The position numbers and the translations under genes were made by a program. Shown one piece after another: positions 1 through 64,000 of a stretch of DNA of 64,000 nucleotides. Positions within the stretch are counted from its first letter, which is position 1; every line of letters begins with the position of its first letter. The notes beneath the pieces were generated by a model. The model saw only the letters and a program-made list of their open reading frames with translations. It was not told the DNA's origin and made no database searches. The DNA lies in the NCBI GenBank assembly GCA_013336225.1, contig JAAXUC010000003.1, positions 9,564-73,563 on the forward strand. Direction: 5' to 3'. The stretch comes from Candidatus Moraniibacteriota bacterium (GTDB taxonomy: Bacteria > Patescibacteriota > Minisyncoccia > Moranbacterales > GWC2-37-73).

Positions 1-1813
1 TTTCAAGACAGTGGATGCTGCCGATGGCAATTCAGCTTTGGCCACCACGGCAGAAGTCAATGTTTATGATGATGCAGGTCTTACAAATTTAATTAAAACC
101 GCGAATGATACTTTAAGTGTCACGCATGCAGTCAATGTCGCTGGTCTGGAAGAAAACAAAACCTATTACCTCAAAATTACAGCCACCGACAGCTCTGTCG
201 AATCCAATCCCAACAGATCTGAAACTGTGCAATATTTGAGCACGGTGCCTGAGAAATATATTTTCACCACGGCTGGAGTTTTGTCTAGCATCACCAACAT
301 CAAGGAAGCCATCATTACAGGTGACAAAGCGGTCATTACCTTCAACACCAATCAAAACGCCAAATGTTTGATTGACTCTAAAGACAGTCTTTCTTCGGTG
401 TATAACAATCTGGCTGACAATCTGGAAACTGGCTTTTTCACCAATCACTCCATCACTCTCAACAATCTGATTGAAAAAACTGCCTATGATTACAAAATCA
501 CTTGTGTGGATGACGGCACTGCTAGCATCATGTCAGATGAACATCATTTCACCACTCAAGAAAAAGGATTAACTCAAGGAGAGATGGATGCTATGTCTGA
601 CAACACCGCCCCAGTGATTAGCAGTGTTTCTTTGGACAAGGTGACAGGAGAAAGTGCCACCATCACTTGGAACACGGATGAGGTGGCCAATAGTTTGGTT
701 GCCTATGAAACAGAGGGAGCTTCCTATACCTTAATGTCTGGGGATTACACAGTGAACGCAGATGTTACAAAATACAGCACAGCGCACAGTGTTATTATTA
801 ATGGAATTATTCCAGCTTCCAAATATACTTTCTCTGTAATTTCAACAGATGTTTCTGGCAATATTGCGCAGTCTGCAGAGGCTGGGTTCACCTCCAAAGA
901 GCCATCCTCGCTTTCTTCGATTAAAGTGCTTTCCAAAGCACTTGGACAAGCCACGGTTACTTGGACAACTGGACAAGCAACCTCATCTTTGGTGGAATAT
1001 GGGCTTTCCATGGCGTATGGTCAAACCAAGCAAGACAATTCCAAGGTCAAGGAGCATTCCATTTTGCTTTCAGATCTGACTCCAGGCGAAACATATCATT
1101 TCCGAGTGAAAGGAGAAGATGAACAGAAAAATGTTTTTGCTTCCTCCGACATCACTTTCCAACCAAAAGCTCCGCCAAAAATTTCAGATTTCAAAATTGA
1201 TGAAATTACGGAACATGGTGCAACTGTGAAATTCAATACTAATGTTTCAACTGATGCACTTGTTTCCTTTACCAACACTGATGATGATAAGGATGCAGGC
1301 GTGCAAGGACGACCAGATTATGTTTCCAAACATGAAATCAAGCTTGCGGGACTCACTTCTGGTGCAAGCTTCTCAGTCAAATTGAAAGTTCGCGATGAAG
1401 ATGGCAATGAAACGGAAGAAACATTTGCCAATTTCACCACCACCAAAGACGAGAATCCTCCAGTGATCGATCGCGTCAAAACTGATGCAGCCTTGACTCA
1501 AACTGACAAAGTTCAAGCCATCATCTCTTGGACCACTGATGAAATGTCCACCGGAGAAGTGATTTACAAGGAAGGCAAGACAGGAGACGAAAAGAAATTT
1601 GAAGTGAACAGTTCTCCAAGCTTCTCGCATATTGGAGTCATCACCAGTTTCAAAGCTGGAGTGGTATATTACTTCAAAGTCAAATCAATCGATCAAGCTG
1701 GCAACGTTGCCAATTCAACTGACTACGCAGTGCTCACTCCCAAGAAAAGACAAAACATCATTCAGGTCATCATTGGAAACTTCACCGACATCTTCGGTTG
1801 GGCGAAATTCTAA
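1..1813 (+). CDS. C-terminal 600 aa of a giant Ig/Fn3-like surface protein (5'-truncated by window start); paralog of the 2581-aa protein
   Basis: The ORF at 11..1813 is open to the window edge. It has repeated Ig/Fn3-like modules (…GNVANSTDYAVLTP…). Its last ~120 aa are identical, and its last ~370 nt ~95% identical, to the 3' end of the CDS 3440..11185. Confidence 0.75.
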   Translation, partial: FKTVDAADGNSALATTAEVNVYDDAGLTNLIKTANDTLSVTHAVNVAGLEENKTYYLKITATDSSVESNPNRSETVQYLSTVPEKYIFTTAGVLSSITNIKEAIITGDKAVITFNTNQNAKCLIDSKDSLSSVYNNLADNLETGFFTNHSITLNNLIEKTAYDYKITCVDDGTASIMSDEHHFTTQEKGLTQGEMDAMSDNTAPVISSVSLDKVTGESATITWNTDEVANSLVAYETEGASYTLMSGDYTVNADVTKYSTAHSVIINGIIPASKYTFSVISTDVSGNIAQSAEAGFTSKEPSSLSSIKVLSKALGQATVTWTTGQATSSLVEYGLSMAYGQTKQDNSKVKEHSILLSDLTPGETYHFRVKGEDEQKNVFASSDITFQPKAPPKISDFKIDEITEHGATVKFNTNVSTDALVSFTNTDDDKDAGVQGRPDYVSKHEIKLAGLTSGASFSVKLKVRDEDGNETEETFANFTTTKDENPPVIDRVKTDAALTQTDKVQAIISWTTDEMSTGEVIYKEGKTGDEKKFEVNSSPSFSHIGVITSFKAGVVYYFKVKSIDQAGNVANSTDYAVLTPKKRQNIIQVIIGNFTDIFGWAKF

Positions 1814-2084
1814 AATTTCGTCCAAACGAAAGGAAAGGGGTCGGGAAAACCTGGGTTTTCCCGTTGCGGAAGTTCTGAAACCGCTGGGTTTCAGGGAGCG
1901 AAGCGACTTGGATGCGGCTAAGTTTTAGAACTTAGACCAGACAAATCAAAGGGGGTCGGGGAAAAGAATTTTCCCCGTGGAAGGAAAGTTTTGAAAAACG
2001 TGGGTTTTCAAGGAGTGAAGCGACTTGGTTGCGGCAAATTCTAAAATTTCGTCCAAACGAAAGTAAGGGGGTCGGGAAAGAATT
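1808..2084. repeat. Tandem ~115-bp hairpin-rich repeat (2.3 copies) directly after the stop of giant gene 1; a related copy at 11186..11340
   Basis: The units begin ...aatttcgtccaaacgaaagg..ggggtcgggg... Each has two short GC hairpins (gggaaaacctgggttttccc, gaaaccgctgggtttc). The unit ends (cgacttggttgcggcaaattctaa / ...ggctaagttttag) mimic the gene's last codons (ttcggttgggcgaaattctaa). Confidence 0.8.
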
Positions 2085-2122
2085 AAAAAACTCACTCAAA
2101 TAAAATTGAGTGAGTTTTTATA
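2085..2122 (+). terminator. Rho-independent terminator
   Basis: aaaaaactcactcaaataaaattgagtgagttttta: a 9-bp stem followed by a T-run. Confidence 0.7.
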
Positions 2123-2213
2123 TGTGAATACTTTTTTAAAAAAATATTGTTGGATTACACGCCTTATGGTATAATTTTTATATAAGAATATATTTATTTG
2201 GTATCTGTATATT

Positions 2214-3371
2214 ATGCAAAAAATAAAAAAAATCATTGCAAAAATAAAAAACTGGCTCACCGATCATTATCACATCCTCTTTAAATCAGCGGCAGAAAAT
2301 CATCTGCGCATTCAGGAGTTGGCGAAAAATGCTGACGGAACTTATCAACTCACCGTTAAATTTGGTTCCTATTCTGAACTGAAAAATTATCAAAAGAAAA
2401 TGCGCCGACTGACAGTTTCTCTTTCTTCGGCGATGGCTATGGTCATAGTGGCATTTATTGTGGCACCCTACGTTATGAATCCGAGTCGCTCCAGCGCGGC
2501 TAATTTTTTGTGGAGTCAGAGCAGTTGGAGTGGAACAGCAGCAGCAACTAGCACCACTAATAAAACAACTTGGACAGGTTATGTTTCAAAAGATGTAAAC
2601 ATCAATGCAACTGCGGTCACCACAGCTGATCACACTGCTAACACCTTGTCGCTCACTCTACCGACAGCGGCAACCACGGGCGAAGCCAAAGTGATTGATG
2701 TAGGGCATGATTCCACTTTTGCTGCCAATCTGGCGGCCAATCCTAATGCAGGTTTTTATACAGATGCAAGTGGTAATTTGACATTAAAACGTCTTGATGG
2801 GGCAAATTGCACCAACGCAGATCAATGCGTAAGTGCCTTTTGTAGTAGTATTGGTAATGTGTGTGGACATGTTACAATTGTTTGGCTGACAACCACAACT
2901 ACAAGTGGTGCCCTTGGAGGGCGTAGTGGTGCTGATGCAATTTGTGCGGCTGACGCAGGCAGGCCAGATGCAACAAACATAAAGGCATTTTTGAGCGCCA
3001 GTCCTACTGACACGATTGCGAGCATGGCAGGCACATCTTATCCTGCCGCCACGCCGATTTTCTGGTATAAAAAAACGCCTGTGACATTTACTTTGCTAGC
3101 CAATAACTGGGCAGATATGTTAGATGGAAGCATAATAAATGCTGGTTCTGCAACAGGGTTTATTAGCTCTTATATATACTCATTTTCCACGTCGACTGGT
3201 ACTCTCGCGGGATCGATTTGTGGAACTTACAATTGTTCGTGTGGAACTGCAAGCGCTGGTAACGGTTATACTTTTAATAATGCAAATACGGACGCTTCTT
3301 GGATAGCAACTATTAAAACTAATTCTTGTGTTCAAACCAGTAGTAAGATAATGTGCATCGGCACCTTTTAA
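2214..3371 (+). CDS. Hypothetical membrane-anchored secreted protein, Thr/Ala-rich with a Cys-rich C-terminal half
   Basis: 385-aa ORF with one N-proximal TM segment (LSSAMAMVIVAFIVAPYV), then a T/A/S-rich region and many Cys (NCTNADQCVSAFCSS…GADAICAADAG). I recognise no family. Confidence 0.5.
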   Translation: MQKIKKIIAKIKNWLTDHYHILFKSAAENHLRIQELAKNADGTYQLTVKFGSYSELKNYQKKMRRLTVSLSSAMAMVIVAFIVAPYVMNPSRSSAANFLWSQSSWSGTAAATSTTNKTTWTGYVSKDVNINATAVTTADHTANTLSLTLPTAATTGEAKVIDVGHDSTFAANLAANPNAGFYTDASGNLTLKRLDGANCTNADQCVSAFCSSIGNVCGHVTIVWLTTTTTSGALGGRSGADAICAADAGRPDATNIKAFLSASPTDTIASMAGTSYPAATPIFWYKKTPVTFTLLANNWADMLDGSIINAGSATGFISSYIYSFSTSTGTLAGSICGTYNCSCGTASAGNGYTFNNANTDASWIATIKTNSCVQTSSKIMCIGTF

Positions 3372-3439
3372 TTTCAGGATAATCCAGATAGTGATGAATT
3401 TAAAGAGTAATTTCCAGTGTAATTAGGAAAAATAAAAAA

Positions 3440-6400
3440 ATGAACAAAGTAAAAATGAAAAAAATAGCAAAACAAGAATTTGACAGCGTGAAAAAAAAAC
3501 TCTTTTCACTTGGTATTATTTCCATCCTTGTTTTTTTATTGTGCGCAAATATGTCAAGCGCTGCAGTAAACAGTGCAACCTATGACAGTGCCATCAAAAG
3601 CTTTGCTGGCGTGCCGAGCCCGACATATGAAACAATGAGCTGGGTATCATCTGATGGTAGACAAGGTGACTTGCTCGCTGGAGTTAATCTTATTATTAGT
3701 GGACTATCTCCAACCACAATGACTCCCTATGGAGTTGCTGTTGATTCTATTAATAATCTATATGTTGTAGATTATGGTAATAATCGCATCCTAAAGCGTA
3801 GCGAGGATGGCACAACCTGGACAAACATAACTATCAGTGGTTTGGCTCTAAATTCCTTTAACTCTCCGTTTGCGGTTGCAACAGACTCAGTTGATAATTT
3901 ATATGTTTCTGACTCTGGCAACAATAGAATTTTAAAGCGTAGTGCGGATGGCACAACCTGGACGGAGATAACGATTAGTGGACTCACTCCAAGTACATTT
4001 AGCAATCCTAATGGTACTGCCTTAGATTCCATTGGCAATTTATATGTTTCTGATTCTGGCAACAATAGAATTTTAAAGCGCAGTGCGGATGGAACAACTT
4101 GGACAGACATAGTAATTAGTGGACTTACTCCAAGTACCTTCAGTAACCCTCGAGACGTTAAAATTGATTCTTCTGGCGTTTTGTATGTTGCTGACACAAC
4201 AAATAATCGCATTTTAAGACGTAGCGCAGACGGCACAACCTGGACAAATATAACTATCAGTGGACTTACTCCAAGTACATTTAATTTGCCTTATAGGGTT
4301 ACAGTTGATTCATCTGATAATTTGTATGTTTCTGACCTTAACAATAATAGAATCTTGAAGCGTAGCGCGGACGGCGCAACGTGGACCAAGATAACTATTA
4401 CCGAATTAACACCGGGCACATTTAGTCAGCCCGTAGGATTGGCGATTGATCGAAAAGGAGCTTTATATGTTGGTGATTATGGCAATGGGCGAGTGATAAA
4501 ACTTTATTCTGGAACCTCCATTACAATGCGAGTGCGAACTGGTAATGCAACCATGTCAAATGCGGCTGCTTGGTCAAGTTCTTGTGATGTTGCTTCAAGT
4601 GGGGCAAATATAGGAATTGAAAATCCCTGTGTGCGCAGTGGCGATCAATATGTGCAATACCAAGCAATTTTAAGTACAGACGTTGGCATAAATACACCAT
4701 CTCTCTCTAGTGTTACTATTGCAACACAAACGACGTATGCACAATCCTTTCTCAATCTGATTTCTTCACCTTTTAATACTGGAAATGCAAACAATTCAGT
4801 GCAAAAAATCACCTGGAGCGCCAGCAATGATGCGGGCAGTGACCCTGCTCAAGGCACGGTGCAGTTTCAGCTCAGAACTTCGCCTGACAATGTGACCTGG
4901 GGACAATGGTGCGGTCCAACTGCTTGCGATGCAGCTCCTGGGGGAGGAGTCAGTGATTTTTACACAGACAAAGCTGGCGCAACTGCGATCAATGTAGCTC
5001 AAAAAGATTCCAATGGGGATCAATGGATTCAATATGCCACATTTTTAAAGTCAAACGATGGAACCACCACCCCAACACTTTCTAATGTCACTATGCAATA
5101 TGCCTACAATGTACCGCCGGCAATCACGATTGATTCAAATCCTGCCAATCTGAAACAAACTTCAACTGGAACTTTTCAAGTGCCATATACCCTTAGTGAA
5201 ACATATGATGATCTTGGAGTTATTGCACACGGCACGGCAGCAGCTCCTATTAAAGCTTTGCTTTTCTATCAACCAAAAAATGATGTGACTTTAAATGGAG
5301 CAACTCCTTCTGGTCAATCCACAACTGCCGTGACAAAGATTTGGGGAGTGGGTGGAACTGACGGCAACACAGCTGCTGGAAATTACACTTTTACTGTACC
5401 TGCGGGAGTTACTAATATTCGCGACATCGAACTCGCTGGAGGCGGTGGTGGTAGTGGTGCTTGCGTAAGCAGTGTTCTTGGCGGTGATGGTGGAGCAAGT
5501 ACGCTGACTTATGCCAGCTTATCAAGAGGAGTTGCTAGTGGAGGTACGGGTTCAGGTTATGATGGTTCTGTGGATGCTTGCACTACTGGCAACGATAGTA
5601 CAGCTACGAATATTATTGGAGGAGTCAACACTGCTGGAGCTGGCGCTAATGGTAGCACCCTTGGTGGAGGAAAAGGAGGATTAATTTCTGGTGGAAGCCT
5701 CGCTGTTACTCCTGGAAGTCAAGTTAATTTGATTGTTGGGGCTGGAGGAATTGCTGCAACTGGTGGCACGGCTGGCAACATGGGTTGGATTAAAATCACC
5801 TACGATGTCACTTCTGAAGGCGCACAAACAACTGGACTTGTTTCAATCAATAATCCAAGTAATGTGCCAATTCCTAGCACTGGCTCAATGCTGATTGACA
5901 ATGAGCTCATGACTTTTGATTCAGTTGGCGCAACCGGCAATCAGCGAAACATCACCGGCCGAGCTGCAACTTTTGCAACCTCGTATTCAACTACTGCAGT
6001 TTCTCATACTACTAGTAGCCCTATCTTTTTTGCAACTTCTGCCTCAATTCAAACAATCGACACTTTGATTGAAACTGACACACCTGGAGCGCAAGCCACA
6101 ATCAATAACACTTTCATTTGGGATCCACGTGCTGATGCCACCAATAATCTCAGTGGCAATAAGCTTGATGGTGCATTGTTTAAAGTGGTGGCCAATGACG
6201 CAGATGCAAGCAATTTCAACACCATTGGGCAAAGCGCAACAACTGGCGCACAGACTATTGATCTCCAAGCTCCAACCATCACCTCCATCACCACTGATGA
6301 AGCTCACACTGCCACGGGAGCAAACATTTTGTATCTCAACAAAAATTCTGCTCAGATTCCACTGACAGTAAATTTCTCAGAAAACATCAGTTTTGATGCC

Positions 6401-9400
6401 ACTGGCGGCAAAACCATTACCCTGACTCTAAATTCAGGCACTTGCACGATTGCAGAATCTATTTTAAATAGCAATGTGGCCACTTGTCAGTATGCAATCG
6501 GCGCAGATGAAGAAACTCCGGTTGGGGAAAAATTGAAACTCGCAGCTCCATTTGTTGCTGCCAGCACTGCCATCACAGATGGTTTTGCCAATACTCTGAC
6601 CAATTTCACTCCAGCCGCCAATCTGGACGCTGCTACCAATATTGTCATTGATAATATTGCTCCAACTGCCAATGACTTGACTGACATCATCACTAAAGAC
6701 CAATTCACTTCAGCCAATCTTAATGCTCAAGATTCAGACGGTTCAGGCATCGCCAGTTACGCTTGGTCAAAAGTTTCCGGACCTGGCACTATCACTTTTG
6801 GTTCAAGCACTGCCAGTGAAACAACGATCAGTGCCAACACAGATGGGCCATATGTTTTGCAAGTTGTCATCACTGACAACTCAGGCAATGCCATCACTAA
6901 AACTCTAAACTTGATTTGGGATACAACCAATCCGGCTAACATTTCCAAACCAAATGTGCCAAGTCTGACCAATGACAACACTCCCAACATCACTTGGGAT
7001 CAATTCACTGACGCCAATGGCCTTGAAAAATATGAGGTGCAAAGAAAGACTGACACAGTGGGTGACAATTTTGCCACCATCCAAACAATCACTGATACCG
7101 CCACACTGGAAACTGCCAACCCAACCTTCACTGAAAGCACACTGGCTGATGATACATATTTCTATCAAATCATCGCCACTGACAAAGCTGGCAATGTCCA
7201 GACAAGTCCAGCTTCAGATGCCATGACGGTGGACACGATTGCTCCAACCCTTTTGTATTTCTATTCAACCTCTCCTGACTCAACCGTGCTGGACCCAACC
7301 GCTTCAGGCAACATCAATTTAGTGGCTGTCTATGACGAAGCAGTGAACACCGGAAATGTGCAGGTGAGAGTGGGACCAATGAGCGCCACAGTTAATGTCA
7401 CTTTGGATCAAGTTCTGGAAACAACCAAACTGCAAGGTAGCTTTACTATTGGTGCTCCAAGAACAGGCTATGACACCACACCTGATCCGCTTAAGATTGA
7501 ACAAATCTTGGCGCAATCAGTGAGCGATCAAGCTGGTAATGTCCAAGCTCAAACTCTGGCTACAATTGAAGACAATATGAACTTGGTAGCGCGCGGAAAT
7601 TCAATCATCATTGACACCACCCCGCCGATTCTCAACAGCTTCACCATTGAAAACAACAGTGTCACTGCTTTCAAACAACAAAACAATGCTTTCACTTTGG
7701 TGGCCAATTACAACAAAACTATTCAAGCAGGTGGCAACTTGAAAGTGAAACTCAACACTGGCTCAAGCTCACCTGAAATCACTTTGACCAACTCTGCGGC
7801 CGGCAAAAAACTGACAGCTTCCTACAGCGTCCAGGCAGATGAAAATGCCAATGACTTGAAAGTGGAAGCTGTGCTGGAACAAAATGTGCTGGATGGCAAA
7901 GGAGCTCCTGCAAACTACATTGGAAATATTTTGGATGGAACGTATGCAGCTAATGCTGGAGACCCAGTGATTAATCTTGCCGGTTTCCAAGTTGACACTG
8001 CTGCTCCGACATTGGGCGCAACGCCAATTGCGATTCAAAACAGCAATGGTAAAACCAGTGATTCAACTCCAACCATCACTTTAAGCGCCACTGATAACTT
8101 CAATCTTTCCAAAGCCATATTCTCACTCAATAGTGGAACTGCTTGGTGCGCTCCGATTTCATACGGCACTGCAATTAACACTTTTGACATCACCAGCATT
8201 GCTTGCGGGGGAAGTGCGACTAATGGCATTAAAACTGTGACTGTTAAATTTGTTGATGCGGCTGGCAATGAAAGTGCAGCTTCCGCTGCCAGTGTGGAAT
8301 TTGATGATTCCAAACCGCAACTGCAAACCATCACCACCGATACAATCACTGGAATTTATGGCCCAGGCACTGTCATCAAAATCATTGCCACTTACGATGA
8401 AGCAATTACTAGTGGAAGTCTCAGTTTGATTTTGAACAATGGAAAACAATTGAATCTGAGCACCATTGAAAATGGTAATACACTCACAGCAACCTACACA
8501 GTTGGAGATTTGCTTGAAGACACCAATAAATTGAAAGTGGCAACCATTGTTTCGCAAAGCGTTGCTGACACTTCTGAACCTGTTAATACCCAGGATTCAA
8601 CCAGTCTTGCCGGCATCACTGAGAATCTGGACACCAACAAGACAGTTGAGATTGACACCACTGCTCCAGCGGCAACAGTGACCGTTGACCGCTCCAAAGA
8701 TAACAATCAAATTCATCTTGATGCCACTGACAAAAACTCTGCCAACATGCAAGCTGAGATTTTAGTGTTGGAGTCAGAAACAGGAACTTGCAGCTTCACC
8801 AATAACTGGATTTCCTATGCTGACAATGTGGACACAACTTTGATTGAAAATACTGCCAGCTCCAGAAAAGTTTGTGCTCGCTTCAAAGATGAGTTGGGCA
8901 ATGTTTCAAATGAAATTGCAGTTATCATTCCCGAAACTCCAAGTGGAGTTCAAATCGATGACATTTCCAACAGTGAAATTCCATTTTATGGTTCCATGCT
9001 GACTTGGTCCATTCCAACCATCAAAGGAACCAACAATGGATCTGGCGATGCTTTTGCTCAATATGAAATCGCCAAATGTGGTCCAAGTGAAAGTGAAGAA
9101 TGCACTCCTGATTTTGCGCAGTTCACCAGCATCACTGACATAAGCAGGAACTACTTTGTCAGTGACAATCTCACTGCCGAAAAATTCTATTGCTATCAGA
9201 TGCGTTTCAAAGACATGCATGGAGACTATTCCAAACTTTCAAAAAACACTTGTTTCCAAGCAGGTCATGCTCCAGCAGTGACTGATTCGCAAGTTTCAAT
9301 CATTTCAGGAAATCCTGATGACATTCAGATTGGAAATGTGACCGAACAAGGTGCAACTGTCTTTTTTCAAACCAAAGATTCTAAATACAACCGCCCAATA

Positions 9401-11185
9401 GCTACCAAAGCTCAAATAGAAGTATTCACCAGTCCAACCTTGAGTGCTGACACCTTGGTGGCAACAACTCCGATTGAATCAGAATTTGCAGTGGTGCACA
9501 CCATTCATCTTTCTGGACTTACCAGTGGCACTCAATATTATCTCAAAATCACCGCCACTGATTCCTCAACCGCTGACAATGAGGGTCGAACCGGTGTTCT
9601 TGCTTATAGTGCTGATGGAATTCCAACTCTGTCTTTCTCCACTCTTGGCACTCTTAAAACCATCAGCAATATCGATGAATCAATCGTCACTGATTCCAAG
9701 GCTGTCATTACATTTGTCACCGACCAAGATGCTAAATGTTACATTGACTTTAAGGACTCGCTCAGTGCAACCTATAATGATCTCTCAGACAGTTTGGAAA
9801 AAGATTTCTATAAGAATCATTCCATCACACTGACGCAGCTTCTTTCCAAGACAGCCTATGACTACAAGATTTCTTGTATCGATAAAAATGATGTCACAGT
9901 GACAGCTGATGAACATCACTTCACAACAACTGAGAAAGGTTTAACTCAAGGTGATGTGGATGCTCAATCTGACAATACTGCTCCTGTGATCAGCAGTATT
10001 TCTCTGGACAAAGTGACAGGGGAAAGCGCCACCATCACTTGGAACACGGATGAGGCGGCGAATAGTCTTATCTTATATGAAGTTGAAGGCTCAGATTTTA
10101 CGATAGTGGCTGGCGATGCAATTGTGATTTCTGACATTAAGGAATATGCAACAACTCATTCAGTGGCCATCAATAATTTGATTCCTGCAACAAAATACAC
10201 CTTCATTTCAATGTCAACTGACACAGGCGGAAATATTGCGCAGTCTTCGCAATCATCATTCACAACCAAGCAACCATCTGGTCTTTCCTCGGTGAAAGTT
10301 GTTTCCAAAGCTCTTGGACAAGCCACAGTGACCTGGACAACAGGACAAGCGGTTTCATCCTTAGTGGAATATGGGCTAACCACGGGATATGGGGATAAAA
10401 AAGAGAGCAATACAAAAGTAAAAGAACATGAGATTACAATAACTGACCTTAAGGCTGGTGAAGAATATCATTTGCGCGTCAAAGGAACGAGTGACGCTGG
10501 TGAACTTTTTGCATCCTCCGACATTACTTTCCAGCCCAAGGCTCCTCCAAAAATTTCAGATTTCAAGATTGATGAAATTACAGAACACGGCGCAACTGTG
10601 AAATTCAACACCAATGTTCCAACTGATTCACTGATAACCTATACCGATGCTGATAAAGAAGAAAATTCAGGCTTTCAAGGAAAACCAGAAGTTGCAACCA
10701 AACATGAAATGCAACTCAAAAACATGGAAAGTGGAAGAACGTATGGAATTAAGTTGAAAGTTCGCGATGAAGAAGGCAATGAAACTGAAGAAACTTTCCA
10801 GAATTTCACCACTACTAAAGACGAGAAACCTCCAGTGATCGATCGCGTCAAAACTGATGCAGCCTTGACCCAAACTGACAAAGTTCAAGCCATCATCTCT
10901 TGGACCACTGATGAAATGTCCACCGGAGAAGTGATTTACAAAGAAGGAAAAACAGGAGACGAAAAGAAATTTGAAGTGAACAGTTCTCCAAGTTTCTCAC
11001 ACATCGGAGTCATCACCAGTTTCAAAGCTGGCGTCGTGTATTACTTCAAAGTCAAATCAATTGATCAGGCTGGCAACGTTGCCAATTCAACTGACTACGC
11101 TGTGCTTACTCCCAAGAAAAGACAAAACATCATTCAGGTCATCATTGGAAACTTCACCGACATCTTCGGTTGGGCTAAGTTTTAG
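3440..11185 (+). CDS. Giant (2581 aa) surface protein: signal/anchor, 6-bladed NHL-repeat beta-propeller, Gly-rich region, many Ig/Fn3-like domains
   Basis: Single uninterrupted ORF. The N-terminal hydrophobic segment is ISILVFLLCANMSSAA. There are six ~40-aa NHL-type repeats (…LYVSDSGNNRILKRSADGTTWT…), a Gly-rich block (GGGGGSGACVSS…) and repeated Big/Fn3-like modules. The C-terminal 600 aa is paralogous to CDS 1..1813. Confidence 0.85.
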   Translation: MNKVKMKKIAKQEFDSVKKKLFSLGIISILVFLLCANMSSAAVNSATYDSAIKSFAGVPSPTYETMSWVSSDGRQGDLLAGVNLIISGLSPTTMTPYGVAVDSINNLYVVDYGNNRILKRSEDGTTWTNITISGLALNSFNSPFAVATDSVDNLYVSDSGNNRILKRSADGTTWTEITISGLTPSTFSNPNGTALDSIGNLYVSDSGNNRILKRSADGTTWTDIVISGLTPSTFSNPRDVKIDSSGVLYVADTTNNRILRRSADGTTWTNITISGLTPSTFNLPYRVTVDSSDNLYVSDLNNNRILKRSADGATWTKITITELTPGTFSQPVGLAIDRKGALYVGDYGNGRVIKLYSGTSITMRVRTGNATMSNAAAWSSSCDVASSGANIGIENPCVRSGDQYVQYQAILSTDVGINTPSLSSVTIATQTTYAQSFLNLISSPFNTGNANNSVQKITWSASNDAGSDPAQGTVQFQLRTSPDNVTWGQWCGPTACDAAPGGGVSDFYTDKAGATAINVAQKDSNGDQWIQYATFLKSNDGTTTPTLSNVTMQYAYNVPPAITIDSNPANLKQTSTGTFQVPYTLSETYDDLGVIAHGTAAAPIKALLFYQPKNDVTLNGATPSGQSTTAVTKIWGVGGTDGNTAAGNYTFTVPAGVTNIRDIELAGGGGGSGACVSSVLGGDGGASTLTYASLSRGVASGGTGSGYDGSVDACTTGNDSTATNIIGGVNTAGAGANGSTLGGGKGGLISGGSLAVTPGSQVNLIVGAGGIAATGGTAGNMGWIKITYDVTSEGAQTTGLVSINNPSNVPIPSTGSMLIDNELMTFDSVGATGNQRNITGRAATFATSYSTTAVSHTTSSPIFFATSASIQTIDTLIETDTPGAQATINNTFIWDPRADATNNLSGNKLDGALFKVVANDADASNFNTIGQSATTGAQTIDLQAPTITSITTDEAHTATGANILYLNKNSAQIPLTVNFSENISFDATGGKTITLTLNSGTCTIAESILNSNVATCQYAIGADEETPVGEKLKLAAPFVAASTAITDGFANTLTNFTPAANLDAATNIVIDNIAPTANDLTDIITKDQFTSANLNAQDSDGSGIASYAWSKVSGPGTITFGSSTASETTISANTDGPYVLQVVITDNSGNAITKTLNLIWDTTNPANISKPNVPSLTNDNTPNITWDQFTDANGLEKYEVQRKTDTVGDNFATIQTITDTATLETANPTFTESTLADDTYFYQIIATDKAGNVQTSPASDAMTVDTIAPTLLYFYSTSPDSTVLDPTASGNINLVAVYDEAVNTGNVQVRVGPMSATVNVTLDQVLETTKLQGSFTIGAPRTGYDTTPDPLKIEQILAQSVSDQAGNVQAQTLATIEDNMNLVARGNSIIIDTTPPILNSFTIENNSVTAFKQQNNAFTLVANYNKTIQAGGNLKVKLNTGSSSPEITLTNSAAGKKLTASYSVQADENANDLKVEAVLEQNVLDGKGAPANYIGNILDGTYAANAGDPVINLAGFQVDTAAPTLGATPIAIQNSNGKTSDSTPTITLSATDNFNLSKAIFSLNSGTAWCAPISYGTAINTFDITSIACGGSATNGIKTVTVKFVDAAGNESAASAASVEFDDSKPQLQTITTDTITGIYGPGTVIKIIATYDEAITSGSLSLILNNGKQLNLSTIENGNTLTATYTVGDLLEDTNKLKVATIVSQSVADTSEPVNTQDSTSLAGITENLDTNKTVEIDTTAPAATVTVDRSKDNNQIHLDATDKNSANMQAEILVLESETGTCSFTNNWISYADNVDTTLIENTASSRKVCARFKDELGNVSNEIAVIIPETPSGVQIDDISNSEIPFYGSMLTWSIPTIKGTNNGSGDAFAQYEIAKCGPSESEECTPDFAQFTSITDISRNYFVSDNLTAEKFYCYQMRFKDMHGDYSKLSKNTCFQAGHAPAVTDSQVSIISGNPDDIQIGNVTEQGATVFFQTKDSKYNRPIATKAQIEVFTSPTLSADTLVATTPIESEFAVVHTIHLSGLTSGTQYYLKITATDSSTADNEGRTGVLAYSADGIPTLSFSTLGTLKTISNIDESIVTDSKAVITFVTDQDAKCYIDFKDSLSATYNDLSDSLEKDFYKNHSITLTQLLSKTAYDYKISCIDKNDVTVTADEHHFTTTEKGLTQGDVDAQSDNTAPVISSISLDKVTGESATITWNTDEAANSLILYEVEGSDFTIVAGDAIVISDIKEYATTHSVAINNLIPATKYTFISMSTDTGGNIAQSSQSSFTTKQPSGLSSVKVVSKALGQATVTWTTGQAVSSLVEYGLTTGYGDKKESNTKVKEHEITITDLKAGEEYHLRVKGTSDAGELFASSDITFQPKAPPKISDFKIDEITEHGATVKFNTNVPTDSLITYTDADKEENSGFQGKPEVATKHEMQLKNMESGRTYGIKLKVRDEEGNETEETFQNFTTTKDEKPPVIDRVKTDAALTQTDKVQAIISWTTDEMSTGEVIYKEGKTGDEKKFEVNSSPSFSHIGVITSFKAGVVYYFKVKSIDQAGNVANSTDYAVLTPKKRQNIIQVIIGNFTDIFGWAKF
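3725..4505 (+). repeat. Six ~120-bp direct nucleotide repeats inside the CDS, encoding the NHL blades
   Basis: Segments such as caataatagaattttaaagcgtagtgcggatggcacaacctggac recur with ~120-bp period. Confidence 0.7.
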
Positions 11186-11340
11186 AACTTAGCTCGGACA
11201 AATCAAAGGGGATCGGGGAAAAGAATTTTCCCCGTGGAAGGAAAGTTTTGAAAACCGTGGGTTTTCAAGGAGCGAAGCGACTTGGTTGCGGCAAATTCTA
11301 AAATTTCGTCCAAACGAAAGGAAAGGGGTCGGGGAAGTGC
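11186..11340. repeat. Copy (1.3 units) of the ~115-bp repeat that also follows giant gene 1
   Basis: aacttagctcggacaaatcaaaggggatcggggaaaagaattttccccgtgg…gcggcaaattctaaaatttcgtccaaacgaaaggaaaggggtcgggg; ~95% identical to 1927..2080. Confidence 0.8.
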
Positions 11341-11344
11341 AATC

Positions 11345-11375
11345 TTGCTGCAGTATTGATATTTTGTGATATAAT
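11345..11375 (+). promoter_or_regulatory. Putative sigma70-type promoter with extended -10 (tgaTATAAT) for the REC gene
   Basis: ttgctg …19 nt… tgatataat, ~35 bp upstream of ATG 11410. Confidence 0.3.
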
Positions 11376-11409
11376 GGAGTTAACGATAAAATAGTAATAA
11401 AAAAATAAT

Positions 11410-11826
11410 ATGACTGACAATAAAAAAACAGTGCTCATCGCAGAAGATGAAGATGATTTGCGAGAAATGTATACCATGGCTTTGACTGGTAAAGGTTATG
11501 AAGTTCTGCAAGCTATAAATGGTGTGGAAGCTTTGGATTGGCTCGAGAAGAGCTACACCCAAATAGATTTAATTCTTTTGGATATCGTAATGCCGGGTAT
11601 GGATGGCTTTGAAACTTTGGGAAAAATCAAGAAGCAAGAGAATTACGCTCATATCCCCGTGCTTGTTTCAACCAATCTGGACAATGACGAAGATCGTGCT
11701 CAAGCTTTAGGTATGGGCGCCAAGGATTACTTTGTCAAATCTCAACATACTCCCTCAGAATTGGTGGAAAAGGTGAATGATGTGTTGAAAATAGAGGCAG
11801 AAGAAATTGCCAGAAAACTTATATAA
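11410..11826 (+). CDS. Stand-alone response-regulator receiver (CheY-like REC) protein
   Basis: 138 aa. It has DED near the N-terminus and the conserved phospho-acceptor context LLDIVMPGMDG. There is no output domain. Confidence 0.8.
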   Translation: MTDNKKTVLIAEDEDDLREMYTMALTGKGYEVLQAINGVEALDWLEKSYTQIDLILLDIVMPGMDGFETLGKIKKQENYAHIPVLVSTNLDNDEDRAQALGMGAKDYFVKSQHTPSELVEKVNDVLKIEAEEIARKLI

Positions 11827-11828
11827 AA

Positions 11829-12004
11829 GGGTATTAATACCCCAGGGCAAGCCCTGGACCCTTTGGGCTCACGAGGCAAGACACGTCGCTCGCGAGCGAA
11901 CATGTCAAGCCTCGAGGTATTAAACCTTTTGGTATCGTCGCTCACCGCCAGCTGGCGGACGGAAATGATTGTCTGCTGACAAATCATTTCGCTCGTTTCG
12001 CTAG
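11829..12004 (+). other. GC-rich multi-hairpin intergenic element (possible structured ncRNA or stability element)
   Basis: Consecutive hairpins: gggtattaataccc, cagggcaagccctgg, gtcgctcgcgagcgaac, ccgccagctggcgg, gaaatgattgtctgctgacaaatcatttc. GC is much higher than in the flanks. Confidence 0.3.
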
Positions 12005-12034
12005 ATAATAAAAAATATCTTTAGCAGTATTTGC

Positions 12035-12066
12035 AAAAAACGTTCACAATGAACGTTTTTTGTTTT
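12035..12066 (+). terminator. Rho-independent terminator
   Basis: aaaaaacgttcacaatgaacgttttttgtttt. Confidence 0.7.
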
Positions 12067-12151
12067 ATCGATTGACTAAAAAGGCAAATAGCTGTAAAGT
12101 ATAGGATGCACGATAAGATTCTTTTAGGGCTAGAAATAGCCAAAAATTCCT

Positions 12152-13471
12152 ATGAAAAGCACGAAAAAAATTGAAAATAAAGTGGAACTGCTCGCGCCGG
12201 CTGGCAGTCCTGAGAAGCTTAAGTATGCCATCAAATATGGAGCTGATGCTGTCTATTGCGGAGTGCCGGATGTTTCAATGCGCGCCCGCGTCAACACTTT
12301 TTCAGAAAAAGACATCTTAGAGGCAGCTGAATATGTGCACAGTGTTGGCAAGAAAATTTATGTGACTTTGAATATTTATGCCCACAACTACCACTTGCCA
12401 AAAATCGAAGCGCATTTGAAATTTTTGAAAAAGGCAAATATCGACGCTGTCATCGTGGCTGATCCCGGCGTGATTGCGTTGGTCAAAAAACATTTGCCAA
12501 AAGTGGCAATCCATCTTAGTACTCAAGCGAATGTGACCAATTGGCAAGCAGCAAAATTTTGGCACGACCTGGGAATCGTGCGCATTGTGTTGGCTCGCGA
12601 AGTCACCTTGGCAGATATTTTGGAAATACGAAAGCATGTGCCCAAACTGGAATTGGAATATTTTGTGCATGGAGCAATGTGCATGAGCTATTCTGGACGC
12701 TGCATTTTGAGTAAATGGATGAGTGGCAAAAGCGCAAACTTGGGAGACTGCACGCAACCATGCAGATGGGGCTATAAAGCAATAGAAAATGTACAAAACA
12801 CAAAAGACAATAAAGGTGGATTGCAAAATGTAGGAGAATGCAAAACCATGGAAGTTGAGGAAGTTCAGAGTGGACGACCAGTTTTGCTGGAAGAGGATTC
12901 ACATGGGACATATTTTTTTAATAGTAAGGATTTGAATCTCTTGGCGCATTTGCAGGAACTTAGAAATGCGGGCGTGACGTCGTTTAAAATTGAGGGGCGC
13001 AATAAGAGCGTGTTCTATGTGGCCAACGTCTGCAGGGCCTATAGGAGCGTACTGGACGCTATTGAGGGTGAAAAAACAGCTCAAGCGATCAGTAAAATTG
13101 AAAAATTGGCAGCCAAAAACCTTGAAAAATTGGCAAATCGTGGCTACACCAAAGGATTTTTGCTGGGAAATGAACCAGAACATGGATTTGGCGGGCAACA
13201 ATCCAATGGAGAATTTCAATTTGTGGGTGAAATTTTGGCCAGTGATGGTAAGGAATTGACTGCTAAAATTCACAATGTGGTGAAGCCTGGCGACACTCTG
13301 GAAATCATCACAAAAGAAAAAAACATTGCAGTTAAGATTGGTGCCATCTATAATAAAGATAGGGAAGAAGTTGTTTCAGCTCATGGCGGACATAAGGATA
13401 TTTATTATATCAAAATTGATAAAAATAATATTGAGCCATATTCATTGTTAATGAAAATAATTAATAAATAA
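12152..13471 (+). CDS. Peptidase U32 family protein (collagenase-like; RlhA/PrtC family)
   Basis: The N-terminal VELLAPAGSPEKLKYAIKYGADAVYCG… and overall 439-aa architecture are typical of U32. Confidence 0.8.
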   Translation: MKSTKKIENKVELLAPAGSPEKLKYAIKYGADAVYCGVPDVSMRARVNTFSEKDILEAAEYVHSVGKKIYVTLNIYAHNYHLPKIEAHLKFLKKANIDAVIVADPGVIALVKKHLPKVAIHLSTQANVTNWQAAKFWHDLGIVRIVLAREVTLADILEIRKHVPKLELEYFVHGAMCMSYSGRCILSKWMSGKSANLGDCTQPCRWGYKAIENVQNTKDNKGGLQNVGECKTMEVEEVQSGRPVLLEEDSHGTYFFNSKDLNLLAHLQELRNAGVTSFKIEGRNKSVFYVANVCRAYRSVLDAIEGEKTAQAISKIEKLAAKNLEKLANRGYTKGFLLGNEPEHGFGGQQSNGEFQFVGEILASDGKELTAKIHNVVKPGDTLEIITKEKNIAVKIGAIYNKDREEVVSAHGGHKDIYYIKIDKNNIEPYSLLMKIINK

Positions 13472-13489
13472 GTAATTTTTAATAAAGTT

Positions 13490-14473
13490 ATGAATATTCA
13501 AGAAATTTATAAATTAGCAATAGAGATGGGAATTAAAGCTGATTTTCGTTCGAAAGAAAAAATTGAAAAACTTTTGAAACGTGAGCAAGAAAAATATGCT
13601 GAACTTTCTAAAACAAAGAAGGAAATTTTTGATCAAGAAAAATTGACGAATCCATATTCTGATTCCAAGATTCATTTTGCTGGCGGCGCAAAAAATATCA
13701 AGAAGATTATGGCAGGAATTGATATTGATACTTCAGAATTAATGATGGCCAGATATCTTTCAAATCACAATCCAAAGCCATTTGATTTGGTGCTAGGACA
13801 TCATCCCGAAGGAAAAGCTTTGGCTGATTTGTCAGATGTCATGCATTTGCAAGCTGATTTGCTTAGTCAATATGGCGTGCCAATCAACATTGCTGAAAGC
13901 TTGATGAAAACAAGGATTGGCGAAGTTAGTCGTGGGGTGAGCGCCTCCAATCATTTTAAGGAGGTTGATGCTGCTCGTTTGCTTGAAATGAACTTCATGA
14001 ATGTGCATACCCCTTGCGACAATTTGGTGGCGAGATTTGTGGAAGCTAAATTAAACAAAGATAAGCCTGAAACAGTGGGTGATATTTTGAAATCACTCTT
14101 GGAAATTCCTGAATACAAAGAAGGAGCCAAGCGCGGCGCTGGACCACGCTTGTTCACTGGTAGTGAGGAAAATAGTGTAGGGAGGATTGCCTTTTCGGAA
14201 ATAACTGGGGGAACCTCTGGCAGCGCAAAGATGTATGAAAAGATGTCACAAGCAGGCATTGGCACCATTATCTCCATGCATCAAAGCGAAGAACATCGTA
14301 AAGAGGCAGAGGCTGCCCATATCAACGTGGTTATCGCAGGGCACATTTCTTCAGACTCAATCGGTATGAATTTATTTCTGGATGAGCTGGAAAAGAAGGG
14401 AATTGAAATCGTGCCATGTAGTGGTCTGATAAGGGTTAGTAGAGTTAAGAAGGAAAAAGCTATCAGAAAATAA
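13490..14473 (+). CDS. Hypothetical protein, possibly NIF3 (DUF34)-like dinuclear-metal protein
   Basis: LVLGHHPEG and NFMNVHTPCDNL resemble the NIF3 HHP / HTNLD motifs. The assignment is tentative. Confidence 0.45.
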   Translation: MNIQEIYKLAIEMGIKADFRSKEKIEKLLKREQEKYAELSKTKKEIFDQEKLTNPYSDSKIHFAGGAKNIKKIMAGIDIDTSELMMARYLSNHNPKPFDLVLGHHPEGKALADLSDVMHLQADLLSQYGVPINIAESLMKTRIGEVSRGVSASNHFKEVDAARLLEMNFMNVHTPCDNLVARFVEAKLNKDKPETVGDILKSLLEIPEYKEGAKRGAGPRLFTGSEENSVGRIAFSEITGGTSGSAKMYEKMSQAGIGTIISMHQSEEHRKEAEAAHINVVIAGHISSDSIGMNLFLDELEKKGIEIVPCSGLIRVSRVKKEKAIRK

Positions 14474-14502
14474 TATTATTATTTTTACTTATTAAGCTGT
14501 AT

Positions 14503-14612
14503 AATTTCGAATTCTGAATTTCGAATTTCGAATCAAGCTTGAATGATTGAATGTTTAAAAAATTAAAACATTAAAAATTCATTCAAAATTCAAAATTGGA
14601 AATTTAAAATTA
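14503..14612. repeat. AT-rich imperfect palindromic element built from heptamer repeats (gaatttc x3 … aattcaaaattcaaaatt); family X copy 1
   Basis: Near-identical copy at 61488..61595 and a degenerate copy at 40020..40078. Confidence 0.7.
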
Positions 14613-14620
14613 ATTTACTC

Positions 14621-15889
14621 ATGATTTATAAAAAAACAACTTTAAAAAATGGTTTGCGAATTTTGACCATTCCAGTCAAGGGAACGCAAACAGCGACAGT
14701 GATGTTGATGGTTGGAGTTGGTTCTCGTTATGAATCAGAAAAACAAGCTGGCCTTTCGCATTTCATTGAGCACATGCTTTTCAAAGGCACGGTCAAACGC
14801 CCAACTGCGCAATCAATTTCTGAGGAACTTGATGCGATTGGCGGTGAGTTCAATGCTTTCACTGCTAAAGATAAAACAGCATATTATGCCAAAGTTGATT
14901 CAAAGCATATTGAAAAAGCACTTGACGTGGTGTCTGACATTTTTCTCAATTCAAAATTGGAGCAAGCAGAAATCAACAGAGAACGAGGACCAATTTTACA
15001 GGAGCTTAGCATGTATGAAGATGAACCGCGCAGAAGTGTGGGGGATGAATTTGAAAAAATGCTATATGTCGATCAGCCAATCGGGCGCGGAATTGTGGGC
15101 TACAAAAAAACCATTTCAGAATTTAAGCGCAAAGATTTCGTGGCTTATATGAAAAAACATTATAACGCCAATGAAACAGTGGTTTGCGTGGCAGGAAAAT
15201 TCAAGGAGGATGAAATTTTGTCACAAATAAAATCATATTTCCTGGCCTTTCCAACTGGCGCAAAAGCGCAAATGAAAAAAGTTGTTGAAAAACAAGCAAT
15301 TCCTGCTGTGCATCTTAAGTTTAAAAAAACAGACCAGACGCATTTCATTTTAGGCAATCGCGCCTATCATCAAGATCACAAAGATCGCTATGTCTTGGCT
15401 TTGCTTTCAATTATTCTGGGTGGAAATATGAGCAGTCGTTTGTTTATTGAAATTCGCGAACGCAGAGGTTTGGCATATTTTGTGCATACCAGTGTGGACA
15501 CCTATCAAGATTGCGGATATATCGCAACTCAAGCTGGCGTCGAGCATAACAAGATTGAGCAGGCAATCACTGCTGTTTTGGCTGAATATAAAAAAGTTAC
15601 CACTGAAAAAGTGGGGGAGAAGGAATTGCAAAAAGCCAAGGATTATGTGAAAGGGCGCGCTGTGATGGGATTGGAAGCTTCCGATGATGTGGCGATGTTT
15701 TTCATTGATCAAGAAATGCACAAAGAAAAAATCATGACCCCCAAAGAAGTTTTTGCTAAAATAGATGCAGTGACGGTGGATGACATTTTGCGCGTGGGCA
15801 AAGATGTTTTTCAAAATAGTAAATTGAATTTGGCAATCGTAGGACCACATAAAAACAATAAAAAGCTCCAAGCTCTTTTGAAGATTTAA
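14621..15889 (+). CDS. M16 family zinc metallopeptidase (insulinase-like)
   Basis: HxxEH motif (HFIEHMLFKGT), 422 aa. Confidence 0.85.
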   Translation: MIYKKTTLKNGLRILTIPVKGTQTATVMLMVGVGSRYESEKQAGLSHFIEHMLFKGTVKRPTAQSISEELDAIGGEFNAFTAKDKTAYYAKVDSKHIEKALDVVSDIFLNSKLEQAEINRERGPILQELSMYEDEPRRSVGDEFEKMLYVDQPIGRGIVGYKKTISEFKRKDFVAYMKKHYNANETVVCVAGKFKEDEILSQIKSYFLAFPTGAKAQMKKVVEKQAIPAVHLKFKKTDQTHFILGNRAYHQDHKDRYVLALLSIILGGNMSSRLFIEIRERRGLAYFVHTSVDTYQDCGYIATQAGVEHNKIEQAITAVLAEYKKVTTEKVGEKELQKAKDYVKGRAVMGLEASDDVAMFFIDQEMHKEKIMTPKEVFAKIDAVTVDDILRVGKDVFQNSKLNLAIVGPHKNNKKLQALLKI

Positions 15890-15910
15890 ATCTTAAAGGC
15901 GTCTAATATC

Positions 15911-16939
15911 ATGGAAAAACCACACATAGAAATCTCGACAGGATTTATCGTAAAGACAATTTCTATTATCCTAGGATTATGGTTTTTGTATTTGGTTCGT
16001 GATGTTGTGGCACTGTTTTTCTTGTCCATTATTTTGACTGCCACACTTGGACCAGCCATCGATTGGATGGCAAAACGCAGGATTCCAAGATCATTGGGTG
16101 TGATTGTGATTTATTTGGCGTTGATTCTGATGGTTGGTGTACTGATTTCATTTTTGATTCCACCGTTGGTGAGTCAATTTGCAAGTTTTTCACAAAATCT
16201 TCCAGCTTATAATGAATCTTTTGCCAAAACATTCAGTGGCGTTGAACAGTACGCTCTTTCCTACGGAATTGCCTTCAACAGTCATGAATTTTTTCAAAAC
16301 ATCACTGGCAATTTCTTTCAATCTTCTGGCCAGCTTTTTTCTACCACAGTTGGAGTTTTTTCATTCTTTATTTCGATCTTGGTCATTTTGGCACTCACTT
16401 TTTACATGTCAGTGAAAGAGGATGGCATGAATAAATTTTTGGTTTCAATCACACCGCTGGCGCACCGAAAATATGTTGTTTCACTTGCCAATAGAATCAA
16501 AAGCAAAATTGGGAAATGGATGGTGGGGCAGATAATTTTGATGCTGATAATATTTGTGCTTGATTTCATTGCACTTTCCATTTTCAATGTACCATATGCG
16601 CTTATCTTGGCACTGCTGGCAGGCTTACTGGAAATTGTGCCATATCTTGGTCCAATCATTTCAGCCACTTTGGCTTCGATTGTGGGTTTCTTGATTTCTC
16701 CTGCTACGGGAATTATTGTGCTTGGCGTGCTGACAATCATTCAGCAGATGGAAAGTCACATCATCGTGCCACAGGTCATGAAGAAAGCAGTCGGTCTCAA
16801 TCCGGTGGTGGTGATTTTGGTGCTGTTGATTGGAGCCCAATTGGGCGGTGTGCTGGGTGCAATTTTGGCAGTGCCAATTGCAACTTCGCTCAGTGTCTTC
16901 ATTGGAGATTTGGTTGATAAGAACGAAAGTTATGTCTGA
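15911..16939 (+). CDS. AI-2E family (PerM/UPF0118) membrane transporter
   Basis: 342 aa, ~8 predicted TM helices, with the organisation typical of the family. Confidence 0.7.
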   Translation: MEKPHIEISTGFIVKTISIILGLWFLYLVRDVVALFFLSIILTATLGPAIDWMAKRRIPRSLGVIVIYLALILMVGVLISFLIPPLVSQFASFSQNLPAYNESFAKTFSGVEQYALSYGIAFNSHEFFQNITGNFFQSSGQLFSTTVGVFSFFISILVILALTFYMSVKEDGMNKFLVSITPLAHRKYVVSLANRIKSKIGKWMVGQIILMLIIFVLDFIALSIFNVPYALILALLAGLLEIVPYLGPIISATLASIVGFLISPATGIIVLGVLTIIQQMESHIIVPQVMKKAVGLNPVVVILVLLIGAQLGGVLGAILAVPIATSLSVFIGDLVDKNESYV

Positions 16940-17867
16940 TAAATTAAATAAAAATATTTTAGCGACAGTCATTTATTATGACGGACTCAGTTATCCATTG
17001 ACTGCTTTTGAGGTGTGGAAATATTTGATTCGGACAGATTATTTCACGCCAAGAGCTGAAGCCATAAATGTGACATTGCAGGAAATATCGGAAAAACTAC
17101 AAGATAAGAATTTGAATAAATTCATCGAACATTATAACGGCTTTTATTTCTTGAAGGGTCGAAAAGATTTGGTGGAAAAAAGAATTGCCAATAATAAACT
17201 TTCGACTGGAAAAATAAAGAAACTGAGGAGTATTGTGTGGTGGCTGCGACTTTTGCCGTTCGTGAGGATGGTTGGTGTCACTGGCGGCCTTGCCATGAAA
17301 AATGCGCGAGTTTCCAGTGATTGGGATCTTTTTATTGTGCTTAAATATGGAAAAATCTGGACAGGCAGAACGATTATAACTGGAGTAGTTCATTTCCTGA
17401 AAAAGAGGCGTCATGGAAAATATATTTCTGACCGAGTTTGTCTCAATTTTTTCGTGACTGATCAGTCATTGGAAGTTATCACGAAAGATCTTTTTTCGGC
17501 CAATGAGTATATGTTTTTGTTTCCGCTCTATGGTTGGGAGTTATATACAAAATTTCAAATAAAAAATCAATGGATCAAGAACATGAAGCCGACCTATGCA
17601 TTAGGTGAACTTACCCCGCTCATGACAATAGCCGATTCAGCCGCATCTCTAAGAATCAGGAATTTCTTGGAGTTATTGCTGAAGTCTAATTGGTTGGAGG
17701 ACTCGCTTAGGAGCATTGAGAAAAAGCGCATCATGAAAAATCCTAAGACGCATCAGGATGGAAGCTTGGTTTATGCTAATGACGACGCGCTGGTTTTTTT
17801 GCCCAATCCGCATGGTCCAGCTGTTTTTGAAAAATTCAAGATAAAAATCGAAGAATTGACTGCTTGA
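16933..17867 (+). CDS. Hypothetical protein with a minimal nucleotidyltransferase-like motif
   Basis: The ATG at 16933 overlaps the upstream stop (atgtctga). GVTGGLAMKNARVSSDWDLFIVL resembles the GS…D.D Pol-beta NTase motif. The longer ORF from 16830 is probably a spurious extension. Confidence 0.45.
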
Positions 17868-17973
17868 TATTTTGCTTCACAGAAGCCAAAATAGCTGAAA
17901 AAACCTTGACTTTCTGGGTCATATTTGATAGATTTAAAAATGTAGGAGGATCGTAATCATTCAAGATATATAG

Positions 17974-18195
17974 ATGAAATCAATCACAATCATTCAACTG
18001 ATCGTTGCAATTTTGCTCACTGTTTCAATCTTGCTTCAAAACAGAGGCAGCGGACTTTCTGGTGCTTTTGGTGGGGACTTTGGCGGATACTACACTAAGA
18101 GGGGTATGGAAAAATTCCTTTTTTATCTTTCAGCAGCTTTGGGTGTGATTTTTATCGCACTCGCCATCACGACTGTGGTGATTGCAAATCGCTAG
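17974..18195 (+). CDS. secG: Preprotein translocase subunit SecG
   Basis: LLQNRGSGLSGAFGG signature, two TM segments, 73 aa. Confidence 0.75.
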   Translation: MKSITIIQLIVAILLTVSILLQNRGSGLSGAFGGDFGGYYTKRGMEKFLFYLSAALGVIFIALAITTVVIANR

Positions 18196-18354
18196 ACAGC
18201 GTGAGGCTTTCGATGATTGAGTTTTGTTATGCTCAATATTTAATAATTCATTGCTAAATTTATTAGTATCTTTTCTGACAATAATATAAAATATATTTCG
18301 CCCAGGAATTGGCGCGCTATTGGGCGCATCCTGACATTCAAAGAGAAATTCATT

Positions 18355-19974
18355 GTGACGATTTTGCTTTTGACTATCGCCGCTTCTTTGGTGGTTTGGA
18401 TCGGATCTTTCTATTTGAATGTCACAAAGGCAATCCCAGCAAACGGGGGAGAATATACAGAGGGAATTGTTGGCCAACCTTTATATATCAATCCCTTGCT
18501 CTCTCAAACCAGTGAGGCTGACAGTGACTTGGCACAGCTGATCTTCAGCGGCCTGTTTAAATATGATAAAGATGGGAACGTTGTGCCTGATTTGGCTGAC
18601 AGCTATGCTGTTTCGGATGATCAGCGCGAATATACGGTTTCTTTAAAGAAGAATTTGCTTTGGCATGATGGAGAAATTCTGAATGCAAATGATGCATTTT
18701 TCACTTTCAATATTCTGCAAGATGCTGCGTACAAAAGTCCACTGCGCCAAGGTTTGCAAGGCGTTGAAGTTAGCTTGACTGATGATTATACTATCAAGTT
18801 CTCACTTAAAAATCCCTATATTGGATTTTTAGATAATTTGACCACTGGTCTTTTGCCAAAGCATATTTGGGAAAACATCGCTCAGGAAAAATTCGCCTTG
18901 GCTGAAAGCAATTTGCATCCGATTGGTTCTGGCCCGTATTCATTTGCAAATTTTCAAAAAGATTCAGATGGAAATATTTTGACTTTGCAATTGGTTGCAA
19001 ACAAAAATTTTCATGATGGACGTCCGTATATCTCGAAAATTACATTCAATTTTTATCCCGATGATGATGCGCTCATCGCTGCTTACAATAAAAAGGAAAT
19101 CATGGGCATGGGAAGTATTCCTCCTGAAAATGTCAAAAATATAAAAAATGCAAAAAGCACCAATATTCACGAATTGGTTATTCCGAGATATTTCTCAGTG
19201 TTTTTCAATCAAACAAAAAATGTGGCTCTTGCTAATGATGTTGTGCGAAGTGCTCTTTCTCAAAGTGTTGATAAACAAGCCATCATCAATGAAGTGTTGC
19301 ATGGAAAGGGAGCTATTTTGACATCTCCAATTTTTCCTCAAATGAAGGGATATAATGGTGATGGCAGCTCAAAGACTGACGTTGAAAGTGCTAAGAAAGT
19401 TTTGGATGAAGCTGGTTGGATTCTGGATGCAGCTGAAAATGTGCGCAAAAAAGGCTCTGACAAATTGGAGTTTGAGCTCATCACCACTGATTGGCCAGAG
19501 CTCAACCAAACAGCTGAGCTTTTGAAGAAGCAGTGGGAAAAAATTGGAGCCAAGGTGGATGTGAAAGTTTTGACAGTTTCTGATTTGCAACAAAATTACA
19601 TCAAAACTCGCGAATATGACAGTCTTTTATTTGGTCAGGCCATCAGCTTTAATCCTGACTTGTATTCCTTTTGGCATTCCTCACAAAAACGTGACCCAGG
19701 GCTGAGTCTTTCACTCTTTGACAACAAAGATGCGGATGGATTGCTCGAAGATTTGCGGCAACAAACTGACCAAGCTAAGCGTATTGAAGATTATCAGAAA
19801 TTTCAAGATATTTTGACCAAGGAGAATCCGGCCATCTTTTTGTATTCAAGATTCTATTTATATCCCACTAATACTAATTTGCGCGGTGTGGAAGTGACAA
19901 ACATTAATAACCCAGCGCAGCGATTTGTGGATGTGAATAAATGGTATGTGAAAACTTCGCGAGTGATGAAATAG
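18355..19974 (+). CDS. ABC transporter substrate-binding protein, family 5 (oligopeptide/nickel type)
   Basis: 539 aa with GTG start. The SBP_bac_5-like region is …ADSYAVSDDQREYTVSLKKNLLWHDGE…. The N-terminal anchor is hydrophobic. Confidence 0.8.
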   Translation: MTILLLTIAASLVVWIGSFYLNVTKAIPANGGEYTEGIVGQPLYINPLLSQTSEADSDLAQLIFSGLFKYDKDGNVVPDLADSYAVSDDQREYTVSLKKNLLWHDGEILNANDAFFTFNILQDAAYKSPLRQGLQGVEVSLTDDYTIKFSLKNPYIGFLDNLTTGLLPKHIWENIAQEKFALAESNLHPIGSGPYSFANFQKDSDGNILTLQLVANKNFHDGRPYISKITFNFYPDDDALIAAYNKKEIMGMGSIPPENVKNIKNAKSTNIHELVIPRYFSVFFNQTKNVALANDVVRSALSQSVDKQAIINEVLHGKGAILTSPIFPQMKGYNGDGSSKTDVESAKKVLDEAGWILDAAENVRKKGSDKLEFELITTDWPELNQTAELLKKQWEKIGAKVDVKVLTVSDLQQNYIKTREYDSLLFGQAISFNPDLYSFWHSSQKRDPGLSLSLFDNKDADGLLEDLRQQTDQAKRIEDYQKFQDILTKENPAIFLYSRFYLYPTNTNLRGVEVTNINNPAQRFVDVNKWYVKTSRVMK

Positions 19975-20005
19975 ATTGTAATTTAGATATGTGCAATATA
20001 TAACT

Positions 20006-20116
20006 TTTGTTTCACCTGTTTTTTCTTGAAGCCGTAGCGAGGAGCGCGAGGTCCGAGCGAGCAGCCATAGATTTCGGCTGCGAAGCGTGCTCTCAAGAGA
20101 AAACAGGTAAAACAAA
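20006..20116. repeat. GC-rich ~110-bp palindromic intergenic element, copy A (terminal inverted repeats gtttcacctgtttt…aaaacaggtaaaac)
   Basis: Core gaagccgtagcgaggagcgcgaggtccgagcgagcagccatagatttcggctgcgaagcg. Copies at 25434..25548 (inverted) and 59278..59388. Confidence 0.8.
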
Positions 20117-20196
20117 AATAGTTTTCTTCTATTCTCGGAATTTTATATCACATATGATCTTATAAATCGATATAATCAAATAAATATTCAAACAAA

Positions 20197-20805
20197 ATGG
20201 AAATAGATTTCACCAATGTCCCCAAACATTATGCAGCACGAACTCACGAAAAAATGCAGGAAGTGTTGATGGATGAAAATGCTGATGGGCCAGCAATTCA
20301 TTACTACATGATTCGTGGGGGAGTGGATCAAAAAAACACCACCGTCTGGGAACCGGGAACAATCTCCGGCGAATATATCAAAACTTATGGTCATTATCAC
20401 GTAGGAGAATTGAGTGAAGATTATTTCATTGCCTATGGCGAAGGGGTGGCTTTGCTGCAGAAATTGGTGGAAGATGAAAACGGCAAAATGATTGCTGACC
20501 AAGTGGCAGAGTTTCGGGCAGTGGTGGTGAAAACCGGCGACAAAGTTTTTATGCCTGAAGGGTTTGGCCATTTGTTGGCCAACATTGGAAAAACATATCT
20601 TGTCACCATTGATGATAGTCCAGTTGATTTTGAAGATCGTGATCCAGCCAGTTTTCCAGGACATGCCAATTATGAACTTGTCAAAAAAATGCGAGGATTC
20701 GCTTATTATATTGTTGAGAACAATGGAGCAGTGGCACTCAAGAAAAATCCACTTTATAAATCCATTGCAAAAGAAGATTTGGGCGGTTTGTCAGTAATCG
20801 ATTAA
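20197..20805 (+). CDS. pgi: Cupin-type glucose-6-phosphate isomerase (archaeal-type cPGI)
   Basis: TYGHYHVGE…GEGVALLQ…KVFMPEGFGHLLANIG…FAYYIVENNGAVALKKNPLYK aligns with the Pyrococcus cPGI motifs (TKGHFHA…, YVPPYWAHRTVNIG, IVIEENGEVKVVDNPRWK). Confidence 0.65.
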   Translation: MEIDFTNVPKHYAARTHEKMQEVLMDENADGPAIHYYMIRGGVDQKNTTVWEPGTISGEYIKTYGHYHVGELSEDYFIAYGEGVALLQKLVEDENGKMIADQVAEFRAVVVKTGDKVFMPEGFGHLLANIGKTYLVTIDDSPVDFEDRDPASFPGHANYELVKKMRGFAYYIVENNGAVALKKNPLYKSIAKEDLGGLSVID

Positions 20806-22223
20806 TGACACATAAAAATATGTATAGCATCATTCTTTGCGGTGGGTCAGGCACGCGACTCTGGCCACTTTCTCGGAAAAATTTTCCAAAACAATTTCTT
20901 AAGCTGTATTCCAGTAATTCTTTGCTGCAAGAAACTTTTTTGCGCATGAAAAAAGTTGTCGCTCAGGAAAATATCTATTTCGTTACAAATGAAGAAAATT
21001 ATTATAATGTTTTCAATCAAATTAAAGAGGTGTATGCTGATTTTAAAGAGGATCAAATTCTAAGAGAGCCCAAAGCTCTGAACACGATGCCTGCCGTAAC
21101 GTTGGCTGTCAGTTATTTGCAAGAAAAAATTGGAATAGACAAGGCGGCGCCAATCATCATGGTGCCCGCTGATCATTACATCGGAGATGAAAAAGAATAT
21201 GTGCAAGTTGCCAAGCAGGCGCTTGCTGCTGTTGGAAATAATCTAGGAACCATTGGTGTTATGCCAACCAAGGCACACACTGGCCTGGGTTACATCAAAA
21301 AAGGTACAAAAGAAGGTGATTTTTTCGAGGTGGAAGGTTTCAAAGAAAAACCTGATGAAAAAACTGCTCAGGAATTTTTTGCTTCAGGGCAATATTTGTG
21401 GAATGCTGGCATGTATATTTTCAACACAAAAACATTCTGCGAAGAAATGCAAAAACATTCTCCAGAAATTTTTTCTTTGTTTGAAAAAGGTTTCGAGGTT
21501 TTTTTGCAGGATTATTTGAAACTGGATGCAGTTGCTATTGATTATGCCATTTCGGAAAAATCTGATCGCATGGTGACATTTGAAGGTGATTTTGACTGGA
21601 GTGATATTGGCTCCTTTGATGTTTTGGCTGAAATACTGGGAAGAAAAAATGAAAACAATTCAAGACGTATCGCAATAAACAGTGAGAATGTTTTTGCGTT
21701 ATCCACGAATAGTGACAAGTTGATTGTTGTTTCTGGCATGAAGGACGTGATTGTAATAGAAAATCATGATAGTATTTTGGTGCAAAAAATGGGAGATAGT
21801 AATGAGGGTGTAAAAAAAGTTGTTGAATATTTGAAGGAGAAAAATTATCAAGAACTTGGTGATGAAATCGTGGGATATCGCCCTTGGGGAAAATATGAAG
21901 TTTTGGTTGATGACGCTAATCATAAGGTGAAGAAAATCACTGTGTTTGCTGGTGCATCGCTTAGCTTGCAATCGCATGAGCGTCGCGCTGAGCATTGGGT
22001 GGTGGTGAAAGGTATTGCTAATGTGGTCAACGGAGAGAGTCGCTTGGTTTTACATGAAAATGAAAGCACCTATATTCCAGCTACCGCCAAGCATCAGTTG
22101 GCCAATTTTGGAAAAGAAAATCTTGAAATTATTGAAGTGCAAACGGGTGATTATTTGGAGGAGGATGACATTATTCGCTATGAAGATCAGTATGGTCGCC
22201 CTAGTGGAATGGAGGTTAAATAG
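20805..22223 (+). CDS. manC: Mannose-1-phosphate guanylyltransferase / mannose-6-phosphate isomerase (type II PMI-GMP)
   Basis: N-terminal ILCGGSGTRLWPLSRKNFPKQFL and a C-terminal cupin domain, 472 aa. Confidence 0.85.
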   Translation: MTHKNMYSIILCGGSGTRLWPLSRKNFPKQFLKLYSSNSLLQETFLRMKKVVAQENIYFVTNEENYYNVFNQIKEVYADFKEDQILREPKALNTMPAVTLAVSYLQEKIGIDKAAPIIMVPADHYIGDEKEYVQVAKQALAAVGNNLGTIGVMPTKAHTGLGYIKKGTKEGDFFEVEGFKEKPDEKTAQEFFASGQYLWNAGMYIFNTKTFCEEMQKHSPEIFSLFEKGFEVFLQDYLKLDAVAIDYAISEKSDRMVTFEGDFDWSDIGSFDVLAEILGRKNENNSRRIAINSENVFALSTNSDKLIVVSGMKDVIVIENHDSILVQKMGDSNEGVKKVVEYLKEKNYQELGDEIVGYRPWGKYEVLVDDANHKVKKITVFAGASLSLQSHERRAEHWVVVKGIANVVNGESRLVLHENESTYIPATAKHQLANFGKENLEIIEVQTGDYLEEDDIIRYEDQYGRPSGMEVK

Positions 22224-22316
22224 GGACTTGACTCATTGGTTATCTTTTTGTAGTATCAATGATCAAATAAGATAGTAATTTTACAGCTTAATATCAAATT
22301 GCAAAGGAGGTTAATC

Positions 22317-23039
22317 ATGCGTATTTTCAATGAAGAAAAATGCCATATGAAACCTGAAAGACTGGATGTTTTTGAAGAGCTAAAGAAAATCACGCTTTTT
22401 GAAGGATGTGATAAAATTGCAATACTGGATCTTTGTGGAAAAGCTAGAATAAGAACATTCAGTAAGGAAATTGTTATCTTTGATACTTACGATAATAATG
22501 AATTTCTCTATTTTGTTTTGCGGGGAAGTGTCTGCGCTGTGCACTATGCAGGTGATTGTGAGAAAGGTGATTATGCAATTTCTCGCGTCTATGGAAGTTT
22601 TGAAGGATTGAATTGTGGCTCAGTTTGGGATGATGCTTCCGAGGGGGAACTTTTCACGGCAGTTGCTGGAGGAGAAGGCGCAATCTTACTATTGATACGC
22701 AAGTGTCATCTGCTGCAATTATTGAAAAAATATCCATCTTTTTGTTTTGAATATTCCAAATATCTTCGCAAAATCGAAAAAGCATACCTGAAGCATGTGG
22801 TGCATCTGCTTTGTTATGACAATATCGAACAACGTCTGATAAGATGCTTGCGTGTCCTATCAAGAAAAAATGGTGAAAATTATGTGTATCCGCTTGGTAT
22901 TCATACTCACGAAAAATTGGCCAGAATGATTGGAAAAACTAGGGAGTCGGTGACGAGAAGCTTGGGAAAATTAAATTCCATGGGAATCCTTCGCACCAAT
23001 GAGAGACGAAGAATCATGGGCATCAATTTGCCAGATTGA
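22317..23039 (+). CDS. Crp/Fnr-family transcriptional regulator
   Basis: SD aaggagg lies upstream of ATG 22317. There is a cNMP-binding-like N-domain and a C-terminal HTH (EKLARMIGKTRESVTRSLGKLNSMGIL). Confidence 0.7.
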   Translation: MRIFNEEKCHMKPERLDVFEELKKITLFEGCDKIAILDLCGKARIRTFSKEIVIFDTYDNNEFLYFVLRGSVCAVHYAGDCEKGDYAISRVYGSFEGLNCGSVWDDASEGELFTAVAGGEGAILLLIRKCHLLQLLKKYPSFCFEYSKYLRKIEKAYLKHVVHLLCYDNIEQRLIRCLRVLSRKNGENYVYPLGIHTHEKLARMIGKTRESVTRSLGKLNSMGILRTNERRRIMGINLPD

Positions 23040-23042
23040 GTT

Positions 23043-23076
23043 GAAAAGCTTTCGAATATATCGAAAGCTTTTTTCA
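23043..23076 (+). terminator. Rho-independent terminator
   Basis: aaaagctttcgaatatatcgaaagctttttt. Confidence 0.7.
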
Positions 23077-23405
23077 ATTCGTCTGTCGTGCGCTTGACTT
23101 TCTGGCCAACTTGGTCTATACTTGATCTATATGTGAAGACTTCTTGAATGTTACCTTGTTTAAAGCTTTTTTCTTCAAAAAACAACACAAACAAGCTTTC
23201 AGCTCAGTAAAAGTGCTCTTTTTAGAGGGTTTTTGCTATTGTATTTAATATTCATGCCGAGCATCTTTTTTGGTACAATAAAACTTCTTTATATATAAAA
23301 ACTTAATTAACAAGAAATTAATAAACTTTTAATTTAAGTAAGTTTATCAACTTTTAAATTGTAATATAAACGATAAGACTTGCTTGTTTTAGTAATAAAA
23401 AAAAT

Positions 23406-25334
23406 ATGTTTAAAAAACAATCTGTCGATTTTATCGACAAAATCGTGGCTGATTTGAAAAAGCCAGTTCAAAGCGCAACTTCTTCAAAAAGTGTTGCACC
23501 TAGCGTTGCAAATGGGAAAGCGGCTCACGCACCAGCAACAAATCGCTCAGCTAATAAACCAGATGGTTCTAGCAAAAAAGCTGGGCATGCTCAAGGTGGT
23601 AAAAGGCATCCAGTGAAAAGAAGCAATTCAAACAAATCACAAGCTCCTCTTGGCAATCCGCCAAGTGAAAATTTGCGCATCACCCCGATGGGTGGAAATG
23701 AAGAAGTTGGTCGCAACATGACCATGTTTGAATATGGCGGAGACATCATCATCTTGGATATGGGAATTCAATTTCCAGAGGAAGATATGCCAGGAATTGA
23801 CTATATCATTCCTAATGCAAGTTATCTGAAAGGAAAAGAAAAGAATATTAGAGGTGTTATTTTGAGTCATGGACATCTTGATCACATTGGGGCTGCTCCG
23901 ATTCTCTTGCGAGAACTTGGTTATCCTCCAATTGTAGGACGCGATCTGACACTAGCTTTAGTGAAAAAGAAAATGGAAGACTATGACACAAATTCTGCTC
24001 AGAATTTGAAAATCATCAGAGTTAATGCAATCACTGACAAAATTCGGCTTGGAAAATTTGAAATTGAATTTTTTGATGTGGAACACTCCGTGATGGACGC
24101 AGTTGGGGTGATCATCAAAACTCCAGATGGCACCGTGATCCATCCTGGTGACTGGACCATGGACAAAAATCCAACCGATCACAGCGAAGTGACCTATGAA
24201 CATCTTGCAAATTTGCCTTCACCAAGAATCTTAATGTTGGAAAGCTTGGGCGCAACTGACACTCGTCCAACTCAAAAATCAGAAGTTGAAATGTACAAAA
24301 ATTTGGATGATTTGGTGGGGAACGCTAAAGGCATGGTGATTATTGGAACATTTTCTTCTCAAATAAAAAGAATTGGAAAAATCATTGAATATGCAGAATC
24401 GATTGGAAAAAAAGTTGCTTTGGACGGCTATTCCATGAAAATGAACATTGAAATTGCCAAGGAATTGGGATATATCAAGGCTCATAAGCAGACTTTGATT
24501 TCCGTCAATGAAATTCAAAAACACCCAAGAAACAAGGTGGTGGTGATTTGCACCGGCGCGCAAGGCGAGGGCAACGCCGTGCTCTCACGCATCGTCAATG
24601 ATGAACATCGTTTCATTCACATCATGCGAGAGGACACTATCGTGTTTTCATCCTCAGTTATTCCTGGAAATGAACGAACAATTCAACGACTTAAGGATGA
24701 TCTATATCGAAAATGTGACAACGTGATCCACAGCGACATTTTGGATGTGCACACCAGTGGTCACAGCAATGCGCATGACATTCAAGACATCATCAGGCAG
24801 ATCCGTCCTGACTTCTTCTTGCCAGTATATGCCAATCACTATTTCCTGAAGGAAGCTGCCAAGCTGGGCGAAAAAGTTGGAGTGCACAAGGAAAATATCT
24901 TCGTGTTGGATAATGGGAATCAACTTGAGGTTCATAGTGGAAAAGCTAAGGTTCTTCCGCAAAAAATCGACACGAGCTATGTCATGGTGGATGGATTAGG
25001 TATCGGTGATATTGGTGAAATTGTCCTTCGCGACCGACAACTGCTTGCCAAGGACGGAATGTTCATGATTGTGGTAATCATTGATTCCAAGACTAAAAAA
25101 ATCATCGGAACTCCACAAATCACTTCTCGAGGATTCATTTTCGTGAAAGAAAATTTTGACCTGGTGAATGCCACTAAGCGCGTGGTTGAAAAAGTGGTCA
25201 AGGAAAAAACTTCTCCAGATGTCTCAGTCAATTGGGATTATGTGAAAAACAACATTCGCGAATCAGTTGGCTCATTCTTGTTTACCAAAACAGAGCGGCG
25301 TCCAATGGTTTTGCCAGTGGTGATTGAGGTCTAA
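23406..25334 (+). CDS. rnj: Ribonuclease J (beta-CASP metallo-beta-lactamase) with a Lys/Ser/Ala-rich N-terminal extension
   Basis: ITPMGGNEEVGRNMTMFEYGGDIIILDMG…LSHGHLDHIGAAP (HxHxDH). A ~90-aa low-complexity N-terminus precedes the catalytic core. Confidence 0.85.
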   Translation: MFKKQSVDFIDKIVADLKKPVQSATSSKSVAPSVANGKAAHAPATNRSANKPDGSSKKAGHAQGGKRHPVKRSNSNKSQAPLGNPPSENLRITPMGGNEEVGRNMTMFEYGGDIIILDMGIQFPEEDMPGIDYIIPNASYLKGKEKNIRGVILSHGHLDHIGAAPILLRELGYPPIVGRDLTLALVKKKMEDYDTNSAQNLKIIRVNAITDKIRLGKFEIEFFDVEHSVMDAVGVIIKTPDGTVIHPGDWTMDKNPTDHSEVTYEHLANLPSPRILMLESLGATDTRPTQKSEVEMYKNLDDLVGNAKGMVIIGTFSSQIKRIGKIIEYAESIGKKVALDGYSMKMNIEIAKELGYIKAHKQTLISVNEIQKHPRNKVVVICTGAQGEGNAVLSRIVNDEHRFIHIMREDTIVFSSSVIPGNERTIQRLKDDLYRKCDNVIHSDILDVHTSGHSNAHDIQDIIRQIRPDFFLPVYANHYFLKEAAKLGEKVGVHKENIFVLDNGNQLEVHSGKAKVLPQKIDTSYVMVDGLGIGDIGEIVLRDRQLLAKDGMFMIVVIIDSKTKKIIGTPQITSRGFIFVKENFDLVNATKRVVEKVVKEKTSPDVSVNWDYVKNNIRESVGSFLFTKTERRPMVLPVVIEV

Positions 25335-25354
25335 AAATAGTAACATATCGTTTG

Positions 25355-25388
25355 AAAAAGATGCACTTTCGGGTGCATTTTTTTTGTT
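25355..25388 (+). terminator. Rho-independent terminator
   Basis: aaaaagatgcactttcgggtgcatttttttt. Confidence 0.7.
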
Positions 25389-25433
25389 TGTGATCATGTG
25401 TAATATAAGATCCTTGAAACAAAAGTAAACCAT

Positions 25434-25548
25434 TTTTGTTTCACCTGCTTTCTCTTGAGAGCACGCTTCGCAGCCGAAATCTATGGCTGCTCACTCGGAC
25501 CTCGCTCTCGCTCGCTATGGCTTCAAGAAAAAGCAGGTTCAACAAAAG
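25434..25548. repeat. GC-rich palindromic element, copy B (inverted orientation)
   Basis: Its reverse complement aligns with copy A/C over ~105 bp. Confidence 0.8.
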
Positions 25549-25741
25549 CGGCATATTTGCACGTGAGTGGATATTTGTGGAAACTATCTTTTGCTGATTG
25601 ATGGTGTTAATAAATTTGCCATATACGTATTTTGCATTGTGTGATATAATTTAACATAAATGGAAAGAATTTCAATAATTTTTTTCCAGTGGTTTTTGGA
25701 AAAATATATTGCATTTTTAAGAAAAACAAAAAAAACAAAAA

Positions 25742-27052
25742 ATGGCTGAACCATGCATAAAAGTTGATCAATTGAGAGTGATCTACAACAAAGGAAAGTC
25801 CAATGAAGTTCGTTCATTGGATGGTGTTAGCGTGGAAATTTATCCTGAAGAATATATTATTATCTACGGTCCATCTGGTTGTGGGAAATCAACCCTGCTC
25901 TATGGCATCTCTGGACTGCAGGCGCCAACCTTCGGCGATGTGGTTGTGCTGGGAAAAAATCTGGCCCAGATGACAAAAAGAGAAACGGTGGAATTTCATC
26001 AAACCAGTATTGGCATGGTTTTTCAAGCATTCTATTTGATTGAAACCTTGACGGTGTTGGATAATGTTTGTTTGCCGAAAGTTTTTCGCGGAGAAGATTT
26101 GAAGCCGCGTCGCGAAGCCGCCATGGAATTGTTGCGAAGATTTGGGATTGCTGAGCAAGCAGAACGATTTCCTGCTCAACTTTCTGGAGGTCAAAAACAG
26201 CGCGTTTCCATTGCTAGAGCTTTGGTGAATAATCCTGAAATAATCTTGGCTGATGAACCAGTGGGAAACTTGGATTCTGAGTCCGCGCAAAATGTGCTCG
26301 ATATTTTCAAGGAAATCAATGATGTCGACAAGAAAACTTTGATCATGGTTACGCATAATCCTGAGCATCTTGTGTATGCTGATCGCATCATTCACATGAA
26401 GGATGGGAAGAAAGTCAGTGAAGAAATTAATCACGATAAGCGTCCAAAGGAAGCCTTGATCAAAGAAGTGGCTGCAACTCCAGAGGAAATTTCCAGCGAG
26501 CTCAAATTACTCATGCGTACTTTCAAAAACTTGTCTTTGCAACAAGTTGGAGTGCTGCTCATTCCGTTTAAAGCCAAGCAACTTTTGGCGCACATCATTT
26601 CAGAATTGAATGAAGAACAAATTGGCGCTGCGGAAAATCTGTTGAAAGAGTTCTTATTCAAGAATATTGACAAGCCTGCGCTTTCCGAGAAATTGGATTT
26701 GGATTTCGACAAGGGTGGAGCTGGTTGGAATAAACTGCGTGCAATGTCTTTCACTGAGCGCACCGGCAGAATTTTGGCTCAAGCCGAGGCTCTCAATGGT
26801 GATCAAGACACTGGAGTGATTTCATTTTGTGATTATCTCGCATCCGTGTATCATCTCAAGCTCGATGATGAAGTCATGTTGCGATTCAGGGCCTTTATAA
26901 AATTGCGAGTGGAAAACAGAATTGATAGATTTGGGCTTGAGCAAAGATTGGATGCACCTAAACGACTTGGCGGCGCAGGATTATATAAGGGAAGTGCTGA
27001 GAAAGTTGTGCGTGAAATTGAGTTGGTCATGCTCTTGAAATACTCAGCATAG
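25742..27052 (+). CDS. ABC transporter ATP-binding protein (MacB/LolD-like) with a ~200-aa C-terminal extension of unknown function
   Basis: Walker A GPSGCGKST, signature LSGGQKQR, Walker B ILADEP. 436 aa. Confidence 0.8.
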   Translation: MAEPCIKVDQLRVIYNKGKSNEVRSLDGVSVEIYPEEYIIIYGPSGCGKSTLLYGISGLQAPTFGDVVVLGKNLAQMTKRETVEFHQTSIGMVFQAFYLIETLTVLDNVCLPKVFRGEDLKPRREAAMELLRRFGIAEQAERFPAQLSGGQKQRVSIARALVNNPEIILADEPVGNLDSESAQNVLDIFKEINDVDKKTLIMVTHNPEHLVYADRIIHMKDGKKVSEEINHDKRPKEALIKEVAATPEEISSELKLLMRTFKNLSLQQVGVLLIPFKAKQLLAHIISELNEEQIGAAENLLKEFLFKNIDKPALSEKLDLDFDKGGAGWNKLRAMSFTERTGRILAQAEALNGDQDTGVISFCDYLASVYHLKLDDEVMLRFRAFIKLRVENRIDRFGLEQRLDAPKRLGGAGLYKGSAEKVVREIELVMLLKYSA

Positions 27053-27102
27053 TGCAAATGATGAAAGTTGATATATAATGAAACAAGCATAAAAAACAAA
27101 AA

Positions 27103-28332
27103 ATGAAATTTATAGATTTATTTAAATTATCAACCCGCATGTTTAAAGCGAGAACTTCTCGAACGCTTTTGACTGTATTGGGTATGAGTATTGGTATTGC
27201 TGCTATTTTGTTTTTGGTTTCTTTGGGATATGGACTGCAAAAAACTTTGCTCGAAAGAATCACCACCTCTGATTCTCTTTTAACGCTGGATATTTCCGAG
27301 GCGAAGTCTGGCATTGTTTCTCTCAATACTGATATGATCAAAAAAATCCAGGAAATGTCTGGAGTGGAAGAGGTGAGTCCAGCTTTTCAAATCACCACAC
27401 AGGGGCATTTGGATGATTTGTCTGCAGATTTGGTCACCATTGGTTCTAAGCCTTCTTTTTTGAAATTAGGAGGATATAAACCAAGTAGTGGCGTGCTGCT
27501 CAGCGATGACAATCAAAATGGAATCGTGATCAGTAGCGCAGTGGGACAAGTTTTTGGGAAAACTGTGGAGGAAATGCTTGGAAAGGAAATGACTTTTTCA
27601 TTTTTCGTGCCAAGAAACGCTCCTGCTGTTGATGATGCTGGCAATACTTCGGATGCTCAACCCCAAAGTGATTTTGAGAAAATAAATTCCACGGTCACAT
27701 ATAAAATTGTGGGAGTTATTGATGGCGAGGATAATGTGGTCTATGTGAACATGTCATCGCTGGATGATTTGAAAATTGATAAATATGGACAAGTTAAGGT
27801 AAAAACTAGCTCCAATGGGGAAATGGGTATAATCAGGGATGCAATTTTGGAATATGGCTTGCTGGTTTCATCTCTATCAGACACTGTTGATCAAGCAAAT
27901 CAAATCTTTAGAGTTGTGCAGATCATTTTGATGTTGTTTGGAGTTGTTGCTTTGGTGGTTTCCGCTATTGGTATGTTCAACACCATGACCATCACCTTGC
28001 TTGAAAGAACGGAAGAAATTGGAATCATGAAATCAATTGGAGCTTCTGATTTTGGAATTTCGGTGATGTTTTTCATGGAATCTGCCATCATGGGATTCTT
28101 GGGCGGATGCGCCGGAGTTTCCATTGGTTGGTTGGGAGGATTAGGATTCAACACCATTATTAACATGGTTGCGGTGAGATTTGGCGGTCAGACAGTGAGT
28201 CTTTTCTATAGCCCTGCTTGGTTCGTGCTTTCAATTCTGGCTTTTTCTGGAGTGGTGGGATTTTTGACTGGACTTGTGCCAGCACGTCGCGCCAGCAAGA
28301 TTGATCCCTTGGACGCTCTACGATACAAATGA
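27103..28332 (+). CDS. ABC transporter permease, FtsX/MacB-type
   Basis: An N-terminal TM, a large extracytoplasmic domain, and a C-terminal FtsX-like 3-TM bundle. The last residues are …PARRASKIDPLDALRYK. Confidence 0.8.
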   Translation: MKFIDLFKLSTRMFKARTSRTLLTVLGMSIGIAAILFLVSLGYGLQKTLLERITTSDSLLTLDISEAKSGIVSLNTDMIKKIQEMSGVEEVSPAFQITTQGHLDDLSADLVTIGSKPSFLKLGGYKPSSGVLLSDDNQNGIVISSAVGQVFGKTVEEMLGKEMTFSFFVPRNAPAVDDAGNTSDAQPQSDFEKINSTVTYKIVGVIDGEDNVVYVNMSSLDDLKIDKYGQVKVKTSSNGEMGIIRDAILEYGLLVSSLSDTVDQANQIFRVVQIILMLFGVVALVVSAIGMFNTMTITLLERTEEIGIMKSIGASDFGISVMFFMESAIMGFLGGCAGVSIGWLGGLGFNTIINMVAVRFGGQTVSLFYSPAWFVLSILAFSGVVGFLTGLVPARRASKIDPLDALRYK

Positions 28333-28333
28333 A

Positions 28334-28424
28334 AATGTATTTTGTATGATGTATTTCGTATTTCGTATGAATTCAAAATGCATTTATACAAAATACTAAA
28401 TACTGGATACGATATACAAAAGAG
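28334..28424. repeat. AT-rich palindromic element of the gtatttc/atacaaa heptamer family (family Y)
   Basis: gtatttcgtatttcgtatg … catttatacaaaatactaaatactggatacgatatac. Relatives at 38338..38395 and 61838..61884, and inside miaB at 58788..58892. Confidence 0.65.
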
Positions 28425-28495
28425 CTTAATGATTGCTCTTTTTTGTTATTTGGGGATATAATATTAAAAGCATATAAATAGAACATGCAATCTTT

Positions 28496-29338
28496 ATGAA
28501 ACTTCTCTACGGAAAACCAGTTGCTGAAAAAATCTTAAGTCGCTTGAAAAGAGATATTTCTTTGTGCGACTCCAAGCCCGGCTTGGCTGTTATTTTGGTT
28601 GGCAATGATAAAGCCTCACATTTGTATGTGAATCTTAAAGAAAAAACAGCAGTTGAAATCGGGATGAATTTTTTCAGGCATGACTTGAGGGATGATGTTG
28701 CTCAGGAAGAAATTTTGCAGCTGATTGAAAAACTCAATGCGGATGAAAAAGTGCATGGCATCATTGTGCAACTTCCTTTGCCGCAAGGTTTTGACACGCA
28801 AAAAATCATCTCAAATATTGATCCAAAAAAGGATGCAGACGGATTTCATCCAACAAATACTGAGCTTTTCTTGCAAGGCAAGTTTGGCATAGCCCCGGTT
28901 TTTCCGCGCGCCATCCTGCAATTGATTGCAAGTAGCAGAGAGGATCTGAAAGACAAAAAAGCAGTAGTTGTTGCAAATTCAGATGAATTTGGCAAGATTA
29001 TGAGCGCAATGCTGAAGCGTGAAAACATCATTGCAAGCTATATTTTATCAGGCAATATCTCCTCGCAGCTCGGTCAAATTGGGGACTCAGACATCGTGGT
29101 GAGCGCTGTGGGCTCGCCAGGGCTGCTCAGGGGTGAAATGCTTAAGAATGGCTCTATCGTTATCGATGGTGGCATTGAAAAGGTGGGCGATAAGGTTTTT
29201 GGAGATGTTGATTTTGGCTCAGTTAAGGCTTTGGATGGATTTATCACGCCCGTGCCTGGTGGGGTGGGACCTGTGACAATTGCTTGTCTCTTGGAAAACG
29301 TATATTTGGCGTTTGAGGCTCAACAAAAGGAAAAGTAA
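28496..29338 (+). CDS. folD: Bifunctional methylene-THF dehydrogenase/methenyl-THF cyclohydrolase
   Basis: LAVILVGNDKASHLYVNLKEKT…, 280 aa. Confidence 0.85.
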   Translation: MKLLYGKPVAEKILSRLKRDISLCDSKPGLAVILVGNDKASHLYVNLKEKTAVEIGMNFFRHDLRDDVAQEEILQLIEKLNADEKVHGIIVQLPLPQGFDTQKIISNIDPKKDADGFHPTNTELFLQGKFGIAPVFPRAILQLIASSREDLKDKKAVVVANSDEFGKIMSAMLKRENIIASYILSGNISSQLGQIGDSDIVVSAVGSPGLLRGEMLKNGSIVIDGGIEKVGDKVFGDVDFGSVKALDGFITPVPGGVGPVTIACLLENVYLAFEAQQKEK

Positions 29339-29370
29339 TCTTGATTTTGACAAAATTTTGTGATATTATA

Positions 29371-29398
29371 AAAACAATCTTGAATGATTGTTTTTTTG
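29371..29398 (+). terminator. Rho-independent terminator
   Basis: aaaacaatcttgaatgattgttttttt. Confidence 0.65.
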
Positions 29399-29566
29399 TT
29401 TGCGTTCTTATTGAAAATCGCTCGAATACATTTTTCTTTTTGTGCGGAAAAACAATTGCAACTTTTTAATATAACACCAAGGGGACTTGTTTTAATGCAA
29501 AAAAGAAAAAGTATTCTCGCTTATATTTGTTTTGTATTTTTGTAACATTTTTTAATCCCGTAGCCT

Positions 29567-31996
29567 ATGAATAAATATATACCAAGTGAAATTGAAAAAA
29601 AATGGCAGAAAGTCTGGGAAGAGAATAATTCTTTCAAGATCGATAAGGATGACGACTCTAAAGAAAAATACTACATCTTAGACATGTTTCCATATCCATC
29701 CGGAACTGGTTTGCACATGGGTCACACGGAGAGCTATACGGCTAGCGACGTTTTTTATCGTTTTAAGAAAATGCAGGGTTATAATGTTTTGCATCCGCAA
29801 GGCTTTGATTCCTTCGGTCTTCCAGCAGAAAATTATGCCATCAAGACAGGAGTAAAGCCTGCAGAAACAACTCAGAAAAATATTCTCAATTATATTGAGC
29901 AAATGAAATCACTTGGTTTTGATTATGATTTTGATGAGAAAGTGATTACCTCTGATCCTGGTTATTACAAATGGACGCAGTGGATTTTTGGTAAATTTTT
30001 TGAAAATGGTTTGGTCTATAAAAAAACCCAAAAAACCAATTGGTGTTCATCTTGCCAAACAGTCATTGCCAATGAACAGGTGGTGGACGCTAAATGCGAG
30101 CGATGTGGAACTGAAATTGTGCAGAAGGAAGTTCCAGGTTGGTTTTTTAAGATTACGGATTTTTCTGATGAATTGATTGCTGATCTGGCAACAGTTGACT
30201 GGCCGGAATACACTAAGAAAAATCAAATAAATTGGATCGGAAAATCACAGGGTGCTCTTTTGAAATTTCAAATTAAAGGTTTGGAAAATTCAATTGAAGT
30301 TTTCACTACTCGTCCTGACACCTTGTTTGGAGCTACTTACGTAGTGCTAGCTCCTGAGCATAAATTGGTCAATGAATTGAAAGATAGAATTTCCAATTGG
30401 GATGTCATTGAAAAATATATAATTCAAACTCAAAACAAAACAGAATTAGACAGGATGGAGGCCAAGGAGAAAACCGGCGAAAAACTTGAAGGTGTTGTGG
30501 TAGTGAATCCTGCAAATGGTCAGGAGCTTCCTATTTTCATAGCTGATTATGTTTTGGCTGGCTATGGAACTGGAGCTATTATGGCAGTTCCAGCGCATGA
30601 TGAGCGTGACTTTGAATTTGCGAAAAAATATGATCTTCCAATTGTGGAGGTTATTTCAGGAGGAGATGTTGATGAGAAGGCTTACATTGAAAATGGGGAA
30701 CTGGTTAATTCTGGAAAATTTGATGGAATGTCAGTTGAAAAAGCTAAACAAGAAATCACTCAAGTTGTTGGTGGAGAAATGACGGCAACTTATCGTCTGC
30801 GTGATTGGTCTTTTTCTCGTCAGCGCTATTGGGGTTGTCCTATTCCAATTGTATATTCACCAGCAGGTGAGGCGCATTTGATTCCGGAAAAACATCTGCC
30901 TTGGAAGCTTCCTGAAGATGTTGATTTTGTTCCGACAGGGGTGGCGCCACTCTCCAAATCGGAAGAATTAAAAAAACGTGTAGAAGACATTTTTGGTCAA
31001 GGATGGACAGCTGAATATGACACCATGGATACCTTTGTGGATTCTTCTTGGTATTTCTTGCGTTATCCTGATCCACATAATGAAGAAAGTTTTTGCGGTA
31101 AAGATAGATTAAAAAAATGGATGCCGGTAGATTTATATATTGGAGGAGCTGAGCATACCTATATGCACTTGCTTTATGCTAGGTTTTTTACGAAAGCAAT
31201 GCATAAAATTGGATTGATTGATTTTGACGAACCATTTCTGAAGCTTCGTCATCAAGGCATGGTGCTAGATAAGGAAGGTAAAAAAATGTCCAAGTCCAAG
31301 GGAAATGTAATTAATCCTGATAGTATGGTGGAAAAATTCGGAGCTGATGCTGTGCGAACCTATATGCTTTTTGCTGCGCCGTTGGAAGATGAGGTGATGT
31401 GGAATGAGGATAATATTGTAGGTGTGCGCAGATTTTTGGATAAAGTTTGGTCATCTTTTCAAATGTATTATTTTGGCGGGGGAATTCTTGAAGCCGAAAA
31501 TAATGATAAACAGCTTCATATAATTATAAATAAAACTATAAAGAAGGTTACTAATGATATTGAAAATTTAAGGTTCAATACTGCCATTAGTGAGCTTATG
31601 ACTGCTCTAAATAGTGTAAAAAGTCTTGTTTTAAAAAATACTATTTCAGATGATGCAAGAATGAGTTTTATTAAAAAATATTTGATCATATTGTCTCCGT
31701 TTGCTCCACACATTACTGAGGAATTATGGGAAATGACAGGGCATAAGGAATCAATCTTTTTGCAGTCATGGCCAGAAGTAGATGAAAAATATTTGCAAGA
31801 TGATGAGATTGAAATGGTGGTGCAAGTGAATGGGCGAGTGCGCGAGCGCTTGATGGTGGCCTGCGACGTCACAGAAGATGAAATTAAGGAAACCGCCTTG
31901 GAGAATGCAAAAGTGAAAGTTTTCACCGAGGGAAAAGAAATCAAGAAAATAATTTTTGTCCCTGGAAAATTGATAAACATTGTTGTGCAATTGTAA
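29567..31996 (+). CDS. leuS: Leucyl-tRNA synthetase
   Basis: PYPSGTGLHMGHTESY (HIGH) and KMSKSKGN, 809 aa. Confidence 0.92.
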   Translation: MNKYIPSEIEKKWQKVWEENNSFKIDKDDDSKEKYYILDMFPYPSGTGLHMGHTESYTASDVFYRFKKMQGYNVLHPQGFDSFGLPAENYAIKTGVKPAETTQKNILNYIEQMKSLGFDYDFDEKVITSDPGYYKWTQWIFGKFFENGLVYKKTQKTNWCSSCQTVIANEQVVDAKCERCGTEIVQKEVPGWFFKITDFSDELIADLATVDWPEYTKKNQINWIGKSQGALLKFQIKGLENSIEVFTTRPDTLFGATYVVLAPEHKLVNELKDRISNWDVIEKYIIQTQNKTELDRMEAKEKTGEKLEGVVVVNPANGQELPIFIADYVLAGYGTGAIMAVPAHDERDFEFAKKYDLPIVEVISGGDVDEKAYIENGELVNSGKFDGMSVEKAKQEITQVVGGEMTATYRLRDWSFSRQRYWGCPIPIVYSPAGEAHLIPEKHLPWKLPEDVDFVPTGVAPLSKSEELKKRVEDIFGQGWTAEYDTMDTFVDSSWYFLRYPDPHNEESFCGKDRLKKWMPVDLYIGGAEHTYMHLLYARFFTKAMHKIGLIDFDEPFLKLRHQGMVLDKEGKKMSKSKGNVINPDSMVEKFGADAVRTYMLFAAPLEDEVMWNEDNIVGVRRFLDKVWSSFQMYYFGGGILEAENNDKQLHIIINKTIKKVTNDIENLRFNTAISELMTALNSVKSLVLKNTISDDARMSFIKKYLIILSPFAPHITEELWEMTGHKESIFLQSWPEVDEKYLQDDEIEMVVQVNGRVRERLMVACDVTEDEIKETALENAKVKVFTEGKEIKKIIFVPGKLINIVVQL

Positions 31997-32019
31997 AAAC
32001 ATTTAAAAATACAAACAAA

Positions 32020-32700
32020 ATGCAGATAGTAATCTTGGCAGCTGGTCGCGGAACTCACATGTCTGATCTGACAAATTCAGTGCCCAAGCCGATGTTGGAA
32101 ATAAATGGCAAGCCAATCTTGGCATATAAATTGGAAGCACTTCCGCCAGAAATTGATGAAGTTATTTTTGTGATTGGATATTTGGGCAATCAAATTCAAG
32201 AATATTTTGGAAATTTTTATGCTGGTAAGAAAATTTCCTATGTGGTGCAGGCAGAATTGAATGGAACTGGCGGCGCAATGCAGTTGGTGAAGGATTTGGT
32301 GGAAAATGATTTTTTGGTGATGATGGGAGATGATTTGTACATGCAAAAAGATATTGTAAATTTAATTAAACATAATCTGGCGATGCTCACTTGTGAACTT
32401 GAAAATCCCAGTCAGTTTGGAATTGTTTCAGTTGATGAATCTGGAAAATTGCTTGAAATTGCTGAAAGAAAAAATATCATCGGGTTTGGCTTGGTGAACA
32501 CTGGTTTATATAAATTAAACAAGTCATTTTTCGATTTTGCCTTGGTGCCAATTGGCAAGGGAGAATTTGGTTTACCGCAAACGCTTGCGACAATGACAGA
32601 TCAATATGATGTGATGATTGAAAAGGCTACTAATTGGTTTCCGATTGGAAATCCGACTGACCTTGAAAATGCTTCAGCAGTTATTAGTAAATTTATATAA
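32020..32700 (+). CDS. Sugar-phosphate nucleotidyltransferase (NTP_transferase family)
   Basis: ILAAGRGTHMSDLTNSVPKPML glycine-rich N-terminal motif, 226 aa. Confidence 0.7.
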   Translation: MQIVILAAGRGTHMSDLTNSVPKPMLEINGKPILAYKLEALPPEIDEVIFVIGYLGNQIQEYFGNFYAGKKISYVVQAELNGTGGAMQLVKDLVENDFLVMMGDDLYMQKDIVNLIKHNLAMLTCELENPSQFGIVSVDESGKLLEIAERKNIIGFGLVNTGLYKLNKSFFDFALVPIGKGEFGLPQTLATMTDQYDVMIEKATNWFPIGNPTDLENASAVISKFI

Positions 32701-32702
32701 AA

Positions 32703-33731
32703 ATGAAACCCAAAAAAATCGTTACAATTGGTGGAGGAACTGGGAGTTTCACACTACTTAGTGGGCTTAAAAAATACGACGTTGATATTTCAGCCATTGT
32801 TTCCATGGCTGATGATGGAGGCTCAACTGGGATTTTGCGCGATGAACTTGGCGTTCTTCCACCGGGAGACGTGCGGCAATGCTTGGTGGCACTCAGTGAT
32901 TCTTCGGAGATGCTGCGCCGCTTGATGAGTTATCGCTTCGAAGAAGGAGGCCTGGCTGGTCATAATTTCGGGAATCTTTTTTTGTCAGCACTGGAAAAAA
33001 TAAATAAGAATTTTTCCAAAGGCGTGCAGGAAGCTTCTCGCATTCTCAATGTCAAGGGAAATGTGATTCCAGTGACTGATCAAGACACGAATCTTTTCAT
33101 GGAACTTAAAAATGGCAAGAAATTGAAAGGAGAAAATGAAATCAATCACAATTTTGAAATAGAGAAAATTGGAATCAACAAGAATTATCTTTTCCCGCGT
33201 GCCAAGGCTAATAGGCAAGCCATTGAAAAAATATTGGAAGCTGATTTGATTGTGATTGGACCAGGAAATCATTATTGTTCAATCATCCCAAATTTATTGG
33301 TGGATGGCATTGCCAGTGCGATCAAGAAATCCAAGGCAATTGTGGTCTATAATTGTAATTTGGTGAATAAAAGTGGTCACACTGAAAAATTTGATCTGGA
33401 TGCATATGTGGCAGCTATCAATGAATATATTGGAAAAGATCGGATTGATTTGGTGACTTTCAATGTTCAAAAACCAACAAGCCATTTGGTGAAAAAATAT
33501 GCAAGTCAGGGTGAAGCTTTAGTGCCTTTTGATGAAGAAAAAATGACCAATAGAACGTATCGAATCTTGCGTGCCAATGTGCTCAGTGGTCAAAAAATAA
33601 AATATAGCCTGGCTGATAGGCTTGCACTTAAGCGCACTTTCATTCGTCATGACAGCGATAAATTGGCAAAACTTTTGATTATGACCTTGGAATTAGGTGA
33701 ATATGAGCATATAATAAAAGAAATCATTTAA
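32703..33731 (+). CDS. YvcK/CofD-like gluconeogenesis factor family (UPF0052)
   Basis: IGGGTGSFTLLSGLK…AIVSMADDGGSTGILRDELGVLPPGDVRQC. Confidence 0.75.
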   Translation: MKPKKIVTIGGGTGSFTLLSGLKKYDVDISAIVSMADDGGSTGILRDELGVLPPGDVRQCLVALSDSSEMLRRLMSYRFEEGGLAGHNFGNLFLSALEKINKNFSKGVQEASRILNVKGNVIPVTDQDTNLFMELKNGKKLKGENEINHNFEIEKIGINKNYLFPRAKANRQAIEKILEADLIVIGPGNHYCSIIPNLLVDGIASAIKKSKAIVVYNCNLVNKSGHTEKFDLDAYVAAINEYIGKDRIDLVTFNVQKPTSHLVKKYASQGEALVPFDEEKMTNRTYRILRANVLSGQKIKYSLADRLALKRTFIRHDSDKLAKLLIMTLELGEYEHIIKEII

Positions 33732-33741
33732 AAATAAATTT

Positions 33742-35208
33742 GTGGATGAGCAAAAACAAGAAATCATAGCAACTTCTGAGCAGAATTTGCCTGAAAAAAT
33801 GCTGACCCTTTCTGAATTTCGAAGGGAGCTTGGAATTCCATTGGTGTTGGCAAAAAAATTGATCATTTGGGGTGAAATTAATGCAGTGAAGGCAATCGAT
33901 GGCACGCTGCGAATTGCAGCGCCAGAAGTGGCAGTGGCCAGGATTGTCATTGGAACTCCACTCAAAAAGGCATATTTGTTTGTGCGCGCCCTGGGGCCAG
34001 GACTAATCACGGGAGCATCGGATGATGATCCAGGTGGAATTGGAACATATTCAGCTGTGGGTGCAAAATTCGGGATGAACATTCTGTGGATGGCTGCTTG
34101 GCTTTTGCCGATGATGCTGGCCATTCAGGAAACATGCGCGCGCATTGGGATTGTCACCAATAAGGGATTGGCTGCAGTGCTTAAGCAATATTTCAGAAGA
34201 GAAGTGGTGTTGGTGGCAGTGCTACTGTTGATGATTGCTAACATTGCCAACATTGGGGCGGATCTTGGAGCCATGGCTGCTTCACTGGAAATGGTTTCAG
34301 GTATTAATTATGCAGTTGGTGCCATCTTTTTTGCGGTAGCTATAATTTTATTGGAAATTTTTGTTAAATATCATGTCTATGTGAAAGTTTTAAAATGGCT
34401 GACTTTGTCAGTTTTTGCTTATATCATTGCTGGTTTTATGACTCATCCAAATTGGTCAGTGGTTTTTAAGAATTCTTTTATTCCTCAGATATCTTTCACA
34501 AAAGAATATATTTTTGCCATGATTGCGGTTCTTGGAACCACTATTACGCCGTATCTTTTCTTTTGGCAAGCCTCTGAAGAGGTGGAAGATGGCAAGATGA
34601 ATCATGTTATGCATAACAAGAAAGTTGTCAAAAACAGAGTTTCATTGATGCGCACTGATGTGAATGCAGGCATGATCTTGGCTAACATTGTTTTTTTCTT
34701 TATTGTGCTGACGACCGCCAATGTGTTGTTTGCCAATGGCATCACTAATATTGATTCAGCTCAAGATGCTGCACTGGCACTGCGTCCACTTGCGGGAGAT
34801 TATGCTTTTTTGCTTTTTGCTATTGGCATCATCGGAACCGGATTTTTGGCAGTGCCAATTTTAGCAGGTAGTGGAGCATATGCCTTGAGTGAACTGATGC
34901 GCTGGAATAATGGACTAGAAGAAAAATTTTCCAAAGCTAGAGGTTTCTATTTGGTGATAACCTTTTCAATCTTTGTTGGCTTGGCGATGAATTTCATGGG
35001 CATCAATCCAATCAAAGCACTTTATTGGTCAGCTTTTCTAAACGGTGTGATCGCGCTTCCACTGCTGGCGATCATCATGAAAATTGGAGGAGATAAAAAA
35101 ATTATGGGCCGAGAGACAAATCCTTTTTGGGTGAAAATTTGTGGTTGGTCGGCAGTTATTGCGACAGCAGCAGCCTTAATTGGGATGATGGTGGTAAGTT
35201 TTATATAA
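33742..35208 (+). CDS. mntH: NRAMP-family divalent metal (Mn2+/Fe2+) transporter
   Basis: GPGLITGASDDDPGGIGTYS…LPMMLAIQETCARIGIVT. Multi-pass membrane protein with a ~70-aa N-terminal cytoplasmic extension. Confidence 0.75.
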   Translation: MDEQKQEIIATSEQNLPEKMLTLSEFRRELGIPLVLAKKLIIWGEINAVKAIDGTLRIAAPEVAVARIVIGTPLKKAYLFVRALGPGLITGASDDDPGGIGTYSAVGAKFGMNILWMAAWLLPMMLAIQETCARIGIVTNKGLAAVLKQYFRREVVLVAVLLLMIANIANIGADLGAMAASLEMVSGINYAVGAIFFAVAIILLEIFVKYHVYVKVLKWLTLSVFAYIIAGFMTHPNWSVVFKNSFIPQISFTKEYIFAMIAVLGTTITPYLFFWQASEEVEDGKMNHVMHNKKVVKNRVSLMRTDVNAGMILANIVFFFIVLTTANVLFANGITNIDSAQDAALALRPLAGDYAFLLFAIGIIGTGFLAVPILAGSGAYALSELMRWNNGLEEKFSKARGFYLVITFSIFVGLAMNFMGINPIKALYWSAFLNGVIALPLLAIIMKIGGDKKIMGRETNPFWVKICGWSAVIATAAALIGMMVVSFI

Positions 35209-35211
35209 GAT

Positions 35212-35748
35212 ATGGATGAATTTGAAATAAAAATTGTAAAATATTTCAATCAACTTGGCTCAAAAAAGTTGGATGTTTTTTTTGGTTTCATAAATTCAAT
35301 CAGGTTCCTGGCTTTTTTTTGGACGATGCTGGTAATTTTAGCAGTGGCTAAACATCCGGAAATAACTAAGCCATTCCTGGAGGTTGTTGCTGTTGTGGCA
35401 ATCTTGCATTTTGGCATTACGGAAGGAATAATTAAGCATCTGCTCCTTAATTTTATCCCAAAAAGAAAACGACCATATATAGCATTTCCTGAAACAATAA
35501 AACCAATTGGAAAAAAATTCAGCGATTCATCTTTTCCTTCAAGTCACATGACAACCACTGTGGCGATGTTTTTTGTGATCACTGCTTTTTATCCATCCAT
35601 TATAATTCTGGCCGTTATGGCTATTTTGTTCATGGCATTTTCTCGCTTGTACAATGGCATGCATTATCCATCTGACATCTTGGTTGGGATTTTGCTGGGA
35701 TTATTTTATGGTTGGACAGCTTTGGAAATTTTAAGAGTTGTATTTTAA
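35212..35748 (+). CDS. PAP2-family phosphatase (membrane)
   Basis: PSSH and SRLYNGMHYPSDILVG PAP2 motifs. Confidence 0.7.
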   Translation: MDEFEIKIVKYFNQLGSKKLDVFFGFINSIRFLAFFWTMLVILAVAKHPEITKPFLEVVAVVAILHFGITEGIIKHLLLNFIPKRKRPYIAFPETIKPIGKKFSDSSFPSSHMTTTVAMFFVITAFYPSIIILAVMAILFMAFSRLYNGMHYPSDILVGILLGLFYGWTALEILRVVF

Positions 35749-35758
35749 CTAAATTTAC

Positions 35759-36403
35759 ATGAAAGTATTTATCGATTTTGATGATGTGATTTTTAATACG
35801 AAAGAATTCAGCGCTGAACTGAAAAGTTTTTTTGAATCGCAAGGAATAAGTCAGGAACTTTTCCAGAAATATTATTATGCTGCTGATGACAATAGTGCAA
35901 TAAAATTGTTTGATCCAGAGGGGTTGATTGCGCGCTTGGAAAAATATGAGAAAATTGATGCCAGCAAATTGCGCGAAAATTTTGACCAACGCATTGAGAA
36001 TCTCACTGACTTTGTGTTTCCGGACGTCGTTGATTTTTTGAATTTTGTTGGCAAAGAAAATGTATATTTAATTTCCTTTGGTTTGCCAATTTTCCAGAAT
36101 AAAAAAATTGTGGCGTGTGGCATCAATAAGTTGGTGAGTGGCTGCATTGTTACTGGCGGTTCAAAAGCCAGCGCAATTGGCAGTGTCATGGAGAAAGTTG
36201 GAATCGCTGTCAGTGAAAAAATAATTTTCATTGATGATCGCATAGAACAAGTGCAAGACATTAAGCAAGCTTTCCCAGCTGCATGCACATTCTTGCTTTG
36301 TCGCAAGGAGGGAAGATATTGCGATGAGAAAAATGAATATTGTGATTACGAAGTTCATAATCTGAAAGAAGCACAAGAGATAATTAATGAAATAAAGCAG
36401 TAA
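35759..36403 (+). CDS. HAD-superfamily hydrolase (putative)
   Basis: N-terminal motif I FIDFDDVIF and a DD motif near the C-terminus (IFIDDRIEQ). Confidence 0.5.
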   Translation: MKVFIDFDDVIFNTKEFSAELKSFFESQGISQELFQKYYYAADDNSAIKLFDPEGLIARLEKYEKIDASKLRENFDQRIENLTDFVFPDVVDFLNFVGKENVYLISFGLPIFQNKKIVACGINKLVSGCIVTGGSKASAIGSVMEKVGIAVSEKIIFIDDRIEQVQDIKQAFPAACTFLLCRKEGRYCDEKNEYCDYEVHNLKEAQEIINEIKQ

Positions 36404-36408
36404 GATAA

Positions 36409-37458
36409 ATGGATATTAAAAAACTCGAAAATTTTTTGCAAGAAAATAACTTGCCCAAGTTTCGTCTGGGGCAAATTCAAAAAGCCATCTTTACTGATGG
36501 AGCTTTCTCATTTTCTGAAATTACCACTTTATCAAAAGAACTCCGAGAAAAAATGGAAAGTCAGTTGCGGTTGCTTTCCTTTGAAACTGAAAAAGTTTTA
36601 GTGGCTAAAGATGGGCAATCCATCAAGGCACTTTTGAAATTGCATGATGGAGATTTGATTGAAACCGTTTTGATCGCTCCCAAGCCTGGCATTTGGTCTG
36701 CTTGCATCTCTTGCCAAGTTGGTTGCGCAATGGGCTGTCGGTTTTGTGCAACTGGCAAAATGGGATTTAAGCGTGACCTGACTGCTGAAGAAATCACTGA
36801 TCAAGTTTTGTTTTGGAGGCAATATCTGAAACTAAAAGCTAAAAGCGAAAAGCTAAAAGCTGAGGAAGTTTCCACCATTGTATATATGGGAATGGGGGAG
36901 CCTTTTAATAATTGGGATAATGTTTCTGAGAGTATTAAAAATCTGACAGATGAAAAATTGTTTGGTTTCGGCTCGCGCTCAATTTCTGTTTCAACTTCTG
37001 GCATTGCAAGTGGGATTGAAAGAATGGCCAATGAGTTTCCTCAGATCAATCTGGCAATTTCATTGCATTTTGCCAGTGACAAAAAACGCGATCTCTATAT
37101 GCCAGTCAATAAGAAAGACAATTTGGAATCTTTAAAAAATGCACTGAAGGGATATTTCACCATCACCAATCGCAAAGTATTTTTGGAATATATCATGCTG
37201 GATGGAATTAATGACACCGCGCTAGATGCTAAAATGCTGGCAGATTTCATTTATTCCATTGGCAGCACTCATCTTTTACATATGAATCTGATTCGCTACA
37301 ACATGACCAGCGATCCGCCAGCTGGCGGACTGCAGCCTTCTTCCAAAACCAGAACGCAAATTTTCAAGCAGGAATTAGAGAAGCATCAGGTGCATGCCAC
37401 CATTCGAAAAAGTCTCGGCGAAGAAATTAAGGCAGCCTGTGGACAGTTAGCCTCTTAG
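36409..37458 (+). CDS. rlmN: 23S rRNA (A2503-C2) / tRNA methyltransferase RlmN (radical SAM)
   Basis: GCAMGCRFCATG radical-SAM motif and the conserved distal Cys. It contains an in-frame 9-bp tandem repeat insert (36829..36864; KLKAKSEKLKAEE). Confidence 0.85.
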   Translation: MDIKKLENFLQENNLPKFRLGQIQKAIFTDGAFSFSEITTLSKELREKMESQLRLLSFETEKVLVAKDGQSIKALLKLHDGDLIETVLIAPKPGIWSACISCQVGCAMGCRFCATGKMGFKRDLTAEEITDQVLFWRQYLKLKAKSEKLKAEEVSTIVYMGMGEPFNNWDNVSESIKNLTDEKLFGFGSRSISVSTSGIASGIERMANEFPQINLAISLHFASDKKRDLYMPVNKKDNLESLKNALKGYFTITNRKVFLEYIMLDGINDTALDAKMLADFIYSIGSTHLLHMNLIRYNMTSDPPAGGLQPSSKTRTQIFKQELEKHQVHATIRKSLGEEIKAACGQLAS

Positions 37459-37473
37459 AAAAATGGATAAATT

Positions 37474-37506
37474 AAAACGGGCCATCAGTTGACGGTCCGT
37501 TTTTTT
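37474..37506. terminator. Bidirectional rho-independent terminator
   Basis: aaaacgggccatcagttgacggtccgttttttt (one G·U in the stem). Confidence 0.55.
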
Positions 37507-37528
37507 GATTGCATTTTGCTTTTACTTA

Positions 37529-37792
37529 TCATCTGTTCCATGGCGTTGGAGGTGACGAGGATCTTTCCAGTTCAATTTCTTCATTATTGGGTTTTCTTTT
37601 TTCTGGACGGTAAAGCATTCCGCAGACTTTTCGAGACCGCTGCCATCCTCCCAAGGGATTGTGGCTTGGGTAAAAAATATTGGAAGATTCCAGTTTTTTT
37701 GAGCGATTCATCTGCCTGATTAGTAGTGCGATAATGATTCCACCTGGAATTATTATCGCTGCACAGCAGTACAACACTTTAAGCAATTTCAT
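37529..37792 (-). CDS. Hypothetical small membrane protein
   Basis: SD aaggagaagg lies before the second ATG (MKLLKVLYCCAAIIIPGGIIIALLI…). It shares the terminator with rlmN. The ORF track start (37810) has no SD. Confidence 0.4.
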   Translation of the reverse strand: MKLLKVLYCCAAIIIPGGIIIALLIRQMNRSKKLESSNIFYPSHNPLGGWQRSRKVCGMLYRPEKRKPNNEEIELERSSSPPTPWNR

Positions 37793-37911
37793 GGTCCTTC
37801 TCCTTGGCATGGGATGTGCCTATTTAAGGCGAAATAGCGTGTAAATGAACAAATCTTAGTATAGCATAAAAAAATCACCATGTCAATAGTGATTTTTGTT
37901 TAAGCCAGGAA

Positions 37912-38307
37912 TCAATTTATGAATCCAAAGTGTTTTAAGGTTGGGATGATGTTTGGTGCAAGGCCTTCTTTTTCCAAATCTTCAAGTGGAATCCATTTCC
38001 ATTCGCGAATATCTTTGCCAGGAGAAACTTCTCCAATACGCTTGGCAAGATAATGCACGAGGATTACATCGATATCTCCATCCTCAGTTTTCTTAATTGT
38101 GTGCAATAAAAATGGAACAGGATTTGCAATTTCAATTTCAATCCCCATTTCTTCTTTAACTTTTTGTCTAGCAGTTTCGATTAGGCTCACTTCATAATTC
38201 TCCATTCTGCCACCGCAGAATTTCCAAAAAGTTGTATCTCCATGTTGATCAAGCAGGACTTTGTTGTTTTCAATAATTACTGGCCCTGACGCAATTATAA
38301 CTTTCAT
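37912..38307 (-). CDS. NUDIX hydrolase
   Basis: Nudix box GGRMENYEVSLIETARQKVKEEMGI, 131 aa. Confidence 0.75.
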   Translation of the reverse strand: MKVIIASGPVIIENNKVLLDQHGDTTFWKFCGGRMENYEVSLIETARQKVKEEMGIEIEIANPVPFLLHTIKKTEDGDIDVILVHYLAKRIGEVSPGKDIREWKWIPLEDLEKEGLAPNIIPTLKHFGFIN

Positions 38308-38406
38308 AATGATGAATATTAAATATTTAAGTTTAAGATGTATTTATACGAAATACAAAATACGAGATACAAAATACATTATACTTTCTTTATTTATATC
38401 ACGAAA

Positions 38407-40011
38407 CTATAAACTCTTCACCATATAGCTGTCGCGCAAACGATATCCACTCTTTTTGTAATAACCTCTCACGCCGATTCCTGAAATTACTACAATCTTC
38501 TTTAAACCAAATTCTTCTTTGGCAATTCTTTCAGCTTCAAGCAGAAGTTTTTTGCCAAAACCGATGTGCTGCGGAGAAGAATTGTCTTGCTTGTCTATCT
38601 GGGTCAATTTTCCATAGGTGTGAACTTCTCGAATGAGGGCTGCATTTTTAAGGACGGGCAAAAAATGCTCTTTGCTGTTGTTTGGAATTCGCAGACGCAG
38701 CAGTGCAAACAATTTTTTCTTATCGGGCGAAACGTATTGCAAGAATATTTCTTGGCCATCTGAGGCAGTATAATCAATGCGATCCAGGATCACTTTTTCT
38801 GCAGCAATAAAACCTCCTCCAACTTCGCGACAGCGAATGCAGGGACAGTTGGATTGGGGGATGATGATTTGGCGCAGATTTGAAATGGTTGGTCCAGCGA
38901 CAATGGATTGAGTTGGAACGTCGCGAATGAGGCGGGCGATGCGGACGTAGGGCACGATAGCTTCATTCTTTATCTTCACTACCAGCTTCTCAAAGGTCTT
39001 ATTTGTCAGTGGGACGTATTTTCCTTGTTTCCACGTCTGGTAGAGCACACTGTTTTTTAAAACGACTGTAGGGTATATTTTGAGCATGTCAGGCTGAAAT
39101 TCAGGGCCTTTAAAAAGGGCTTGAAACATCTTGAAATCGCGCGCAGGGGTTGATCCTGGCAATCCTGGCATCATGTGATAGTTGATCTTGAAACCAGCAT
39201 CCTTGAGCAGCTTGGTGGCTCGGATAGTTTCAGCGACCAGATGCCCGCGCTTGTTCAATTCGAGCACATCGTCATAGAGGCTTTGCACGCCAAGTTCAAC
39301 TCGCGTGCAGCCCAAATTCCTGAAATTAATGATTTCTTTCTCATCGATATAATCTGGACGTGTTTCCAGGGTGAGTCCAATAATTCGGTGCTCTGCAGTT
39401 TCATTTTTCTTCTGTTCAAATGCCAATTTTTCCTGCGGAGACTTGATAAACTTTGCAACTTGATGGACTTTATGAACTTTTCCGTATTCGTTTGCTGCCT
39501 GAAAACAACGGGTGATGAATTTTTTTTGATAGGCTTTTGGCAAGAATGAAAAAGTTCCACCCATTACAATGAGTTCGATTTTGTCAGTTTTGTGTCCATT
39601 GATTTCCAATGAACGCAAACGATTTTGCATTTGCAAATATGGATCAAAATGTGAGTCGATCGCGCGCATCACCGCAGGCTCATTGGAAAGATAGCTTTTG
39701 GGCATATCTTTTTCACTGGGACAATAGATGCATTCTCCTGGACATGGATATGATTTGGTGAGCACTGCCACCACGGCCACGCCAGATTGAGTTCGAATGG
39801 CGCGACTAAGTAGGATTGCCTCAAAAGCTTTATTAGAAGCAACTTTCTTTTCTTTGACGAGCATATTATAGCGATCGCGCATGTCAGCATTGGTGGGAAG
39901 TGGAAGTTTATACTGCTTTGAAAGTTTTTTCTTGAGCTTTGAAAACTCTTCCTGGGTTTTAGGAAGCTCCGCAATTGCGCTTATTATATATTTATCGTAA
40001 AGTGAGTTCAT
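38407..40011 (-). CDS. elp3: Elp3-like radical-SAM / GNAT acetyltransferase (bacterial elongator protein 3 homolog; tRNA U34 carboxymethyl-uridine synthase-like)
   Basis: Radical-SAM CxxxxCxxC (SYPCPGECIYCPS) and a C-terminal GNAT (…GFGKKLLLEAERIAKEEFGLKKIVVISGIGVRGYYKKSGY). The ORF is open to 40074, but the first 21 codons are translated from the family-X repeat, so I prefer ATG 40011. Confidence 0.75.
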   Translation of the reverse strand: MNSLYDKYIISAIAELPKTQEEFSKLKKKLSKQYKLPLPTNADMRDRYNMLVKEKKVASNKAFEAILLSRAIRTQSGVAVVAVLTKSYPCPGECIYCPSEKDMPKSYLSNEPAVMRAIDSHFDPYLQMQNRLRSLEINGHKTDKIELIVMGGTFSFLPKAYQKKFITRCFQAANEYGKVHKVHQVAKFIKSPQEKLAFEQKKNETAEHRIIGLTLETRPDYIDEKEIINFRNLGCTRVELGVQSLYDDVLELNKRGHLVAETIRATKLLKDAGFKINYHMMPGLPGSTPARDFKMFQALFKGPEFQPDMLKIYPTVVLKNSVLYQTWKQGKYVPLTNKTFEKLVVKIKNEAIVPYVRIARLIRDVPTQSIVAGPTISNLRQIIIPQSNCPCIRCREVGGGFIAAEKVILDRIDYTASDGQEIFLQYVSPDKKKLFALLRLRIPNNSKEHFLPVLKNAALIREVHTYGKLTQIDKQDNSSPQHIGFGKKLLLEAERIAKEEFGLKKIVVISGIGVRGYYKKSGYRLRDSYMVKSL

Positions 40012-40019
40012 AGTATTTT

Positions 40020-40078
40020 TGTGGGAAAATTTTGAATTTCGAATAAAATCTGAATGATTTAATATTTGAAGCATTAAT
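40020..40078. repeat. Degenerate copy of the AT-rich palindromic element, family X
   Basis: ttttgaatttcgaataaaatctgaatgatttaatatttgaagcattaatacatt resembles 14503..14560 and 61488..61550. Confidence 0.45.
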
Positions 40079-40159
40079 ACATTATAAATTTAATCAAAAT
40101 TTTTGCTTCAAGCTTATCCCTTGGGGATAAAATTAAAAATTGGAAATTAGAGTTAATTT

Positions 40160-40918
40160 ATGAATCAGAAAACTGCAAATAAAATACTGTTAGAAACTGA
40201 GCAAGGTTATGATGATATTTCACAAAAATTCTCGCAGACGAGAAAGCATTTTTGGCGCGAGCTGGAATCTATAAAAGATTTTTGCGTCGAAAATGACAAG
40301 GTGTTGGATTTTGGCTGTGGTAATGGTCGGCTGCTGGATTTGCTTGCAGAAAAAAAAATCAATTATTGGGGCGTGGATGTTTCTGAAAAGCTGGTTGAAA
40401 TCGCCAAAGATAGGCATCAAAAGGACAATGTTGTTTTTGGAAAAATCAACCCCAGTCAAACAAGTCTAGCATTTGAAGCGGGATTTTTCAATACCATTTA
40501 TAGTATTGCTGTTTTTCATCATTTTCCTTCTGAAAAATATCGCCAAGAGGTGGCAAGTGAACTTTTTGAAAAAACAAAAAGTGGAGGGCGCGTGGTGATC
40601 ACGGTTTGGTATCTTTGGCAGAAAAAATATTTCAAAAATATTTTGCAAAATTGGAAAACTAAATTTTTTGAAACATTTATTTGCATGTCCAGCTTTCGTA
40701 GTGCTGGTTCACGACACGATAGTGGAGCGAAGAACTTGGATTGGAATGATTGCATGATTTCTTTTACGGATAATGAGGGAAGAAAATTTCAGCGCTTCCA
40801 CCATGCCTTCACTAAAAGGGAGTTGAAAAAACTTTTCAAAAATGCAGGTTTTGAAATCGAGAAATGTGAAATTGTTGAAGGGAGAAATATCATGCTGGTG
40901 GGCAAGAAAAAAGAATAA
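40160..40918 (+). CDS. Trm9/ALKBH8-like class I SAM-dependent methyltransferase (putative tRNA wobble-uridine methyltransferase)
   Basis: Motif I VLDFGCGNGRLL. Blocks YSIAVFHHFPSEKYRQEVASEL, RVVITVWYLWQ and RFHHAFTKRELKKL parallel yeast Trm9 (ISIAVVHHWSTRERR…, ALIYCWALEQ, RYYHLYREGEL). It is divergent from the Elp3 gene. Confidence 0.65.
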   Translation: MNQKTANKILLETEQGYDDISQKFSQTRKHFWRELESIKDFCVENDKVLDFGCGNGRLLDLLAEKKINYWGVDVSEKLVEIAKDRHQKDNVVFGKINPSQTSLAFEAGFFNTIYSIAVFHHFPSEKYRQEVASELFEKTKSGGRVVITVWYLWQKKYFKNILQNWKTKFFETFICMSSFRSAGSRHDSGAKNLDWNDCMISFTDNEGRKFQRFHHAFTKRELKKLFKNAGFEIEKCEIVEGRNIMLVGKKKE

Positions 40919-40966
40919 GACTATTGTCTTATCCTTTTGTGTTTTTTTAACATTGTTTTCCTTTTG

Positions 40967-41284
40967 TTAAATGAGTGGTGTGGAATTTTTTCCTAGGAGT
41001 ATTGCGGCTTTGCGAATTCCGCATTGCAACTTTTCAAACAAGGTTTTTGCATGAACATTTCGCAAGGCGCGGGGAATAAAATTTCTAAGTGCTGCTCTTT
41101 GCGGTTCACGCAGGGAATCGGTACAGGCGAAATTCAAAATTTTGTGATGAACATTCCCACAGAGGCATCTCACGATCAAAGTGTGCTTGAGTCGATTGAA
41201 TGGTTCAATATGAGCGTTGTCATCCGTGAGTAAAATCTTCTGGTTGGTTTGTGGGCAAACAATGGTAATGTTTGAATTCAACAT
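40967..41284 (-). CDS. Hypothetical small Cys-containing protein
   Basis: A strong SD (aaaaaggaggtggaaaATG) lies upstream. 105 aa, MLNSNITIVCPQTNQ…, family unknown. Confidence 0.5.
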   Translation of the reverse strand: MLNSNITIVCPQTNQKILLTDDNAHIEPFNRLKHTLIVRCLCGNVHHKILNFACTDSLREPQRAALRNFIPRALRNVHAKTLFEKLQCGIRKAAILLGKNSTPLI

Positions 41285-41308
41285 TTTCCACCTCCTTTTT
41301 CATGGATA

Positions 41309-41548
41309 TTAATCATTTATTAAAACTCGCGTGACCACTTTCTGGGATATTTTTTCCAAATCTTCCTTTGTTTGGTGGGCTGGTTTTTGTGGGAATAGTT
41401 CATGTCTTTTTTGCCAGAGAGACCAGAAGAGGATCGCGGCACATAAAATGAAGAAAAAGAGAAGCAGGCTGCCAAGCATTCGCATTAGTTGACTTGTGTT
41501 TTCAAAGATCTGAATCGTGCTTAGTGCAGCTTGCGTAGTATCTTGCAT
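41309..41548 (-). CDS. Hypothetical small membrane protein
   Basis: SD aaaaggagg upstream, one TM (LLLFFFILCAAILFWSLW), 79 aa. It is co-directional with the downstream 105-aa gene. Confidence 0.5.
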   Translation of the reverse strand: MQDTTQAALSTIQIFENTSQLMRMLGSLLLFFFILCAAILFWSLWQKRHELFPQKPAHQTKEDLEKISQKVVTRVLIND

Positions 41549-41659
41549 GGTCTGTTTCCTCCTTTTGATTTTTCCTTAAATTAACAGTATACTTTGATTA
41601 AGTCAATGAATTGTTTTCGGCAAACGCGTGAGTATTGAATTAGTAAATAAAAACAATAT

Positions 41660-42472
41660 ATGACAATTTTTCAAGCAATTTTCTTGGGAGTCTTGCAGGG
41701 GTTGGGGGAATTTTTGCCAATCTCATCCACGGCACATTTGATTTTGCTGCCCTGGTTTTTTGGTTGGGATGATCCTGGCCTTTCTTTTGATGTGGCTTTG
41801 CATGTCGGAACTTTGGTTGCAGTGGTGGCATTTTTTTGGCGCGACTGGCTTACTATTTTTCAGCTTTCGCTTCAAAAAATTTCAAATTTCAAATTTCAAA
41901 TTTCAAATTCTGAGGCGTACCCGCCTCAGTTGCTCTGGCTCTTGGTTATTGCCTCGGTGCCTGGGGCAATTTTTGGATTCATGCTGGACAATAAAGCGGA
42001 GGAAGCTTTTCGTAGTCCATTGCTGGTTGCATTTACACTTAGTGTGGTTGGTCTCGTTTTGTTTTTGGTTGATAAATATGCCATACATCGCAAGGAAATT
42101 GGAGCCATCACCAAAAAGGATGCACTTTTGATTGGTTTGTCACAAGCAATTGCCATTATTCCAGGCGTGTCACGTTCTGGCGCAACCATGACAACTGGAC
42201 TTTTCTTAGGTTTGTCGCGCGAGCAAGCCGCGCGTTTTTCTTTCTTGCTTTCTACCCCGATCATTTTTGGGGCAGCGATAGTGAAAGTACCTCAGCTATT
42301 CAGGGCTGGAATTACCATGCCGCTATTGTTTGGAATCCTGGCTGCCGCCATCAGTGGCTATTTCGCCATTAAATATATGTTGAAATTTATTGCGAAAGTT
42401 GGATACGCACCTTTCTTTTACTACAGAATTGTTTTGGCTGGCTTAATTGTATTGGTGTATTTCATGAAATAA
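41660..42472 (+). CDS. uppP: Undecaprenyl-diphosphatase (BacA/UppP)
   Basis: GEFLPISSTAHLIL signature, 270 aa. It contains an in-frame heptanucleotide repeat tract (41875..41910). Confidence 0.85.
   Translation: MTIFQAIFLGVLQGLGEFLPISSTAHLILLPWFFGWDDPGLSFDVALHVGTLVAVVAFFWRDWLTIFQLSLQKISNFKFQISNSEAYPPQLLWLLVIASVPGAIFGFMLDNKAEEAFRSPLLVAFTLSVVGLVLFLVDKYAIHRKEIGAITKKDALLIGLSQAIAIIPGVSRSGATMTTGLFLGLSREQAARFSFLLSTPIIFGAAIVKVPQLFRAGITMPLLFGILAAAISGYFAIKYMLKFIAKVGYAPFFYYRIVLAGLIVLVYFMK
41875..41910 (+). repeat. Tandem 7-bp repeat (aaatttc x ~4.5) inside the uppP coding sequence
   Basis: aaaaaatttcaaatttcaaatttcaaatttcaaattc encodes KISNFKFQISN. The unit length is not a multiple of 3. Confidence 0.8.
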
Positions 42473-42487
42473 ATAAGGACGGTGATA

Positions 42488-42516
42488 TTTGACAAAAAAA
42501 GTATTTATGGTATTAT
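42488..42516 (+). promoter_or_regulatory. Putative sigma70 promoter (TTGACA–17–ATTATA) for the DUF2892/csoR-like/trxB cluster
   Basis: ttgacaaaaaaagtatttatggtattata, ~75 bp upstream of ATG 42589. Confidence 0.45.
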
Positions 42517-42588
42517 ACCCCCAGAGGGTATGTGTCAAGATTCAAGATCTAAAATCCAAATTACAAAATAAATTTTAATTTTAAAAAT

Positions 42589-42795
42589 ATGAAAAATGTT
42601 GGAATATGGGATGGCCTGATTCGTTTTATTGCAGCGTTGGCCTTTATGGCTGTGGGTAGCTTTTATGTTGACGGATATTTTCGGCTGGCACTATATGTAT
42701 TAAGCTTGGCAATGGTCGTATCTTCAACTTCCGGCTCATGCTTGGCATATAGGTTTTTAAATATTGATACTAGAGGAGAAAAGAGTAAATCCTAA
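42589..42795 (+). CDS. DUF2892 (YgaP-C-like) small inner-membrane protein
   Basis: GIWDGLIRFIAALAFMAVG… two TM segments, with the conserved Gly/Cys pattern of DUF2892. 68 aa. Confidence 0.6.
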   Translation: MKNVGIWDGLIRFIAALAFMAVGSFYVDGYFRLALYVLSLAMVVSSTSGSCLAYRFLNIDTRGEKSKS

Positions 42796-42804
42796 GATAT
42801 AAAT

Positions 42805-43059
42805 ATGGCTAAAGATTTAAAAAAAACCACGGAAAAAATTGTGAACAGAATTTCTCGCATCGAAGGTCAGATGAGAGGACTTCGTTTGATGGTGGAGGAA
42901 AAAAAGGAATGCAGTCAGATCATCAATCAAGTGCTGGCAGTCAGGGAAGCTGTGGCATCATTGGGAGCTGAGATCTTGCAGGAAAGTTTGGTTTGCAGAA
43001 TTTCCGAGAAAAAGAAACTGGATGAAAAACAAATCAGAGCACTTATTAAAATGCAGTAA
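42805..43059 (+). CDS. CsoR/RcnR/CstR-family (DUF156) metal- or thiol-sensing transcriptional repressor
   Basis: NRISRIEGQMRGLRLMVEEKKECSQIINQVLAVREAVASL…LVCRI. The two Cys are ~28 residues apart. The Y-position His of Cu-sensing CsoR is Glu here. Confidence 0.75.
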   Translation: MAKDLKKTTEKIVNRISRIEGQMRGLRLMVEEKKECSQIINQVLAVREAVASLGAEILQESLVCRISEKKKLDEKQIRALIKMQ

Positions 43060-43087
43060 CATTTTCAGATAAATTTATTATTATTAA

Positions 43088-43148
43088 ATTAACGAATTAT
43101 GAATTAACGAATTCTAAATCCGTTAATCCGTTAATGCGTTAATAAGTA
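43088..43148. repeat. AT-rich palindromic element of the (c)cgttaat repeat family
   Basis: aattaacgaatt…aatccgttaatccgttaatgcgttaat. A related tract is at 52322..52360 (gttaatgcgttaattcgttaat). Confidence 0.55.
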
Positions 43149-43150
43149 AT

Positions 43151-44074
43151 TTGGCAATTATGATTTACGATCTTGCGATTATCGGCGCTGGTCCTGCTGG
43201 ACTTTCTGCTTCAGTGTATGCTTCACGCTATGGCATTAAAAATGTTGTTATTGGTGGCGTGGCTGGGGGGCTAACCACTCAAACTCATGAAATTGGCAAT
43301 TGGCTTGGGACACAAAAAATCAAAGGCTATGAATTTGCTATGGCTTCTAGTGAGCACGTTAAAAGTTATGGCACTGAAATAATCACAACTCTTGTTGATG
43401 AAATAAGGAAAGGCGACAAAGTTTTCACTTTAATGTTGAGCGATGGAAAAAAGATAGAAGCGAAAACTGTCTTGCTTGCGATGGGGACCAAGCACAGACA
43501 TCTTGGAGTGCCTGGCGAAAAAGAATTTGCAGGCAAGGGTGTTTCATATTGCGCAACTTGCGACGGATTTTTTTATCGCGGCAAGACGGTGGCAGTGGTT
43601 GGCGGCAATGATAGCGCAGCAGGAGCAGCAGTTTTTTTGGGGGATATTGCTGAGAAGGTGTATATGATTTATCGCGGAGAAAAATTGCGCTGCGAATCTT
43701 TTTGGGGGGAAGCAATTGCCAAGAATCCCAAAATTGAAAGTGTCTTCATGACCAACATTAAAGAAATCAGGGGGAACGAAAAAGTGGAAGAGCTGCTTTT
43801 GGACGCACCATATCAAGGAAACGATGTTTTGAAAGTGGATGGAGTTTTTGCAGAAATTGGCTCAGTGCCAGTGACTGATCTCGTTAAAGGCTTAGACATT
43901 GAAATTGATCAAGAAGGATATATTAAAATTGATCCCACTGGGAGAACTGGCGAAAAAGGAATTTGGGCAGCGGGGGATATCACGAATGGCTCAGATCAAT
44001 TCAAGCAAATCGTCACTGCCGCTTCAGAGGGTGCAATTGCCGCACATAGCATTCAGAAATATTTAAAAAAATAG
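43151..44074 (+). CDS. trxB: Thioredoxin reductase
   Basis: FAD motif IIGAGPAGLSASVYASRYG, redox-active CATCDG, NADPH motif GGNDSAAGAA. Confidence 0.88.
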   Translation: MAIMIYDLAIIGAGPAGLSASVYASRYGIKNVVIGGVAGGLTTQTHEIGNWLGTQKIKGYEFAMASSEHVKSYGTEIITTLVDEIRKGDKVFTLMLSDGKKIEAKTVLLAMGTKHRHLGVPGEKEFAGKGVSYCATCDGFFYRGKTVAVVGGNDSAAGAAVFLGDIAEKVYMIYRGEKLRCESFWGEAIAKNPKIESVFMTNIKEIRGNEKVEELLLDAPYQGNDVLKVDGVFAEIGSVPVTDLVKGLDIEIDQEGYIKIDPTGRTGEKGIWAAGDITNGSDQFKQIVTAASEGAIAAHSIQKYLKK

Positions 44075-44087
44075 TTTCTAGATATTT

Positions 44088-44128
44088 TTAGAGCCCGACG
44101 AATTTTTTCGTCGGGCTCTGTTTTTTTG
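44088..44128. terminator. Bidirectional rho-independent terminator
   Basis: agagcccgacgaattttttcgtcgggctctgttttttt, between convergent genes. Confidence 0.75.
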
Positions 44129-44134
44129 CTGTTA

Positions 44135-44413
44135 TTATGAGTCTGATATTATTCCAGGAAATGCAAGTTCTGGATGTGGATTGCCTGGCCTCTGGCGTTT
44201 CCATGCTCGAACTTCTTCTGGAGTTGTTGGAAGATCTGCAAAATTATTTTTTGCAGCAATGACTTCTGCCATGTTGCGTGGACCAATTGCTTCATCAGCC
44301 TCTCTGCGGATTATCGCCGCTGATAATTGCGTTGCAATGGATGCGGACAAATGAAGTTTTTTTTCGTCATTTTTCATGATTACACCGTCCAGTGTTGTAG
44401 TTTTTTCTAACAT
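44135..44413 (-). CDS. Hypothetical protein (92 aa)
   Basis: It ends at the bidirectional terminator. It has no SD, but it is preceded by a 21-codon ORF carrying a strong SD (aaaaaggaggtggaagtaaaaATG at ~44479-). Confidence 0.4.
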   Translation of the reverse strand: MLEKTTTLDGVIMKNDEKKLHLSASIATQLSAAIIRREADEAIGPRNMAEVIAAKNNFADLPTTPEEVRAWKRQRPGNPHPELAFPGIISDS

Positions 44414-44667
44414 TTCCAGTAGTTAAAACATGATTCCCAAACATCTTCCTGTCTGATTTTTAAAGAATTTTGGTGCTTGTATTAACATTTTTACTTCCAC
44501 CTCCTTTTTGTTAGATTGTTAAATTAATAATTTCATATCTACATAGTAGTCTCCTGGCGTCTAATGTCAAATAGTAGAGGTTTCCTTGATAATGGTTTGA
44601 CAAAATCATGCAAAGTGCAAGAATAATTGCATGGAGTAGTTATTTTAATAAAAAAAGGAGGATTATT

Positions 44668-45474
44668 ATGTCTGCAGCGAGATCACTCTCAGTACATAAA
44701 AAGCCATACAAATCAGATTTTCTATGTGAAGTTCTGGTTGTAATTTTTGGCGGACGTCGATCTGTCTCTGAAAACGAAGGCTATTTTTCTTTGCATGTCT
44801 TTGCTGAGCAAAATAAATGGTCCAAAAGGAGGTGCTCTGAAATCATGGAATATCTCTTGAAACGTAAATTTTTCAGAGTATCTGGTGAAAGATTGATTGT
44901 TGCTCAAGCAAAACTGCAATCACTAAATGAACATAGAAAAAATGTTGCTGATTTTAAATCAGAGAGGGTTGAATTAAAAATTTCCAAGGCACGCAAAATT
45001 GATAAGAAGAAAGCAAAATCCCTTGCTGCCAAAGTTGTTTTCGATGAGAATGTTGCGATGATTCTCGTGACCATATTTGGAGAAGACCTCAAGGCTGGCT
45101 TTTCTAATGCCTCAATGCAAACTTGGACTTTTGACCTTATGTGCAGCTTTTGGCATCATGTTAAATGCTGTGTCAATCAACACAGTAGGCAGCCAACGCA
45201 AAAGCAAGTATCTAATTTTATTGAAAAAATGAAAAAAGTTGGACTTATTGAGGAACGAGTTGAGAATCAGAAAACATTTGTCTGTTTGACGCAAAAAGGA
45301 GCTGTTTATTGTGGCTTACAAGCTGATGATTGTAAGGTAAATAAACTCAGTAAACATGATAAATTCTCGAGACAACTTGATATTATCAAGGGTGATGTTT
45401 GTAGTGGTGTGAATGGCTTGCGTTCTTTGAAAAAACAAGTTAAGCGCCTATCTGAATGTGGTGTGCTTGATTAA
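44668..45474 (+). CDS. Hypothetical protein with an internally duplicated winged-helix-like domain
   Basis: SD aaaaaggagg lies before ATG 44668. The internal repeat is VLVVIFGG…/ILVTIFGE…. A putative wHTH is KQVSNFIEKMKKVGLIEERVENQKTFVCLTQKG. Confidence 0.5.
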   Translation: MSAARSLSVHKKPYKSDFLCEVLVVIFGGRRSVSENEGYFSLHVFAEQNKWSKRRCSEIMEYLLKRKFFRVSGERLIVAQAKLQSLNEHRKNVADFKSERVELKISKARKIDKKKAKSLAAKVVFDENVAMILVTIFGEDLKAGFSNASMQTWTFDLMCSFWHHVKCCVNQHSRQPTQKQVSNFIEKMKKVGLIEERVENQKTFVCLTQKGAVYCGLQADDCKVNKLSKHDKFSRQLDIIKGDVCSGVNGLRSLKKQVKRLSECGVLD

Positions 45475-45502
45475 TGCAATAAAGTTGTGAGACATCCCTA
45501 TA

Positions 45503-45568
45503 GCCCCGAAAAGAAGTAATTTCTTTCGGGGCTTTTGATAACAAAAAATCCCCAGAGGGATTTTTTGT
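45503..45568. terminator. Two adjacent rho-independent terminator hairpins (bidirectional)
   Basis: agccccgaaaagaagtaatttctttcggggctttt and aaaaaatccccagagggatttttt. Confidence 0.7.
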
Positions 45569-45576
45569 TATGAATG

Positions 45577-45650
45577 TGGGCTTATCAAGATTCGAACTTG
45601 AGACCTCGTCATTATCAGTGACGCGCTCTAACCAGCTGAGCTATAAGCCC
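45577..45650 (-). tRNA. tRNA-Ile (anticodon GAU)
   Basis: The reverse complement folds as a cloverleaf: GGGCTTA-TA-GCTCAGCTGGTTAGAGC-G-CGTCA-CTGATAA-TGACG-AGGTC-TCAAGTTCGAATCTTGA-TAAGCCC-A. CCA is not encoded. Confidence 0.85.
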
Positions 45651-45666
45651 ATATTTTTACTTAATA

Positions 45667-45739
45667 TGGATCTTGTGGACCGGACAGGACTTGAACCCGC
45701 TACCTCCTCAGTGCAAGTGAGGCGCTCTACCAGGTGAGC
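45667..45739 (-). tRNA. tRNA-Ala (anticodon UGC)
   Basis: GGGCCGG…CCTCA-CTTGCAC-TGAGG…CCGGTCC-A. It has the G3:U70 alanine identity pair. Confidence 0.85.
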
Positions 45740-45760
45740 TACCGGCCCATATTATGCTTT

Positions 45761-45839
45761 GGATTTGAACCTGCACCTCCTCAGTGTAAGAGATTGAGAA
45801 TAAGCGAGCAATCTCCACTCTGGTGAGCTACTGGCCCAT
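45761..45839 (-). pseudogene. tRNA-like remnant (Ala-tRNA paralog lacking a 3' acceptor strand, with a ~19-nt insertion)
   Basis: GGGCCAGTAGCTCACCAGAGTGGAGA[TTGCTCGCTTATTCTCAAT]CTCTTACACTGAGGAGGTGCAGGTTCAAATCC aligns with the adjacent tRNA-Ala. It has no complementary 3' acceptor. Confidence 0.3.
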
Positions 45840-46049
45840 AATATTGCAAAAATGGACAACTAGAACTATTATACAGGAAAGATTTATTTTGTCTATACCT
45901 GAAAAAATACCGCAGGTAAGCATCATTTGATTGAATCATGATTTTTGTGTCCATCATTGACAAAAAAGGCTTGATGGTGTATGTTTAATTCATAAAGAAG
46001 CCCCCAGGGCTTTTTAAAAAACCCAAATTTTCATAACAATAAACAACAT

Positions 46050-46235
46050 ATGAATAAAGTTATACAGTTTTTCCTTGAGGCTAAGGCAGAAATGCTGAAA
46101 GTTAATTGGCCCACCAGGAAACAAACTGCAAATTACACCTTGTTGGTGGTTGCTGTTAGCATCGTTGTGGCAGGTTTTCTCGGAGGATTAGACTGGGTCT
46201 TTAGCTACATTTTGAAAACATTTATTATCAAATAG
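46050..46235 (+). CDS. secE: Preprotein translocase subunit SecE
   Basis: 61 aa with a single C-terminal TM. Canonical secE-nusG-rplK-rplA context. Confidence 0.8.
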   Translation: MNKVIQFFLEAKAEMLKVNWPTRKQTANYTLLVVAVSIVVAGFLGGLDWVFSYILKTFIIK

Positions 46236-46265
46236 ATTTAAACTTAAACTAAACTAATATATATT

Positions 46266-46811
46266 ATGGCAAAGCAGACACAACATCATGGGCGAGCTTG
46301 GTATGTGATTCACACATATTCTGGTTATGAAGACAATGTTACTCGAAATTTGAAGCAGCGTATTGAATCAATGGATATGCAAGACCTCATCTTTGATGTA
46401 ATGGTGCCAAAGGAAAACAAGATTAAAATCAAGAACGGAAAAAGAACTGTGATTGAGGAAAGAATCTATCCTGGATATGTACTTGTGAATATGGTGGTGA
46501 CGGACGCCTCATGGTATGTGGTGCGAAACACTCCTAATGTAACTGGTTTCATTGGTCTGGGAACAACACCAACTCCAGTTGATCCAAAAGAAATTGAAAT
46601 GCTTAAGAAGAGAATGGGAGTTTCTGAGCCGAAATATAAAATCGATCTTAAGAATGGCGACGCTGTTAAAATCAATGAAGGACCATTTAAAGACTTTGAT
46701 GGAAAGGTTCAAGAGTTTGATGAAGAGAAAGGTAAAGTAAAAGTGTTGGTAACAATTTTTGGAAGAGAAACGCCTGTCGAACTGGATTTCTTGCAAATCA
46801 CTAAGATATAA
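46266..46811 (+). CDS. nusG: Transcription termination/antitermination factor NusG
   Basis: NGN domain (WYVIHTYSGYE) and a C-terminal KOW (GDAVKINEGPFKDFDGKVQEFDEEKGKVKV). Confidence 0.9.
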   Translation: MAKQTQHHGRAWYVIHTYSGYEDNVTRNLKQRIESMDMQDLIFDVMVPKENKIKIKNGKRTVIEERIYPGYVLVNMVVTDASWYVVRNTPNVTGFIGLGTTPTPVDPKEIEMLKKRMGVSEPKYKIDLKNGDAVKINEGPFKDFDGKVQEFDEEKGKVKVLVTIFGRETPVELDFLQITKI

Positions 46812-46838
46812 TAATAAGTAACCTAACGAATAAATAAT

Positions 46839-47267
46839 ATGGCAAAGAAAATTAAAGTAGTTATTAAATTGCAAATCATCGGTGGAAAAGCTAATCCAGC
46901 TCCTCCAGTAGGGCCAGTTTTGGGTCAACACGGGGTGGCCATTCAGGAATTCTGCGTGCGTTTCAATGATCAAACTCGTGACAAGATGGGAGAAGTTGTG
47001 CCATGTGAAATCACTGTCTATGAAGATCGAACATTTGACTTCATCATGAAGACTGCTCCAGCCGCTGAACTTTTGAAGAAAGCTGCAGGTGCTGAAAAAG
47101 GTGCTGCAAATCCTCTTAAGGACAAAGTTGGAAGCGTTGTGACCAAAGCTCAATTGGAAGAAATTGCCAAGACCAAGATGGTTGATTTGAACGCTAATGA
47201 TGTTGAGGGAGCAATGAAGATCGTGGCTGGAACTGCACGTTCAATGGGAATCAAGATTGAAAACTAA
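46839..47267 (+). CDS. rplK: 50S ribosomal protein L11
   Basis: [33 protein letters not shown]. Confidence 0.92.
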
Positions 47268-47269
47268 AG

Positions 47270-47393
47270 CGAAAAAATCCAAAATCCAAATTACAAATGT
47301 CAAATAAAGTTCCAATGACTTAATGACAAAATTTAGATTTAGGATTTCGGATTTTATTTGACATTGAGATTTTAGATTTGAGATTTATTATTT
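47270..47393. repeat. AT-rich palindromic element (aaaatccaaattacaaa heptamer family) in the L11–L1 spacer
   Basis: aaaatccaaaatccaaattacaaatgtcaaataaa … tttatttgacattgagattttagatttgagattt. The motif aaaatccaaattacaaa recurs at 42556. Confidence 0.55.
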
Positions 47394-47453
47394 TTAATAT
47401 GTGGGAGAATTCAGTAATTTATTACGTAATTCGTTTAACCACAGAATAATTCT

Positions 47454-48131
47454 ATGTTTAGAGGAAAAAAGTACAAGGCAGTTGCCGAAAAAATCGAAAA
47501 GAATAAATTGTACACAATCGAAGAAGCTTTTGCATTGGTGAAAGAAACCAAGACTGCAAAATTTGACGAAGCTGTTGAGGTTCACATCCGATTGGCTGTT
47601 GACCCAAAGAAAGGTGACCAACAAGTTCGCGCTGCTGTTGTCCTTCCACATGGAATCGGCAAGGCTGCCAGAATTGCTGTAATCACTTCAACCAAAGCAA
47701 CTGAAGCCAAAGAGGCTGGTGCTGACTTCGTTGGAGCTGAAGATTTGATTGAAAAAATCAAACTTGGAAAAATGGAAGAAGTCGATGTGATCGTTGCAAG
47801 TCCGGAAATGATGCCGAAACTTGCAGTTGTTGCCAAAATCCTTGGACCCCGTGGGCTTATGCCTTCTCCAAAGACTGAAACAGTGACTGACAAGATCAAG
47901 GAGGCTGTGGAAATGCTTAAAAAAGGAAAGCTTAGTTTCAAGAATGATAACACTGGAAACGTTCACCAAGTGATTGGAAAAGTTTCTTTCGATGCTAAAA
48001 AACTTGAAGAAAACTATGCAACTTTTGCAGACGCAGTTCAAAAGGCTCGTCCAGCTGGAATCAAAGGAAAATATGTGATGTCAATTTCCATCTGCTCAAC
48101 CATGGGACCTGGAATCAAGATCGCATTGTAG
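47454..48131 (+). CDS. rplA: 50S ribosomal protein L1
   Basis: 225 aa, typical L1 sequence (…VHIRLAVDPKKGDQQVRAAVVLPHG…). Confidence 0.92.
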   Translation: MFRGKKYKAVAEKIEKNKLYTIEEAFALVKETKTAKFDEAVEVHIRLAVDPKKGDQQVRAAVVLPHGIGKAARIAVITSTKATEAKEAGADFVGAEDLIEKIKLGKMEEVDVIVASPEMMPKLAVVAKILGPRGLMPSPKTETVTDKIKEAVEMLKKGKLSFKNDNTGNVHQVIGKVSFDAKKLEENYATFADAVQKARPAGIKGKYVMSISICSTMGPGIKIAL

Positions 48132-48147
48132 TTTTTAGAAAATCTTT

Positions 48148-48180
48148 AAAAAAGACGCTTCACAAGAAGCGTCTTTTTTG
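48148..48180 (+). terminator. Rho-independent terminator after rplA
   Basis: aaaaagacgcttcacaagaagcgtctttttt. Confidence 0.75.
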
Positions 48181-48310
48181 TGGTCTAATATTTACCCTGT
48201 TAAATTGCTCCGCACCCAGCTTTGCTGGGATTTAGCTGGGTGAACTTTGACGTGATGAATATTGATGAGTATAATAAAGGGACAATGATAATCTTTAAAT
48301 TTGCATAAAT

Positions 48311-48811
48311 ATGACAGAAAAACAAAATCGAATGAGAGAGGGATATTTTGGTTGGGATGAAACTTTTATGCAGATGTGTCGTGTGATTTCAAATCGCTCA
48401 AAAGATCCAACTACGCAAGTTGGCGCTTGTATTGTGAATGATAAAAATATAATTCTGGGGATGGGCTATAATGGATTTCCTCGTGGCTGTAAGGATGCTG
48501 ATTTGACGTGGAACAGGGATGGCAGTTTGTGCGAAACAAAGTATGCATATGTGGTTCATGCTGAAATGAACGCGATATTAAATGCGAATGGACCAACTGA
48601 AGGAGCAAGGTTGTATTGCAAAATGTTTCCTTGTAATGAATGTGCAAAAGTTATTATCCAAGCTGGAATTAAGGAAGTTATTTTCGAAAGCGATGAATAT
48701 AGAAGTAATAGCAATGATGTTAAAGTGGCCGCACATAAAATGCTTGATTTGGCTGGCGTTGTTTGCAAACAATATGTTCCAAAGAATGAACTAATTTTTA
48801 AGGAAAATTAA
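48311..48811 (+). CDS. dCMP deaminase (cytidine/deoxycytidylate deaminase family)
   Basis: Zinc motifs HAEMNAIL and PCNECAKVI, 166 aa. Confidence 0.8.
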   Translation: MTEKQNRMREGYFGWDETFMQMCRVISNRSKDPTTQVGACIVNDKNIILGMGYNGFPRGCKDADLTWNRDGSLCETKYAYVVHAEMNAILNANGPTEGARLYCKMFPCNECAKVIIQAGIKEVIFESDEYRSNSNDVKVAAHKMLDLAGVVCKQYVPKNELIFKEN

Positions 48812-48815
48812 AAAC

Positions 48816-49370
48816 ATGGCAAAATTAATCTTGGGAATCACGGGTGAGATGGGAAGCGGGAAAGGCACGATTGCAAAACATGCCTCACTTGAGCACAAGG
48901 CAAGCACAAGGCGCTTTTCAACAATTTTAAGAGATTTGCTTGATCGTGTCTATGTTGAGCAAACCAGAGAAAACATTTCAACCATTTCAACGATCTTGCG
49001 CAAAAATTTCAGTGAAGATATTTTGGCTAAGGCGATGTATCATGACACGGAAAATGACACGCACAAGATTGTGATTGTAGATGGTGTTCGTCGTTTAGCT
49101 GACATTGCCTATTTGCGAGAACTGCCACATTTCAAGCTTGTGTATATTGAAGCCAGTATGGAAAATCGCTATGAGCGCATCGTGAAAAGAGCTGAAAACA
49201 CTGATGATGCTGCCAAAACTTTTGAACAATTCAAAAAAGATCATGAGCTTGAAACCGAACTTCAAATTAGGGATTTGAAAAATTATTCCAATTATGTTGT
49301 GAATAATGACGGCACCTATGCAGATTTGTATGACCAAGTGAACAAAATAATTGCTGAGAATATCGCGTAA
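48816..49370 (+). CDS. P-loop nucleotide/nucleoside kinase (dNMP kinase-like)
   Basis: Walker A GITGEMGSGKGT and VIVDGVRR. It lies between the dCMP deaminase and thyA. Confidence 0.5.
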   Translation: MAKLILGITGEMGSGKGTIAKHASLEHKASTRRFSTILRDLLDRVYVEQTRENISTISTILRKNFSEDILAKAMYHDTENDTHKIVIVDGVRRLADIAYLRELPHFKLVYIEASMENRYERIVKRAENTDDAAKTFEQFKKDHELETELQIRDLKNYSNYVVNNDGTYADLYDQVNKIIAENIA

Positions 49371-49395
49371 TATATTTTCTTAATTTTCAATACAT

Positions 49396-50307
49396 ATGAA
49401 GCAGTATTTGGATTTATTGCAACACATTTTGGATAATGGAGTTCAAAAAAGTGACCGCACTGGAGTGGGCACCAAGAGCGTTTTTGGATATCAGATGCGC
49501 TTTGATTTGCAAAAAGGTTTTCCACTTTTGACAACCAAAAAAGTTTTCCTGAAAGGAATCATTCATGAACTCATTTGGTTTTTGAAGGGGGATTCGAACA
49601 TTAAATATTTGGTTGATAATGATGTGCACATTTGGAATGACTGGCCATTTCAGGCATATCTGGAAAAAAACGATTTGGCTGAAAAATTTCCAAAATATTC
49701 AGATGAATGGAAAGCGGAAATGAAAAACTATGTTGAAAAGATCAAAACCAATGAAGCTTTTGCGAAAGCATGGGGAGAACTTGGACCAGTCTATGGTGTG
49801 CAATGGAGACACTGGAGAACAACTGATGGCAAAGAAATTGACCAAGTTGCTCAAATCATTGAGATGATCAAAAAAAATCCAGATTCGCGTCGTATCATTT
49901 TGTCAGCTTGGAACGTGGGGGATATCGACAAAATGGCGCTGCCGCCATGTCATCTGCTTTTTCAATTCAATGTGGCCAATGGGAAACTTTCTTGCCAGCT
50001 CTATCAACGAAGCGCAGACACCTTGCTTGGAGTTCCGTTTAACATTGCTTCCTATGCGCTGCTGACCATGATGATTGCGCAAGCTTGCGGACTGGAGGCT
50101 GGAGAATTTGTGCACACCTTGGGCGACGCACATATTTATAATTTTCATTTTGACCAAGTGGCTGAGCAGCTTTCTCGCGACACACGCGAGCTGCCAACGA
50201 TGAAAATAAATCCCGAAGTGAAAGATATTTTTGATTTTAAATATGAAGATTTTGTTTTGGAGAATTATGATCCGCATCCGGCCATCAAGGCGCCAATTGC
50301 AGTTTAG
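49396..50307 (+). CDS. thyA: Thymidylate synthase
   Basis: [15 protein letters not shown]…DRTGVGT…, catalytic PPCH, 303 aa. Confidence 0.92.
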
Positions 50308-50329
50308 CAGTAAATTAATTAAATTCAGG

Positions 50330-50405
50330 TTGTGTCATTCCCTTGAAAAAGGGAATCTAGGCCCGCATTAGAACCTGGATTCCCGCCTCCGCGGGAATGA
50401 CAAAG
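50330..50405. other. GC-rich inverted-repeat/hairpin cluster in the thyA–folA spacer
   Basis: tgtcattccc…gggaatgaca outer inverted repeat, enclosing the perfect hairpin attcccgcctccgcgggaat. Confidence 0.3.
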
Positions 50406-50441
50406 TGGGATTTATTTATTTGAAATTTTTAAAAATAAATC

Positions 50442-50927
50442 ATGAACAATCCAAAAATCAGTATCATTTGTGCGATTGCAGAAAATAGAGCCATTGGAAA
50501 AAACAATGACCTGCTTTGGCATATCAAGGAAGATTTCAAATTTTTCAAAGAAAAAACGACTGGACATGTTATTGTGATGGGGCAAAAAACTTTTGAATCA
50601 ATTGGAAAACCTCTGCCAAATCGCACGACCATTGTGCTCTCCAATGATCCGACATTCAATGTTGAAGGCGTCATTGTGGCTCGCACATTTGATGAAGTTT
50701 TTGTCAAAGCGCGCGAAATTGAAAAAGAAGAAGTTTTCATTTGCGGCGGCGGTAGTGTCTATGCGCAGACGATCGGCATGGCTGATAAATTATATCTGAC
50801 AGTGGTGAAAGGTGATTTTGATGCAGATGTCTTTTTTCCGGAATATGGAGAGTTCACAAAAGTTGTCAGTGAAAGAAAAAGTTCAGATGAAAATTTCAAA
50901 TATTCATTTTTAGAATTAGAAAGATAG
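50442..50927 (+). CDS. folA: Dihydrofolate reductase
   Basis: ISIICAIAENRAIGKNNDLLWHIKEDFKFFKEKTTGHVIVMGQKTFESIG. Confidence 0.88.
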   Translation: MNNPKISIICAIAENRAIGKNNDLLWHIKEDFKFFKEKTTGHVIVMGQKTFESIGKPLPNRTTIVLSNDPTFNVEGVIVARTFDEVFVKAREIEKEEVFICGGGSVYAQTIGMADKLYLTVVKGDFDADVFFPEYGEFTKVVSERKSSDENFKYSFLELER

Positions 50928-50929
50928 AT

Positions 50930-51526
50930 ATGGAAAAAGGAAAATTTATTGCGATTTATGGAATTAATGGAATTGGGAAAACTACCCAGGTTGAATTGCT
51001 GGTGGAATATTTGAAAAAACAAGGCAAGAATGCTTCACGCTTGAAATATCCGGTGTATGACTTGGAACCAGAAGGACCTTTTATTTATTCCTATTTGCGC
51101 GATGTTGAATTTCGCAAAAATAATGAGCTTTCAACGCATAAATTGCAAAAGAAATATGCGGAAAATCGCATGCGTTATGAACCAATTTTGCGAGAGCGCT
51201 TGAAAAATGGGGAATGGATTGTGGCTGAGGATTATACGGGCACAGGAATTTCTTGGGGGCTGACTTGGGGTGGAAAACTTGAATATGTTGAGGATATTAA
51301 CGAGGATTTGCTGAAGCCAGATTTGGAGATTCTCATGAACGGACCAAGATTCTTGAGTGCGATAGAAAAAGATCATCGCAATGAAATGGATAGTGAACGG
51401 ATTGAGATTTGCAAGAATTTTCACTTCTTGCTCTCAGATCGTTATGGTTGGACAAAGGTGAATGCAAAACAGAAGATTGCAAAAGTGCAAGAAGATATCA
51501 TCAAGGAGATTGAAAAGATAATGTAA
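50930..51526 (+). CDS. tmk: Thymidylate kinase-like P-loop kinase
   Basis: GKFIAIYGINGIGKTTQ P-loop. Downstream EDYTGTG…KPDLEILMNG parallel the DRY/PDL blocks of Tmk. The assignment is tentative. Confidence 0.5.
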   Translation: MEKGKFIAIYGINGIGKTTQVELLVEYLKKQGKNASRLKYPVYDLEPEGPFIYSYLRDVEFRKNNELSTHKLQKKYAENRMRYEPILRERLKNGEWIVAEDYTGTGISWGLTWGGKLEYVEDINEDLLKPDLEILMNGPRFLSAIEKDHRNEMDSERIEICKNFHFLLSDRYGWTKVNAKQKIAKVQEDIIKEIEKIM

Positions 51527-51528
51527 AT

Positions 51529-51960
51529 GTGATTATGAAAATTCAAATTAAAAAACTTCATCCTGATGCGAAAATTCCAAAGTTCGCACTTGCCGGTGAC
51601 GTCGGAATGGATTTATATTCCGTGGCTGATATTATCATTAAGCCAGGTGAGCGAGCTTCATGTCCAACTGGAATTGCGATCAAAATTCCCAGTGGTTATG
51701 CTGCGCTGATTTGGGATAAGAGTGGCCCATCGCACAAAGCTGGAATTAAGACACTTGGCGGAGTTATTGATAGTAATTATGTTGGAGAGTGGCTTGTTGG
51801 CCTTGTTAATTTGGGGCAAGACGCTTATGCTATAGAAAGTGGTCAAAAGATTGCACAGGTATTGATTCAAAAAATTGAACAGCCTGAAATTGAAGAAGTG
51901 GAAGAATTGGAGCAGACAAATCGTGGTAATGGTGGATTTGGTAGTACGGGGATAAAATAA
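51529..51960 (+). CDS. dut: dUTP diphosphatase
   Basis: KIPKFALAGDVGMDLYS … motifs of trimeric dUTPase, 143 aa. Confidence 0.85.
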   Translation: MIMKIQIKKLHPDAKIPKFALAGDVGMDLYSVADIIIKPGERASCPTGIAIKIPSGYAALIWDKSGPSHKAGIKTLGGVIDSNYVGEWLVGLVNLGQDAYAIESGQKIAQVLIQKIEQPEIEEVEELEQTNRGNGGFGSTGIK

Positions 51961-51979
51961 AACATTATTTTTTGTCATT

Positions 51980-52309
51980 ATGGATTTTAACGAATATCAA
52001 AAAGAAACACGCAAAACTGCCATTTATCCAGGGCTTGGAAGTAATTTTTCTTTTCCGATGATTGGATTGGCTGGAGAAACAGGTGAAGTGGCTGAAAAGA
52101 TCAAGAAAATTATTAGAGATAAAAATGGGGTTGTTGATGAGGAGGCTCGCCGAGAAGTTGAAAAAGAATTGGGTGACGTGCTTTGGTATTTGGCGCAGCT
52201 GGCCACAGAATTAGATATAGCCTTGGAGGATGTGGTTTCTCGTAATTTGGAAAAAATTGTCAGCAGGAAAGAGCGCGACATGATTCATGGAGATGGAGAT
52301 AATCGCTAG
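51980..52309 (+). CDS. MazG-like nucleotide pyrophosphohydrolase
   Basis: GLAGETGEVAEKIKK…ELGDVLWYLAQLA EExxE/D motifs. Confidence 0.7.
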   Translation: MDFNEYQKETRKTAIYPGLGSNFSFPMIGLAGETGEVAEKIKKIIRDKNGVVDEEARREVEKELGDVLWYLAQLATELDIALEDVVSRNLEKIVSRKERDMIHGDGDNR

Positions 52310-52374
52310 TATGAAATTTGAGCGTTAACAACAATTTGTTAATGCGTTAATTCGTTAATAGTTTAATAAAAAAT

Positions 52375-53862
52375 ATGGCAACTAAATATATTCCAGTTAT
52401 CGGTATGGAAGTTCATGTGGAGCTCAAAACTCATTCTAAGATGTTTTGCAATTCCAAGAATGGACTTGGCCATGAAAAACAACCCAACATTCATATTTGT
52501 CCAGTTTGCACCGCGCAGCCTGGAACTTTGCCAGTGCCAAATGCTCAGGCCATTGAATTTGTGCAGTTGGCTGGCTTGGCTCTGAATTGTGAGCTCAATT
52601 TAAAATCAAAATTTGATCGTAAGAACTATTTTTATCCTGATCTGCCGAAAGGTTATCAGATTTCGCAATTCGACCAGCCTCTTTGCGGATTGGGTCATAT
52701 GGACATTTTGACCGCCGATGGGGTAGAAAAGCACATTGGAGTGACTCGCATTCATCTTGAGGAGGACACAGGCAAGCTTATTCATCCAGGGGGCGTCGAT
52801 TATACTCTAGTGGACTATAATCGCGCTGGAGTGCCCCTTATGGAGCTTGTGACGGAACCTGACATTGAAAATGGGGAGCAAGCTCGGATATTTTGCACCC
52901 GCCTTCAGCAAATTTGCCGCTATTTGGGCATTTCTGACGCTGACATGGAAAAGGGCAACATGCGCTGCGAGGTTAATTTGTCACTTCATAAGGAAGGAGA
53001 GCCAAAATTGAGCGGAACCAAAGTTGAAGTGAAAAACATCAATTCTTTCAGGTTTGTGGAAAAAGCGATCAATTATGAAATTGAGCGTCAGACTGAAGCT
53101 TTGGAAAATGGGGAGAAAATCATTCAAGAAACTCGTGGTTGGGATAGTGTGAAAAATGTGACTGTGTCGCAGCGCAAAAAAGAATCAGCGCATGATTATC
53201 GCTATTTCCCAGAACCAGACATTCCACCAATGGAATTCACCAAAGAATATGTTGATCAATTGAGACACAAACTTCCGGAGCTTCCTGCTGCCAAGGAGGA
53301 AAGATTTACCAAGGAATATGGTTTGAATGTTGCTGACATTTTGGTGCTGACTGCCGAAGTTGATTTGGCGCAGTATTTTGAAAATGTGATCAGTGAGGTC
53401 AAGGAAAAAATGTCTGCACATGAAATTGCTGCTAGTGAAGAAAAGGTGATCAAATTGGCCGTGAACTATATCATCTCAGAAGTGCGCAAGCATTTGGCTG
53501 AAAACAATCATGACATTCGCGACATCAAAATTTCAGCTGAAAACTATGCTGAGTTCATTGGCATTGTGGCTGACGGGAAAATAAATTCCTCAGCGGCGCA
53601 AGTTGTGCTCAAGGAAATGTATCACACTGGTGGCGACCCATCGCAAATCATTGAAGAAAAAAATCTTGGACAGATGGATGATTCTGTGCAATTGGAAGAA
53701 GTCGTCAATAAAGTTCTGGGTGCCAATCAACAATCAGTTGATGATTTCAAGGCTGGCAAAGACAATGCTCTCAAATTCTTAATGGGGCAAGTCATGAAGG
53801 AATCTGGCGGCAAAGCCAATCCGCAAGTGGTGATGGAATTATTGAAAAAAAAATTAGTTTAA
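52375..53862 (+). CDS. gatB: Asp/Glu-tRNA amidotransferase subunit B
   Basis: YIPVIGMEVHVELKTHSKMFC… and a C-terminal GatB/YqeY domain, 495 aa. No gatA/gatC is adjacent. Confidence 0.9.
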   Translation: MATKYIPVIGMEVHVELKTHSKMFCNSKNGLGHEKQPNIHICPVCTAQPGTLPVPNAQAIEFVQLAGLALNCELNLKSKFDRKNYFYPDLPKGYQISQFDQPLCGLGHMDILTADGVEKHIGVTRIHLEEDTGKLIHPGGVDYTLVDYNRAGVPLMELVTEPDIENGEQARIFCTRLQQICRYLGISDADMEKGNMRCEVNLSLHKEGEPKLSGTKVEVKNINSFRFVEKAINYEIERQTEALENGEKIIQETRGWDSVKNVTVSQRKKESAHDYRYFPEPDIPPMEFTKEYVDQLRHKLPELPAAKEERFTKEYGLNVADILVLTAEVDLAQYFENVISEVKEKMSAHEIAASEEKVIKLAVNYIISEVRKHLAENNHDIRDIKISAENYAEFIGIVADGKINSSAAQVVLKEMYHTGGDPSQIIEEKNLGQMDDSVQLEEVVNKVLGANQQSVDDFKAGKDNALKFLMGQVMKESGGKANPQVVMELLKKKLV

Positions 53863-53892
53863 ATATAATATAATTCGTTTAATCAAAAAAAT

Positions 53893-54354
53893 ATGCCAAT
53901 AGAAGATTATATGTATGGCAAGGTTTCACCGGTGAAGAATAAGAAAGGTGAGAATGATATCTCAAAAGATGAGGCCAAAAAGGCTACCGGAGCACTGCAT
54001 AAAGAAATTATCAGCAAGGAAAGAATTGCTTCAAAATCGTTCAGGATTGAGCCTGTAACTGAGCATCATCAAAAATTTTTGGACAAAAATTTCGAAGATG
54101 CCTTAACTCAGCTCGCAAAAGATTTTGAGAAAATAAAAGAAGCAAAAAGAGATCTTGATATAAATGATGAAGAAAAAAAGTTAAGAGCTCTCACTTATGA
54201 TATGAGTGTCAGGAGTTTTGAAGAACGCTTAGTGAATCTGCAACTAATGAATAAGGAAAATGGCAATCAATTCTCGGAGGGACTCTCTAATGTTGCAGAG
54301 GGATTTAAGGATCTTATGGAAGAGACTGAATCAGACATTGAGATGCGAGCATAA
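53893..54354 (+). CDS. Hypothetical protein (charged, coiled-coil-like)
   Basis: 153-aa ORF ending at a bidirectional terminator. No family recognised. Confidence 0.45.
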   Translation: MPIEDYMYGKVSPVKNKKGENDISKDEAKKATGALHKEIISKERIASKSFRIEPVTEHHQKFLDKNFEDALTQLAKDFEKIKEAKRDLDINDEEKKLRALTYDMSVRSFEERLVNLQLMNKENGNQFSEGLSNVAEGFKDLMEETESDIEMRA

Positions 54355-54373
54355 GCGTATTTTATTGCAAAGT

Positions 54374-54406
54374 AAAAAGGCGTACCATGATTGGTGCGCC
54401 TTTTAT
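54374..54406. terminator. Bidirectional terminator hairpin
   Basis: aaaaaggcgtaccatgattggtgcgcctttt. Confidence 0.6.
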
Positions 54407-54771
54407 TGTAATTTAAATTCTTTTGAAAGTATCCTGCCACCAGCTTGCATGTAAAATGTTACATGGGTGGCATTAATTAAAGGTACGTCGCTTTTGATTG
54501 GAATCACCAATAAATGTCTCTCATTTGCTGCCATTATTTTTTCAAAAAATGAACATTTTGCGTTGATTAGCATGGTTGCAATTCCTGCTTCAAGAATTGT
54601 GCCACTGTTGTTGGTGAATTTCAGCACAACTCCATGTATCAATGAAATTGCATTTGCTGCGGGGTGCAGTTCAATTGAAATACTTTGTTCTCCCTTGGAA
54701 TCGACATCTATGCTAACATTTTGGCATTTTCCAATAGTGCTCGCAAAGAATGCTGCCGCTGAGCTTCCCAT
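54403..54771 (-). CDS. Hypothetical protein (122 aa)
   Basis: SD aaaaaggagg lies 8 nt before the ATG. The gene ends at the terminator. Confidence 0.55.
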   Translation of the reverse strand: MGSSAAAFFASTIGKCQNVSIDVDSKGEQSISIELHPAANAISLIHGVVLKFTNNSGTILEAGIATMLINAKCSFFEKIMAANERHLLVIPIKSDVPLINATHVTFYMQAGGRILSKEFKLQ

Positions 54772-55136
54772 GTTAGTCGCCTCCTTTTTGAAAGAACCGT
54801 ATTTTTATGCTGACTTATATTTGTAGCAATTATAGCTGTTTTTGTCAATAAAACGTTGAAATTGAGGAGTGCATAACTTTGCTTGAGCCATTTTGCGGCC
54901 AGGTGTATAATATATTTAATGGGTAAAAAAATACAAGGAAAATTTGAATATTCATCTCAAAAGAATGTGATTTAGAAATCGCCAGTAATGGTGATTTTTT
55001 TTTATTGACTTTCAAAATCTGGGATTTTGTCTAGGCAATAATATCCGAAGGATGAAGGAAAAAATGGTTCTTTCAAAAAAAAGAAGTCAAATCAAATGTA
55101 CCGAATACTGTGATATTCGGGAAGGGGAGGCTTGTC

Positions 55137-55370
55137 ATGAGAATAGAAATGAGCACAAAAAGGGAATTCTTGCTTTGCGCTAGTTGTTCGAAGTTGTATT
55201 TTTCCATTCAATGTGGCTCCGATTGCTTAACTTGCAAAGTCAAAGCACCTTGCTTAGAAGAGATGAATAGTGACAATAGAAGGTTGTTTGGGCATTGCCA
55301 GGAATGTTTTGAAAGGATGCGCATTCATGGGCATCAGCAAAAATTCGTGGCTCGTTCGATGGCTGCCTAG
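55137..55370 (+). CDS. Small Cys-rich (zinc-ribbon-like) protein
   Basis: SD aggggagg upstream. CASC…CGSDCLTC…CQEC. 77 aa. Similar layout to CDS 56962..57195. Confidence 0.45.
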   Translation: MRIEMSTKREFLLCASCSKLYFSIQCGSDCLTCKVKAPCLEEMNSDNRRLFGHCQECFERMRIHGHQQKFVARSMAA

Positions 55371-55387
55371 AAAAAATGAGCTGACAT

Positions 55388-55416
55388 GAAACATGTCAGC
55401 TCTAATTTTTTTTGAA
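55388..55416. terminator. Bidirectional terminator
   Basis: gagctgacatgaaacatgtcagctc followed by a T-run. Confidence 0.65.
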
Positions 55417-55417
55417 A

Positions 55418-56359
55418 TCATTTTTTCAAAAATTTTGCAACTTCGTTTTCAATCCCCGAATAATTCTCAATCCAAATAATTTCTTTGTTTCGCTTGAGCC
55501 AGGTCATTTGACGCTTGGCATAGTGAATGATGTCGAAATATAGCTTCTCACGCATTTCCTTTTCCGAAATTTGATCTTGCAAAAAGCGTGAAACCCAGCG
55601 ATATTCCAAGCCGATGCGTTCCATCCATTGCCAAGTCGTGCCATTTTCGTGAAGGCTTTGAACTTCAGTAATCATGCCTTCATCGAAACGCTCATCAAGG
55701 CGTTTTTGAATTTTTTCGTTCAATTCTTTTCGTTCAATTTTTATTCCAATTTGCAAGAAGTTATATTCCTTATTTGATGCTCCATGCTCCATGCTCCATG
55801 TCTTGTGATTGGGCACCTTGCCAATTGCTTTGCAAATTTCAATTGCGCGCACGAGACGCACTTTGTTTTTGCTGTCGATATTATTGGCGCGCTCTGGGTC
55901 AAGTTTTTGCAATTGTAAAAAAAGCTCTTCCAGACTTTGTTTTTCAAGAATTTCTCGTAGTTCAGGATCGGGTGCAACTTCTGGAATGCTGACATTTTTG
56001 ACTACTGCATCAATCCAAAATCCTGTGCCGCCGCAAATGATTGGAACTTTTCCTTTGCCAAGAATTTCAACAATGGCTTTTTCGGCTAATGTTTTGAAGT
56101 GCGAAACATTGAAATCCTCCATCGGATCAGCCACATCAATCAAATGATGAGGAATTTTTTCTGATAAAAATACCTCACGCTTCATGCTCCATATTCCAGG
56201 AACCTTGCCCGTCCCAATGTTCATTTTGCGATAAACTTGTCGGCTATCGGCAGAAATAATTTCACCATTGAATTTCTTGGCAAGTTCAAGAGCCGCACTG
56301 GATTTTCCAGAGGATGTTGGTCCCATGACAACTATTATTTTTGATACTTGTTTTTGCAT
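55418..56359 (-). CDS. miaA: tRNA dimethylallyltransferase
   Basis: IIVVMGPTSSGKSSAALELAKKFNGEIISADSRQVYRKMNIGTGK. The ORF is open to 56638, but the N-terminal 93 aa are low-complexity and overlap the REC gene, so I prefer the start MQKQVSK. Confidence 0.8.
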   Translation of the reverse strand: MQKQVSKIIVVMGPTSSGKSSAALELAKKFNGEIISADSRQVYRKMNIGTGKVPGIWSMKREVFLSEKIPHHLIDVADPMEDFNVSHFKTLAEKAIVEILGKGKVPIICGGTGFWIDAVVKNVSIPEVAPDPELREILEKQSLEELFLQLQKLDPERANNIDSKNKVRLVRAIEICKAIGKVPNHKTWSMEHGASNKEYNFLQIGIKIERKELNEKIQKRLDERFDEGMITEVQSLHENGTTWQWMERIGLEYRWVSRFLQDQISEKEMREKLYFDIIHYAKRQMTWLKRNKEIIWIENYSGIENEVAKFLKK

Positions 56360-56450
56360 TACTTTGGAGTATACTATAAAAAAGGTAAAAAAAGCAATAA
56401 GTATGAGTAGTTCTTTATGTATCAAAAATAAAACAGGAGGTTGGTGCGCA

Positions 56451-56837
56451 ATGAAAAAAATATTAGTGGTTGATGATGAAGAAAATATTAGATTTATCAT
56501 GAGCTTGCTTTTAAGCAAAACGCAACTTTTCACGGTTTTATTGGCGAAAAATGGCAATGAGGCATTAGAGATTATAGATGAAAACAAGGACATTCGTTGT
56601 GTAATTTCGGATATTATGATGCCTGAAATGGGTGGCATTCAACTGTATCAACATTTGAAATGTCACAATGTGGACATCCCATTCATATTTATGAGTGGCT
56701 ATAATGAATCAGGGGATGCTGAAATTATCAATGAAAATAATTTGATTTTTTTTACAAAACCGTTTTCATTTAATAACATCCTTAAGGAGGTGGAAAAATT
56801 GATTTTTGAGCAGGATGTTGAAGTAGTTTTGGTTTGA
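56451..56837 (+). CDS. Stand-alone REC (CheY-like) receiver protein
   Basis: SD aggagg upstream. VVDDEEN…ISDIMMPEMGG. 128 aa. Confidence 0.75.
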   Translation: MKKILVVDDEENIRFIMSLLLSKTQLFTVLLAKNGNEALEIIDENKDIRCVISDIMMPEMGGIQLYQHLKCHNVDIPFIFMSGYNESGDAEIINENNLIFFTKPFSFNNILKEVEKLIFEQDVEVVLV

Positions 56838-56961
56838 TTGTAGATTTTTTTTAAGCGTTTTTCCAAATGAAAAAACGCTTTTTTTATGCTTGCTTTCTTG
56901 TTTTTTTGTAGTATACTGCGCTAATTGGATATATTGGTTCTTTAAAAAAAAGGGGGGTGCT

Positions 56962-57195
56962 ATGGGCGAGATTAATTATGGGATTATCGGAAATATTTGC
57001 AAAGAGTGTTCTAAGGCCAAGGCCTCCATGGATAGAATTTATTCAAAGAAAGCTCTTAATGAGGTTTTGAATGAAGCATTGGAGCTTGCTTGCAGACAGC
57101 ATGATAGTGGCGAATTATGTGATTGTCCCTTTAATCAAACGAAAAAAGTGCTGGAATTTCTTGGCAATCAATGCGCTTTTTGTGATAACAAATAA
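56962..57195 (+). CDS. Small Cys-rich (zinc-ribbon-like) protein, possible paralog of CDS 55137..55370
   Basis: SD aaggggggtg upstream. CKECSK…CDCPF…CAFC. 77 aa. Confidence 0.45.
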   Translation: MGEINYGIIGNICKECSKAKASMDRIYSKKALNEVLNEALELACRQHDSGELCDCPFNQTKKVLEFLGNQCAFCDNK

Positions 57196-57404
57196 GCTCT
57201 CATCTACAATGAGGTGTTGCCTTATATTAAAAAAGAAAATCCACTCAAGGAAAAGGAGGGCAAGAAAGATCGCATAGCTGCAAAAGTTACAGGTAATCCA
57301 GGCAGGAAAGTTGTATATTTGTCTGAAATTATATCAAAAACATGATTAATGATTTGATTTCACTAATAACTCAAAAATAGTTTTCCAAAAAGGGGTGTAA
57401 TGCT

Positions 57405-57782
57405 ATGAGTCTTGGCCATGATATGGTATTAATTGCTGATGATGATGAAAATCAGCGGCGTGCGCTTGGTAAAATTCTGAGCAGATCTGGCTATGTTGTG
57501 TCTTTAGTCGCTAATGGTGAGGATGCCTTGAGAATCTTTGAAGAAAAAGATTGCATGTTCGATCTTATTATTACCGATTTTTGCATGCCAATAGAAGGTG
57601 ATGGGCTCAAACTCCTTCACAACATCAGAAAGCTTTCTGATGTGCCGATGGTTTTGGTTACCGGTTCTTCTGTTGGAGAAGTGGAATATGAAAAATTGCA
57701 AAGTTTTTTTAATGATCTTGCTGCGAAGCCCGTAAGTTCAGAAAGACTTGTTGCAATAGTGAATGAGCTTATCGTTAGATGA
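57405..57782 (+). CDS. Stand-alone REC (CheY-like) receiver protein
   Basis: IADDDENQRR…ITDFCMPIEGDG. 125 aa. Confidence 0.75.
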   Translation: MSLGHDMVLIADDDENQRRALGKILSRSGYVVSLVANGEDALRIFEEKDCMFDLIITDFCMPIEGDGLKLLHNIRKLSDVPMVLVTGSSVGEVEYEKLQSFFNDLAAKPVSSERLVAIVNELIVR

Positions 57783-57786
57783 TGCA

Positions 57787-57820
57787 AAGAGGTGACTTTA
57801 TTAAAGTCACCTCTTTTTTT
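57787..57820. terminator. Bidirectional terminator
   Basis: aagaggtgactttattaaagtcacctcttttttt. Confidence 0.75.
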
Positions 57821-57823
57821 AAT

Positions 57824-59239
57824 CTAATTTAGTTTAGCCTCCAGATTCCAAATATTGGCCTTGGTGATTTGAACTTTGATTATTTTGCCGAGCAGATCTT
57901 TTTTCTTTGACTCAACTTTCACATTCTTTTGTGTCCTAGTCTTTCCAAAGTAGGAACCATTTTTTTCTTTTTCAATAATCACTTCCATTTTTTTTCCAAC
58001 ATATTTTTTATTATTAGTGAAGGCTGTTTTTTTGAGAATTTCATTGAGAAAATTTTCACGTCTGAATTTTTCAGCTTGGGAAACATCATCTTTTAAGCCC
58101 CAAGCCACTGTTTCTGGGCGAGGAGAAAATTGTCCAAAAAAGACCATGTCATATTTTGTTTTTTCCATCACTGTGGCAGACTGGAGAAATTGCTTCTTTG
58201 TTTCACCTGGAAAACCTACGATAATATCAGAAGAAATTGAAAATAAAGCAGCTGGTTTATGTTTCTTGAAAGCAGATTTTATTTTCCTGATTCTTGCCAG
58301 GTAATGTTTTTGGGTGTATTTGCGATTCATTCTGCGCAAAATTTCATCATCTCCAGCTTGCACAGGAAGGTGAATCCATTCGCAAACTTTTTTGAGCTTA
58401 GCAATGTTTTCAATGAGTTCATCACTCATATCCTTGGGGTGTGAGGAGACAAATTGAATCCAAAATTTTCCAGGAATGGCATTGATTTTTTTGAGTAATT
58501 CAGTGAATGTTAATGCTTTTGCTCCATGTTTCATGCTCCATGTTCCATGATAAGAATTTACATTTTGTCCGAGCAATGTAATGCTTTTGTATCCTCTCGC
58601 AATCAGATCTTTAACTTCTGTGATGATTTCTTCAGCAGGCCGAGAAACTTCACGTCCCCGGGCATTCGGCACTACACAATATGAACAGAAATTGTTGCAT
58701 CCAGTCATGATTGGAACGTAGGCGGAGAATGCGCTTTGATATTTTGGGTTTATTGATAAGTAATCTATTTTTTCTTTACTTAGGATATTTTTCGTATTTC
58801 GTATTTCGTATTTCATCCCTAGGATAAGCTTGGGGCAAATATTTTGTATTTTTGAATTCATATGAGATACGTCATACAAGATACAAGATACGGATTCAGG
58901 AAAGTTTTTGATTTCACAAAAAAGATCAACCTTAGTTTTCATGCGTTTTTGCACATCGGCTCGATTGGCCAGGCAGCCTGTCATAATGATAGCTTTTAGC
59001 TTCTGGCTTTTAGCTTTTAGCTCAGCTTTGCGCAAATTGTTGATCATGCTGTAGGCGCGATTTTCTGCGGTTTGTTTGATACCGCAAGTATTGAAAATGA
59101 CCAAGTCAGCATCCTGGATTTTTTCAGTTAAAGAAAAACCTTGCTCTTCCAAGAAAGTTGCGATGCGCTCACTGTCAGAAACATTCATTTGGCAGCCGAA
59201 AGTTTTGATGAAATATTTCATAAATCTGCAATGATTCAA
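57824..59239 (-). CDS. miaB: tRNA-i6A37 methylthiotransferase (MiaB-type radical-SAM MTTase)
   Basis: MTTase N-domain (IKTFGCQMNVSDSE), radical-SAM CNNFCSYCVVP, and a TRAM C-terminus. It contains two in-frame repeat insertions (58788..58892 and 58990..59027). Confidence 0.85.
   Translation of the reverse strand: MNHCRFMKYFIKTFGCQMNVSDSERIATFLEEQGFSLTEKIQDADLVIFNTCGIKQTAENRAYSMINNLRKAELKAKSQKLKAIIMTGCLANRADVQKRMKTKVDLFCEIKNFPESVSCILYDVSHMNSKIQNICPKLILGMKYEIRNTKNILSKEKIDYLSINPKYQSAFSAYVPIMTGCNNFCSYCVVPNARGREVSRPAEEIITEVKDLIARGYKSITLLGQNVNSYHGTWSMKHGAKALTFTELLKKINAIPGKFWIQFVSSHPKDMSDELIENIAKLKKVCEWIHLPVQAGDDEILRRMNRKYTQKHYLARIRKIKSAFKKHKPAALFSISSDIIVGFPGETKKQFLQSATVMEKTKYDMVFFGQFSPRPETVAWGLKDDVSQAEKFRRENFLNEILKKTAFTNNKKYVGKKMEVIIEKEKNGSYFGKTRTQKNVKVESKKKDLLGKIIKVQITKANIWNLEAKLN
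58788..58892. repeat. Family-Y AT-rich palindromic element inserted in-frame inside miaB
   Basis: ttcgtatttcgtatttcgtatttca … gagatacgtcatacaagatacaagatacgg. It encodes ~35 extra aa (…GMKYEIRNTKNILSKEKIDYLS…) in the linker before the radical-SAM core. Confidence 0.7.
58990..59027. repeat. 9-bp tandem repeat (gctaaaagc family) in-frame in miaB; the same repeat occurs in rlmN at 36829..36864
   Basis: agcttttagcttctggcttttagcttttagctcagc (minus strand: ELKAKSQKLKA). rlmN has aaactaaaagctaaaagcgaaaagctaaaagc (KLKAKSEKLKA). Confidence 0.7.
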
Positions 59240-59277
59240 TAAATGATATTATACAGGGAATCTGCGCAATATATAGG

Positions 59278-59388
59278 TTTTTGCTTCACCTACTTTTTCT
59301 TGAAGCCGTAGCGAGCGACAGTGAGGTCCGAGTGAGTAGCTATGAATTTCGGCTGCGAATGTGCTCTCAAGAGAAAGCAGGTGAAGCA
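59278..59388. repeat. GC-rich palindromic element, copy C
   Basis: ttgcttcacctac…gcaggtgaagcaa termini. The core is ~90% identical to copy A. Confidence 0.8.
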
Positions 59389-59480
59389 AGAATGTCCTTC
59401 TTTTATTTCTGGAACTTTGTATTGCGTATAATCTGGTATAAGTAAGGGCGACTCAAATTAGAGTCGCCCAGTATAGCTAT

Positions 59481-59666
59481 TTAATTAAAAACAGCCATTC
59501 GTATTGTTGTAATTTCATGAGGGTGAAACCTGCCCTTTACGAGTAGGTTATGCAAAACTTCTGGCGTGATGTCCTTTGTGTCTGCTGGTATTGCAGACAT
59601 GGCTGTGACAACATCATGACAAGGAAATTTTTTGCTAAGTTTTTCCCTAAGCTCGTTTCTGTCCAT
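59481..59666 (-). CDS. Hypothetical small protein (61 aa)
   Basis: SD gggagg lies 8 nt upstream of the ATG. Between thrS and miaB on the same strand. Confidence 0.45.
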   Translation of the reverse strand: MDRNELREKLSKKFPCHDVVTAMSAIPADTKDITPEVLHNLLVKGRFHPHEITTIRMAVFN

Positions 59667-59726
59667 GATTAATTCCTCCCGAGATTTGATTTTACACTTG
59701 AAATTAAATTAAAACAAAAGAACTGA

Positions 59727-61487
59727 TTAATGCTTATCTTTAACTTTTTTTACCACATTTTGTATGAAATTGTCAAGGGAAAGTGTCTCTTGCTCTCTGA
59801 CTGACCGTGTTCGAATGGCCACGGTTTTGTCAGCAACTTCTTTTTCTCCCATCACGATGATATATGGAGTTTTCATTTTCTCAGCCAGAGAAATTCTTTT
59901 TCCAAGAGATTCTGCCTGATCATACATTTCAATTCTGATGTCATTTTCAAGTAATGCTTTCTTCACTTCCTCAGCATAATCAGCAAATTTTTCAGAGATT
60001 GGCAAAATTGCAACTTGCACCGGTGAAAGCCAGAGCGGGAAAGCGCCAGCAAAATGTTCAATCAAAAGCATCATAAATCTTTCATATGATCCCAGGATTG
60101 CGCGATGCACCATGACTGGTGAGGATTTTGTGCCTTCATTGTTGGTGTATTCCAAATCAAATCTTTTGGGGGTTGCAAAATCAAGTTGCACTGTTGGGAT
60201 TTGAATTTCTTTGCCGAGAGAATCTTTAAACATGAAATCCAATTTCGGGCCATAAAGAGCTGCTTCTCCTTCATGATTGATGGCATTTAATCCCATTTCA
60301 TCTGAAATTTCTTGTAGCATCTGCTCGCAAAGATCCCAATCTGAAGCTTCGCCAATATATTTTTCAGGATGCTCATAGTCGCGCACTGAAAGGTAAACAC
60401 TGTGATTGTCCCACATTCCAAGCGAGGTGTAGAAATTTTGAATAATTTCCACCATATTTTTCACTTCTTGCTTGACTTGGTCGACTGTGCAAAAAGAGTG
60501 TCCATCTTCCACTGTAATGGCAATCACGCGTTGCAAACCTCCGATTTCTCCTGGCTTTTCATCGCGATATTGTTTTTCACTTTCCATATAGCGGATAGGG
60601 AGGTCGCGATATGAACGCGCTTTGGACGCAAAAATCTGAGTTTGATGCGGGCATTGTACCGGCTTCATGACATAGTTTTGCTTGTAATGTGAGGTGACCT
60701 GGAAAAGTTCTTCGCCAAATTTTTGAGCATGTCCTGATTTTTCATAGAGATCAATCTTGGCCAAATGTGGAGTGGAAACTTTTTGGAAACCATAACCGCG
60801 ACAAACTTTTTCAATATGCTTTTGCAATTCATCCTTGATGATTGTTCCATTGGGTGTGAAAAGGGGAAGCCCTGGTCCAACCAAATCTGAAAAACAAAAT
60901 AGATCCAATTCTTTGCCGAGTTTGCGGTGATCTCTCTTGGCCGCTTCCTCAACTAAATGAAAATAGTTTTTAAGTTCATCTTTGTTTTCAAAAACCACTC
61001 CATAGATTCTTTGCAATTGTTGTTTTTCAGCATCTGCTTTCCAATATGCTCCGGAAATTTTAGTGAGGGCAAAAGCGCGCTGATCAATTTTCCCAGCAGA
61101 TTCAAGGTGTGGGCCAGAGCAAAGATCCACAAAGTTTCCAGATTTATAGACAGTGACAGTCTCATTGCCAGCTTTGTGCAGGTCATCGATGAGTTCAAGT
61201 TTTAGAGTTTGTTTAAGCTGTTTGAATTTTTCAATCGCTTCAACAACTGTTATTTCAGCTTTTTCAAATTCACGATTCTCTTTGATGATTGCTTTCATTT
61301 TTTCTTCCAGCAAGGGAAGATCTTCAGGGATCAGGGTGCGTGGCAAATCAAAATCATAGTAGAATCCATTTTCAATGGCCGGTCCGATTCCGAATTTGGC
61401 TTCCGGAAACATTTCCAAAACCGCAGCAGCCAGGACGTGAGCAGTGGAGTGTCTTAAAAGTTCTAATTTGTTTATTTCTGGTTTCAT
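59727..61487 (-). CDS. thrS: Threonyl-tRNA synthetase (lacking the N-terminal TGS domain)
   Basis: N2 editing-domain motif LRHSTAHVLAAAVLEMFPEAKFGIGPAIENGFYYDF, class II core, anticodon-binding C-terminus. The ORF is open to 61523, but the first 12 codons derive from the family-X repeat, so I prefer the start MKPEINK. Confidence 0.88.
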   Translation of the reverse strand: MKPEINKLELLRHSTAHVLAAAVLEMFPEAKFGIGPAIENGFYYDFDLPRTLIPEDLPLLEEKMKAIIKENREFEKAEITVVEAIEKFKQLKQTLKLELIDDLHKAGNETVTVYKSGNFVDLCSGPHLESAGKIDQRAFALTKISGAYWKADAEKQQLQRIYGVVFENKDELKNYFHLVEEAAKRDHRKLGKELDLFCFSDLVGPGLPLFTPNGTIIKDELQKHIEKVCRGYGFQKVSTPHLAKIDLYEKSGHAQKFGEELFQVTSHYKQNYVMKPVQCPHQTQIFASKARSYRDLPIRYMESEKQYRDEKPGEIGGLQRVIAITVEDGHSFCTVDQVKQEVKNMVEIIQNFYTSLGMWDNHSVYLSVRDYEHPEKYIGEASDWDLCEQMLQEISDEMGLNAINHEGEAALYGPKLDFMFKDSLGKEIQIPTVQLDFATPKRFDLEYTNNEGTKSSPVMVHRAILGSYERFMMLLIEHFAGAFPLWLSPVQVAILPISEKFADYAEEVKKALLENDIRIEMYDQAESLGKRISLAEKMKTPYIIVMGEKEVADKTVAIRTRSVREQETLSLDNFIQNVVKKVKDKH

Positions 61488-61595
61488 AAAATTTCGAATT
61501 TCGAATTTCGAATTTTGAATCAAATCTGAATGATTGAATGTTTAAAAATTTAAACATTGGAAATTCATTCGAAATTCAAAATTGGAAATTAAAAA
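61488..61595. repeat. AT-rich palindromic element, family X copy 2
   Basis: aaatttcgaatttcgaatttcgaattttgaatcaaatctgaatgattgaatgtttaaaaatttaaacattggaaattcattcgaaattcaaaattggaaatt; ~90% identical to 14503..14612. Confidence 0.7.
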
Positions 61596-61837
61596 TTATT
61601 AAATAAAAAAAGTACCATCAAATAAGAGAATAGGAAAATTATAAACTTTCCACATCGAGACTCTTGATTTACACCAAGGGTGGTTCCACTCGATTTCCCG
61701 TATTATTTGGGCACTTTGTGCGCTTATTTGTAAGCAGCTTAAACAGAGATTTTTTGCGAGTTGGTAATTCGCATCTCATTTCATTGTGTCTATAGTATAC
61801 AAAATATTATATAAAAAGCAAGTTTTTAAAATTGAAT

Positions 61838-61884
61838 TTTTTCGTATTCATACAAAATACAAAATACAAAATACGGGATACGCG
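61838..61884. repeat. Family-Y heptamer tract (atacaaa x3, atacggg, atacgcg)
   Basis: ttcgtattcatacaaaatacaaaatacaaaatacgggatacgcg, directly 3' of the dnaE stop. Confidence 0.6.
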
Positions 61885-61885
61885 A

Positions 61886-64000
61886 TTAAGCTAGTTCTGC
61901 ATTTCCGCCTTGGACGAGTTTTTTTATTTCTGTCAGCACATCTGGATGATGCTCAATTGAAAATGGCGTCTCAAGTTTATTGGCTTGATGATGCAGGAAA
62001 ACTTTGCAGGAACCAATCGTGCAAGTATTGAAAAATTTGGAAAGATTGTGAATGATTTCCGGGGTGGCATTTGGAGGAAGGGTGACAATTAGTCTATTAA
62101 ATTGATTTGAATTTTGATTATTGGTTTCTGATGCATGATGACTTTCGGCAATTACGCCACTGCCGCCTTGTTGATTGTGATCATCATTATTTTCATCACT
62201 ATCATCTTTCACCCCGTAAGTTTTCTTGGTTGCTTCCACGCGCAAATAGTTTTCAATTTCACCGCGGTTAAGTTCTTTGGCTTCATCAACAATGAGTTTG
62301 TAGACACCATCTTTGTCAGACAATCTGCCTTCAGCAATGATCATGCGTTCTTCTTCCCAAACACTGCCCATGCGCTCAAGAACTTTTGGAAAAACCAAAA
62401 CTTCAATTTTTCCTTTAGTGTCTTCAAGCATCACAAAAAGCATGGTTTCTTGCCGCTTGGTGAGAATTTTTTGAATTTTTTGAATTACTCCGCCAACGGC
62501 AATTTTTTGTCCAACCAATTCGGGAGTCAATTTGTCCAATGAAACTGCAACCTTGTCGATATATGCTTGATATTCTTTCACTGGATGTCCGCTGACATAG
62601 AGTCCAAGCAGTTCTTTTTCCCATTGCAATTGTTGTCTTTTGGAAGCAGGATCAACTTCAAGCAGCGGCACTTGCGGCGTTTCTAAAATGGCTTCGCCAA
62701 ATAGGCTGACCTGATTGGAGTTTTTGGATTTCTGCACACTCTTGGTGAACATTAAAATTTGTTCCATGCTTTGCACAATTTGATTTCTTTCGCCAAGCTC
62801 ATCAAGTGCGCCAACCTTTGCCAAGGCATCGATGGATTTTTTGTTGAGATCTTTCGTTTCAACTCTTTCCAAAAAGTCTCCCAGTGATTTGAATTTTCCA
62901 CCGCGCTTTCGCTCGGCCACGATTTCATGGGCAATCACGTGACCCACATTTTTGATTGCATTAAATCCGAAGCGAATATTTTCGCTTCCATCCGCATTTT
63001 CAATCACAGCAAAATCCTCAAAACTTTCATTCACGTTTGGTGCCAAAACTTTGATTCCCATGTCATGGCATTCAGCAGCTTCAATGGCGATGCGATCAAT
63101 GTTGTCCTGATCAGACGTTTGCAAGGCAGCCATAAATGCGGCAGGGTAGTGAGCTTTGAGATAGGCTGTTTGATATCCAATGATTGCATAGCAAGCGGCA
63201 TGCGAGCGATTGAAACCATAGCCAGCAAAAGGTTCAATGAAAGAGAAAACCTTTTCGGCAATTTCCTTGGTGCTGCCATTGGCAACACAGCCTTCCACAA
63301 ATTTAATTTTTTGTTCCTTAATCAATTCAAAAATTTTCTTACCCATCGCTTTGCGCAGCACATCAGCTTCGCCCATAGTGAAGCCTGCCAAATCACGAGC
63401 GATCTGCATCACTTGTTCTTGATACACAGCCACGCCGTACGTGTTTTTCAAAATCGGCTCCAATTTAGGATGAACATATTTAATTCTGCGTCCGTGTTTG
63501 CCGGAAATAAAATCAGGAATCCAATCCATTGGTCCTGGACGATAGAGTGCCACCATCGCAATGATGTCTTCAATGATGGTTGGTTTAAGCAATTTCAAAT
63601 AGCGTTTCATGCCGGAACTTTCAAATTGGAAAACTCCAGTGGTGCGTGCTTGTTGAAAAAGTTCATAGGTTTTGGCATCATCAATTGGGATGGTGTCAAT
63701 GTCAATATCAACTCCCTTGGTTGCTTTGACAATGCGCAAAGTGTTTTGAATGATGGTGAGATTTTTCAGTCCTAAAAAGTCCATCTTGAGTAGTCCAATT
63801 TTTTCCACATAAGAAGATTTGGTGGAGCAGGAATATTGCGTCACTGTTCCTTCGCGCGAACCAGTGATGTTTTGAATGGGGGAATAATAGGTGACAGGTT
63901 CCTTAGTGATCACTACGCCGCAGGCATGCATGCCAGCATGACGAACCACGCCTTCTAGGCGCATAGCACTGTCAATGAGTTTTCGTGCATCAGTACTTCC
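61886..64000 (-). CDS. dnaE: DNA polymerase III alpha subunit (C-terminal ~700 aa; gene continues beyond the window end)
   Basis: …GYGFNRSHAACYAIIGYQTAYLKAHYPAAFMAALQT…, with fingers/thumb and an OB-fold region. The ORF is open at the window edge. Confidence 0.9.
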   Translation of the reverse strand, partial: GSTDARKLIDSAMRLEGVVRHAGMHACGVVITKEPVTYYSPIQNITGSREGTVTQYSCSTKSSYVEKIGLLKMDFLGLKNLTIIQNTLRIVKATKGVDIDIDTIPIDDAKTYELFQQARTTGVFQFESSGMKRYLKLLKPTIIEDIIAMVALYRPGPMDWIPDFISGKHGRRIKYVHPKLEPILKNTYGVAVYQEQVMQIARDLAGFTMGEADVLRKAMGKKIFELIKEQKIKFVEGCVANGSTKEIAEKVFSFIEPFAGYGFNRSHAACYAIIGYQTAYLKAHYPAAFMAALQTSDQDNIDRIAIEAAECHDMGIKVLAPNVNESFEDFAVIENADGSENIRFGFNAIKNVGHVIAHEIVAERKRGGKFKSLGDFLERVETKDLNKKSIDALAKVGALDELGERNQIVQSMEQILMFTKSVQKSKNSNQVSLFGEAILETPQVPLLEVDPASKRQQLQWEKELLGLYVSGHPVKEYQAYIDKVAVSLDKLTPELVGQKIAVGGVIQKIQKILTKRQETMLFVMLEDTKGKIEVLVFPKVLERMGSVWEEERMIIAEGRLSDKDGVYKLIVDEAKELNRGEIENYLRVEATKKTYGVKDDSDENNDDHNQQGGSGVIAESHHASETNNQNSNQFNRLIVTLPPNATPEIIHNLSKFFNTCTIGSCKVFLHHQANKLETPFSIEHHPDVLTEIKKLVQGGNAELA

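Follow-up and report, generated by a model that had tools for sequence, protein, structure and literature searches.

Two giant surface-protein genes lie in the 64-kb stretch of DNA analysed here (the window), whose host is described as a Moranbacteria-like organism of the candidate phyla radiation (CPR). The question raised by this locus is why both genes end in nearly the same sequence, and why each stop codon is followed by tandem repeats that resemble the gene end itself. The first gene (g1; 2..1813, + strand) is cut on its 5' side by the window edge, and the 603 codons present represent the 3' part of a giant gene with Fn3/Ig repeats. The second gene (g2; 3440..11185, + strand) is a complete paralogue of g1 encoding 2581 aa with NHL, PKD, Ig, and Fn3 repeats. 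Both proteins end with the same C-terminus, ...IIGNFTDIFGWAKF, followed by TAA in g1 and by TAG in g2. When a known sorting signal was sought at this C-terminus, all of the NCBIfam matches were sub-threshold. Between g1 and g2 lies an ORF of 385 aa (2214..3371, + strand), which showed neither a Pfam nor an NCBIfam match; its homologues in related organisms are located between or upstream of giant genes, indicating a conserved gene order. Right after the array of g2, a response-regulator gene (11410-11826) is preceded by a promoter-like sequence.

The initial annotation put the identity of the C-terminal 600 aa at ~65% and that of the last ~370 nt at ~95%, with the final 120 aa being identical. 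Indeed, BLASTP of g1 against the end of g2 gave 67% identity over 607 aa, 19 differences were counted in the last ~370 nt (95% identity), and the last 121 aa were identical. All 19 differences were synonymous, located at the third codon position, and of mixed base type. The homogenised block covers the last ~430 nt, corresponding to 1382..1813 (+ strand) in g1 and its partner 10754..11185 (+ strand) in g2; the third-position identity was 0.75-0.90 within this block vs 0.33-0.57 upstream. Furthermore, g1 and g2 were 100% identical to each other where either one was only ~80% identical to the orthologue. In a second species, we observed an independent tract of ~165 nt that was common to paralogues and ran across the stop codon. 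The tract shared by the copies X and Y takes in the last 61 coding nt, and these two copies share a second identical patch of 38 nt at -299 to -271, so that a variable segment of ~210 nt is bracketed by two conserved blocks. As judged from these alignments, the near-identical paralogue tracts spanning the stop codon in two species indicate gene conversion. The conversion proposed earlier is thus supported by the jump in third-position identity, by the identity between the paralogues, and by the second species, but the event is not very recent, because 10-25% of the third positions in the block already differ.

Each stop codon is followed by an array of head-to-tail direct repeats of a 115/116-nt unit. 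The arrays of g1 and g2 contain 2.35 and 1.35 copies, in agreement with the 1.3 to 2.3 copies given in the initial annotation, and measure 271 nt and about 152 nt, respectively, from the base after the stop. Tandem Repeats Finder (TRF) reported a period of 115 with 2.5 copies at 1796-2084, and a repeat search gave five in-register copies starting at 1796, 1911, 2027, 11168, and 11284. Unit U1 (type A, 115 nt; 1814..1928, + strand) consists of the 3' arm of a hairpin, H1, and then a purine-rich linker containing GGGGTCGGG, hairpins H2 (1842-1863), H3 (1875-1894), and H4 (1892-1910), and a pseudo gene end (1903-1928). Unit U2 (type B, 116 nt; 1929..2044, + strand) has the corresponding parts, namely a copy of H1 (1916-1938), H2 (1957-1977), H3 (1991-2011), H4 (2009-2027), and a pseudo gene end (2020-2044). 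The terminal partial unit U3 (type A; 2045..2084, + strand) contains the 3' arm of an H1 copy (2033-2054), the linker, and only the 5' arm of H2. After g2, unit U4 (type B, 116 nt; 11186..11301, + strand) includes H2 (11214-11234), H3 (11248-11268), H4 (11266-11284), and a pseudo gene end (11277-11301), and is followed by the terminal partial unit U5 (type A; 11302..11337, + strand) with an H1 copy at 11290-11311. A hairpin resembling an intrinsic terminator (2086..2119, + strand), bidirectional and flanked by A and T runs, closes the g1 transcript after the array. No obvious terminator was found after U5, where the promoter-like sequence comes next, and a search of 1-13000 gave no pairs of inverted repeats.

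The resemblance of the 3' end of the unit to the last codons of the genes, noticed in the initial annotation, was also observed: each unit closes with the final ~25 nt of the gene in degenerate form, and all of the pseudo gene ends still read ..AA(A/G) TT(C/T) TA(A/G). Both genes end with GWAKF-stop written in synonymous codons (GCG AAA TTC TAA vs GCT AAG TTT TAG), and the two stop-codon variants recur within the arrays, as had been claimed. The U4 region was 94% identical to U2 plus U3. The g2 arrangement equals that of g1 minus exactly one unit, with the junction lying directly after GGC inside the pseudo gene end and re-creating ...AKF-stop; the g2 end is chimeric, joining the gene end to the U1/U2 junction. 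The edges of the near-identical tracts also fall inside units or pseudo-ends. A 15-nt motif of the unit occurred 5 times vs 0.34 expected, a two-block pattern of the unit matched 3 times vs 0.00 expected, and matches to the unit profile reached E = 1e-25. The similarity of the repeats is not due to chance.

Subsequently, the folding of the units was considered. Two short GC hairpins per unit had been described; we found four (H1-H4), and H1 encloses the stop codon. H1 arises from pairing of the last ~8 codons with the ~17 nt that follow the stop, and the stop codon lies in the loop. H1 of g1 (1793..1830, + strand) is composed of 4 + 11 bp with TAA (1811-1813) in the loop, and showed -18.8 kcal/mol with a z of -6.7. 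In g2, the B variant of H1 (11170..11197, + strand) holds TAG (11183-11185) in the loop and showed -13.6 kcal/mol with a z of -3.7. The values for H1 ranged from -13.6 to -22.2 kcal/mol and from z -3.7 to -7.8. When stop-straddling hairpins were ranked for the 41 gene ends of the window, the two giant genes came 1st and 3rd. The pairing of H1 was 86%, vs 21-57% with the partners slid. At two pairs of H1, both partners have changed (U·A/A·U/G·C and G·C/A·U); these pairs are opposite third positions of Ala and Lys codons, and the stem covaries with synonymous changes.

H2, H3, and H4 are hairpins of 19-22 nt, of which H2 and H3 are short and GC-rich. A MAFFT alignment of whole units set the hairpin arms out of register; hence, H2 and H3 were curated by hand. 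In the curated alignment, H2 was 93% paired with three covarying pairs, and H3 was 98% paired with two covarying pairs and one paired indel. H4 reads CAAG-GA-GC(GAA)GC-GA-CUUG and takes in the pseudo gene end's invariant core, and the linkers between the hairpins are invariant and purine-rich. RNAalifold independently recovered H1-H3 and added H4. In the alignment, 14 G·U cells vs 5 A·C cells were counted (p = 0.06), which favours a structure in the sense-strand RNA. The covariation statistics are weak because only about 7 distinct unit sequences exist, and template-switch 'palindrome correction' could mimic compensatory changes in the stems. The outer stem of H4 overlaps the outer 3 bp of H3, which counts against a folded RNA. 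Two further pairings were considered. A translation-sensing switch, in which the 3' arm of H1 pairs with the next pseudo-end, was discarded because the pseudo-ends, checked by hand, do not covary with the arm. A closing helix, GGGGUCG/CGACUU, is doubtful: both strands are invariant, the helix is broken in U4, and H2 competes with it.

The unit was then compared with the adjacent coding sequence. Type A was 92% identical to the unit of a UBA12142-like organism, whereas third positions of codons for the same amino acid were 63% identical. Between the species, 8/99 positions differed in the unit vs 30/81 synonymous sites (p = 2.5e-6), and the unit evolves ~five times more slowly than the adjacent synonymous sites. 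Within the genome, 9/152 positions of the unit differed vs 19/123 third positions (p = 0.015). Furthermore, the pseudo-end core GAAGCGACTTGG is invariant across 8 lineages, whereas the homologous coding positions vary. In the tail, synonymous sites have reached saturation between the species, whereas the unit has not; this speaks for constraint and against a recent transfer of tail and unit together. On this comparative evidence, the module is maintained by selection on its sequence and on its pairing.

In two whole-collection DNA scans, which are not biased towards genes, the unit was found only directly 3' of homologous giant genes. Copies scattered away from gene 3' ends, which the initial annotation regarded as contrary to its proposal, were looked for in these scans and in a profile search of 290 kb, and none was found. 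The unit is dispensable for the gene, because it is missing from some close homologues (L026, 83% protein identity; L036, 79%). In L031 and L035, the pseudo-end is kept and H2 and H3 are replaced by another insert, an observation that also argues against the RNA function. The units fall into discrete subtypes (A, B, and an L019-type). A 5'-truncated copy at L028, a locus of a related organism, consists of about 190 codons and two units, with an open frame and no promoter; it is located directly behind the terminator of another gene, with the same junction in three samples, and its dN/dS was about 0.1. L028 and L030 diverge within the array. The existence of many 5'-truncated silent copies was rejected: the DNA upstream of L035 is Illumina adapter, and that of L032 probably is too. 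The partial copies L026 and L031 are both at contig edges, and L028 is the solid one; the 64-kb window contains no promoterless 5'-truncated copy. A phage origin of the unit was also rejected, the sole match in a viral contig being a chance match internal to a gene. With Rfam 15, only two tRNAs in the window reached the gathering score and the unit had no family match; region 1700-2250 gave nothing meaningful at E <= 10, and L027, L031, and L035 gave no match at E <= 1. No description of the unit was found in a literature search.

The conserved folded module is a real, selected, and previously uncatalogued feature of the giant-gene family, and its function is what we infer. The initial annotation offered two functions, an RNA module and a substrate for cassette exchange. 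The RNA module is the better supported by the covariation, the tolerance of G·U, the placement of the unit within the predicted transcript, and the conservation above that of synonymous sites; for cassette exchange, the evidence points both ways. The reading that we prefer, with even confidence, is that the unit is a transcribed, structured, and selected 3'-UTR RNA module specific to this Moranbacteria-like giant-gene family and that it probably serves protection or processing of the mRNA 3' end. The arrays follow the stop codon and precede intrinsic terminators (except that the g2 array has no obvious one in the window), and stable structures between stop and terminator are what a 3'-UTR stabiliser presents. 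As the initial annotation stated, the unit is not a generic terminator: its hairpins lack U-tracts, and the genuine terminators come after the arrays. No T-run was found on the + strand after the unit hairpins, and the terminator scan flagged only 2086-2119, past the array.

In the proposed mechanism, the unit would act in cis on the mRNA 3' end as a barrier to 3'-to-5' exonucleases, keeping the stop codon on the message; alternatively or additionally, it may be a platform for binding or processing. The function may exceed exonuclease blocking, because simple stabiliser hairpins need no invariant single-stranded linkers. The unit number would shift when a pseudo-end recombines unequally with the true end of the gene; because the gene end recurs in degenerate form at the close of every unit, whole units can be gained or lost without damage to the ORF. 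The longest stretch of similarity between the paralogues comprises the module together with the neighbouring segment coding for the C-terminal tail; we therefore propose that conversion repeatedly homogenises the tract spanning the stop codon. Both the stabilising or processing role and this recombination mechanism are inferred. A riboswitch or attenuator of the downstream gene was rejected, as the genes downstream of the arrays differ at every locus (the 385-aa ORF, the response regulator, trpS, EamA, and tRNAs) and a terminator intervenes after g1. Read-through into coding units was also rejected: there is no conserved ORF across units because they are 115 vs 116 nt long and indels between the A and XY units shift the frame. 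For programmed translational bypass of the T4 gene 60 type, the stop in the loop of H1 fits, but no ORF continues past the 'landing' site, and every pseudo-end has a stop of its own behind it.

A DNA-level explanation is that the C-terminal tail and the units are a homology anchor through which paralogues and promoterless partial copies undergo conversion or exchange cassettes, so that the variable upstream Fn3 domains are shuffled. It would account for the stop-spanning tracts in two species with edges within units or pseudo-ends, the second X/Y patch bracketing the variable segment, the derivation of the last codons of g2 from a pseudo-end, the promoterless copy L028 with two units, and the divergence of L028 and L030 inside the array. 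We consider this unlikely: a homology anchor needs neither G·U-tolerant covariation nor constraint on linkers, no recombinase was found in the window and no inverted repeats in 1-13000, the one solid partial copy is L028, and the tracts are centred on the most conserved segment, as expected anyway. Moreover, exchanging the common part creates no diversity, since the protein is most conserved there. The more specific proposal, that the tail segment and the unit serve CPR bacteria as a portable 3' anchor in a system akin to antigenic variation, is distinctly unlikely; here, expressed giant adhesin genes would receive variable Fn3 domains from L028-like copies, with conversion beginning in or close to the array, and the pseudo-ends would make every crossover restore ...AKF-stop. 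In that case, the RNA structure and the recombination role could be two faces of one element. The unit, possibly with the last ~20 codons, might instead be a miniature site-specific selfish element that inserts at or replaces the gene 3' end and leaves a displaced pseudo-end, similar to elements whose integration target is the 3' end of a tRNA gene; the ORF would be restored because the element carries its own copy of the gene end. Consistent with this are the patchy presence among close homologues, the discrete subtypes (A, B, and L019-type) with type A being 92% conserved across species, the bracketing of the insert by gene end and pseudo-end like attL and attR, the differing 'cargo' between the same ends in L031 and L035, and the X/Y tract covering the last 61 coding nt. 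We regard such an element as quite improbable, given that no integrase or transposase was found in the 64 kb and no terminal inverted repeats exist, that 115 bp is too short for duplex circularisation, that the unit, unlike the synonymous sites of the tail, is not saturated between species, that the 3' arm of H1 tracks the synonymous variants of the local gene, and that the behaviour of a genuine dispersed MITE, also present in the window, is quite different.

The strict tie of the unit to one gene family suggests a role in cis, and no CsrA-type gene is present in the window. Accordingly, there is little probability that the 3' UTR releases its units as stable small RNAs or that they are a sponge for an RNA-binding protein, although each unit has several GGA/AAGGAG motifs in single-stranded linkers, recalling CsrA/RsmA decoys. 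Invariant linkers (ACGAAAGGAAAGGGG, GGAAGUU, and CAAGGAG) between covarying stems would also fit sequence-specific recognition better than an exonuclease block, and the units are tandemly multiplied, as is typical of decoy RNAs such as CsrB/RsmZ. Slippage or unequal crossing-over typically leaves tandem arrays whose last copy is partial, and the unit is dispensable in some relatives; a tandem duplication could thus have taken in the last ~25 nt of the gene, with the similarity arising from conversion alone and with no function. This neutral explanation is disfavoured and, in our estimation, very improbable in view of the conservation between species far above synonymous sites (p = 2.5e-6), the compensatory changes in all stems, and the pseudo-end core that is invariant in 8 lineages while its coding counterpart varies.

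To our knowledge, almost nothing has been described on the dynamics of surface proteins or on post-transcriptional control in the CPR, whose members are not culturable alone and depend on cell-surface contact with their hosts. The unit provides a compact and testable RNA motif without an Rfam entry that is tied to the largest surface proteins of these bacteria. Its design is unusual in that coding sequence and 3' UTR co-evolve while the stop codon stays inside a hairpin, and the built-in pseudo gene ends allow the array to grow or shrink with the ORF unharmed. The locus also offers a clean natural case of conversion tracts crossing the boundary of coding and non-coding sequence in two species. 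If cassette exchange does occur, this would be the first antigenic-variation-type system proposed for the CPR.

REP/BIME sequences of enterobacteria are 3'-proximal palindromic units that stabilise the upstream mRNA. REPs within ~15 nt of the stop codon reportedly affect translation termination (Newbury et al. in 1987; Liang, Rudd and Deutscher in 2015). The short imperfect GC-rich palindromes of the unit, clustered between stop and terminator with hairpins near the stop, are similar to REP/BIME. However, REPs occur as hundreds of dispersed copies at unrelated genes and the unit at one gene family only; BIMEs alternate in orientation, whereas the units are all direct repeats; and, unlike in REPs, the first stem includes coding sequence and the linkers are invariant. 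REP/BIME are mobilised by RAYT (TnpA-REP) transposases, of which none was found among the 42 ORFs of the window, the part of the genome covered. RNase R and PNPase are required to degrade structured 3' regions of this kind (PMC12320835). Hairpins at the 3' end of a highly invested surface-protein mRNA, with a presumed cis action against 3' exonucleases, also recall the 3' stem-loops of Bacillus thuringiensis cry, a positive retroregulator. Such retroregulators are single terminator-like hairpins that stabilise long-lived mRNAs; they lack the four-hairpin repeat, the embedded stop codon, and the pseudo gene ends, all of which the unit has.

In Neisseria pilE/pilS, a conserved 3' coding block is followed by a downstream Sma/Cla repeat, and conversion occurs between copies. 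The giant-gene copies likewise share a 3' coding block and a downstream non-coding repeat, with conversion between copies; one relative carries a promoterless truncated copy (L028). In contrast to pilE/pilS, no cluster of silent copies was seen, g2 is complete with both window genes called full-length, and the covariation is of the RNA type. The giant1-5 genes of Apilactobacillus kunkeei are tandem giant extracellular genes whose mosaic similarity, with tracts of near identity, results from intragenic recombination (PMC12863079); neither a structured 3'-UTR repeat nor a homogenised tract centred on the stop is described in that work. A diversity-generating retroelement was rejected, as the ORFs of the 64-kb window include no RT domain and the differences show no adenine specificity. 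Classification of the unit as a MITE was likewise rejected, the unit having no TIRs and not being dispersed. Separately, the window holds a true MITE with TIRs, present as two scattered copies in opposite orientation with 96% identity.

Two neighbouring giant genes on the + strand, g1 (2..1813, in which the window begins) and g2 (3440..11185, its complete 2581-aa paralogue), encode products with Fn3/Ig/NHL repeats, indicating surface proteins by domain annotation. Near its 5' end (3757-4431), g2 has 141-nt (47-aa) tandem repeats that correspond to NHL repeats. The two proteins were 67% identical over the final 603 residues and 100% over the final 121, and the closing ~370 nt differed at 19 positions, every one a third codon position. 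Both genes end in GWAKF-stop with synonymous codons (GCG AAA TTC TAA vs GCT AAG TTT TAG), and both versions reappear within the arrays that follow. TRF gave a 115-nt period with 2.5 copies at 1796-2084, and a repeat search found five copies in register at 1796, 1911, 2027, 11168, and 11284. Since these identities, period, copies, and synonymous ends were confirmed, the initial annotation described the shared 3' block and its arrays correctly. The shared ends and repeats were well above chance expectation (motif, two-block pattern, and profile matches).

When unit boundaries were counted from the first base past the stop codon, g1 was followed by U1 (1814-1928, type A), U2 (1929-2044, type B), the partial unit U3 (2045-2084), and, beyond the array, a terminator-like hairpin (2086-2119); g2 was followed by U4 (11186-11301, type B) and the partial unit U5 (11302-11337). 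Arrays at two loci of relatives, L019 and L031, likewise lie directly upstream of intrinsic terminators; thus, the units are 3'-UTR sequence. The two GC hairpins per unit noticed initially correspond to H2 and H3, but the count is four. In H1, the final ~8 codons pair with the opening ~17 nt of the UTR and the loop holds the stop codon (-13.6 to -22.2 kcal/mol, z -3.7 to -7.8); when the window's 41 gene ends were ranked for a stop-straddling hairpin, the giant genes came 1st and 3rd. H4, CAAG-GA-GC(GAA)GC-GA-CUUG, was proposed by RNAalifold and contains GAAGCGACTTGG, the invariant core of the pseudo gene end, a degenerate copy of the gene's last ~25 nt that closes each unit. The unit had no Rfam match.

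Compensatory change was then observed in the stems. When nine instances of H1 were aligned without editing, 86% of the cells were paired, versus 21-57% with the partners slid, and in two pairs both partners had changed (U·A/A·U/G·C and G·C/A·U). These sit opposite the third positions of Ala and Lys codons; therefore, the UTR arm tracks the synonymous changes of the gene. In hand-curated sets, H2 was 93% paired with three covarying pairs, and H3 was 98% paired with two covarying pairs and one paired indel. Sense-strand RNA structure is favoured by these alignments, because G·U cells outnumbered A·C cells by 14 to 5 and H4 varied by wobble-compatible changes only.

Unit A of the window was 92% identical to the unit of X and Y, paralogous giant genes of a UBA12142-like organism, and in the neighbouring coding sequence, the third positions of codons for the same amino acid were 63% identical (8/99 differences in the unit vs 30/81, p = 2.5e-6). 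The few unit differences between the species lay mostly in stems, as compensating pairs, and the purine-rich linkers were identical. Across ten lineages, synonymous sites varied freely within the final 20 codons. Within the genome, the non-coding part showed 9/152 differences vs 19/123 at third positions (p = 0.015). Such comparisons indicate that the unit is under sequence constraint. We also observed GGAAACTTC (1775-1783 / 11147-11155, codons -12 to -10), whose synonymous sites were invariant in all ten lineages and whose complement is the GGAAGTT linker, likewise invariant, that separates H2 from H3 (1867-1873); a long-range pairing of the two is possible.

A junction motif scan of a database with one genome per species yielded a single genuine relative: in this Candidatus Moraniibacteriota MAG (L002), a homologous giant gene ends in ...IFGWAKF-TAG, and one unit and a pseudo-end follow it. 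A second scan, with a two-block unit pattern against metagenomes, yielded two contigs from the same organism, both of them with X and Y bearing the unit 3', and one more lineage (L019); all remaining matches were chance ones in GC-rich coding DNA. When the DNA behind nine homologous C-termini was fetched, unit variants were present at L027 and L028/L029/L030, and L026, L032-L034, and L036 had no unit, so it is not universal within the family. In L031 and L035, a different insert of ~100-130 nt (about 905-1010 and 470-573, respectively) separates the gene end from the conserved pseudo-end; it takes the place of H2 and H3, has inverted ends TGTCATTCCC...GGGATGACA, and had no Rfam match. A profile search of 290 kb found no unit copy away from these gene ends; as this and the gene-blind scans found no unlinked copy, the proposed tie to 3' ends of the giant-gene family holds.

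By sequence comparison, g1 and g2 are old paralogues: in the upstream part, the amino-acid identity of g1 was 0.66 to X vs 0.32 to g2. In the final 110 residues, g1 equals g2, and each is ~80% identical to X; third-position identity of g1 and g2 was 0.33-0.57 and then 0.75-0.90 from nt 1382 on. These data bear out the gene conversion suggested earlier, but not as a very recent event in the window. X and Y, only 30-60% identical, nevertheless have in common a stretch that spans the stop codon (about -61 to +101) and contains a single mismatch; the flanks of this tract are unrelated, and its downstream edge lies within the pseudo-end. Homogenisation across the coding/non-coding boundary has happened independently in two lineages, since g1/g2 and X/Y each show near-identical 3' tracts. 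A coding patch, GACAAAGTTCAAGCCATCAT(C/T)TCTTGGA (DKVQAIISW; 1506-1543, 10878-10915, and about 3891-3928 in L002), shows no difference between the otherwise divergent X and Y and almost none between species; this patch and the tail enclose a variable segment of ~210 nt.

The g2 end tracks g1 as far as GGTTGGGC and then the U1/U2 junction from TAAGTTTTAG on; therefore, g2 equals g1 minus exactly one unit, probably through a crossover within a pseudo-end that restores AKF-stop. L028 and L030, one locus in different samples, split directly downstream of the second unit's AAGGAG (L028 10692 / L030 1671). Past the split, L028 and L029 continue into the pseudo-end, a terminator, and an EamA gene, and L030 into tRNA-Phe and tRNA-Met; the split reflects a true rearrangement or else a join made during assembly.

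Several homologues that were predicted as small genes start mid-domain, with dN/dS of about 0.1 for the partial copies. In two public metagenome contigs, the upstream DNA is Illumina adapter, clearly so in L035 (1-65) and probably, in degraded form, in L032 (1-95), which makes these genes look 5'-truncated; both were rejected. The junctions of L026 and L031 are at contig edges. The L028 copy is solid: ~190 terminal codons and two units begin 6 nt past the terminator of the preceding gene, with the same junction in three samples and no promoter or start signal at the beginning. This one robust promoterless copy keeps alive, and does not establish, the idea of C-terminal cassette exchange.

On the best-supported reading, the unit is a structured RNA module of the 3' UTR, specific to this gene family and kept by selection, whose copy number would be altered by recombination at pseudo gene ends and which is co-homogenised with the segment encoding the C-terminal tail. 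From its position and structure, we infer a protective or processing role at the mRNA 3' end; RNase R and PNPase are known to be required for degrading structured 3' regions (PMC12320835). The invariance of the linkers is a hint of a more specific partner. As a rival, the unit could be a recombination anchor acting at the DNA level, and recombination among tandem giant surface genes is generally known (PMC12863079). It could also be a miniature site-specific element; the window carries ordinary chromosomal genes (LeuRS, ThrRS, DnaE, NusG, L1, RNase J, GatB, and similar), and no recombinase, transposase, or reverse transcriptase was found in it. A decoy or small RNA is a further rival. Neutral duplication is disfavoured, as the conservation data speak against it.

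Between g1 and g2 lies a 385-aa ORF (2214-3371) without a family match, whose homologues occupy the equivalent position in related organisms, the order giant gene - ORF - giant gene being conserved; its product therefore probably functions together with the giant proteins. Elsewhere in the window, a dispersed MITE of ~114 nt (20005-20118 and 25434-25547; opposite orientations, 96% identical) carries terminal inverted repeats (TTTTGTTTCACCTG...CAGGTAAAACAAAA), is GC-rich in its core, and is unrelated to the 115-nt unit. A hairpin-dense region downstream of a response-regulator gene (11827-12000; GC up to 68%, -70 kcal/mol, z -4.3) had no Rfam match and no sequence kinship to the unit. tRNA-Ile(GAT) and tRNA-Ala(TGC), the usual rRNA-spacer pair, are adjacent at 45576-45748 (- strand), and no rRNA gene was found in the window. 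Short arrays of 7-nt tandem repeats occupy many intergenic regions (14503-14611, 36832-36861, 38346-38378, 41877-41909, 47274-47386, 58790-59022, 61490-61609, and 61850-61874) and the downstream regions of L024 and L036. One combination, AATTTCG x4.4 ... ATTCAAA x4.4, occurs in two distant places (14503-14611, 61490-61609), and related genomes have different heptamers (CTACAAC, TAACTAG). The heptamer AATTTCG also makes up the 3' arm of the stop hairpin in its type-A form.

Follow-up and report, generated by a model that had tools for sequence, protein, structure and literature searches.

Structured non-coding intergenic repeats of Candidatus Moranbacteria: a probable non-autonomous repeat family of the ERIC and Correia kind

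ERIC elements, also known as IRU, are imperfect palindromes of about 127 bp that lie in intergenic regions, have no known transposase and show no clear target-site duplication. The Correia elements of Neisseria carry conserved terminal inverted repeats (TIRs) of 26 bp, are flanked by a TA duplication and are present in hundreds of copies, and in classical MITEs the TIRs are the binding sites of the transposase. Bacteria of the CPR are uncultured and have very small, streamlined genomes, thought to be poor in mobile elements; to our knowledge their non-coding RNA content is almost unexplored.

Analysis of a stretch of 64,000 nucleotides (the window) indicated that an element of this general kind is present in three copies, c1, c2 and c3, the second of which is inverted. 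The units, their hairpin cores and the parts of the c1 core are as follows; bit scores are from cmsearch with the covariance models R1 and R2, and the sub-coordinates of c1 are from core-pattern matches.

19985..20159, + strand: c1 full unit of about 175 nt, consisting of the left flank box AGATATGTGCAATATATAAC, the hairpin and a right tail ending in ...CACATATGATC, as delimited by the three-way unit alignment.
20002..20120, + strand: c1 three-helix hairpin core, 115.8 bits (R1) and 95.8 bits (R2), MFE -54.8 kcal/mol, z -7.4.
20005-20029 and 20093-20117, + strand: the two arms of stem P1 of c1.
20035-20060, + strand: purine-rich P2 region of c1.
20061-20081, + strand: P3 hairpin of c1, GCAGCC-AUAGAUUUC-GGCUGC.
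20082-20092, + strand: junction GAAG-CGUGCUC of c1.
25392..25569, - strand: c2 full unit, inverted, flanked by the rnj terminator on one side and by the promoter region of an ABC ATPase gene on the other, its high-coordinate left end being less sharply defined.
25431..25550, - strand: c2 three-helix hairpin core, 121.1 bits (R1) and 105.8 bits (R2).
59257..59433, + strand: c3 full unit from the unit alignment; the empty-site comparison gives an inserted block of 186 nt at 59248-59433.
59276..59394, + strand: c3 three-helix hairpin core, 114.3 bits (R1) and 93.2 bits (R2), its fold also computed.

Alignment of the three hairpins revealed a mean column identity of 89%, and pairwise BLASTN comparisons gave 86.6% over 157 nt for c1 and c2, 84.8% over 132 nt for c2 and c3 and 78.7% over 183 nt for c1 and c3. 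Two degenerate core patterns each matched exactly c1, c2 and c3 in the 64 kb, with no match expected from dinucleotide-preserving shuffles, and a filter-free scan of the 64 kb with model R2 found no fourth copy. Similarity among the copies extends beyond the hairpin by about 20 nt leftward, where the box TGYGCAATAT is found, and by about 40 nt rightward; in the three-way unit alignment conservation begins at TGYGCAAT and ends abruptly after ATGATC or ATAATC. The outer segments of the unit are imperfect inverted repeats of each other, so that the whole forms a nested palindrome of about 175 nt. In c1 these outer repeats, AGAT-ATGTGCAATATA and TATATCACATATGATC, are imperfect, about 20 nt long and weakly conserved across lineages, and they qualify as the TIRs expected of a MITE; c3 has the termini ATTATAC...GTATAAT and its inserted block ends in TATTATAC...GTATAATC. 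The preliminary description had placed the three intergenic copies to within about 4 nt, with the middle one inverted, and had noted a GC content above the AT-rich background, both of which agree with our results (GC of 0.47-0.50 in the hairpins and 0.37-0.40 in the surrounding 2-kb windows). Its length of about 110 bp proved too short, since the left flank and right tail belong to the repeated unit. The terminal inverted repeats and the inner hairpin that it described are both present, but the element is asymmetric and built on a three-helix core rather than being a simple palindrome.

The family was searched for in 182 loci of relatives (designated by L numbers), 174 of them taken around rnj homologues and the rest around miaB homologues and a contig carrying the GPI gene, with BLASTN and with the covariance models R1 and R2 derived from the copies, R2 from 20 sequences. 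About 20 distinct members were found in about 14 Moranbacteria genomes, the broader R2 adding few members to those recovered by R1, and the family therefore goes beyond the local duplication of three copies that had at first been considered. Two subfamilies were distinguished: type A includes the window copies, L002e, L031e and L023, and type B includes L017b/c, L016, L013, L002b, L018, L020, L101 and L180. Up to three copies occur within 16.5 kb at L017 and two copies flank rnj at L002. Copy density is modest, with three copies in 64 kb here and none in a separate stretch of about 21 kb from the L020 genome.

The two exact core patterns, which are too specific to the subfamily of this genome, had no match in collections of genomes, metagenomes and viral contigs, and BLASTN with a word size of 11 gave no match in plasmid and phage collections. 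Nothing relevant was found in the literature on CPR structured RNA motifs and on REP sequences of Patescibacteria. A match to a known RNA, which had been named as evidence against a new element, was not obtained: at the gathering thresholds of Rfam 15 the only hits in the whole window are two tRNAs. When c1, L017b and L002b were compared with Rfam at E<=10, the result was sub-threshold noise of the long-hairpin type and miRNA precursors, with no ribozyme families; Phe_leader scored 30 bits, well short of its gathering score of 55.

Folding gave a long, imperfectly paired hairpin for each of c1, c2 and c3, the z-scores ranging from -3.7 to -7.4. The fold comprises three helices. The closing stem P1 has 23-28 bp, and its sequence is wholly different in distant members while the pairing is kept. 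The short P2 hairpin ends in a GC-GACA-GC tip that hardly varies, and beneath this tip either Watson-Crick pairs or tandem G.A/A.G pairs are found. P3 is a hairpin of 7-9 bp in which all pairs covary (GCAGCC/GGCUGC, GCAAUC/GAUUGC and CUUAGCC/GGCUAAG), with two-sided changes in 7/7 pairs. The junction strands are conserved, namely GCCAA between P1 and P2, YUGAGC between P2 and P3, and (A)AG-CGUGC closing the core.

In the MAFFT alignment of 20 sequences, standard pairs occupied 83.5% of the cells, compared with 65.8% after column shuffling and 46-52% with slid partners. Two-sided changes were found at 31 of the 35 pairs and in 129 cells, as against 47 in shuffles, and the covariation score was 0.508 as against 0.224; none of 500 shuffles reached the observed values. 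The consensus fold is thus supported by covariation above the controls, as is generally asked of a structured RNA.

We use "forward" for the strand of the element with the better fold. The forward strand was more stable in all 20 members, by a mean of 6.8 kcal/mol (8.2 kcal/mol in c2), and about 48 G.U cells were counted across the members against about 25 A.C cells. A double-stranded palindrome decaying symmetrically should show the two in equal numbers, and the usual enrichment of G and T on the leading strand would have the reverse effect, as most forward strands lie on the minus (lagging-sequence) strand. The strand asymmetry points to selection on a single-stranded form, which may be RNA or ssDNA. 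The forward strand runs antisense to the two co-directional genes beside it in 16 of the 20 members, and it is sense in c1, L018 and L172. After merging of the orthologous sites (rnj-3', rnj-5' and SBP-5') the antisense bias drops to about 8/11, and the orientation bias is suggestive only.

The RNase J encoded in the window is identical to a protein of a Candidatus Moranbacteria MAG. Gene calls and domain searches bore out the neighbours originally given for the copies, an SBP gene for c1, rnj for c2 and miaB with a small gene for c3. The spacer of c1 runs from the end of the SBP_bac_5 gene (19974) to the GPI-cupin gene (20197), c2 lies beyond rnj (end at 25334) and its terminator, and c3 lies between the start of miaB and the terminator of a gene for 61 amino acids. 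Three further features bear on this context.

25353..25386, + strand: intrinsic terminator of rnj, flagged on both strands by the terminator scan; it lies outside the repeat and, in the orientation of c2 itself, directly 3' of it.
59248..59253, - strand: exact TATAAT hexamer lying outermost at the left end of c3, identified by eye and reading outward to the miaB ATG (59221).
20147..20176, + strand: promoter-like site upstream of the GPI gene with 10/12 matches, the -35, ATCACA, being supplied by the right end of c1 and the -10, TATAAT, by the flank.

The TATAAT of c3 lies 27 nt before the miaB ATG and lacks a -35, hence it was missed by the two-hexamer scan. Judged by sequence, it is a candidate promoter contribution of the element to miaB, and 20147..20176 is a candidate hybrid promoter of the GPI gene formed partly by c1 and partly by the flank. 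A σ70-type consensus scan revealed no convincing forward-strand promoter upstream of the elements. The absence of a coding function, as first proposed, was borne out, as the only ORFs within the copies are mechanical TTG-start ORFs, none conserved between copies or subfamilies; with units of 175-186 nt, the elements are non-coding and of MITE size. Pfam searches with the 30 larger of the 55 ORFs predicted in the window gave no transposase or recombinase, and none was noticed in the gene tables of the loci taken from relatives. Most of these 30 ORFs carry housekeeping domains, namely peptidases, LeuRS, CofD, Nramp, radical-SAM enzymes, L1, ThyA, GatB, MiaA, MiaB, ThrRS and DnaE. Several of the 30 scanned ORFs had no Pfam match at all.

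Comparison of orthologous spacers revealed different histories for the three copies. The rnj-3' site is filled in the window and, without change of orientation, in L002, L008, L017, L031 and L107/L108/L026, whose RNase J proteins are 81-92% identical to that of the window; the occurrence of the same site and orientation in at least six lineages indicates that the rnj-3' copy is old and vertically inherited. On the other hand, c2 is nearer to c1 and c3 (85-87%) than to the copy at its own site in L002, L002e (73-74%). To judge from these identities, the likeness of c1, c2 and c3 indicates a recent spread or homogenisation within the genome.

The SBP-GPI spacer holding c1 has a length of 222 nt in the window, compared with 17-40 nt in the majority of relatives. 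In L013 it contains a type-B element in the orientation opposite to c1, while L010 and L014, whose RNase J is identical to that of L013 and whose flanks are otherwise near-identical, have a 33-nt spacer with no element. One population is thus polymorphic at this spacer, filled in L013 and empty in L010 and L014. The 12-nt ACGCTTCGCATC at the empty L010 site includes a 10-mer, ACGCTTCGCA, identical to the element core, which may be a relic or a coincidence, and the SBP-GPI spacer of other lineages contains unrelated small palindromes.

The miaB spacer measures 259 nt here, 108 nt in L175 and about 100 and 35 nt in other relatives. Alignment with L175, whose MiaB is 81% identical, matches the flanking sequence to the left and right of c3 and leaves a cleanly delimited block of 186 nt, 59248-59433, between them. 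Because relatives have spacers of 17-40 nt and 35-108 nt at these two sites, c1 and c3 are, by this comparison, lineage-specific, later insertions.

Other signs of mobility were obtained from relatives. Short-read contigs break inside copies in L001, L023 and L111. The L180 copy, upstream of dnaE, and the L020 copy, upstream of rnj, are about 93% identical over about 135 nt, including the ends TTACGC...GCGTAA, while the MiaB proteins of the two genomes share only 76% identity and no copy precedes dnaE in the L020 genome. The family therefore shows the dispersed copies with filled and empty sites that are expected of MITEs, and the possibility against which the first proposal was to be judged, three copies alone and no mobility signature, fails on the occurrence in many related genomes, the empty sites, the L010/L013/L014 polymorphism, the contig breaks and the L180/L020 pair. 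No clear target-site duplication could be established at c1, c2 and c3; the 9-bp candidate direct repeats flanking the copies (TTGTAATTT/TTATAAATC, ACAAATATC/ACAAACAAA and ATTATACAG/TGGTATAAG) match in 6-7 of 9 bases, near chance in AT-rich DNA.

We conclude that c1, c2 and c3 are probably copies of a lineage-restricted, non-coding, non-autonomous structured repeat of Candidatus Moranbacteria that has spread in trans and is kept by its fold. Such a repeat would represent a new, uncatalogued family, ERIC- or Correia-like in kind. Its ancient core is the three-helix element of about 118 nt, and in this genome the mobile unit has grown to about 175-186 nt by the addition of flanks that provide the imperfect TIRs of about 20 nt. 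By comparison with relatives, the syntenic copy 3' of rnj is old and c1 and c3 were inserted later, a trans-acting enzyme presumably copying the unit to new AT-rich intergenic sites at gene boundaries. Persistence would depend on the fold of the single strand, most likely RNA of the forward strand, in which the 25-bp P1 duplex could be a substrate of RNase III, an enzyme encoded in the clade. The AT-rich ends carry -10- and -35-like hexamers that may serve adjacent genes, as the ends of ERIC and Correia elements do.

Several observations weigh against a mobile repeat. The conserved parts, that is the junctions and the P2 tip, are internal and not terminal, which is the reverse of the classical MITE. 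The stability of the rnj-3' copy in at least six lineages would fit a resident functional gene equally well. The flanking repeats, at 6-7/9, do not establish a target-site duplication, neither the 30 scanned window ORFs nor the gene tables of the fetched loci include a transposase or recombinase, copy density is modest, and the σ70-type scan gives no convincing forward-strand promoter. The preliminary description had left the choice between a MITE- or REP-like unit and a structured small RNA; as a pair these are supported, and the choice between a mobile repeat and an sRNA gene is narrowed by our data, not settled.

An unlikely, though serious, alternative is that the copies are genes of a new class of small structured RNA, present in several copies, each a transcription unit of its own, read antisense so as to converge on the upstream gene, often ended by the bidirectional terminator of that gene and spread by ordinary duplication. 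The conservation of the junctions and the P2 tip, the covarying stems and the alternation of tandem G.A with Watson-Crick pairs in P2 are all consistent with such genes, and the excess of G.U together with the 20/20 asymmetry would mark one functional strand, antisense to both neighbours in 16/20. A terminator hairpin often follows the element (c2, c3, L002, L031, L104 and L107), a TGCAAT-type box resembling an extended -10 precedes P1 in c1, c2, c3, L013, L002b and L023, and synteny 3' of rnj holds in at least six lineages. However, these terminators are those of the genes on either side, next to which anything intergenic would lie, and the consensus scan finds no promoter. In L013, L015, L018 and L172 the element fills an operon spacer with gaps of 5-25 nt, which leaves no room for a promoter or a terminator. 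Moreover, copies at new sites bring their flanks with them, non-orthologous copies are about 93% identical despite 76% identity of MiaB, and the homogeneity within the genome suggests spreading.

A further view is that the core of about 118 nt, with its invariant GC-GACA-GC hairpin and its YUGAGC and CGUGC junction strands, is a new class of functional RNA of Moranbacteria and related CPR and no passive palindromic repeat, transcribed from its own strand, usually antisense, and multiplying like a mobile element. We regard this as unlikely, though its probability is not negligible; such an RNA might, for instance, serve some unrecognised system of mobility or defence as its guide, scaffold or ribozyme.

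It is improbable that the fold matters in DNA, the element being a ssDNA hairpin for a structure-specific enzyme, either of the HUH/Y1 type (REP/REPIN-RAYT, or PATEs derived from IS200/IS605) or a tyrosine recombinase as in attC. The retention of structure with variable sequence, the better folding of one strand, the orientation bias of the copies and the lack of a visible target-site duplication, as in IS200/IS605, are compatible with it, and G.T pairs are tolerated in ssDNA as well. Yet the better-folding strand is mostly the template of the leading strand, given that it is mostly antisense to co-directional genes and that the GC skew is positive on the + strand, and this template is the least exposed as ssDNA. 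Furthermore, the elements have no GTTRRRY/RYYYAAC boxes and no cassette context, their neighbours being housekeeping genes, they share no family-wide GTAG-type REP signature, and no Y1/HUH or integrase gene was found in the window or the listed loci.

Least probable of all are ordinary cis-regulatory hairpins (terminators, attenuators or mRNA-stabilising structures) that are alike through local duplication and play no role in mobility or in trans: all copies are intergenic and near gene ends, and the L008 element follows the rnj stop codon and precedes the terminator, so that it would belong to the rnj 3' UTR, but the 5' arms are U-rich and the 3' arms A-rich with no U-tract, the terminator scan passes over the elements while rnj has a terminator of its own, the majority of copies run antisense to the genes beside them, as much as 39 kb separates the copies and other members occupy non-orthologous loci in other genomes, and a terminator needs no conserved three-way junction.

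Particular identities were tested and rejected. An intrinsic terminator was discarded since the scan flagged the terminators of rnj and of the 61-aa gene and left the elements unflagged, and the ends of P1 are U-rich at 5' and A-rich at 3' on both strands. REP/REPIN-RAYT was rejected on GTAG being found in c1 and c3 only (ATAG in c2) and not family-wide, with no Y1 transposase in the window. For an integron attC site, the ends GTTTCAC and GTTTTAC do not fit GTTRRRY, and the neighbours are rnj, the SBP gene, GPI, miaB and thrS. For a type I toxin-antitoxin module of the Sib/Ibs or Ldr type no conserved small ORF is present: c1 and c2 have a reverse-strand ATG ORF of 18-27 codons, c3 has no ATG, and in the other subfamily the sequence at the position of this small ORF is unrelated. 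The junctions do not fit CUGANGA/GAAA of a hammerhead ribozyme, and no match to this or another ribozyme was found in Rfam. The template or variable repeat of a DGR was rejected, as the copies are intergenic and differ from one another with no preference for adenine, and the spacing of a candidate sigma-54 promoter in the tail, GG-N10-GC, is off by one.

The occurrence of the repeat between core housekeeping genes suggests that the small genomes of CPR tolerate or exploit non-autonomous elements. The covariance models provide a handle for finding more copies, the repeat explains the breaks in short-read assemblies at such sites, and presence or absence of copies may be used as a marker for strain tracking. 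Should the three-way junction be a functional RNA, it would be among the first lineage-specific structured RNAs described for CPR.

Among the known systems, REP/BIME and REPIN-RAYT are likewise palindromic and extragenic, co-evolve within a genome and are thought to act as single-stranded hairpins. However, REP units are of 20-40 nt, carry a GTAG-type signature and depend on RAYT, a Y1 transposase, whereas the Moranbacteria element is a single three-helix unit of about 118 nt. RUP and BOX of Streptococcus pneumoniae are non-coding intergenic repeats of about 100-200 nt with stable RNA structures and unclear function, as is the case here; RUP differs in its IS630-like TIRs and TA duplication and BOX in its modular boxA-B-C organisation, and neither has sequence similarity to the present family. 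The attC sites, for example the VCRs of 123-129 nt, also conserve structure while sequence varies, fold better on one strand and lie antisense to the adjacent genes. In contrast to attC, the Moranbacteria element has no R''/R' core sites, no cassette arrays and no integrase in the window or the listed loci, and its neighbours are core housekeeping genes.

The likeness to Correia/NEMIS, which are MITEs of 100-155 bp, includes small size, a non-autonomous nature, TIRs, a position beside genes and promoter-like hexamers at the ends, and in both cases a long RNA duplex is a plausible target of RNase III. Unlike Correia, the Moranbacteria family has short, imperfect TIRs and no demonstrable duplication, its copies are less dense and its conserved part is internal. 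With ERIC the family shares a similar size, a non-coding and strictly intergenic nature, a long imperfect hairpin with compensatory changes, presence or absence at orthologous spacers and a copy number varying by lineage; for neither is a transposase known or a clear target-site duplication seen. It differs from ERIC in having no sequence similarity to it, in its host phylum, CPR, and in its three-way junction, conserved junction strands and two co-existing subfamilies. Most of its copies lie antisense to the adjacent genes; for ERICs, by contrast, a position in transcribed regions and either orientation have been described. The family appears to work most like ERIC and Correia/NEMIS, and it is a member of neither, having no sequence relationship to them and a different architecture.

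Analysis of the loci fetched from related Moranbacteria genomes revealed that rnj, the RNase J gene, is flanked on both sides by members of the three-helix family in locus L002 (9625-9745 and 11890-12010), the type-B copy lying 256 nt upstream and the type-A copy 87 nt downstream of rnj, and both being antisense to it. The site upstream of rnj also carries a three-helix copy in L020 and L104 and carries none in the window. The 'empty' spacer between the SBP_bac_5 and GPI-cupin genes of L010 holds ACGCTTCGCATC (7100-7111), which over its initial 10 nt matches the three-helix core exactly on the reverse strand (ACGCTTCGCA, as at window 25456-25465); this match may be the remnant of a lost three-helix copy, or else a coincidence.

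The other features identified in the window were as follows:

1796-2080 and 11168-11337, tandem GC-rich units of ~116 nt
11..1813 and 3440..11185, large surface-protein genes with 3' tandem units
14486-14614, 40011-40119 and 61487-61614, AT-rich palindrome copies
23406-23680, low-complexity N-terminal extension of RNase J, ~40-90 residues, K/S/A/P-rich
28327-28417, 38339-38387, 58850-58898 and 61844-61881, ATAC/GTAT-type repeats
36832-36861 and 58991-59020, inverted pair with 30-nt arms, AAAAGC-type short repeats (CTAAAAGCTAAAAGCGAAAAGCTAAAAGCT)
45576-45748, minus strand, tRNA-Ile(GAT) and tRNA-Ala(TGC) pair

The RNase J extension varies in length or is lacking in close homologues (599-710 aa).

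The AT-rich palindrome, ~110-130 nt, represents a second repeat family unrelated to the three-helix repeat and follows the plan (AATTTCG)n ... GAATGATTGAATGTTTAAAAATTTAAACATT ... AAATTGGAAATT. Every copy closely precedes a gene start (M16 peptidase; a divergent methyltransferase/radical-SAM pair; thrS). A third family consists of short intergenic units of the ATAC/GTAT type (GTATTTATACGAAATACAAAATACGAGATAC) found in both orientations. In three other Moranbacteria loci, L026, L049 and L123, the SBP_bac_5 to GPI-cupin spacer is filled with palindromes resembling these units, 'TACGAAT' and 'GTATAAT'. The arms of the AAAAGC-type inverted pair are 93% complementary, one of them lying within the miaB coding region.

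The ~116-nt tandem units, each with several small hairpins (e.g. GGGCGAAATTCTAAAATTTCGTCC), sit inside duplicated blocks (1134-2080 / 10506-11337), between the stop codon and the terminator of the two surface-protein genes, whose C-terminal coding parts share 81-93% identity. The units gave no match in Rfam.

Between dnaE and thrS, locus L177 carries reverse transcriptase (RVT_1) and bAvd/23S_rRNA_IVP genes (4435-8092), a region lacking in the window; the presence of these genes suggests a diversity-generating retroelement. The tRNA-Ile and tRNA-Ala genes of the window are arranged as is typical of an rRNA operon spacer. No rRNA was detected across the whole 64 kb.

Follow-up and report, generated by a model that had tools for sequence, protein, structure and literature searches.

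The window analyzed here, a stretch of 64,000 nucleotides from Candidatus Moraniibacteriota bacterium, holds two divergently transcribed genes, one for an Elp3 protein and one for a class I SAM methyltransferase. A short intergenic region separates them, and a gene for a NUDIX hydrolase and a small open reading frame, orf105, lie on either side (Table 1). Both long reading frames lie where the original prediction had placed them, as does orf105 with its strong Shine-Dalgarno site.

Table 1. Features of the Elp3-methyltransferase locus and a further gene of interest in the window
Feature	Coordinates	Strand	Remarks
TrhP-like U32 protein	12152..13471		NCBIfam 386 bits, under its cutoff of 534
NUDIX hydrolase	37912..38307	-	Pfam NUDIX E = 2e-14; directly downstream of Elp3, same strand
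Elp3, 555 aa	38407..40074	-	radical-SAM and KAT (GNAT) domains; predicted tRNA U34 C5-carboxymethyl synthase
Divergent intergenic region, 85 bp	40075..40159	.	AT-rich; between both start codons
Putative Trm9-type methyltransferase, 252 aa	40160..40918	+	predicted tRNA (cm5U34) carboxyl O-methyltransferase
orf105, 105 aa	40967..41284	-	called gene; strong AAGGAGG Shine-Dalgarno site

The minus-strand gene encodes a full-length Elp3. The NCBIfam model TIGR01211 (ELP3) matches it over the full length of the model (positions 8-522 of 522), Pfam recognizes Radical_SAM and Radical_SAM_C, and solved Elp3 proteins in the PDB match residues 80-554 with E values from 4e-120 to 1.5e-96, the closest being those of M. 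infernus (4e-120) and D. mccartyi (8e-115). The full architecture that had been predicted, a radical-SAM domain followed by a C-terminal GNAT, is thus present. The protein had also been called divergent, but its score of 556.4 bits is well over the family cutoff of 350, so it is not especially so. All cofactor motifs are intact: the Fe-S motif C111-x3-C115-x2-C118 (CPGECIYC), the linker cysteines C410-x-C412-xx-C415, and the acetyl-CoA motif QHIGFG at position 502 of the KAT/GNAT domain. The spacing of the Fe-S cysteines is therefore Cx3Cx2C and not CxxxxCxxC, as first read; the Cx4 form is that of M. infernus. Identical motifs are found in all 67 full-length Elp3 proteins from related loci. 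Residues 1-95 of the window protein form a basic N-terminal extension (19 K/R) of the archaeal type.

For the neighboring gene, the Pfam matches (Methyltransf_23/25/11) and the SAM motif D50-x-GCGNG56, together with D73, bear out its assignment to the class I SAM methyltransferases. To place it within that class, we searched 177,635 PDB sequences with a broad profile of the family (A2) and a narrow, Moranbacteria-only profile (A1). The best match of A2 was Trm9 of Yarrowia (5cm2_Z; 86.3 bits, E = 1.8e-23), aligned end to end (profile positions 26-232, chain positions 3-194), with the runner-up at 75.5 bits; A1 also ranked Trm9 first but with a lead of only 2 bits, so that the ranking is decisive only with A2. 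The C-terminal fragment of the methyltransferase, searched alone, had no PDB match. When A2 was compared with 24 fungal Trm9 sequences by hhalign, the probability was 99.95% (E = 1e-37, 204 columns) at about 25% sequence identity. Reciprocally, a fungal Trm9 HMM run against 2,472 open reading frames from 1.4 Mb of Patescibacteria (CPR) DNA matched 85 proteins, all of them Elp3-adjacent methyltransferases, and no other protein at E ≤ 10; the window protein scored 85.0 bits (E = 6e-25). In both directions, Trm9 is the closest characterized methyltransferase. The AlphaFold2 (AF2) model of the protein (pLDDT 86.5) gave its highest target-normalized Foldseek TM-score against the PDB, 0.83, with Trm9 (5cm2_Z), but Trm9 ties at the fold level with 3sm3, an uncharacterized archaeal methyltransferase, so fold alone cannot separate class I methyltransferases. 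The model also shows an extra helical or disordered insertion over roughly residues 155-195, with the lineage-specific insertion at roughly 170-190 modeled as disordered.

The family comprises 583 clusters at 50% identity (E ≤ 1e-30). The best 150 representatives matched were all members of the family, and therefore the nearest outgroup was not reached. Names of members in the clusters of 10 distant representatives were uninformative. JGI names several family members TRM9 or ALKBH8 and several others UbiE; most members carry only the database label "methyltransferase domain-containing protein" or "UbiE."

The latter label raises the alternative of a generic small-molecule methyltransferase (UbiE-, UbiG-, or BioC-like) that stands beside Elp3 by inherited synteny and has no role at U34. 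Its Pfam families are indeed generic only, with Ubie_methyltran (PF01209) at 26.2 bits exceeding the gathering cutoff of 20.1; its top NCBIfam matches are CpaM, BchM, UbiE, and UbiG; and the entire neighborhood is syntenic in close Moranbacteria. These NCBIfam matches, however, all lie far under their cutoffs (43 bits against 158 for UbiE TIGR01934; 22-42 bits against 216-327 for the PRK00216 models), UbiG/UbiE-type structures stayed below 46 bits in the PDB search that Trm9 topped, and the fungal Trm9 HMM selects these proteins exclusively. Furthermore, the pair survives loss of flanking synteny, and, outside the SAM motif, the residues invariant in the family are those of the Trm9 cm5U site, as detailed below. 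We rejected the UbiE-like reading, which passes only the permissive PF01209 and falls under the curated equivalog cutoffs, and regard it as highly improbable.

A second alternative is a CmoM-like enzyme that would esterify cmo5U to mcmo5U after the TrhP-like hydroxylase in the window, acting on a product other than that of Elp3. CmoM, too, methylates a side-chain carboxylate on U34, and its N-terminal block resembles the "DxIAxKFS" of the family. Yet the family aligns with Escherichia coli CmoM over the Rossmann core only (hhalign score 81.6, 135 columns), with nothing in the C-terminal half, against a score of 168.5 over 201 columns for a single fungal Trm9 as control. CmoM has no HH pair, no equivalent of W145, and neither of the C-terminal motifs (R-Y-x-H and N), and it is absent from the best 25 of 40 NCBIfam matches of the methyltransferase. 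NCBIfam scans of the window found neither CmoA nor CmoB, and the conserved neighbor is Elp3, not TrhP, whose match is itself below threshold. We rejected CmoM on the strength of these alignments and give hardly any credence to a CmoM-like role. The sequence comparisons instead support a genuinely Trm9-like methyltransferase, as had been predicted, rather than a generic, UbiE-like, or CmoM-like one.

The active site points the same way. The blocks IAVFHHF, VWYLWQ, and RFHHAF..REL, singled out in the original prediction as tracking Trm9, align with SIAVIHHF, VWALEQK, and RYYHLY of Yarrowia Trm9. Mutagenesis of Saccharomyces cerevisiae Trm9 (ScTrm9) defined R29, D72, H116, W145, W168, R241, Y243, and N271 as essential (Letoquart 2015, PMC4678810), and these correspond to R28, D73, H121, W150, F202, R212, H214, and N243 in the window protein; Y18 and H115 correspond to Y17 and H120. 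At the tested active-site positions, the window protein has seven identical residues and two replacements, W to F (F202) and Y to H (H214). Y17, R28, H120, H121, W150, F202, R212, H214, and N243 are its predicted cm5U-binding residues. Conservation was counted over 148 family representatives at 50% clustering. In ScTrm9 numbering, R29 is kept in 145, D72 in 147, H115 in 136, H116 in 143, W145 in 147, R241 in 137, N271 in 140, and Y18 in 140. At position 168, 91 representatives have W and 47 have F, and Y is the plurality at position 243 (60 representatives). Near-invariance outside the SAM motif thus coincides with the cm5U-site residues of Trm9, and the Trm9 signature residues are missing from the PDB runners-up, 1ve3 and 3sm3. 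In the subclade of the window, three positions depart from what most of the family has: H for Y243, F for W168, and Asn for an Asp that contacts Trm112. Every residue with a carboxylate or uracil contact in the Trm9 model is retained.

Linkage of the two genes extends far beyond the window, and the predicted co-localization of Elp3 with a Trm9-like protein recurs across the family. Elp3 is the divergent upstream neighbor of the methyltransferase in 75 of the 77 species-level loci with room upstream, a count that overstates the number of independent events because the loci are phylogenetically related. Among 33 distant loci, in which the methyltransferase is <45% identical, Elp3 is kept in 32, and the RlmN, NUDIX, and UppP neighbors are mostly absent. 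Two loci (L007 and L008) carry the methyltransferase with no Elp3 nearby. The pairing is far beyond chance. A search of the related loci for a third conserved neighbor (Trm112, Ncs6/TtuA, or Kti12-like) found none; only the NUDIX gene is partly conserved. A NUDIX gene comes after Elp3 in 35 of 80 loci, against only 9 of 33 among the distant loci, so its link is much weaker than that of the methyltransferase, and the hydrolase is a possible accessory gene. The intergenic region presumably contains the promoters of both genes, and the head-to-head layout probably allows their co-regulation from this single region. Both suggestions follow from the gene arrangement, since a consensus scan found no convincing promoter between the start codons; across positions 37800-41700, promoter and terminator counts were close to shuffle expectation.

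Trm9 of eukaryotes and Haloferax requires Trm112, and the small protein encoded by orf105, described as cysteine containing, had been put forward as a Trm112-like partner. The searches did not support this suggestion. The protein has no CxxC pair and no Pfam or NCBIfam match at E ≤ 0.01, Pfam Trm112p/DUF343 (PF03966) does not appear even at E ≤ 0.1, and no PDB sequence matches at E ≤ 10. Its single-sequence AF2 model is unusable (pLDDT 37.9). Searches by tblastn with orf105 and orf79 found no homologue in 83-84 related methyltransferase-bearing loci, and orf105 is part of a lineage-specific two-gene insert. We rejected it as Trm112 on three counts: no domain match, no CxxC, and no co-occurrence with the methyltransferase. 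Elsewhere, none of the 77 small open reading frames of the window encodes Trm112p/DUF343, and a six-frame regular-expression search of 1.4 Mb of related DNA for the Trm112/YcaR-type motif CPxC..DGIPxL, a weak test, gave 0 matches. Of the positions that contact Trm112, the window protein preserves only some (N68 stands at YlF78, K47 at YlV59, and N111 at YlD117); the contact Asp is D in 124 of the 148 family members and N here.

Formation of mcm5U by Elp3 and Trm9 is considered a trait of eukaryotes and archaea. To our knowledge, MnmE and MnmG form the near-universal U34 system of bacteria. As first read, the window encodes neither; tblastn was negative, as were NCBIfam scans of every long open reading frame. 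Nor did tblastn with E. coli MnmE and MnmG find a match in the window plus 84 CPR loci (1.4 Mb), a search of very low power because the loci are syntenic and each covers only ∼2% of a genome. The structural literature (PMC7663514, PMC6367351) presents bacterial Elp3 as a rarity confined to Dehalococcoides and reports no evidence of xcm5U in bacteria; neither cm5U nor mcm5U has been demonstrated in any bacterium (PMC7663514). Our search of the searchable literature found nothing on Elp3, MnmG, or MnmE/tRNA modification in CPR/Patescibacteria; the Elp3-Trm9 pair appears to be undescribed for this group.

We consider it likely that the pair is an archaeal/eukaryotic-type module that modifies U34 in two steps in Candidatus Moranbacteria (Patescibacteria). 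The pathway itself, from Elp3 to cm5U and from Trm9 to mcm5U, is already known; the bacterial member is new, and the sequences predict mcm5U as its product, formed via cm5U. In the first step, the stand-alone Elp3 would use its central cleft and basic N-terminal extension to bind tRNA, and its [4Fe-4S] cluster (C111/C115/C118) would split SAM to give a 5'-deoxyadenosyl radical. Acetyl-CoA bound by the KAT domain would lose a methyl hydrogen to this radical, and the resulting acetyl radical would join C5 of U34, with hydrolysis yielding cm5U34. Whereas the identity of Elp3 comes from our analysis, this chemistry is carried over from the literature on archaeal and bacterial Elp3. In the second step, the Trm9 orthologue, with SAM, would methyl-esterify the cm5U carboxylate to give mcm5U34 in an active site whose predicted constellation is that of yeast Trm9. 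R28 and H121 would position the carboxylate, with R212 and Y17 contacting it, H120 and N243 would read the uracil, and W150 would stack on the base; conservation of these residues was established here, and their roles are taken from yeast mutagenesis.

The module could be genuine and still have another end product (mcm5s2U after thiolation, ncm5U-type nucleosides on some tRNAs, or unmethylated cm5U on a subset), or the subclade enzyme, with H214, F202, and N111, could have altered specificity or act free of Trm112. In eukaryotes, the same pathway gives ncm5U, mcm5U, or mcm5s2U depending on the tRNA (PMC3110198, PMC5699542). The three subclade substitutions and the lack of a Trm112 match among the small open reading frames and in the motif search would fit such readings. 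Against a different product, no sequence feature specifies one, the residues for carboxylate and uracil contact are all kept, and a thiolase (Ncs6, TtuA, or MnmA) is nowhere a conserved neighbor among related loci. We judge this family of readings unlikely and retain mcm5U as the predicted product.

Comparison with characterized systems places the module closest to those of archaea and eukaryotes. With Trm9 of yeast and Yarrowia and the methyltransferase domain of human ALKBH8, the CPR enzyme shares the class I fold, as far as the model shows, and the elements Y..FSxTRxxxW, DxGCGNG, IAVxHHx, VWxxxQ, R-Y/F-x-H, and a C-terminal N; the catalytic residues of Trm9 defined by mutagenesis are conserved across the family. 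Like Trm9, it is partnered with Elp3, the maker of its substrate, here genomically. Unlike Trm9 and ALKBH8, it is bacterial and divergent in sequence, has no Trm112 detected nearby, and has a predicted activity; the window subclade also differs from Trm9 in its H/F/N substitutions and its extra insertion. Archaea offer a further parallel: Elp3 there is stand-alone, without Elp1/2/4/5/6, as in the window, and a basic N-terminal extension occurs in the M. infernus protein too, as does the linker Zn-Cys motif. The genes for Elp3 and Trm9 are physically clustered (PMC2584109, PMC6144793), as in Sulfolobus solfataricus (PMC2584109). Archaeal Trm9 was shown to bind Trm112; the Haloferax volcanii system comprises HVO_2888/HVO_1032 with Trm112. 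The CPR module differs from these archaeal systems in its bacterial host, its strictly conserved divergent pairing in at least 75 species, and the failure to find Trm112.

Dehalococcoides mccartyi Elp3 (DmcElp3; 5L7J) is, like the window protein, bacterial and stand-alone with a two-domain architecture. It lacks the N-terminal ∼90 residues (its alignment starts at query residue 92), whereas CPR Elp3 retains the extension. We know of no other bacterial Elp3 that has been studied. The tRNA binding and activity of DmcElp3 are described as weak (PMC7663514). MnmE/MnmG and CmoM share with the module a common target, C5 of wobble U34, and a common purpose, the tuning of decoding, but they rely on unrelated enzymes and chemistry.

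More tentatively, a large part of the CPR could decode with wobble chemistry of the archaeal/eukaryotic kind, a self-sufficient Elp3 and a Trm112-independent Trm9 making mcm5U34 and having functionally replaced MnmE/MnmG; on this reading, which we hold to be doubtful, the module may have come from archaea or be shared with them. If so, no bacteria with xcm5U in tRNA would have been known before these, and no earlier Trm9 would be naturally stand-alone. In practical terms, the annotation of the family is corrected from "methyltransferase domain-containing protein" or "UbiE" to a putative Trm9-type enzyme, and a small, possibly Trm112-independent Trm9 together with an Elp3 that has the full N-terminal extension is material for biochemical work and for solving the structures of tRNA complexes. 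An Elp3-Trm9 pair in at least 75 species of Patescibacteria would carry the pathway into a major radiation of bacteria, with a testable prediction, mcm5U in bacterial tRNA, and would bear on how decoding is maintained in bacteria with reduced genomes and on gene sharing between the CPR and archaea.

Both genes of the original prediction, an Elp3 homolog and a divergently transcribed Trm9-like methyltransferase, exist as ORFs in the window with the coordinates originally given. The full Elp3 architecture claimed for the former holds: NCBIfam TIGR01211 (ELP3) is matched end to end, the Pfam matches are Radical_SAM and Radical_SAM_C, and all cofactor motifs are intact (C111-x3-C115-x2-C118, GGT172, linker C410/C412/C415, and the KAT motif QHIGFG at 502). 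The radical-SAM cysteine motif is thus present as described, but its spacing is Cx3Cx2C and not CxxxxCxxC; the same spacing is found in 67/67 full-length CPR Elp3 proteins that could be examined. Against solved Elp3 structures, E values are 4e-120 for M. infernus, 8e-115 for D. mccartyi, and ~1e-97 to 1e-100 for eukaryotes. Unlike D. mccartyi Elp3, the window protein keeps a basic N-terminal extension (~90 residues, 19 K/R); archaeal Elp3 requires this extension for tRNA binding (PMC7663514).

Features of the window, with positions and supporting matches
Feature	Position	Strand	Remarks
Giant ORF, 2,581 aa	3440..11185	+	
U32-family protein, 439 aa	12152..13471	+	Best NCBIfam match TrhP, 386 bits (cutoff 534)
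RlmN homologue	36409..37458	+	RlmN model just passed, 297.5 bits (cutoff 290)
NUDIX hydrolase	37912..38307	-	Directly downstream of Elp3, same strand
Elp3, 555 aa	38407..40074	-	TIGR01211 end to end, 556 bits (cutoff 350)
Methyltransferase, 252 aa	40160..40918	+	Class I SAM; divergent from Elp3, 85 bp apart
105-aa ORF	40967..41284	-	Called gene, strong AAGGAGG ribosome-binding site
79-aa ORF with hydrophobic helix	Upstream of 105-aa ORF, both within 40967..41548	-	Called gene, strong AAGGAGG ribosome-binding site
tRNA-Ile(GAU) + tRNA-Ala(UGC)	45576..45748	-	
MiaA gene	55418..56638		
MiaB gene	57824..59239		

Family libraries (Pfam, NCBIfam) recognize the methyltransferase only as a generic class I SAM enzyme, with NCBIfam scores nowhere near the cutoffs, so the Trm9 claim needed other kinds of test. 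When the single sequence was compared with all solved structures, Yarrowia Trm9 (5cm2_Z) came top with 43.7 bits; a Moranbacteria-only profile still placed Trm9 first in the PDB, with a margin of only 2 bits. The broad family profile A2, built from 53 species with identity down to 33%, separated Trm9 clearly (86.3 bits, E = 1.8e-23; profile position 26 to the last aligned with chain positions 3-194) from the runners-up 1ve3 (75.5 bits) and 3sm3 (67.6 bits). Aligned by hhalign with A4, an alignment of 24 named fungal Trm9 sequences, A2 gave a probability of 99.95% and E = 1e-37 over 204 columns. As controls, A2 scored 168.5 against a single fungal Trm9 (201 columns) and 81.6 against E. coli CmoM (135 columns, Rossmann core only). 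CmoM is the bacterial enzyme that esterifies cmo5U; a CmoM-like identity was rejected. In the reciprocal direction, a fungal Trm9 HMM searched against 2,472 ORF segments (minimum length 100 aa) from the window and 84 related loci (1.4 Mb) matched 85 proteins, all of them methyltransferases of the Elp3-adjacent family, at 45-111 bits (window protein, 85.0 bits, E = 6e-25); no other protein among these segments matched, even at E <= 10. Trm9 also gave the highest target-normalised TM-score (0.83) to the AF2 model (pLDDT 86.5, pTM 0.84), but it ties with 3sm3 by E value, so the fold alone is not decisive. The JGI pipeline names some family members "TRM9" or "alkB homolog 8."

The most discriminating test is the comparison of catalytic residues. 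Yeast Trm9 activity requires R29, D72, H116, W145, W168, R241, Y243, and N271, and H115 and Y18 are also placed at the cm5U site (Letoquart et al. 2015, PMC4678810). These residues were mapped onto the window protein through HMMER and hhalign alignments, and their conservation was counted in 148 representatives at 50% clustering, 30-62% identical to it.

Yeast Trm9 residues in the window methyltransferase and its family
ScTrm9	Window protein	Family
Y18	Y17	Y 140/148
R29	R28	R 145/148
D72	D73	D 147/148
H115	H120	H 136/148
H116	H121	H 143/148
W145	W150	W 147/148
W168	F202	W 91/148, F 47/148
R241	R212	R 137/148
Y243	H214	Y 60/148 (plurality)
N271	N243	N 140/148

Outside the SAM motif, the positions conserved at >=95% (81 species) are these same Trm9 residues. 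Where the window protein deviates, at F202 and H214, the commonest family residue is that of Trm9 (W by majority, Y by plurality), and the family motif at the Y243 region is RYYHxF, as in fungi. The signature is absent from 1ve3 and 3sm3. The best PDB match, the profile-profile comparison, the reciprocal HMM, and the catalytic residues agree that the enzyme is Trm9-like and not generic, and we conclude that it is a Trm9 orthologue. A UbiE-like identity was rejected, given that Trm9 comes first in the PDB searches, NCBIfam scores fall far under the cutoffs, and the Trm9 catalytic signature is kept.

When the family alignment was searched against 185,579 species, each represented by a single genome, 309 relatives emerged, and the best 80 of these 309 are all from Patescibacteria MAGs, with labels including Moranbacteria, Parcubacteria, Azambacteria, Buchananbacteria, Paceibacterota, and Minisyncoccia; some of the 80 are labelled Saccharibacteria or Bdellovibrionales, probably in error. 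By tblastn, among the best 80 of 309, Elp3 lies directly upstream on the opposite strand in 75/77 loci with room upstream, at a distance of <310 bp in most and 660-1,800 bp in five. The exceptions are two loci, L007 and L008, in which the 10 kb upstream of a Trm9-family methyltransferase (10001-10741 in each) contain no Elp3; a gene on the same strand (417 and 828 aa, respectively) precedes the methyltransferase instead. In close relatives the entire neighbourhood is syntenic, which by itself proves little about functional pairing. When the surrounding ORFs were clustered, the methyltransferase (33/33) and Elp3 (32/33) were the only families retained in the 33 loci of greatest divergence, where the methyltransferase is <45% identical, with NUDIX and RlmN down to 9/33. 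Such persistence is what one would expect if two enzymes share one pathway. The NUDIX gene, which follows Elp3 in 35/80 related loci, may be an accessory gene or mere synteny. The genes for Elp3 and Trm9 are similarly clustered in Sulfolobus solfataricus (PMC2584109; PMC6144793).

The methyltransferase family comprises 583 clusters at 50% identity with E <= 1e-30. Two rare members may be fusions or assembly chimeras: P0261 (520 aa) has ~280 extra residues C-terminal to a complete methyltransferase, and P0213 (284 aa) joins a truncated one to an unrelated C terminus. The loci recorded as "uncultured Bdellovibrionales" are L008, L010, L011, L018, L025-L027, L033, L036, L037, and L041; many such third-party MAG records have the Moranbacteria-type gene order RlmN-NUDIX-Elp3-MT-UppP (MT, methyltransferase). 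Those recorded as "uncultured Candidatus Saccharibacteria" (L069, L071-L073, L079, and L082) have only the Elp3-methyltransferase pair in common, and their methyltransferases are 33-39% identical to that of the window.

The 105-aa Cys protein had been proposed as a Trm112-like partner, a role left unsupported because it has no Pfam, NCBIfam, or PDB match (the last at E <= 10), no homologue in 83-84 related loci (tblastn), and zero CxxC pairs; its single-sequence AF2 model is unusable (pLDDT 37.9). The 79-aa ORF likewise has no Pfam, NCBIfam, or PDB match and no homologue in these loci. Both are probably real genes and constitute a lineage-specific insert that separates the methyltransferase from uppP; in relatives, uppP or csoR directly follows the methyltransferase. 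The Trm112/DUF343 domain is absent among the 77 small ORFs of the window, and a motif search, a weak test, found no YcaR-type motif in 1.4 Mb of related DNA. Conservation of the Trm112 contacts of Yarrowia Trm9 appears mixed overall: the window protein retains the beta3 strand and F116 (as V92, F93, and F110), and it has N68 in place of F78 and K47 in place of V59. To our knowledge, one methyltransferase Asp salt-bridges Trm112 in all known partners; this position is Asn111 in the window protein and Asp in 124/148 family members.

Otherwise, Pfam and NCBIfam scans show bacterial gene content (NusG, L1, bacterial-type LeuRS, ThrRS, GatB, DnaE, RNase J, MiaA, MiaB, RlmN, and UppP). NCBIfam scans and tblastn found no MnmE or MnmG in the window. 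By tblastn, neither was found in the related loci that were sampled; such a sample has next to no power to reveal genome-wide absence, so we can only infer that Elp3-Trm9 replaces the canonical bacterial MnmE/MnmG pathway. Modification genes for tRNA and rRNA are abundant in the window (the RlmN homologue, MiaA, MiaB, TrhP-like, Elp3, and Trm9). Cfr-family models score slightly higher on the RlmN homologue (300-307 bits), far under their cutoffs of 468-550. TrhP is a prephenate-dependent tRNA U34 hydroxylase; the U32-family protein, to which the UbiU model gives 203 bits, may represent a further pathway acting on wobble-U34 C5 (ho5U-type), in addition to Elp3/Trm9, in this genome. The tRNA-Ile(GAU)/tRNA-Ala(UGC) pair, usually located in the 16S-23S spacer, stands alone, with no rRNA genes detected in the whole 64-kb window. 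Before the giant ORF lies one of 600 aa that faintly matches an MXYO-CTERM-anchored protein family.

In the pathway we propose, Elp3 would make cm5U34 by adding to C5 of U34 an acetyl radical that derives from acetyl-CoA. This analysis establishes which enzyme it is; the chemistry follows published work on archaeal and bacterial Elp3 (PMC6367351, PMC13315578). The Trm9 orthologue would then methyl-esterify the cm5U carboxylate to yield mcm5U34, in a predicted pocket of conserved R28, H120/H121, W150, R212, N243, and Y17; these residues are observed here, and the part each would play is inferred from mutagenesis of yeast Trm9.

This kind of system, as a clustered pair in archaea, is already known. 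According to the literature, no demonstration of xcm5U in bacteria exists (PMC7663514), and in structural work on Elp3 the D. mccartyi enzyme is described as "a rare example of bacterial Elp3s"; our full-text literature search found no paper joining Elp3 with CPR or Patescibacteria terms. What appears new is a bacterial, Patescibacteria-wide Elp3-Trm9 pair, a well-supported bioinformatic prediction. The pair may prove a variant if it works without Trm112. Archaeal/eukaryotic wobble chemistry is thus predicted to reach a major radiation of bacteria; loss of MnmE/MnmG, if true, would be the most striking corollary.
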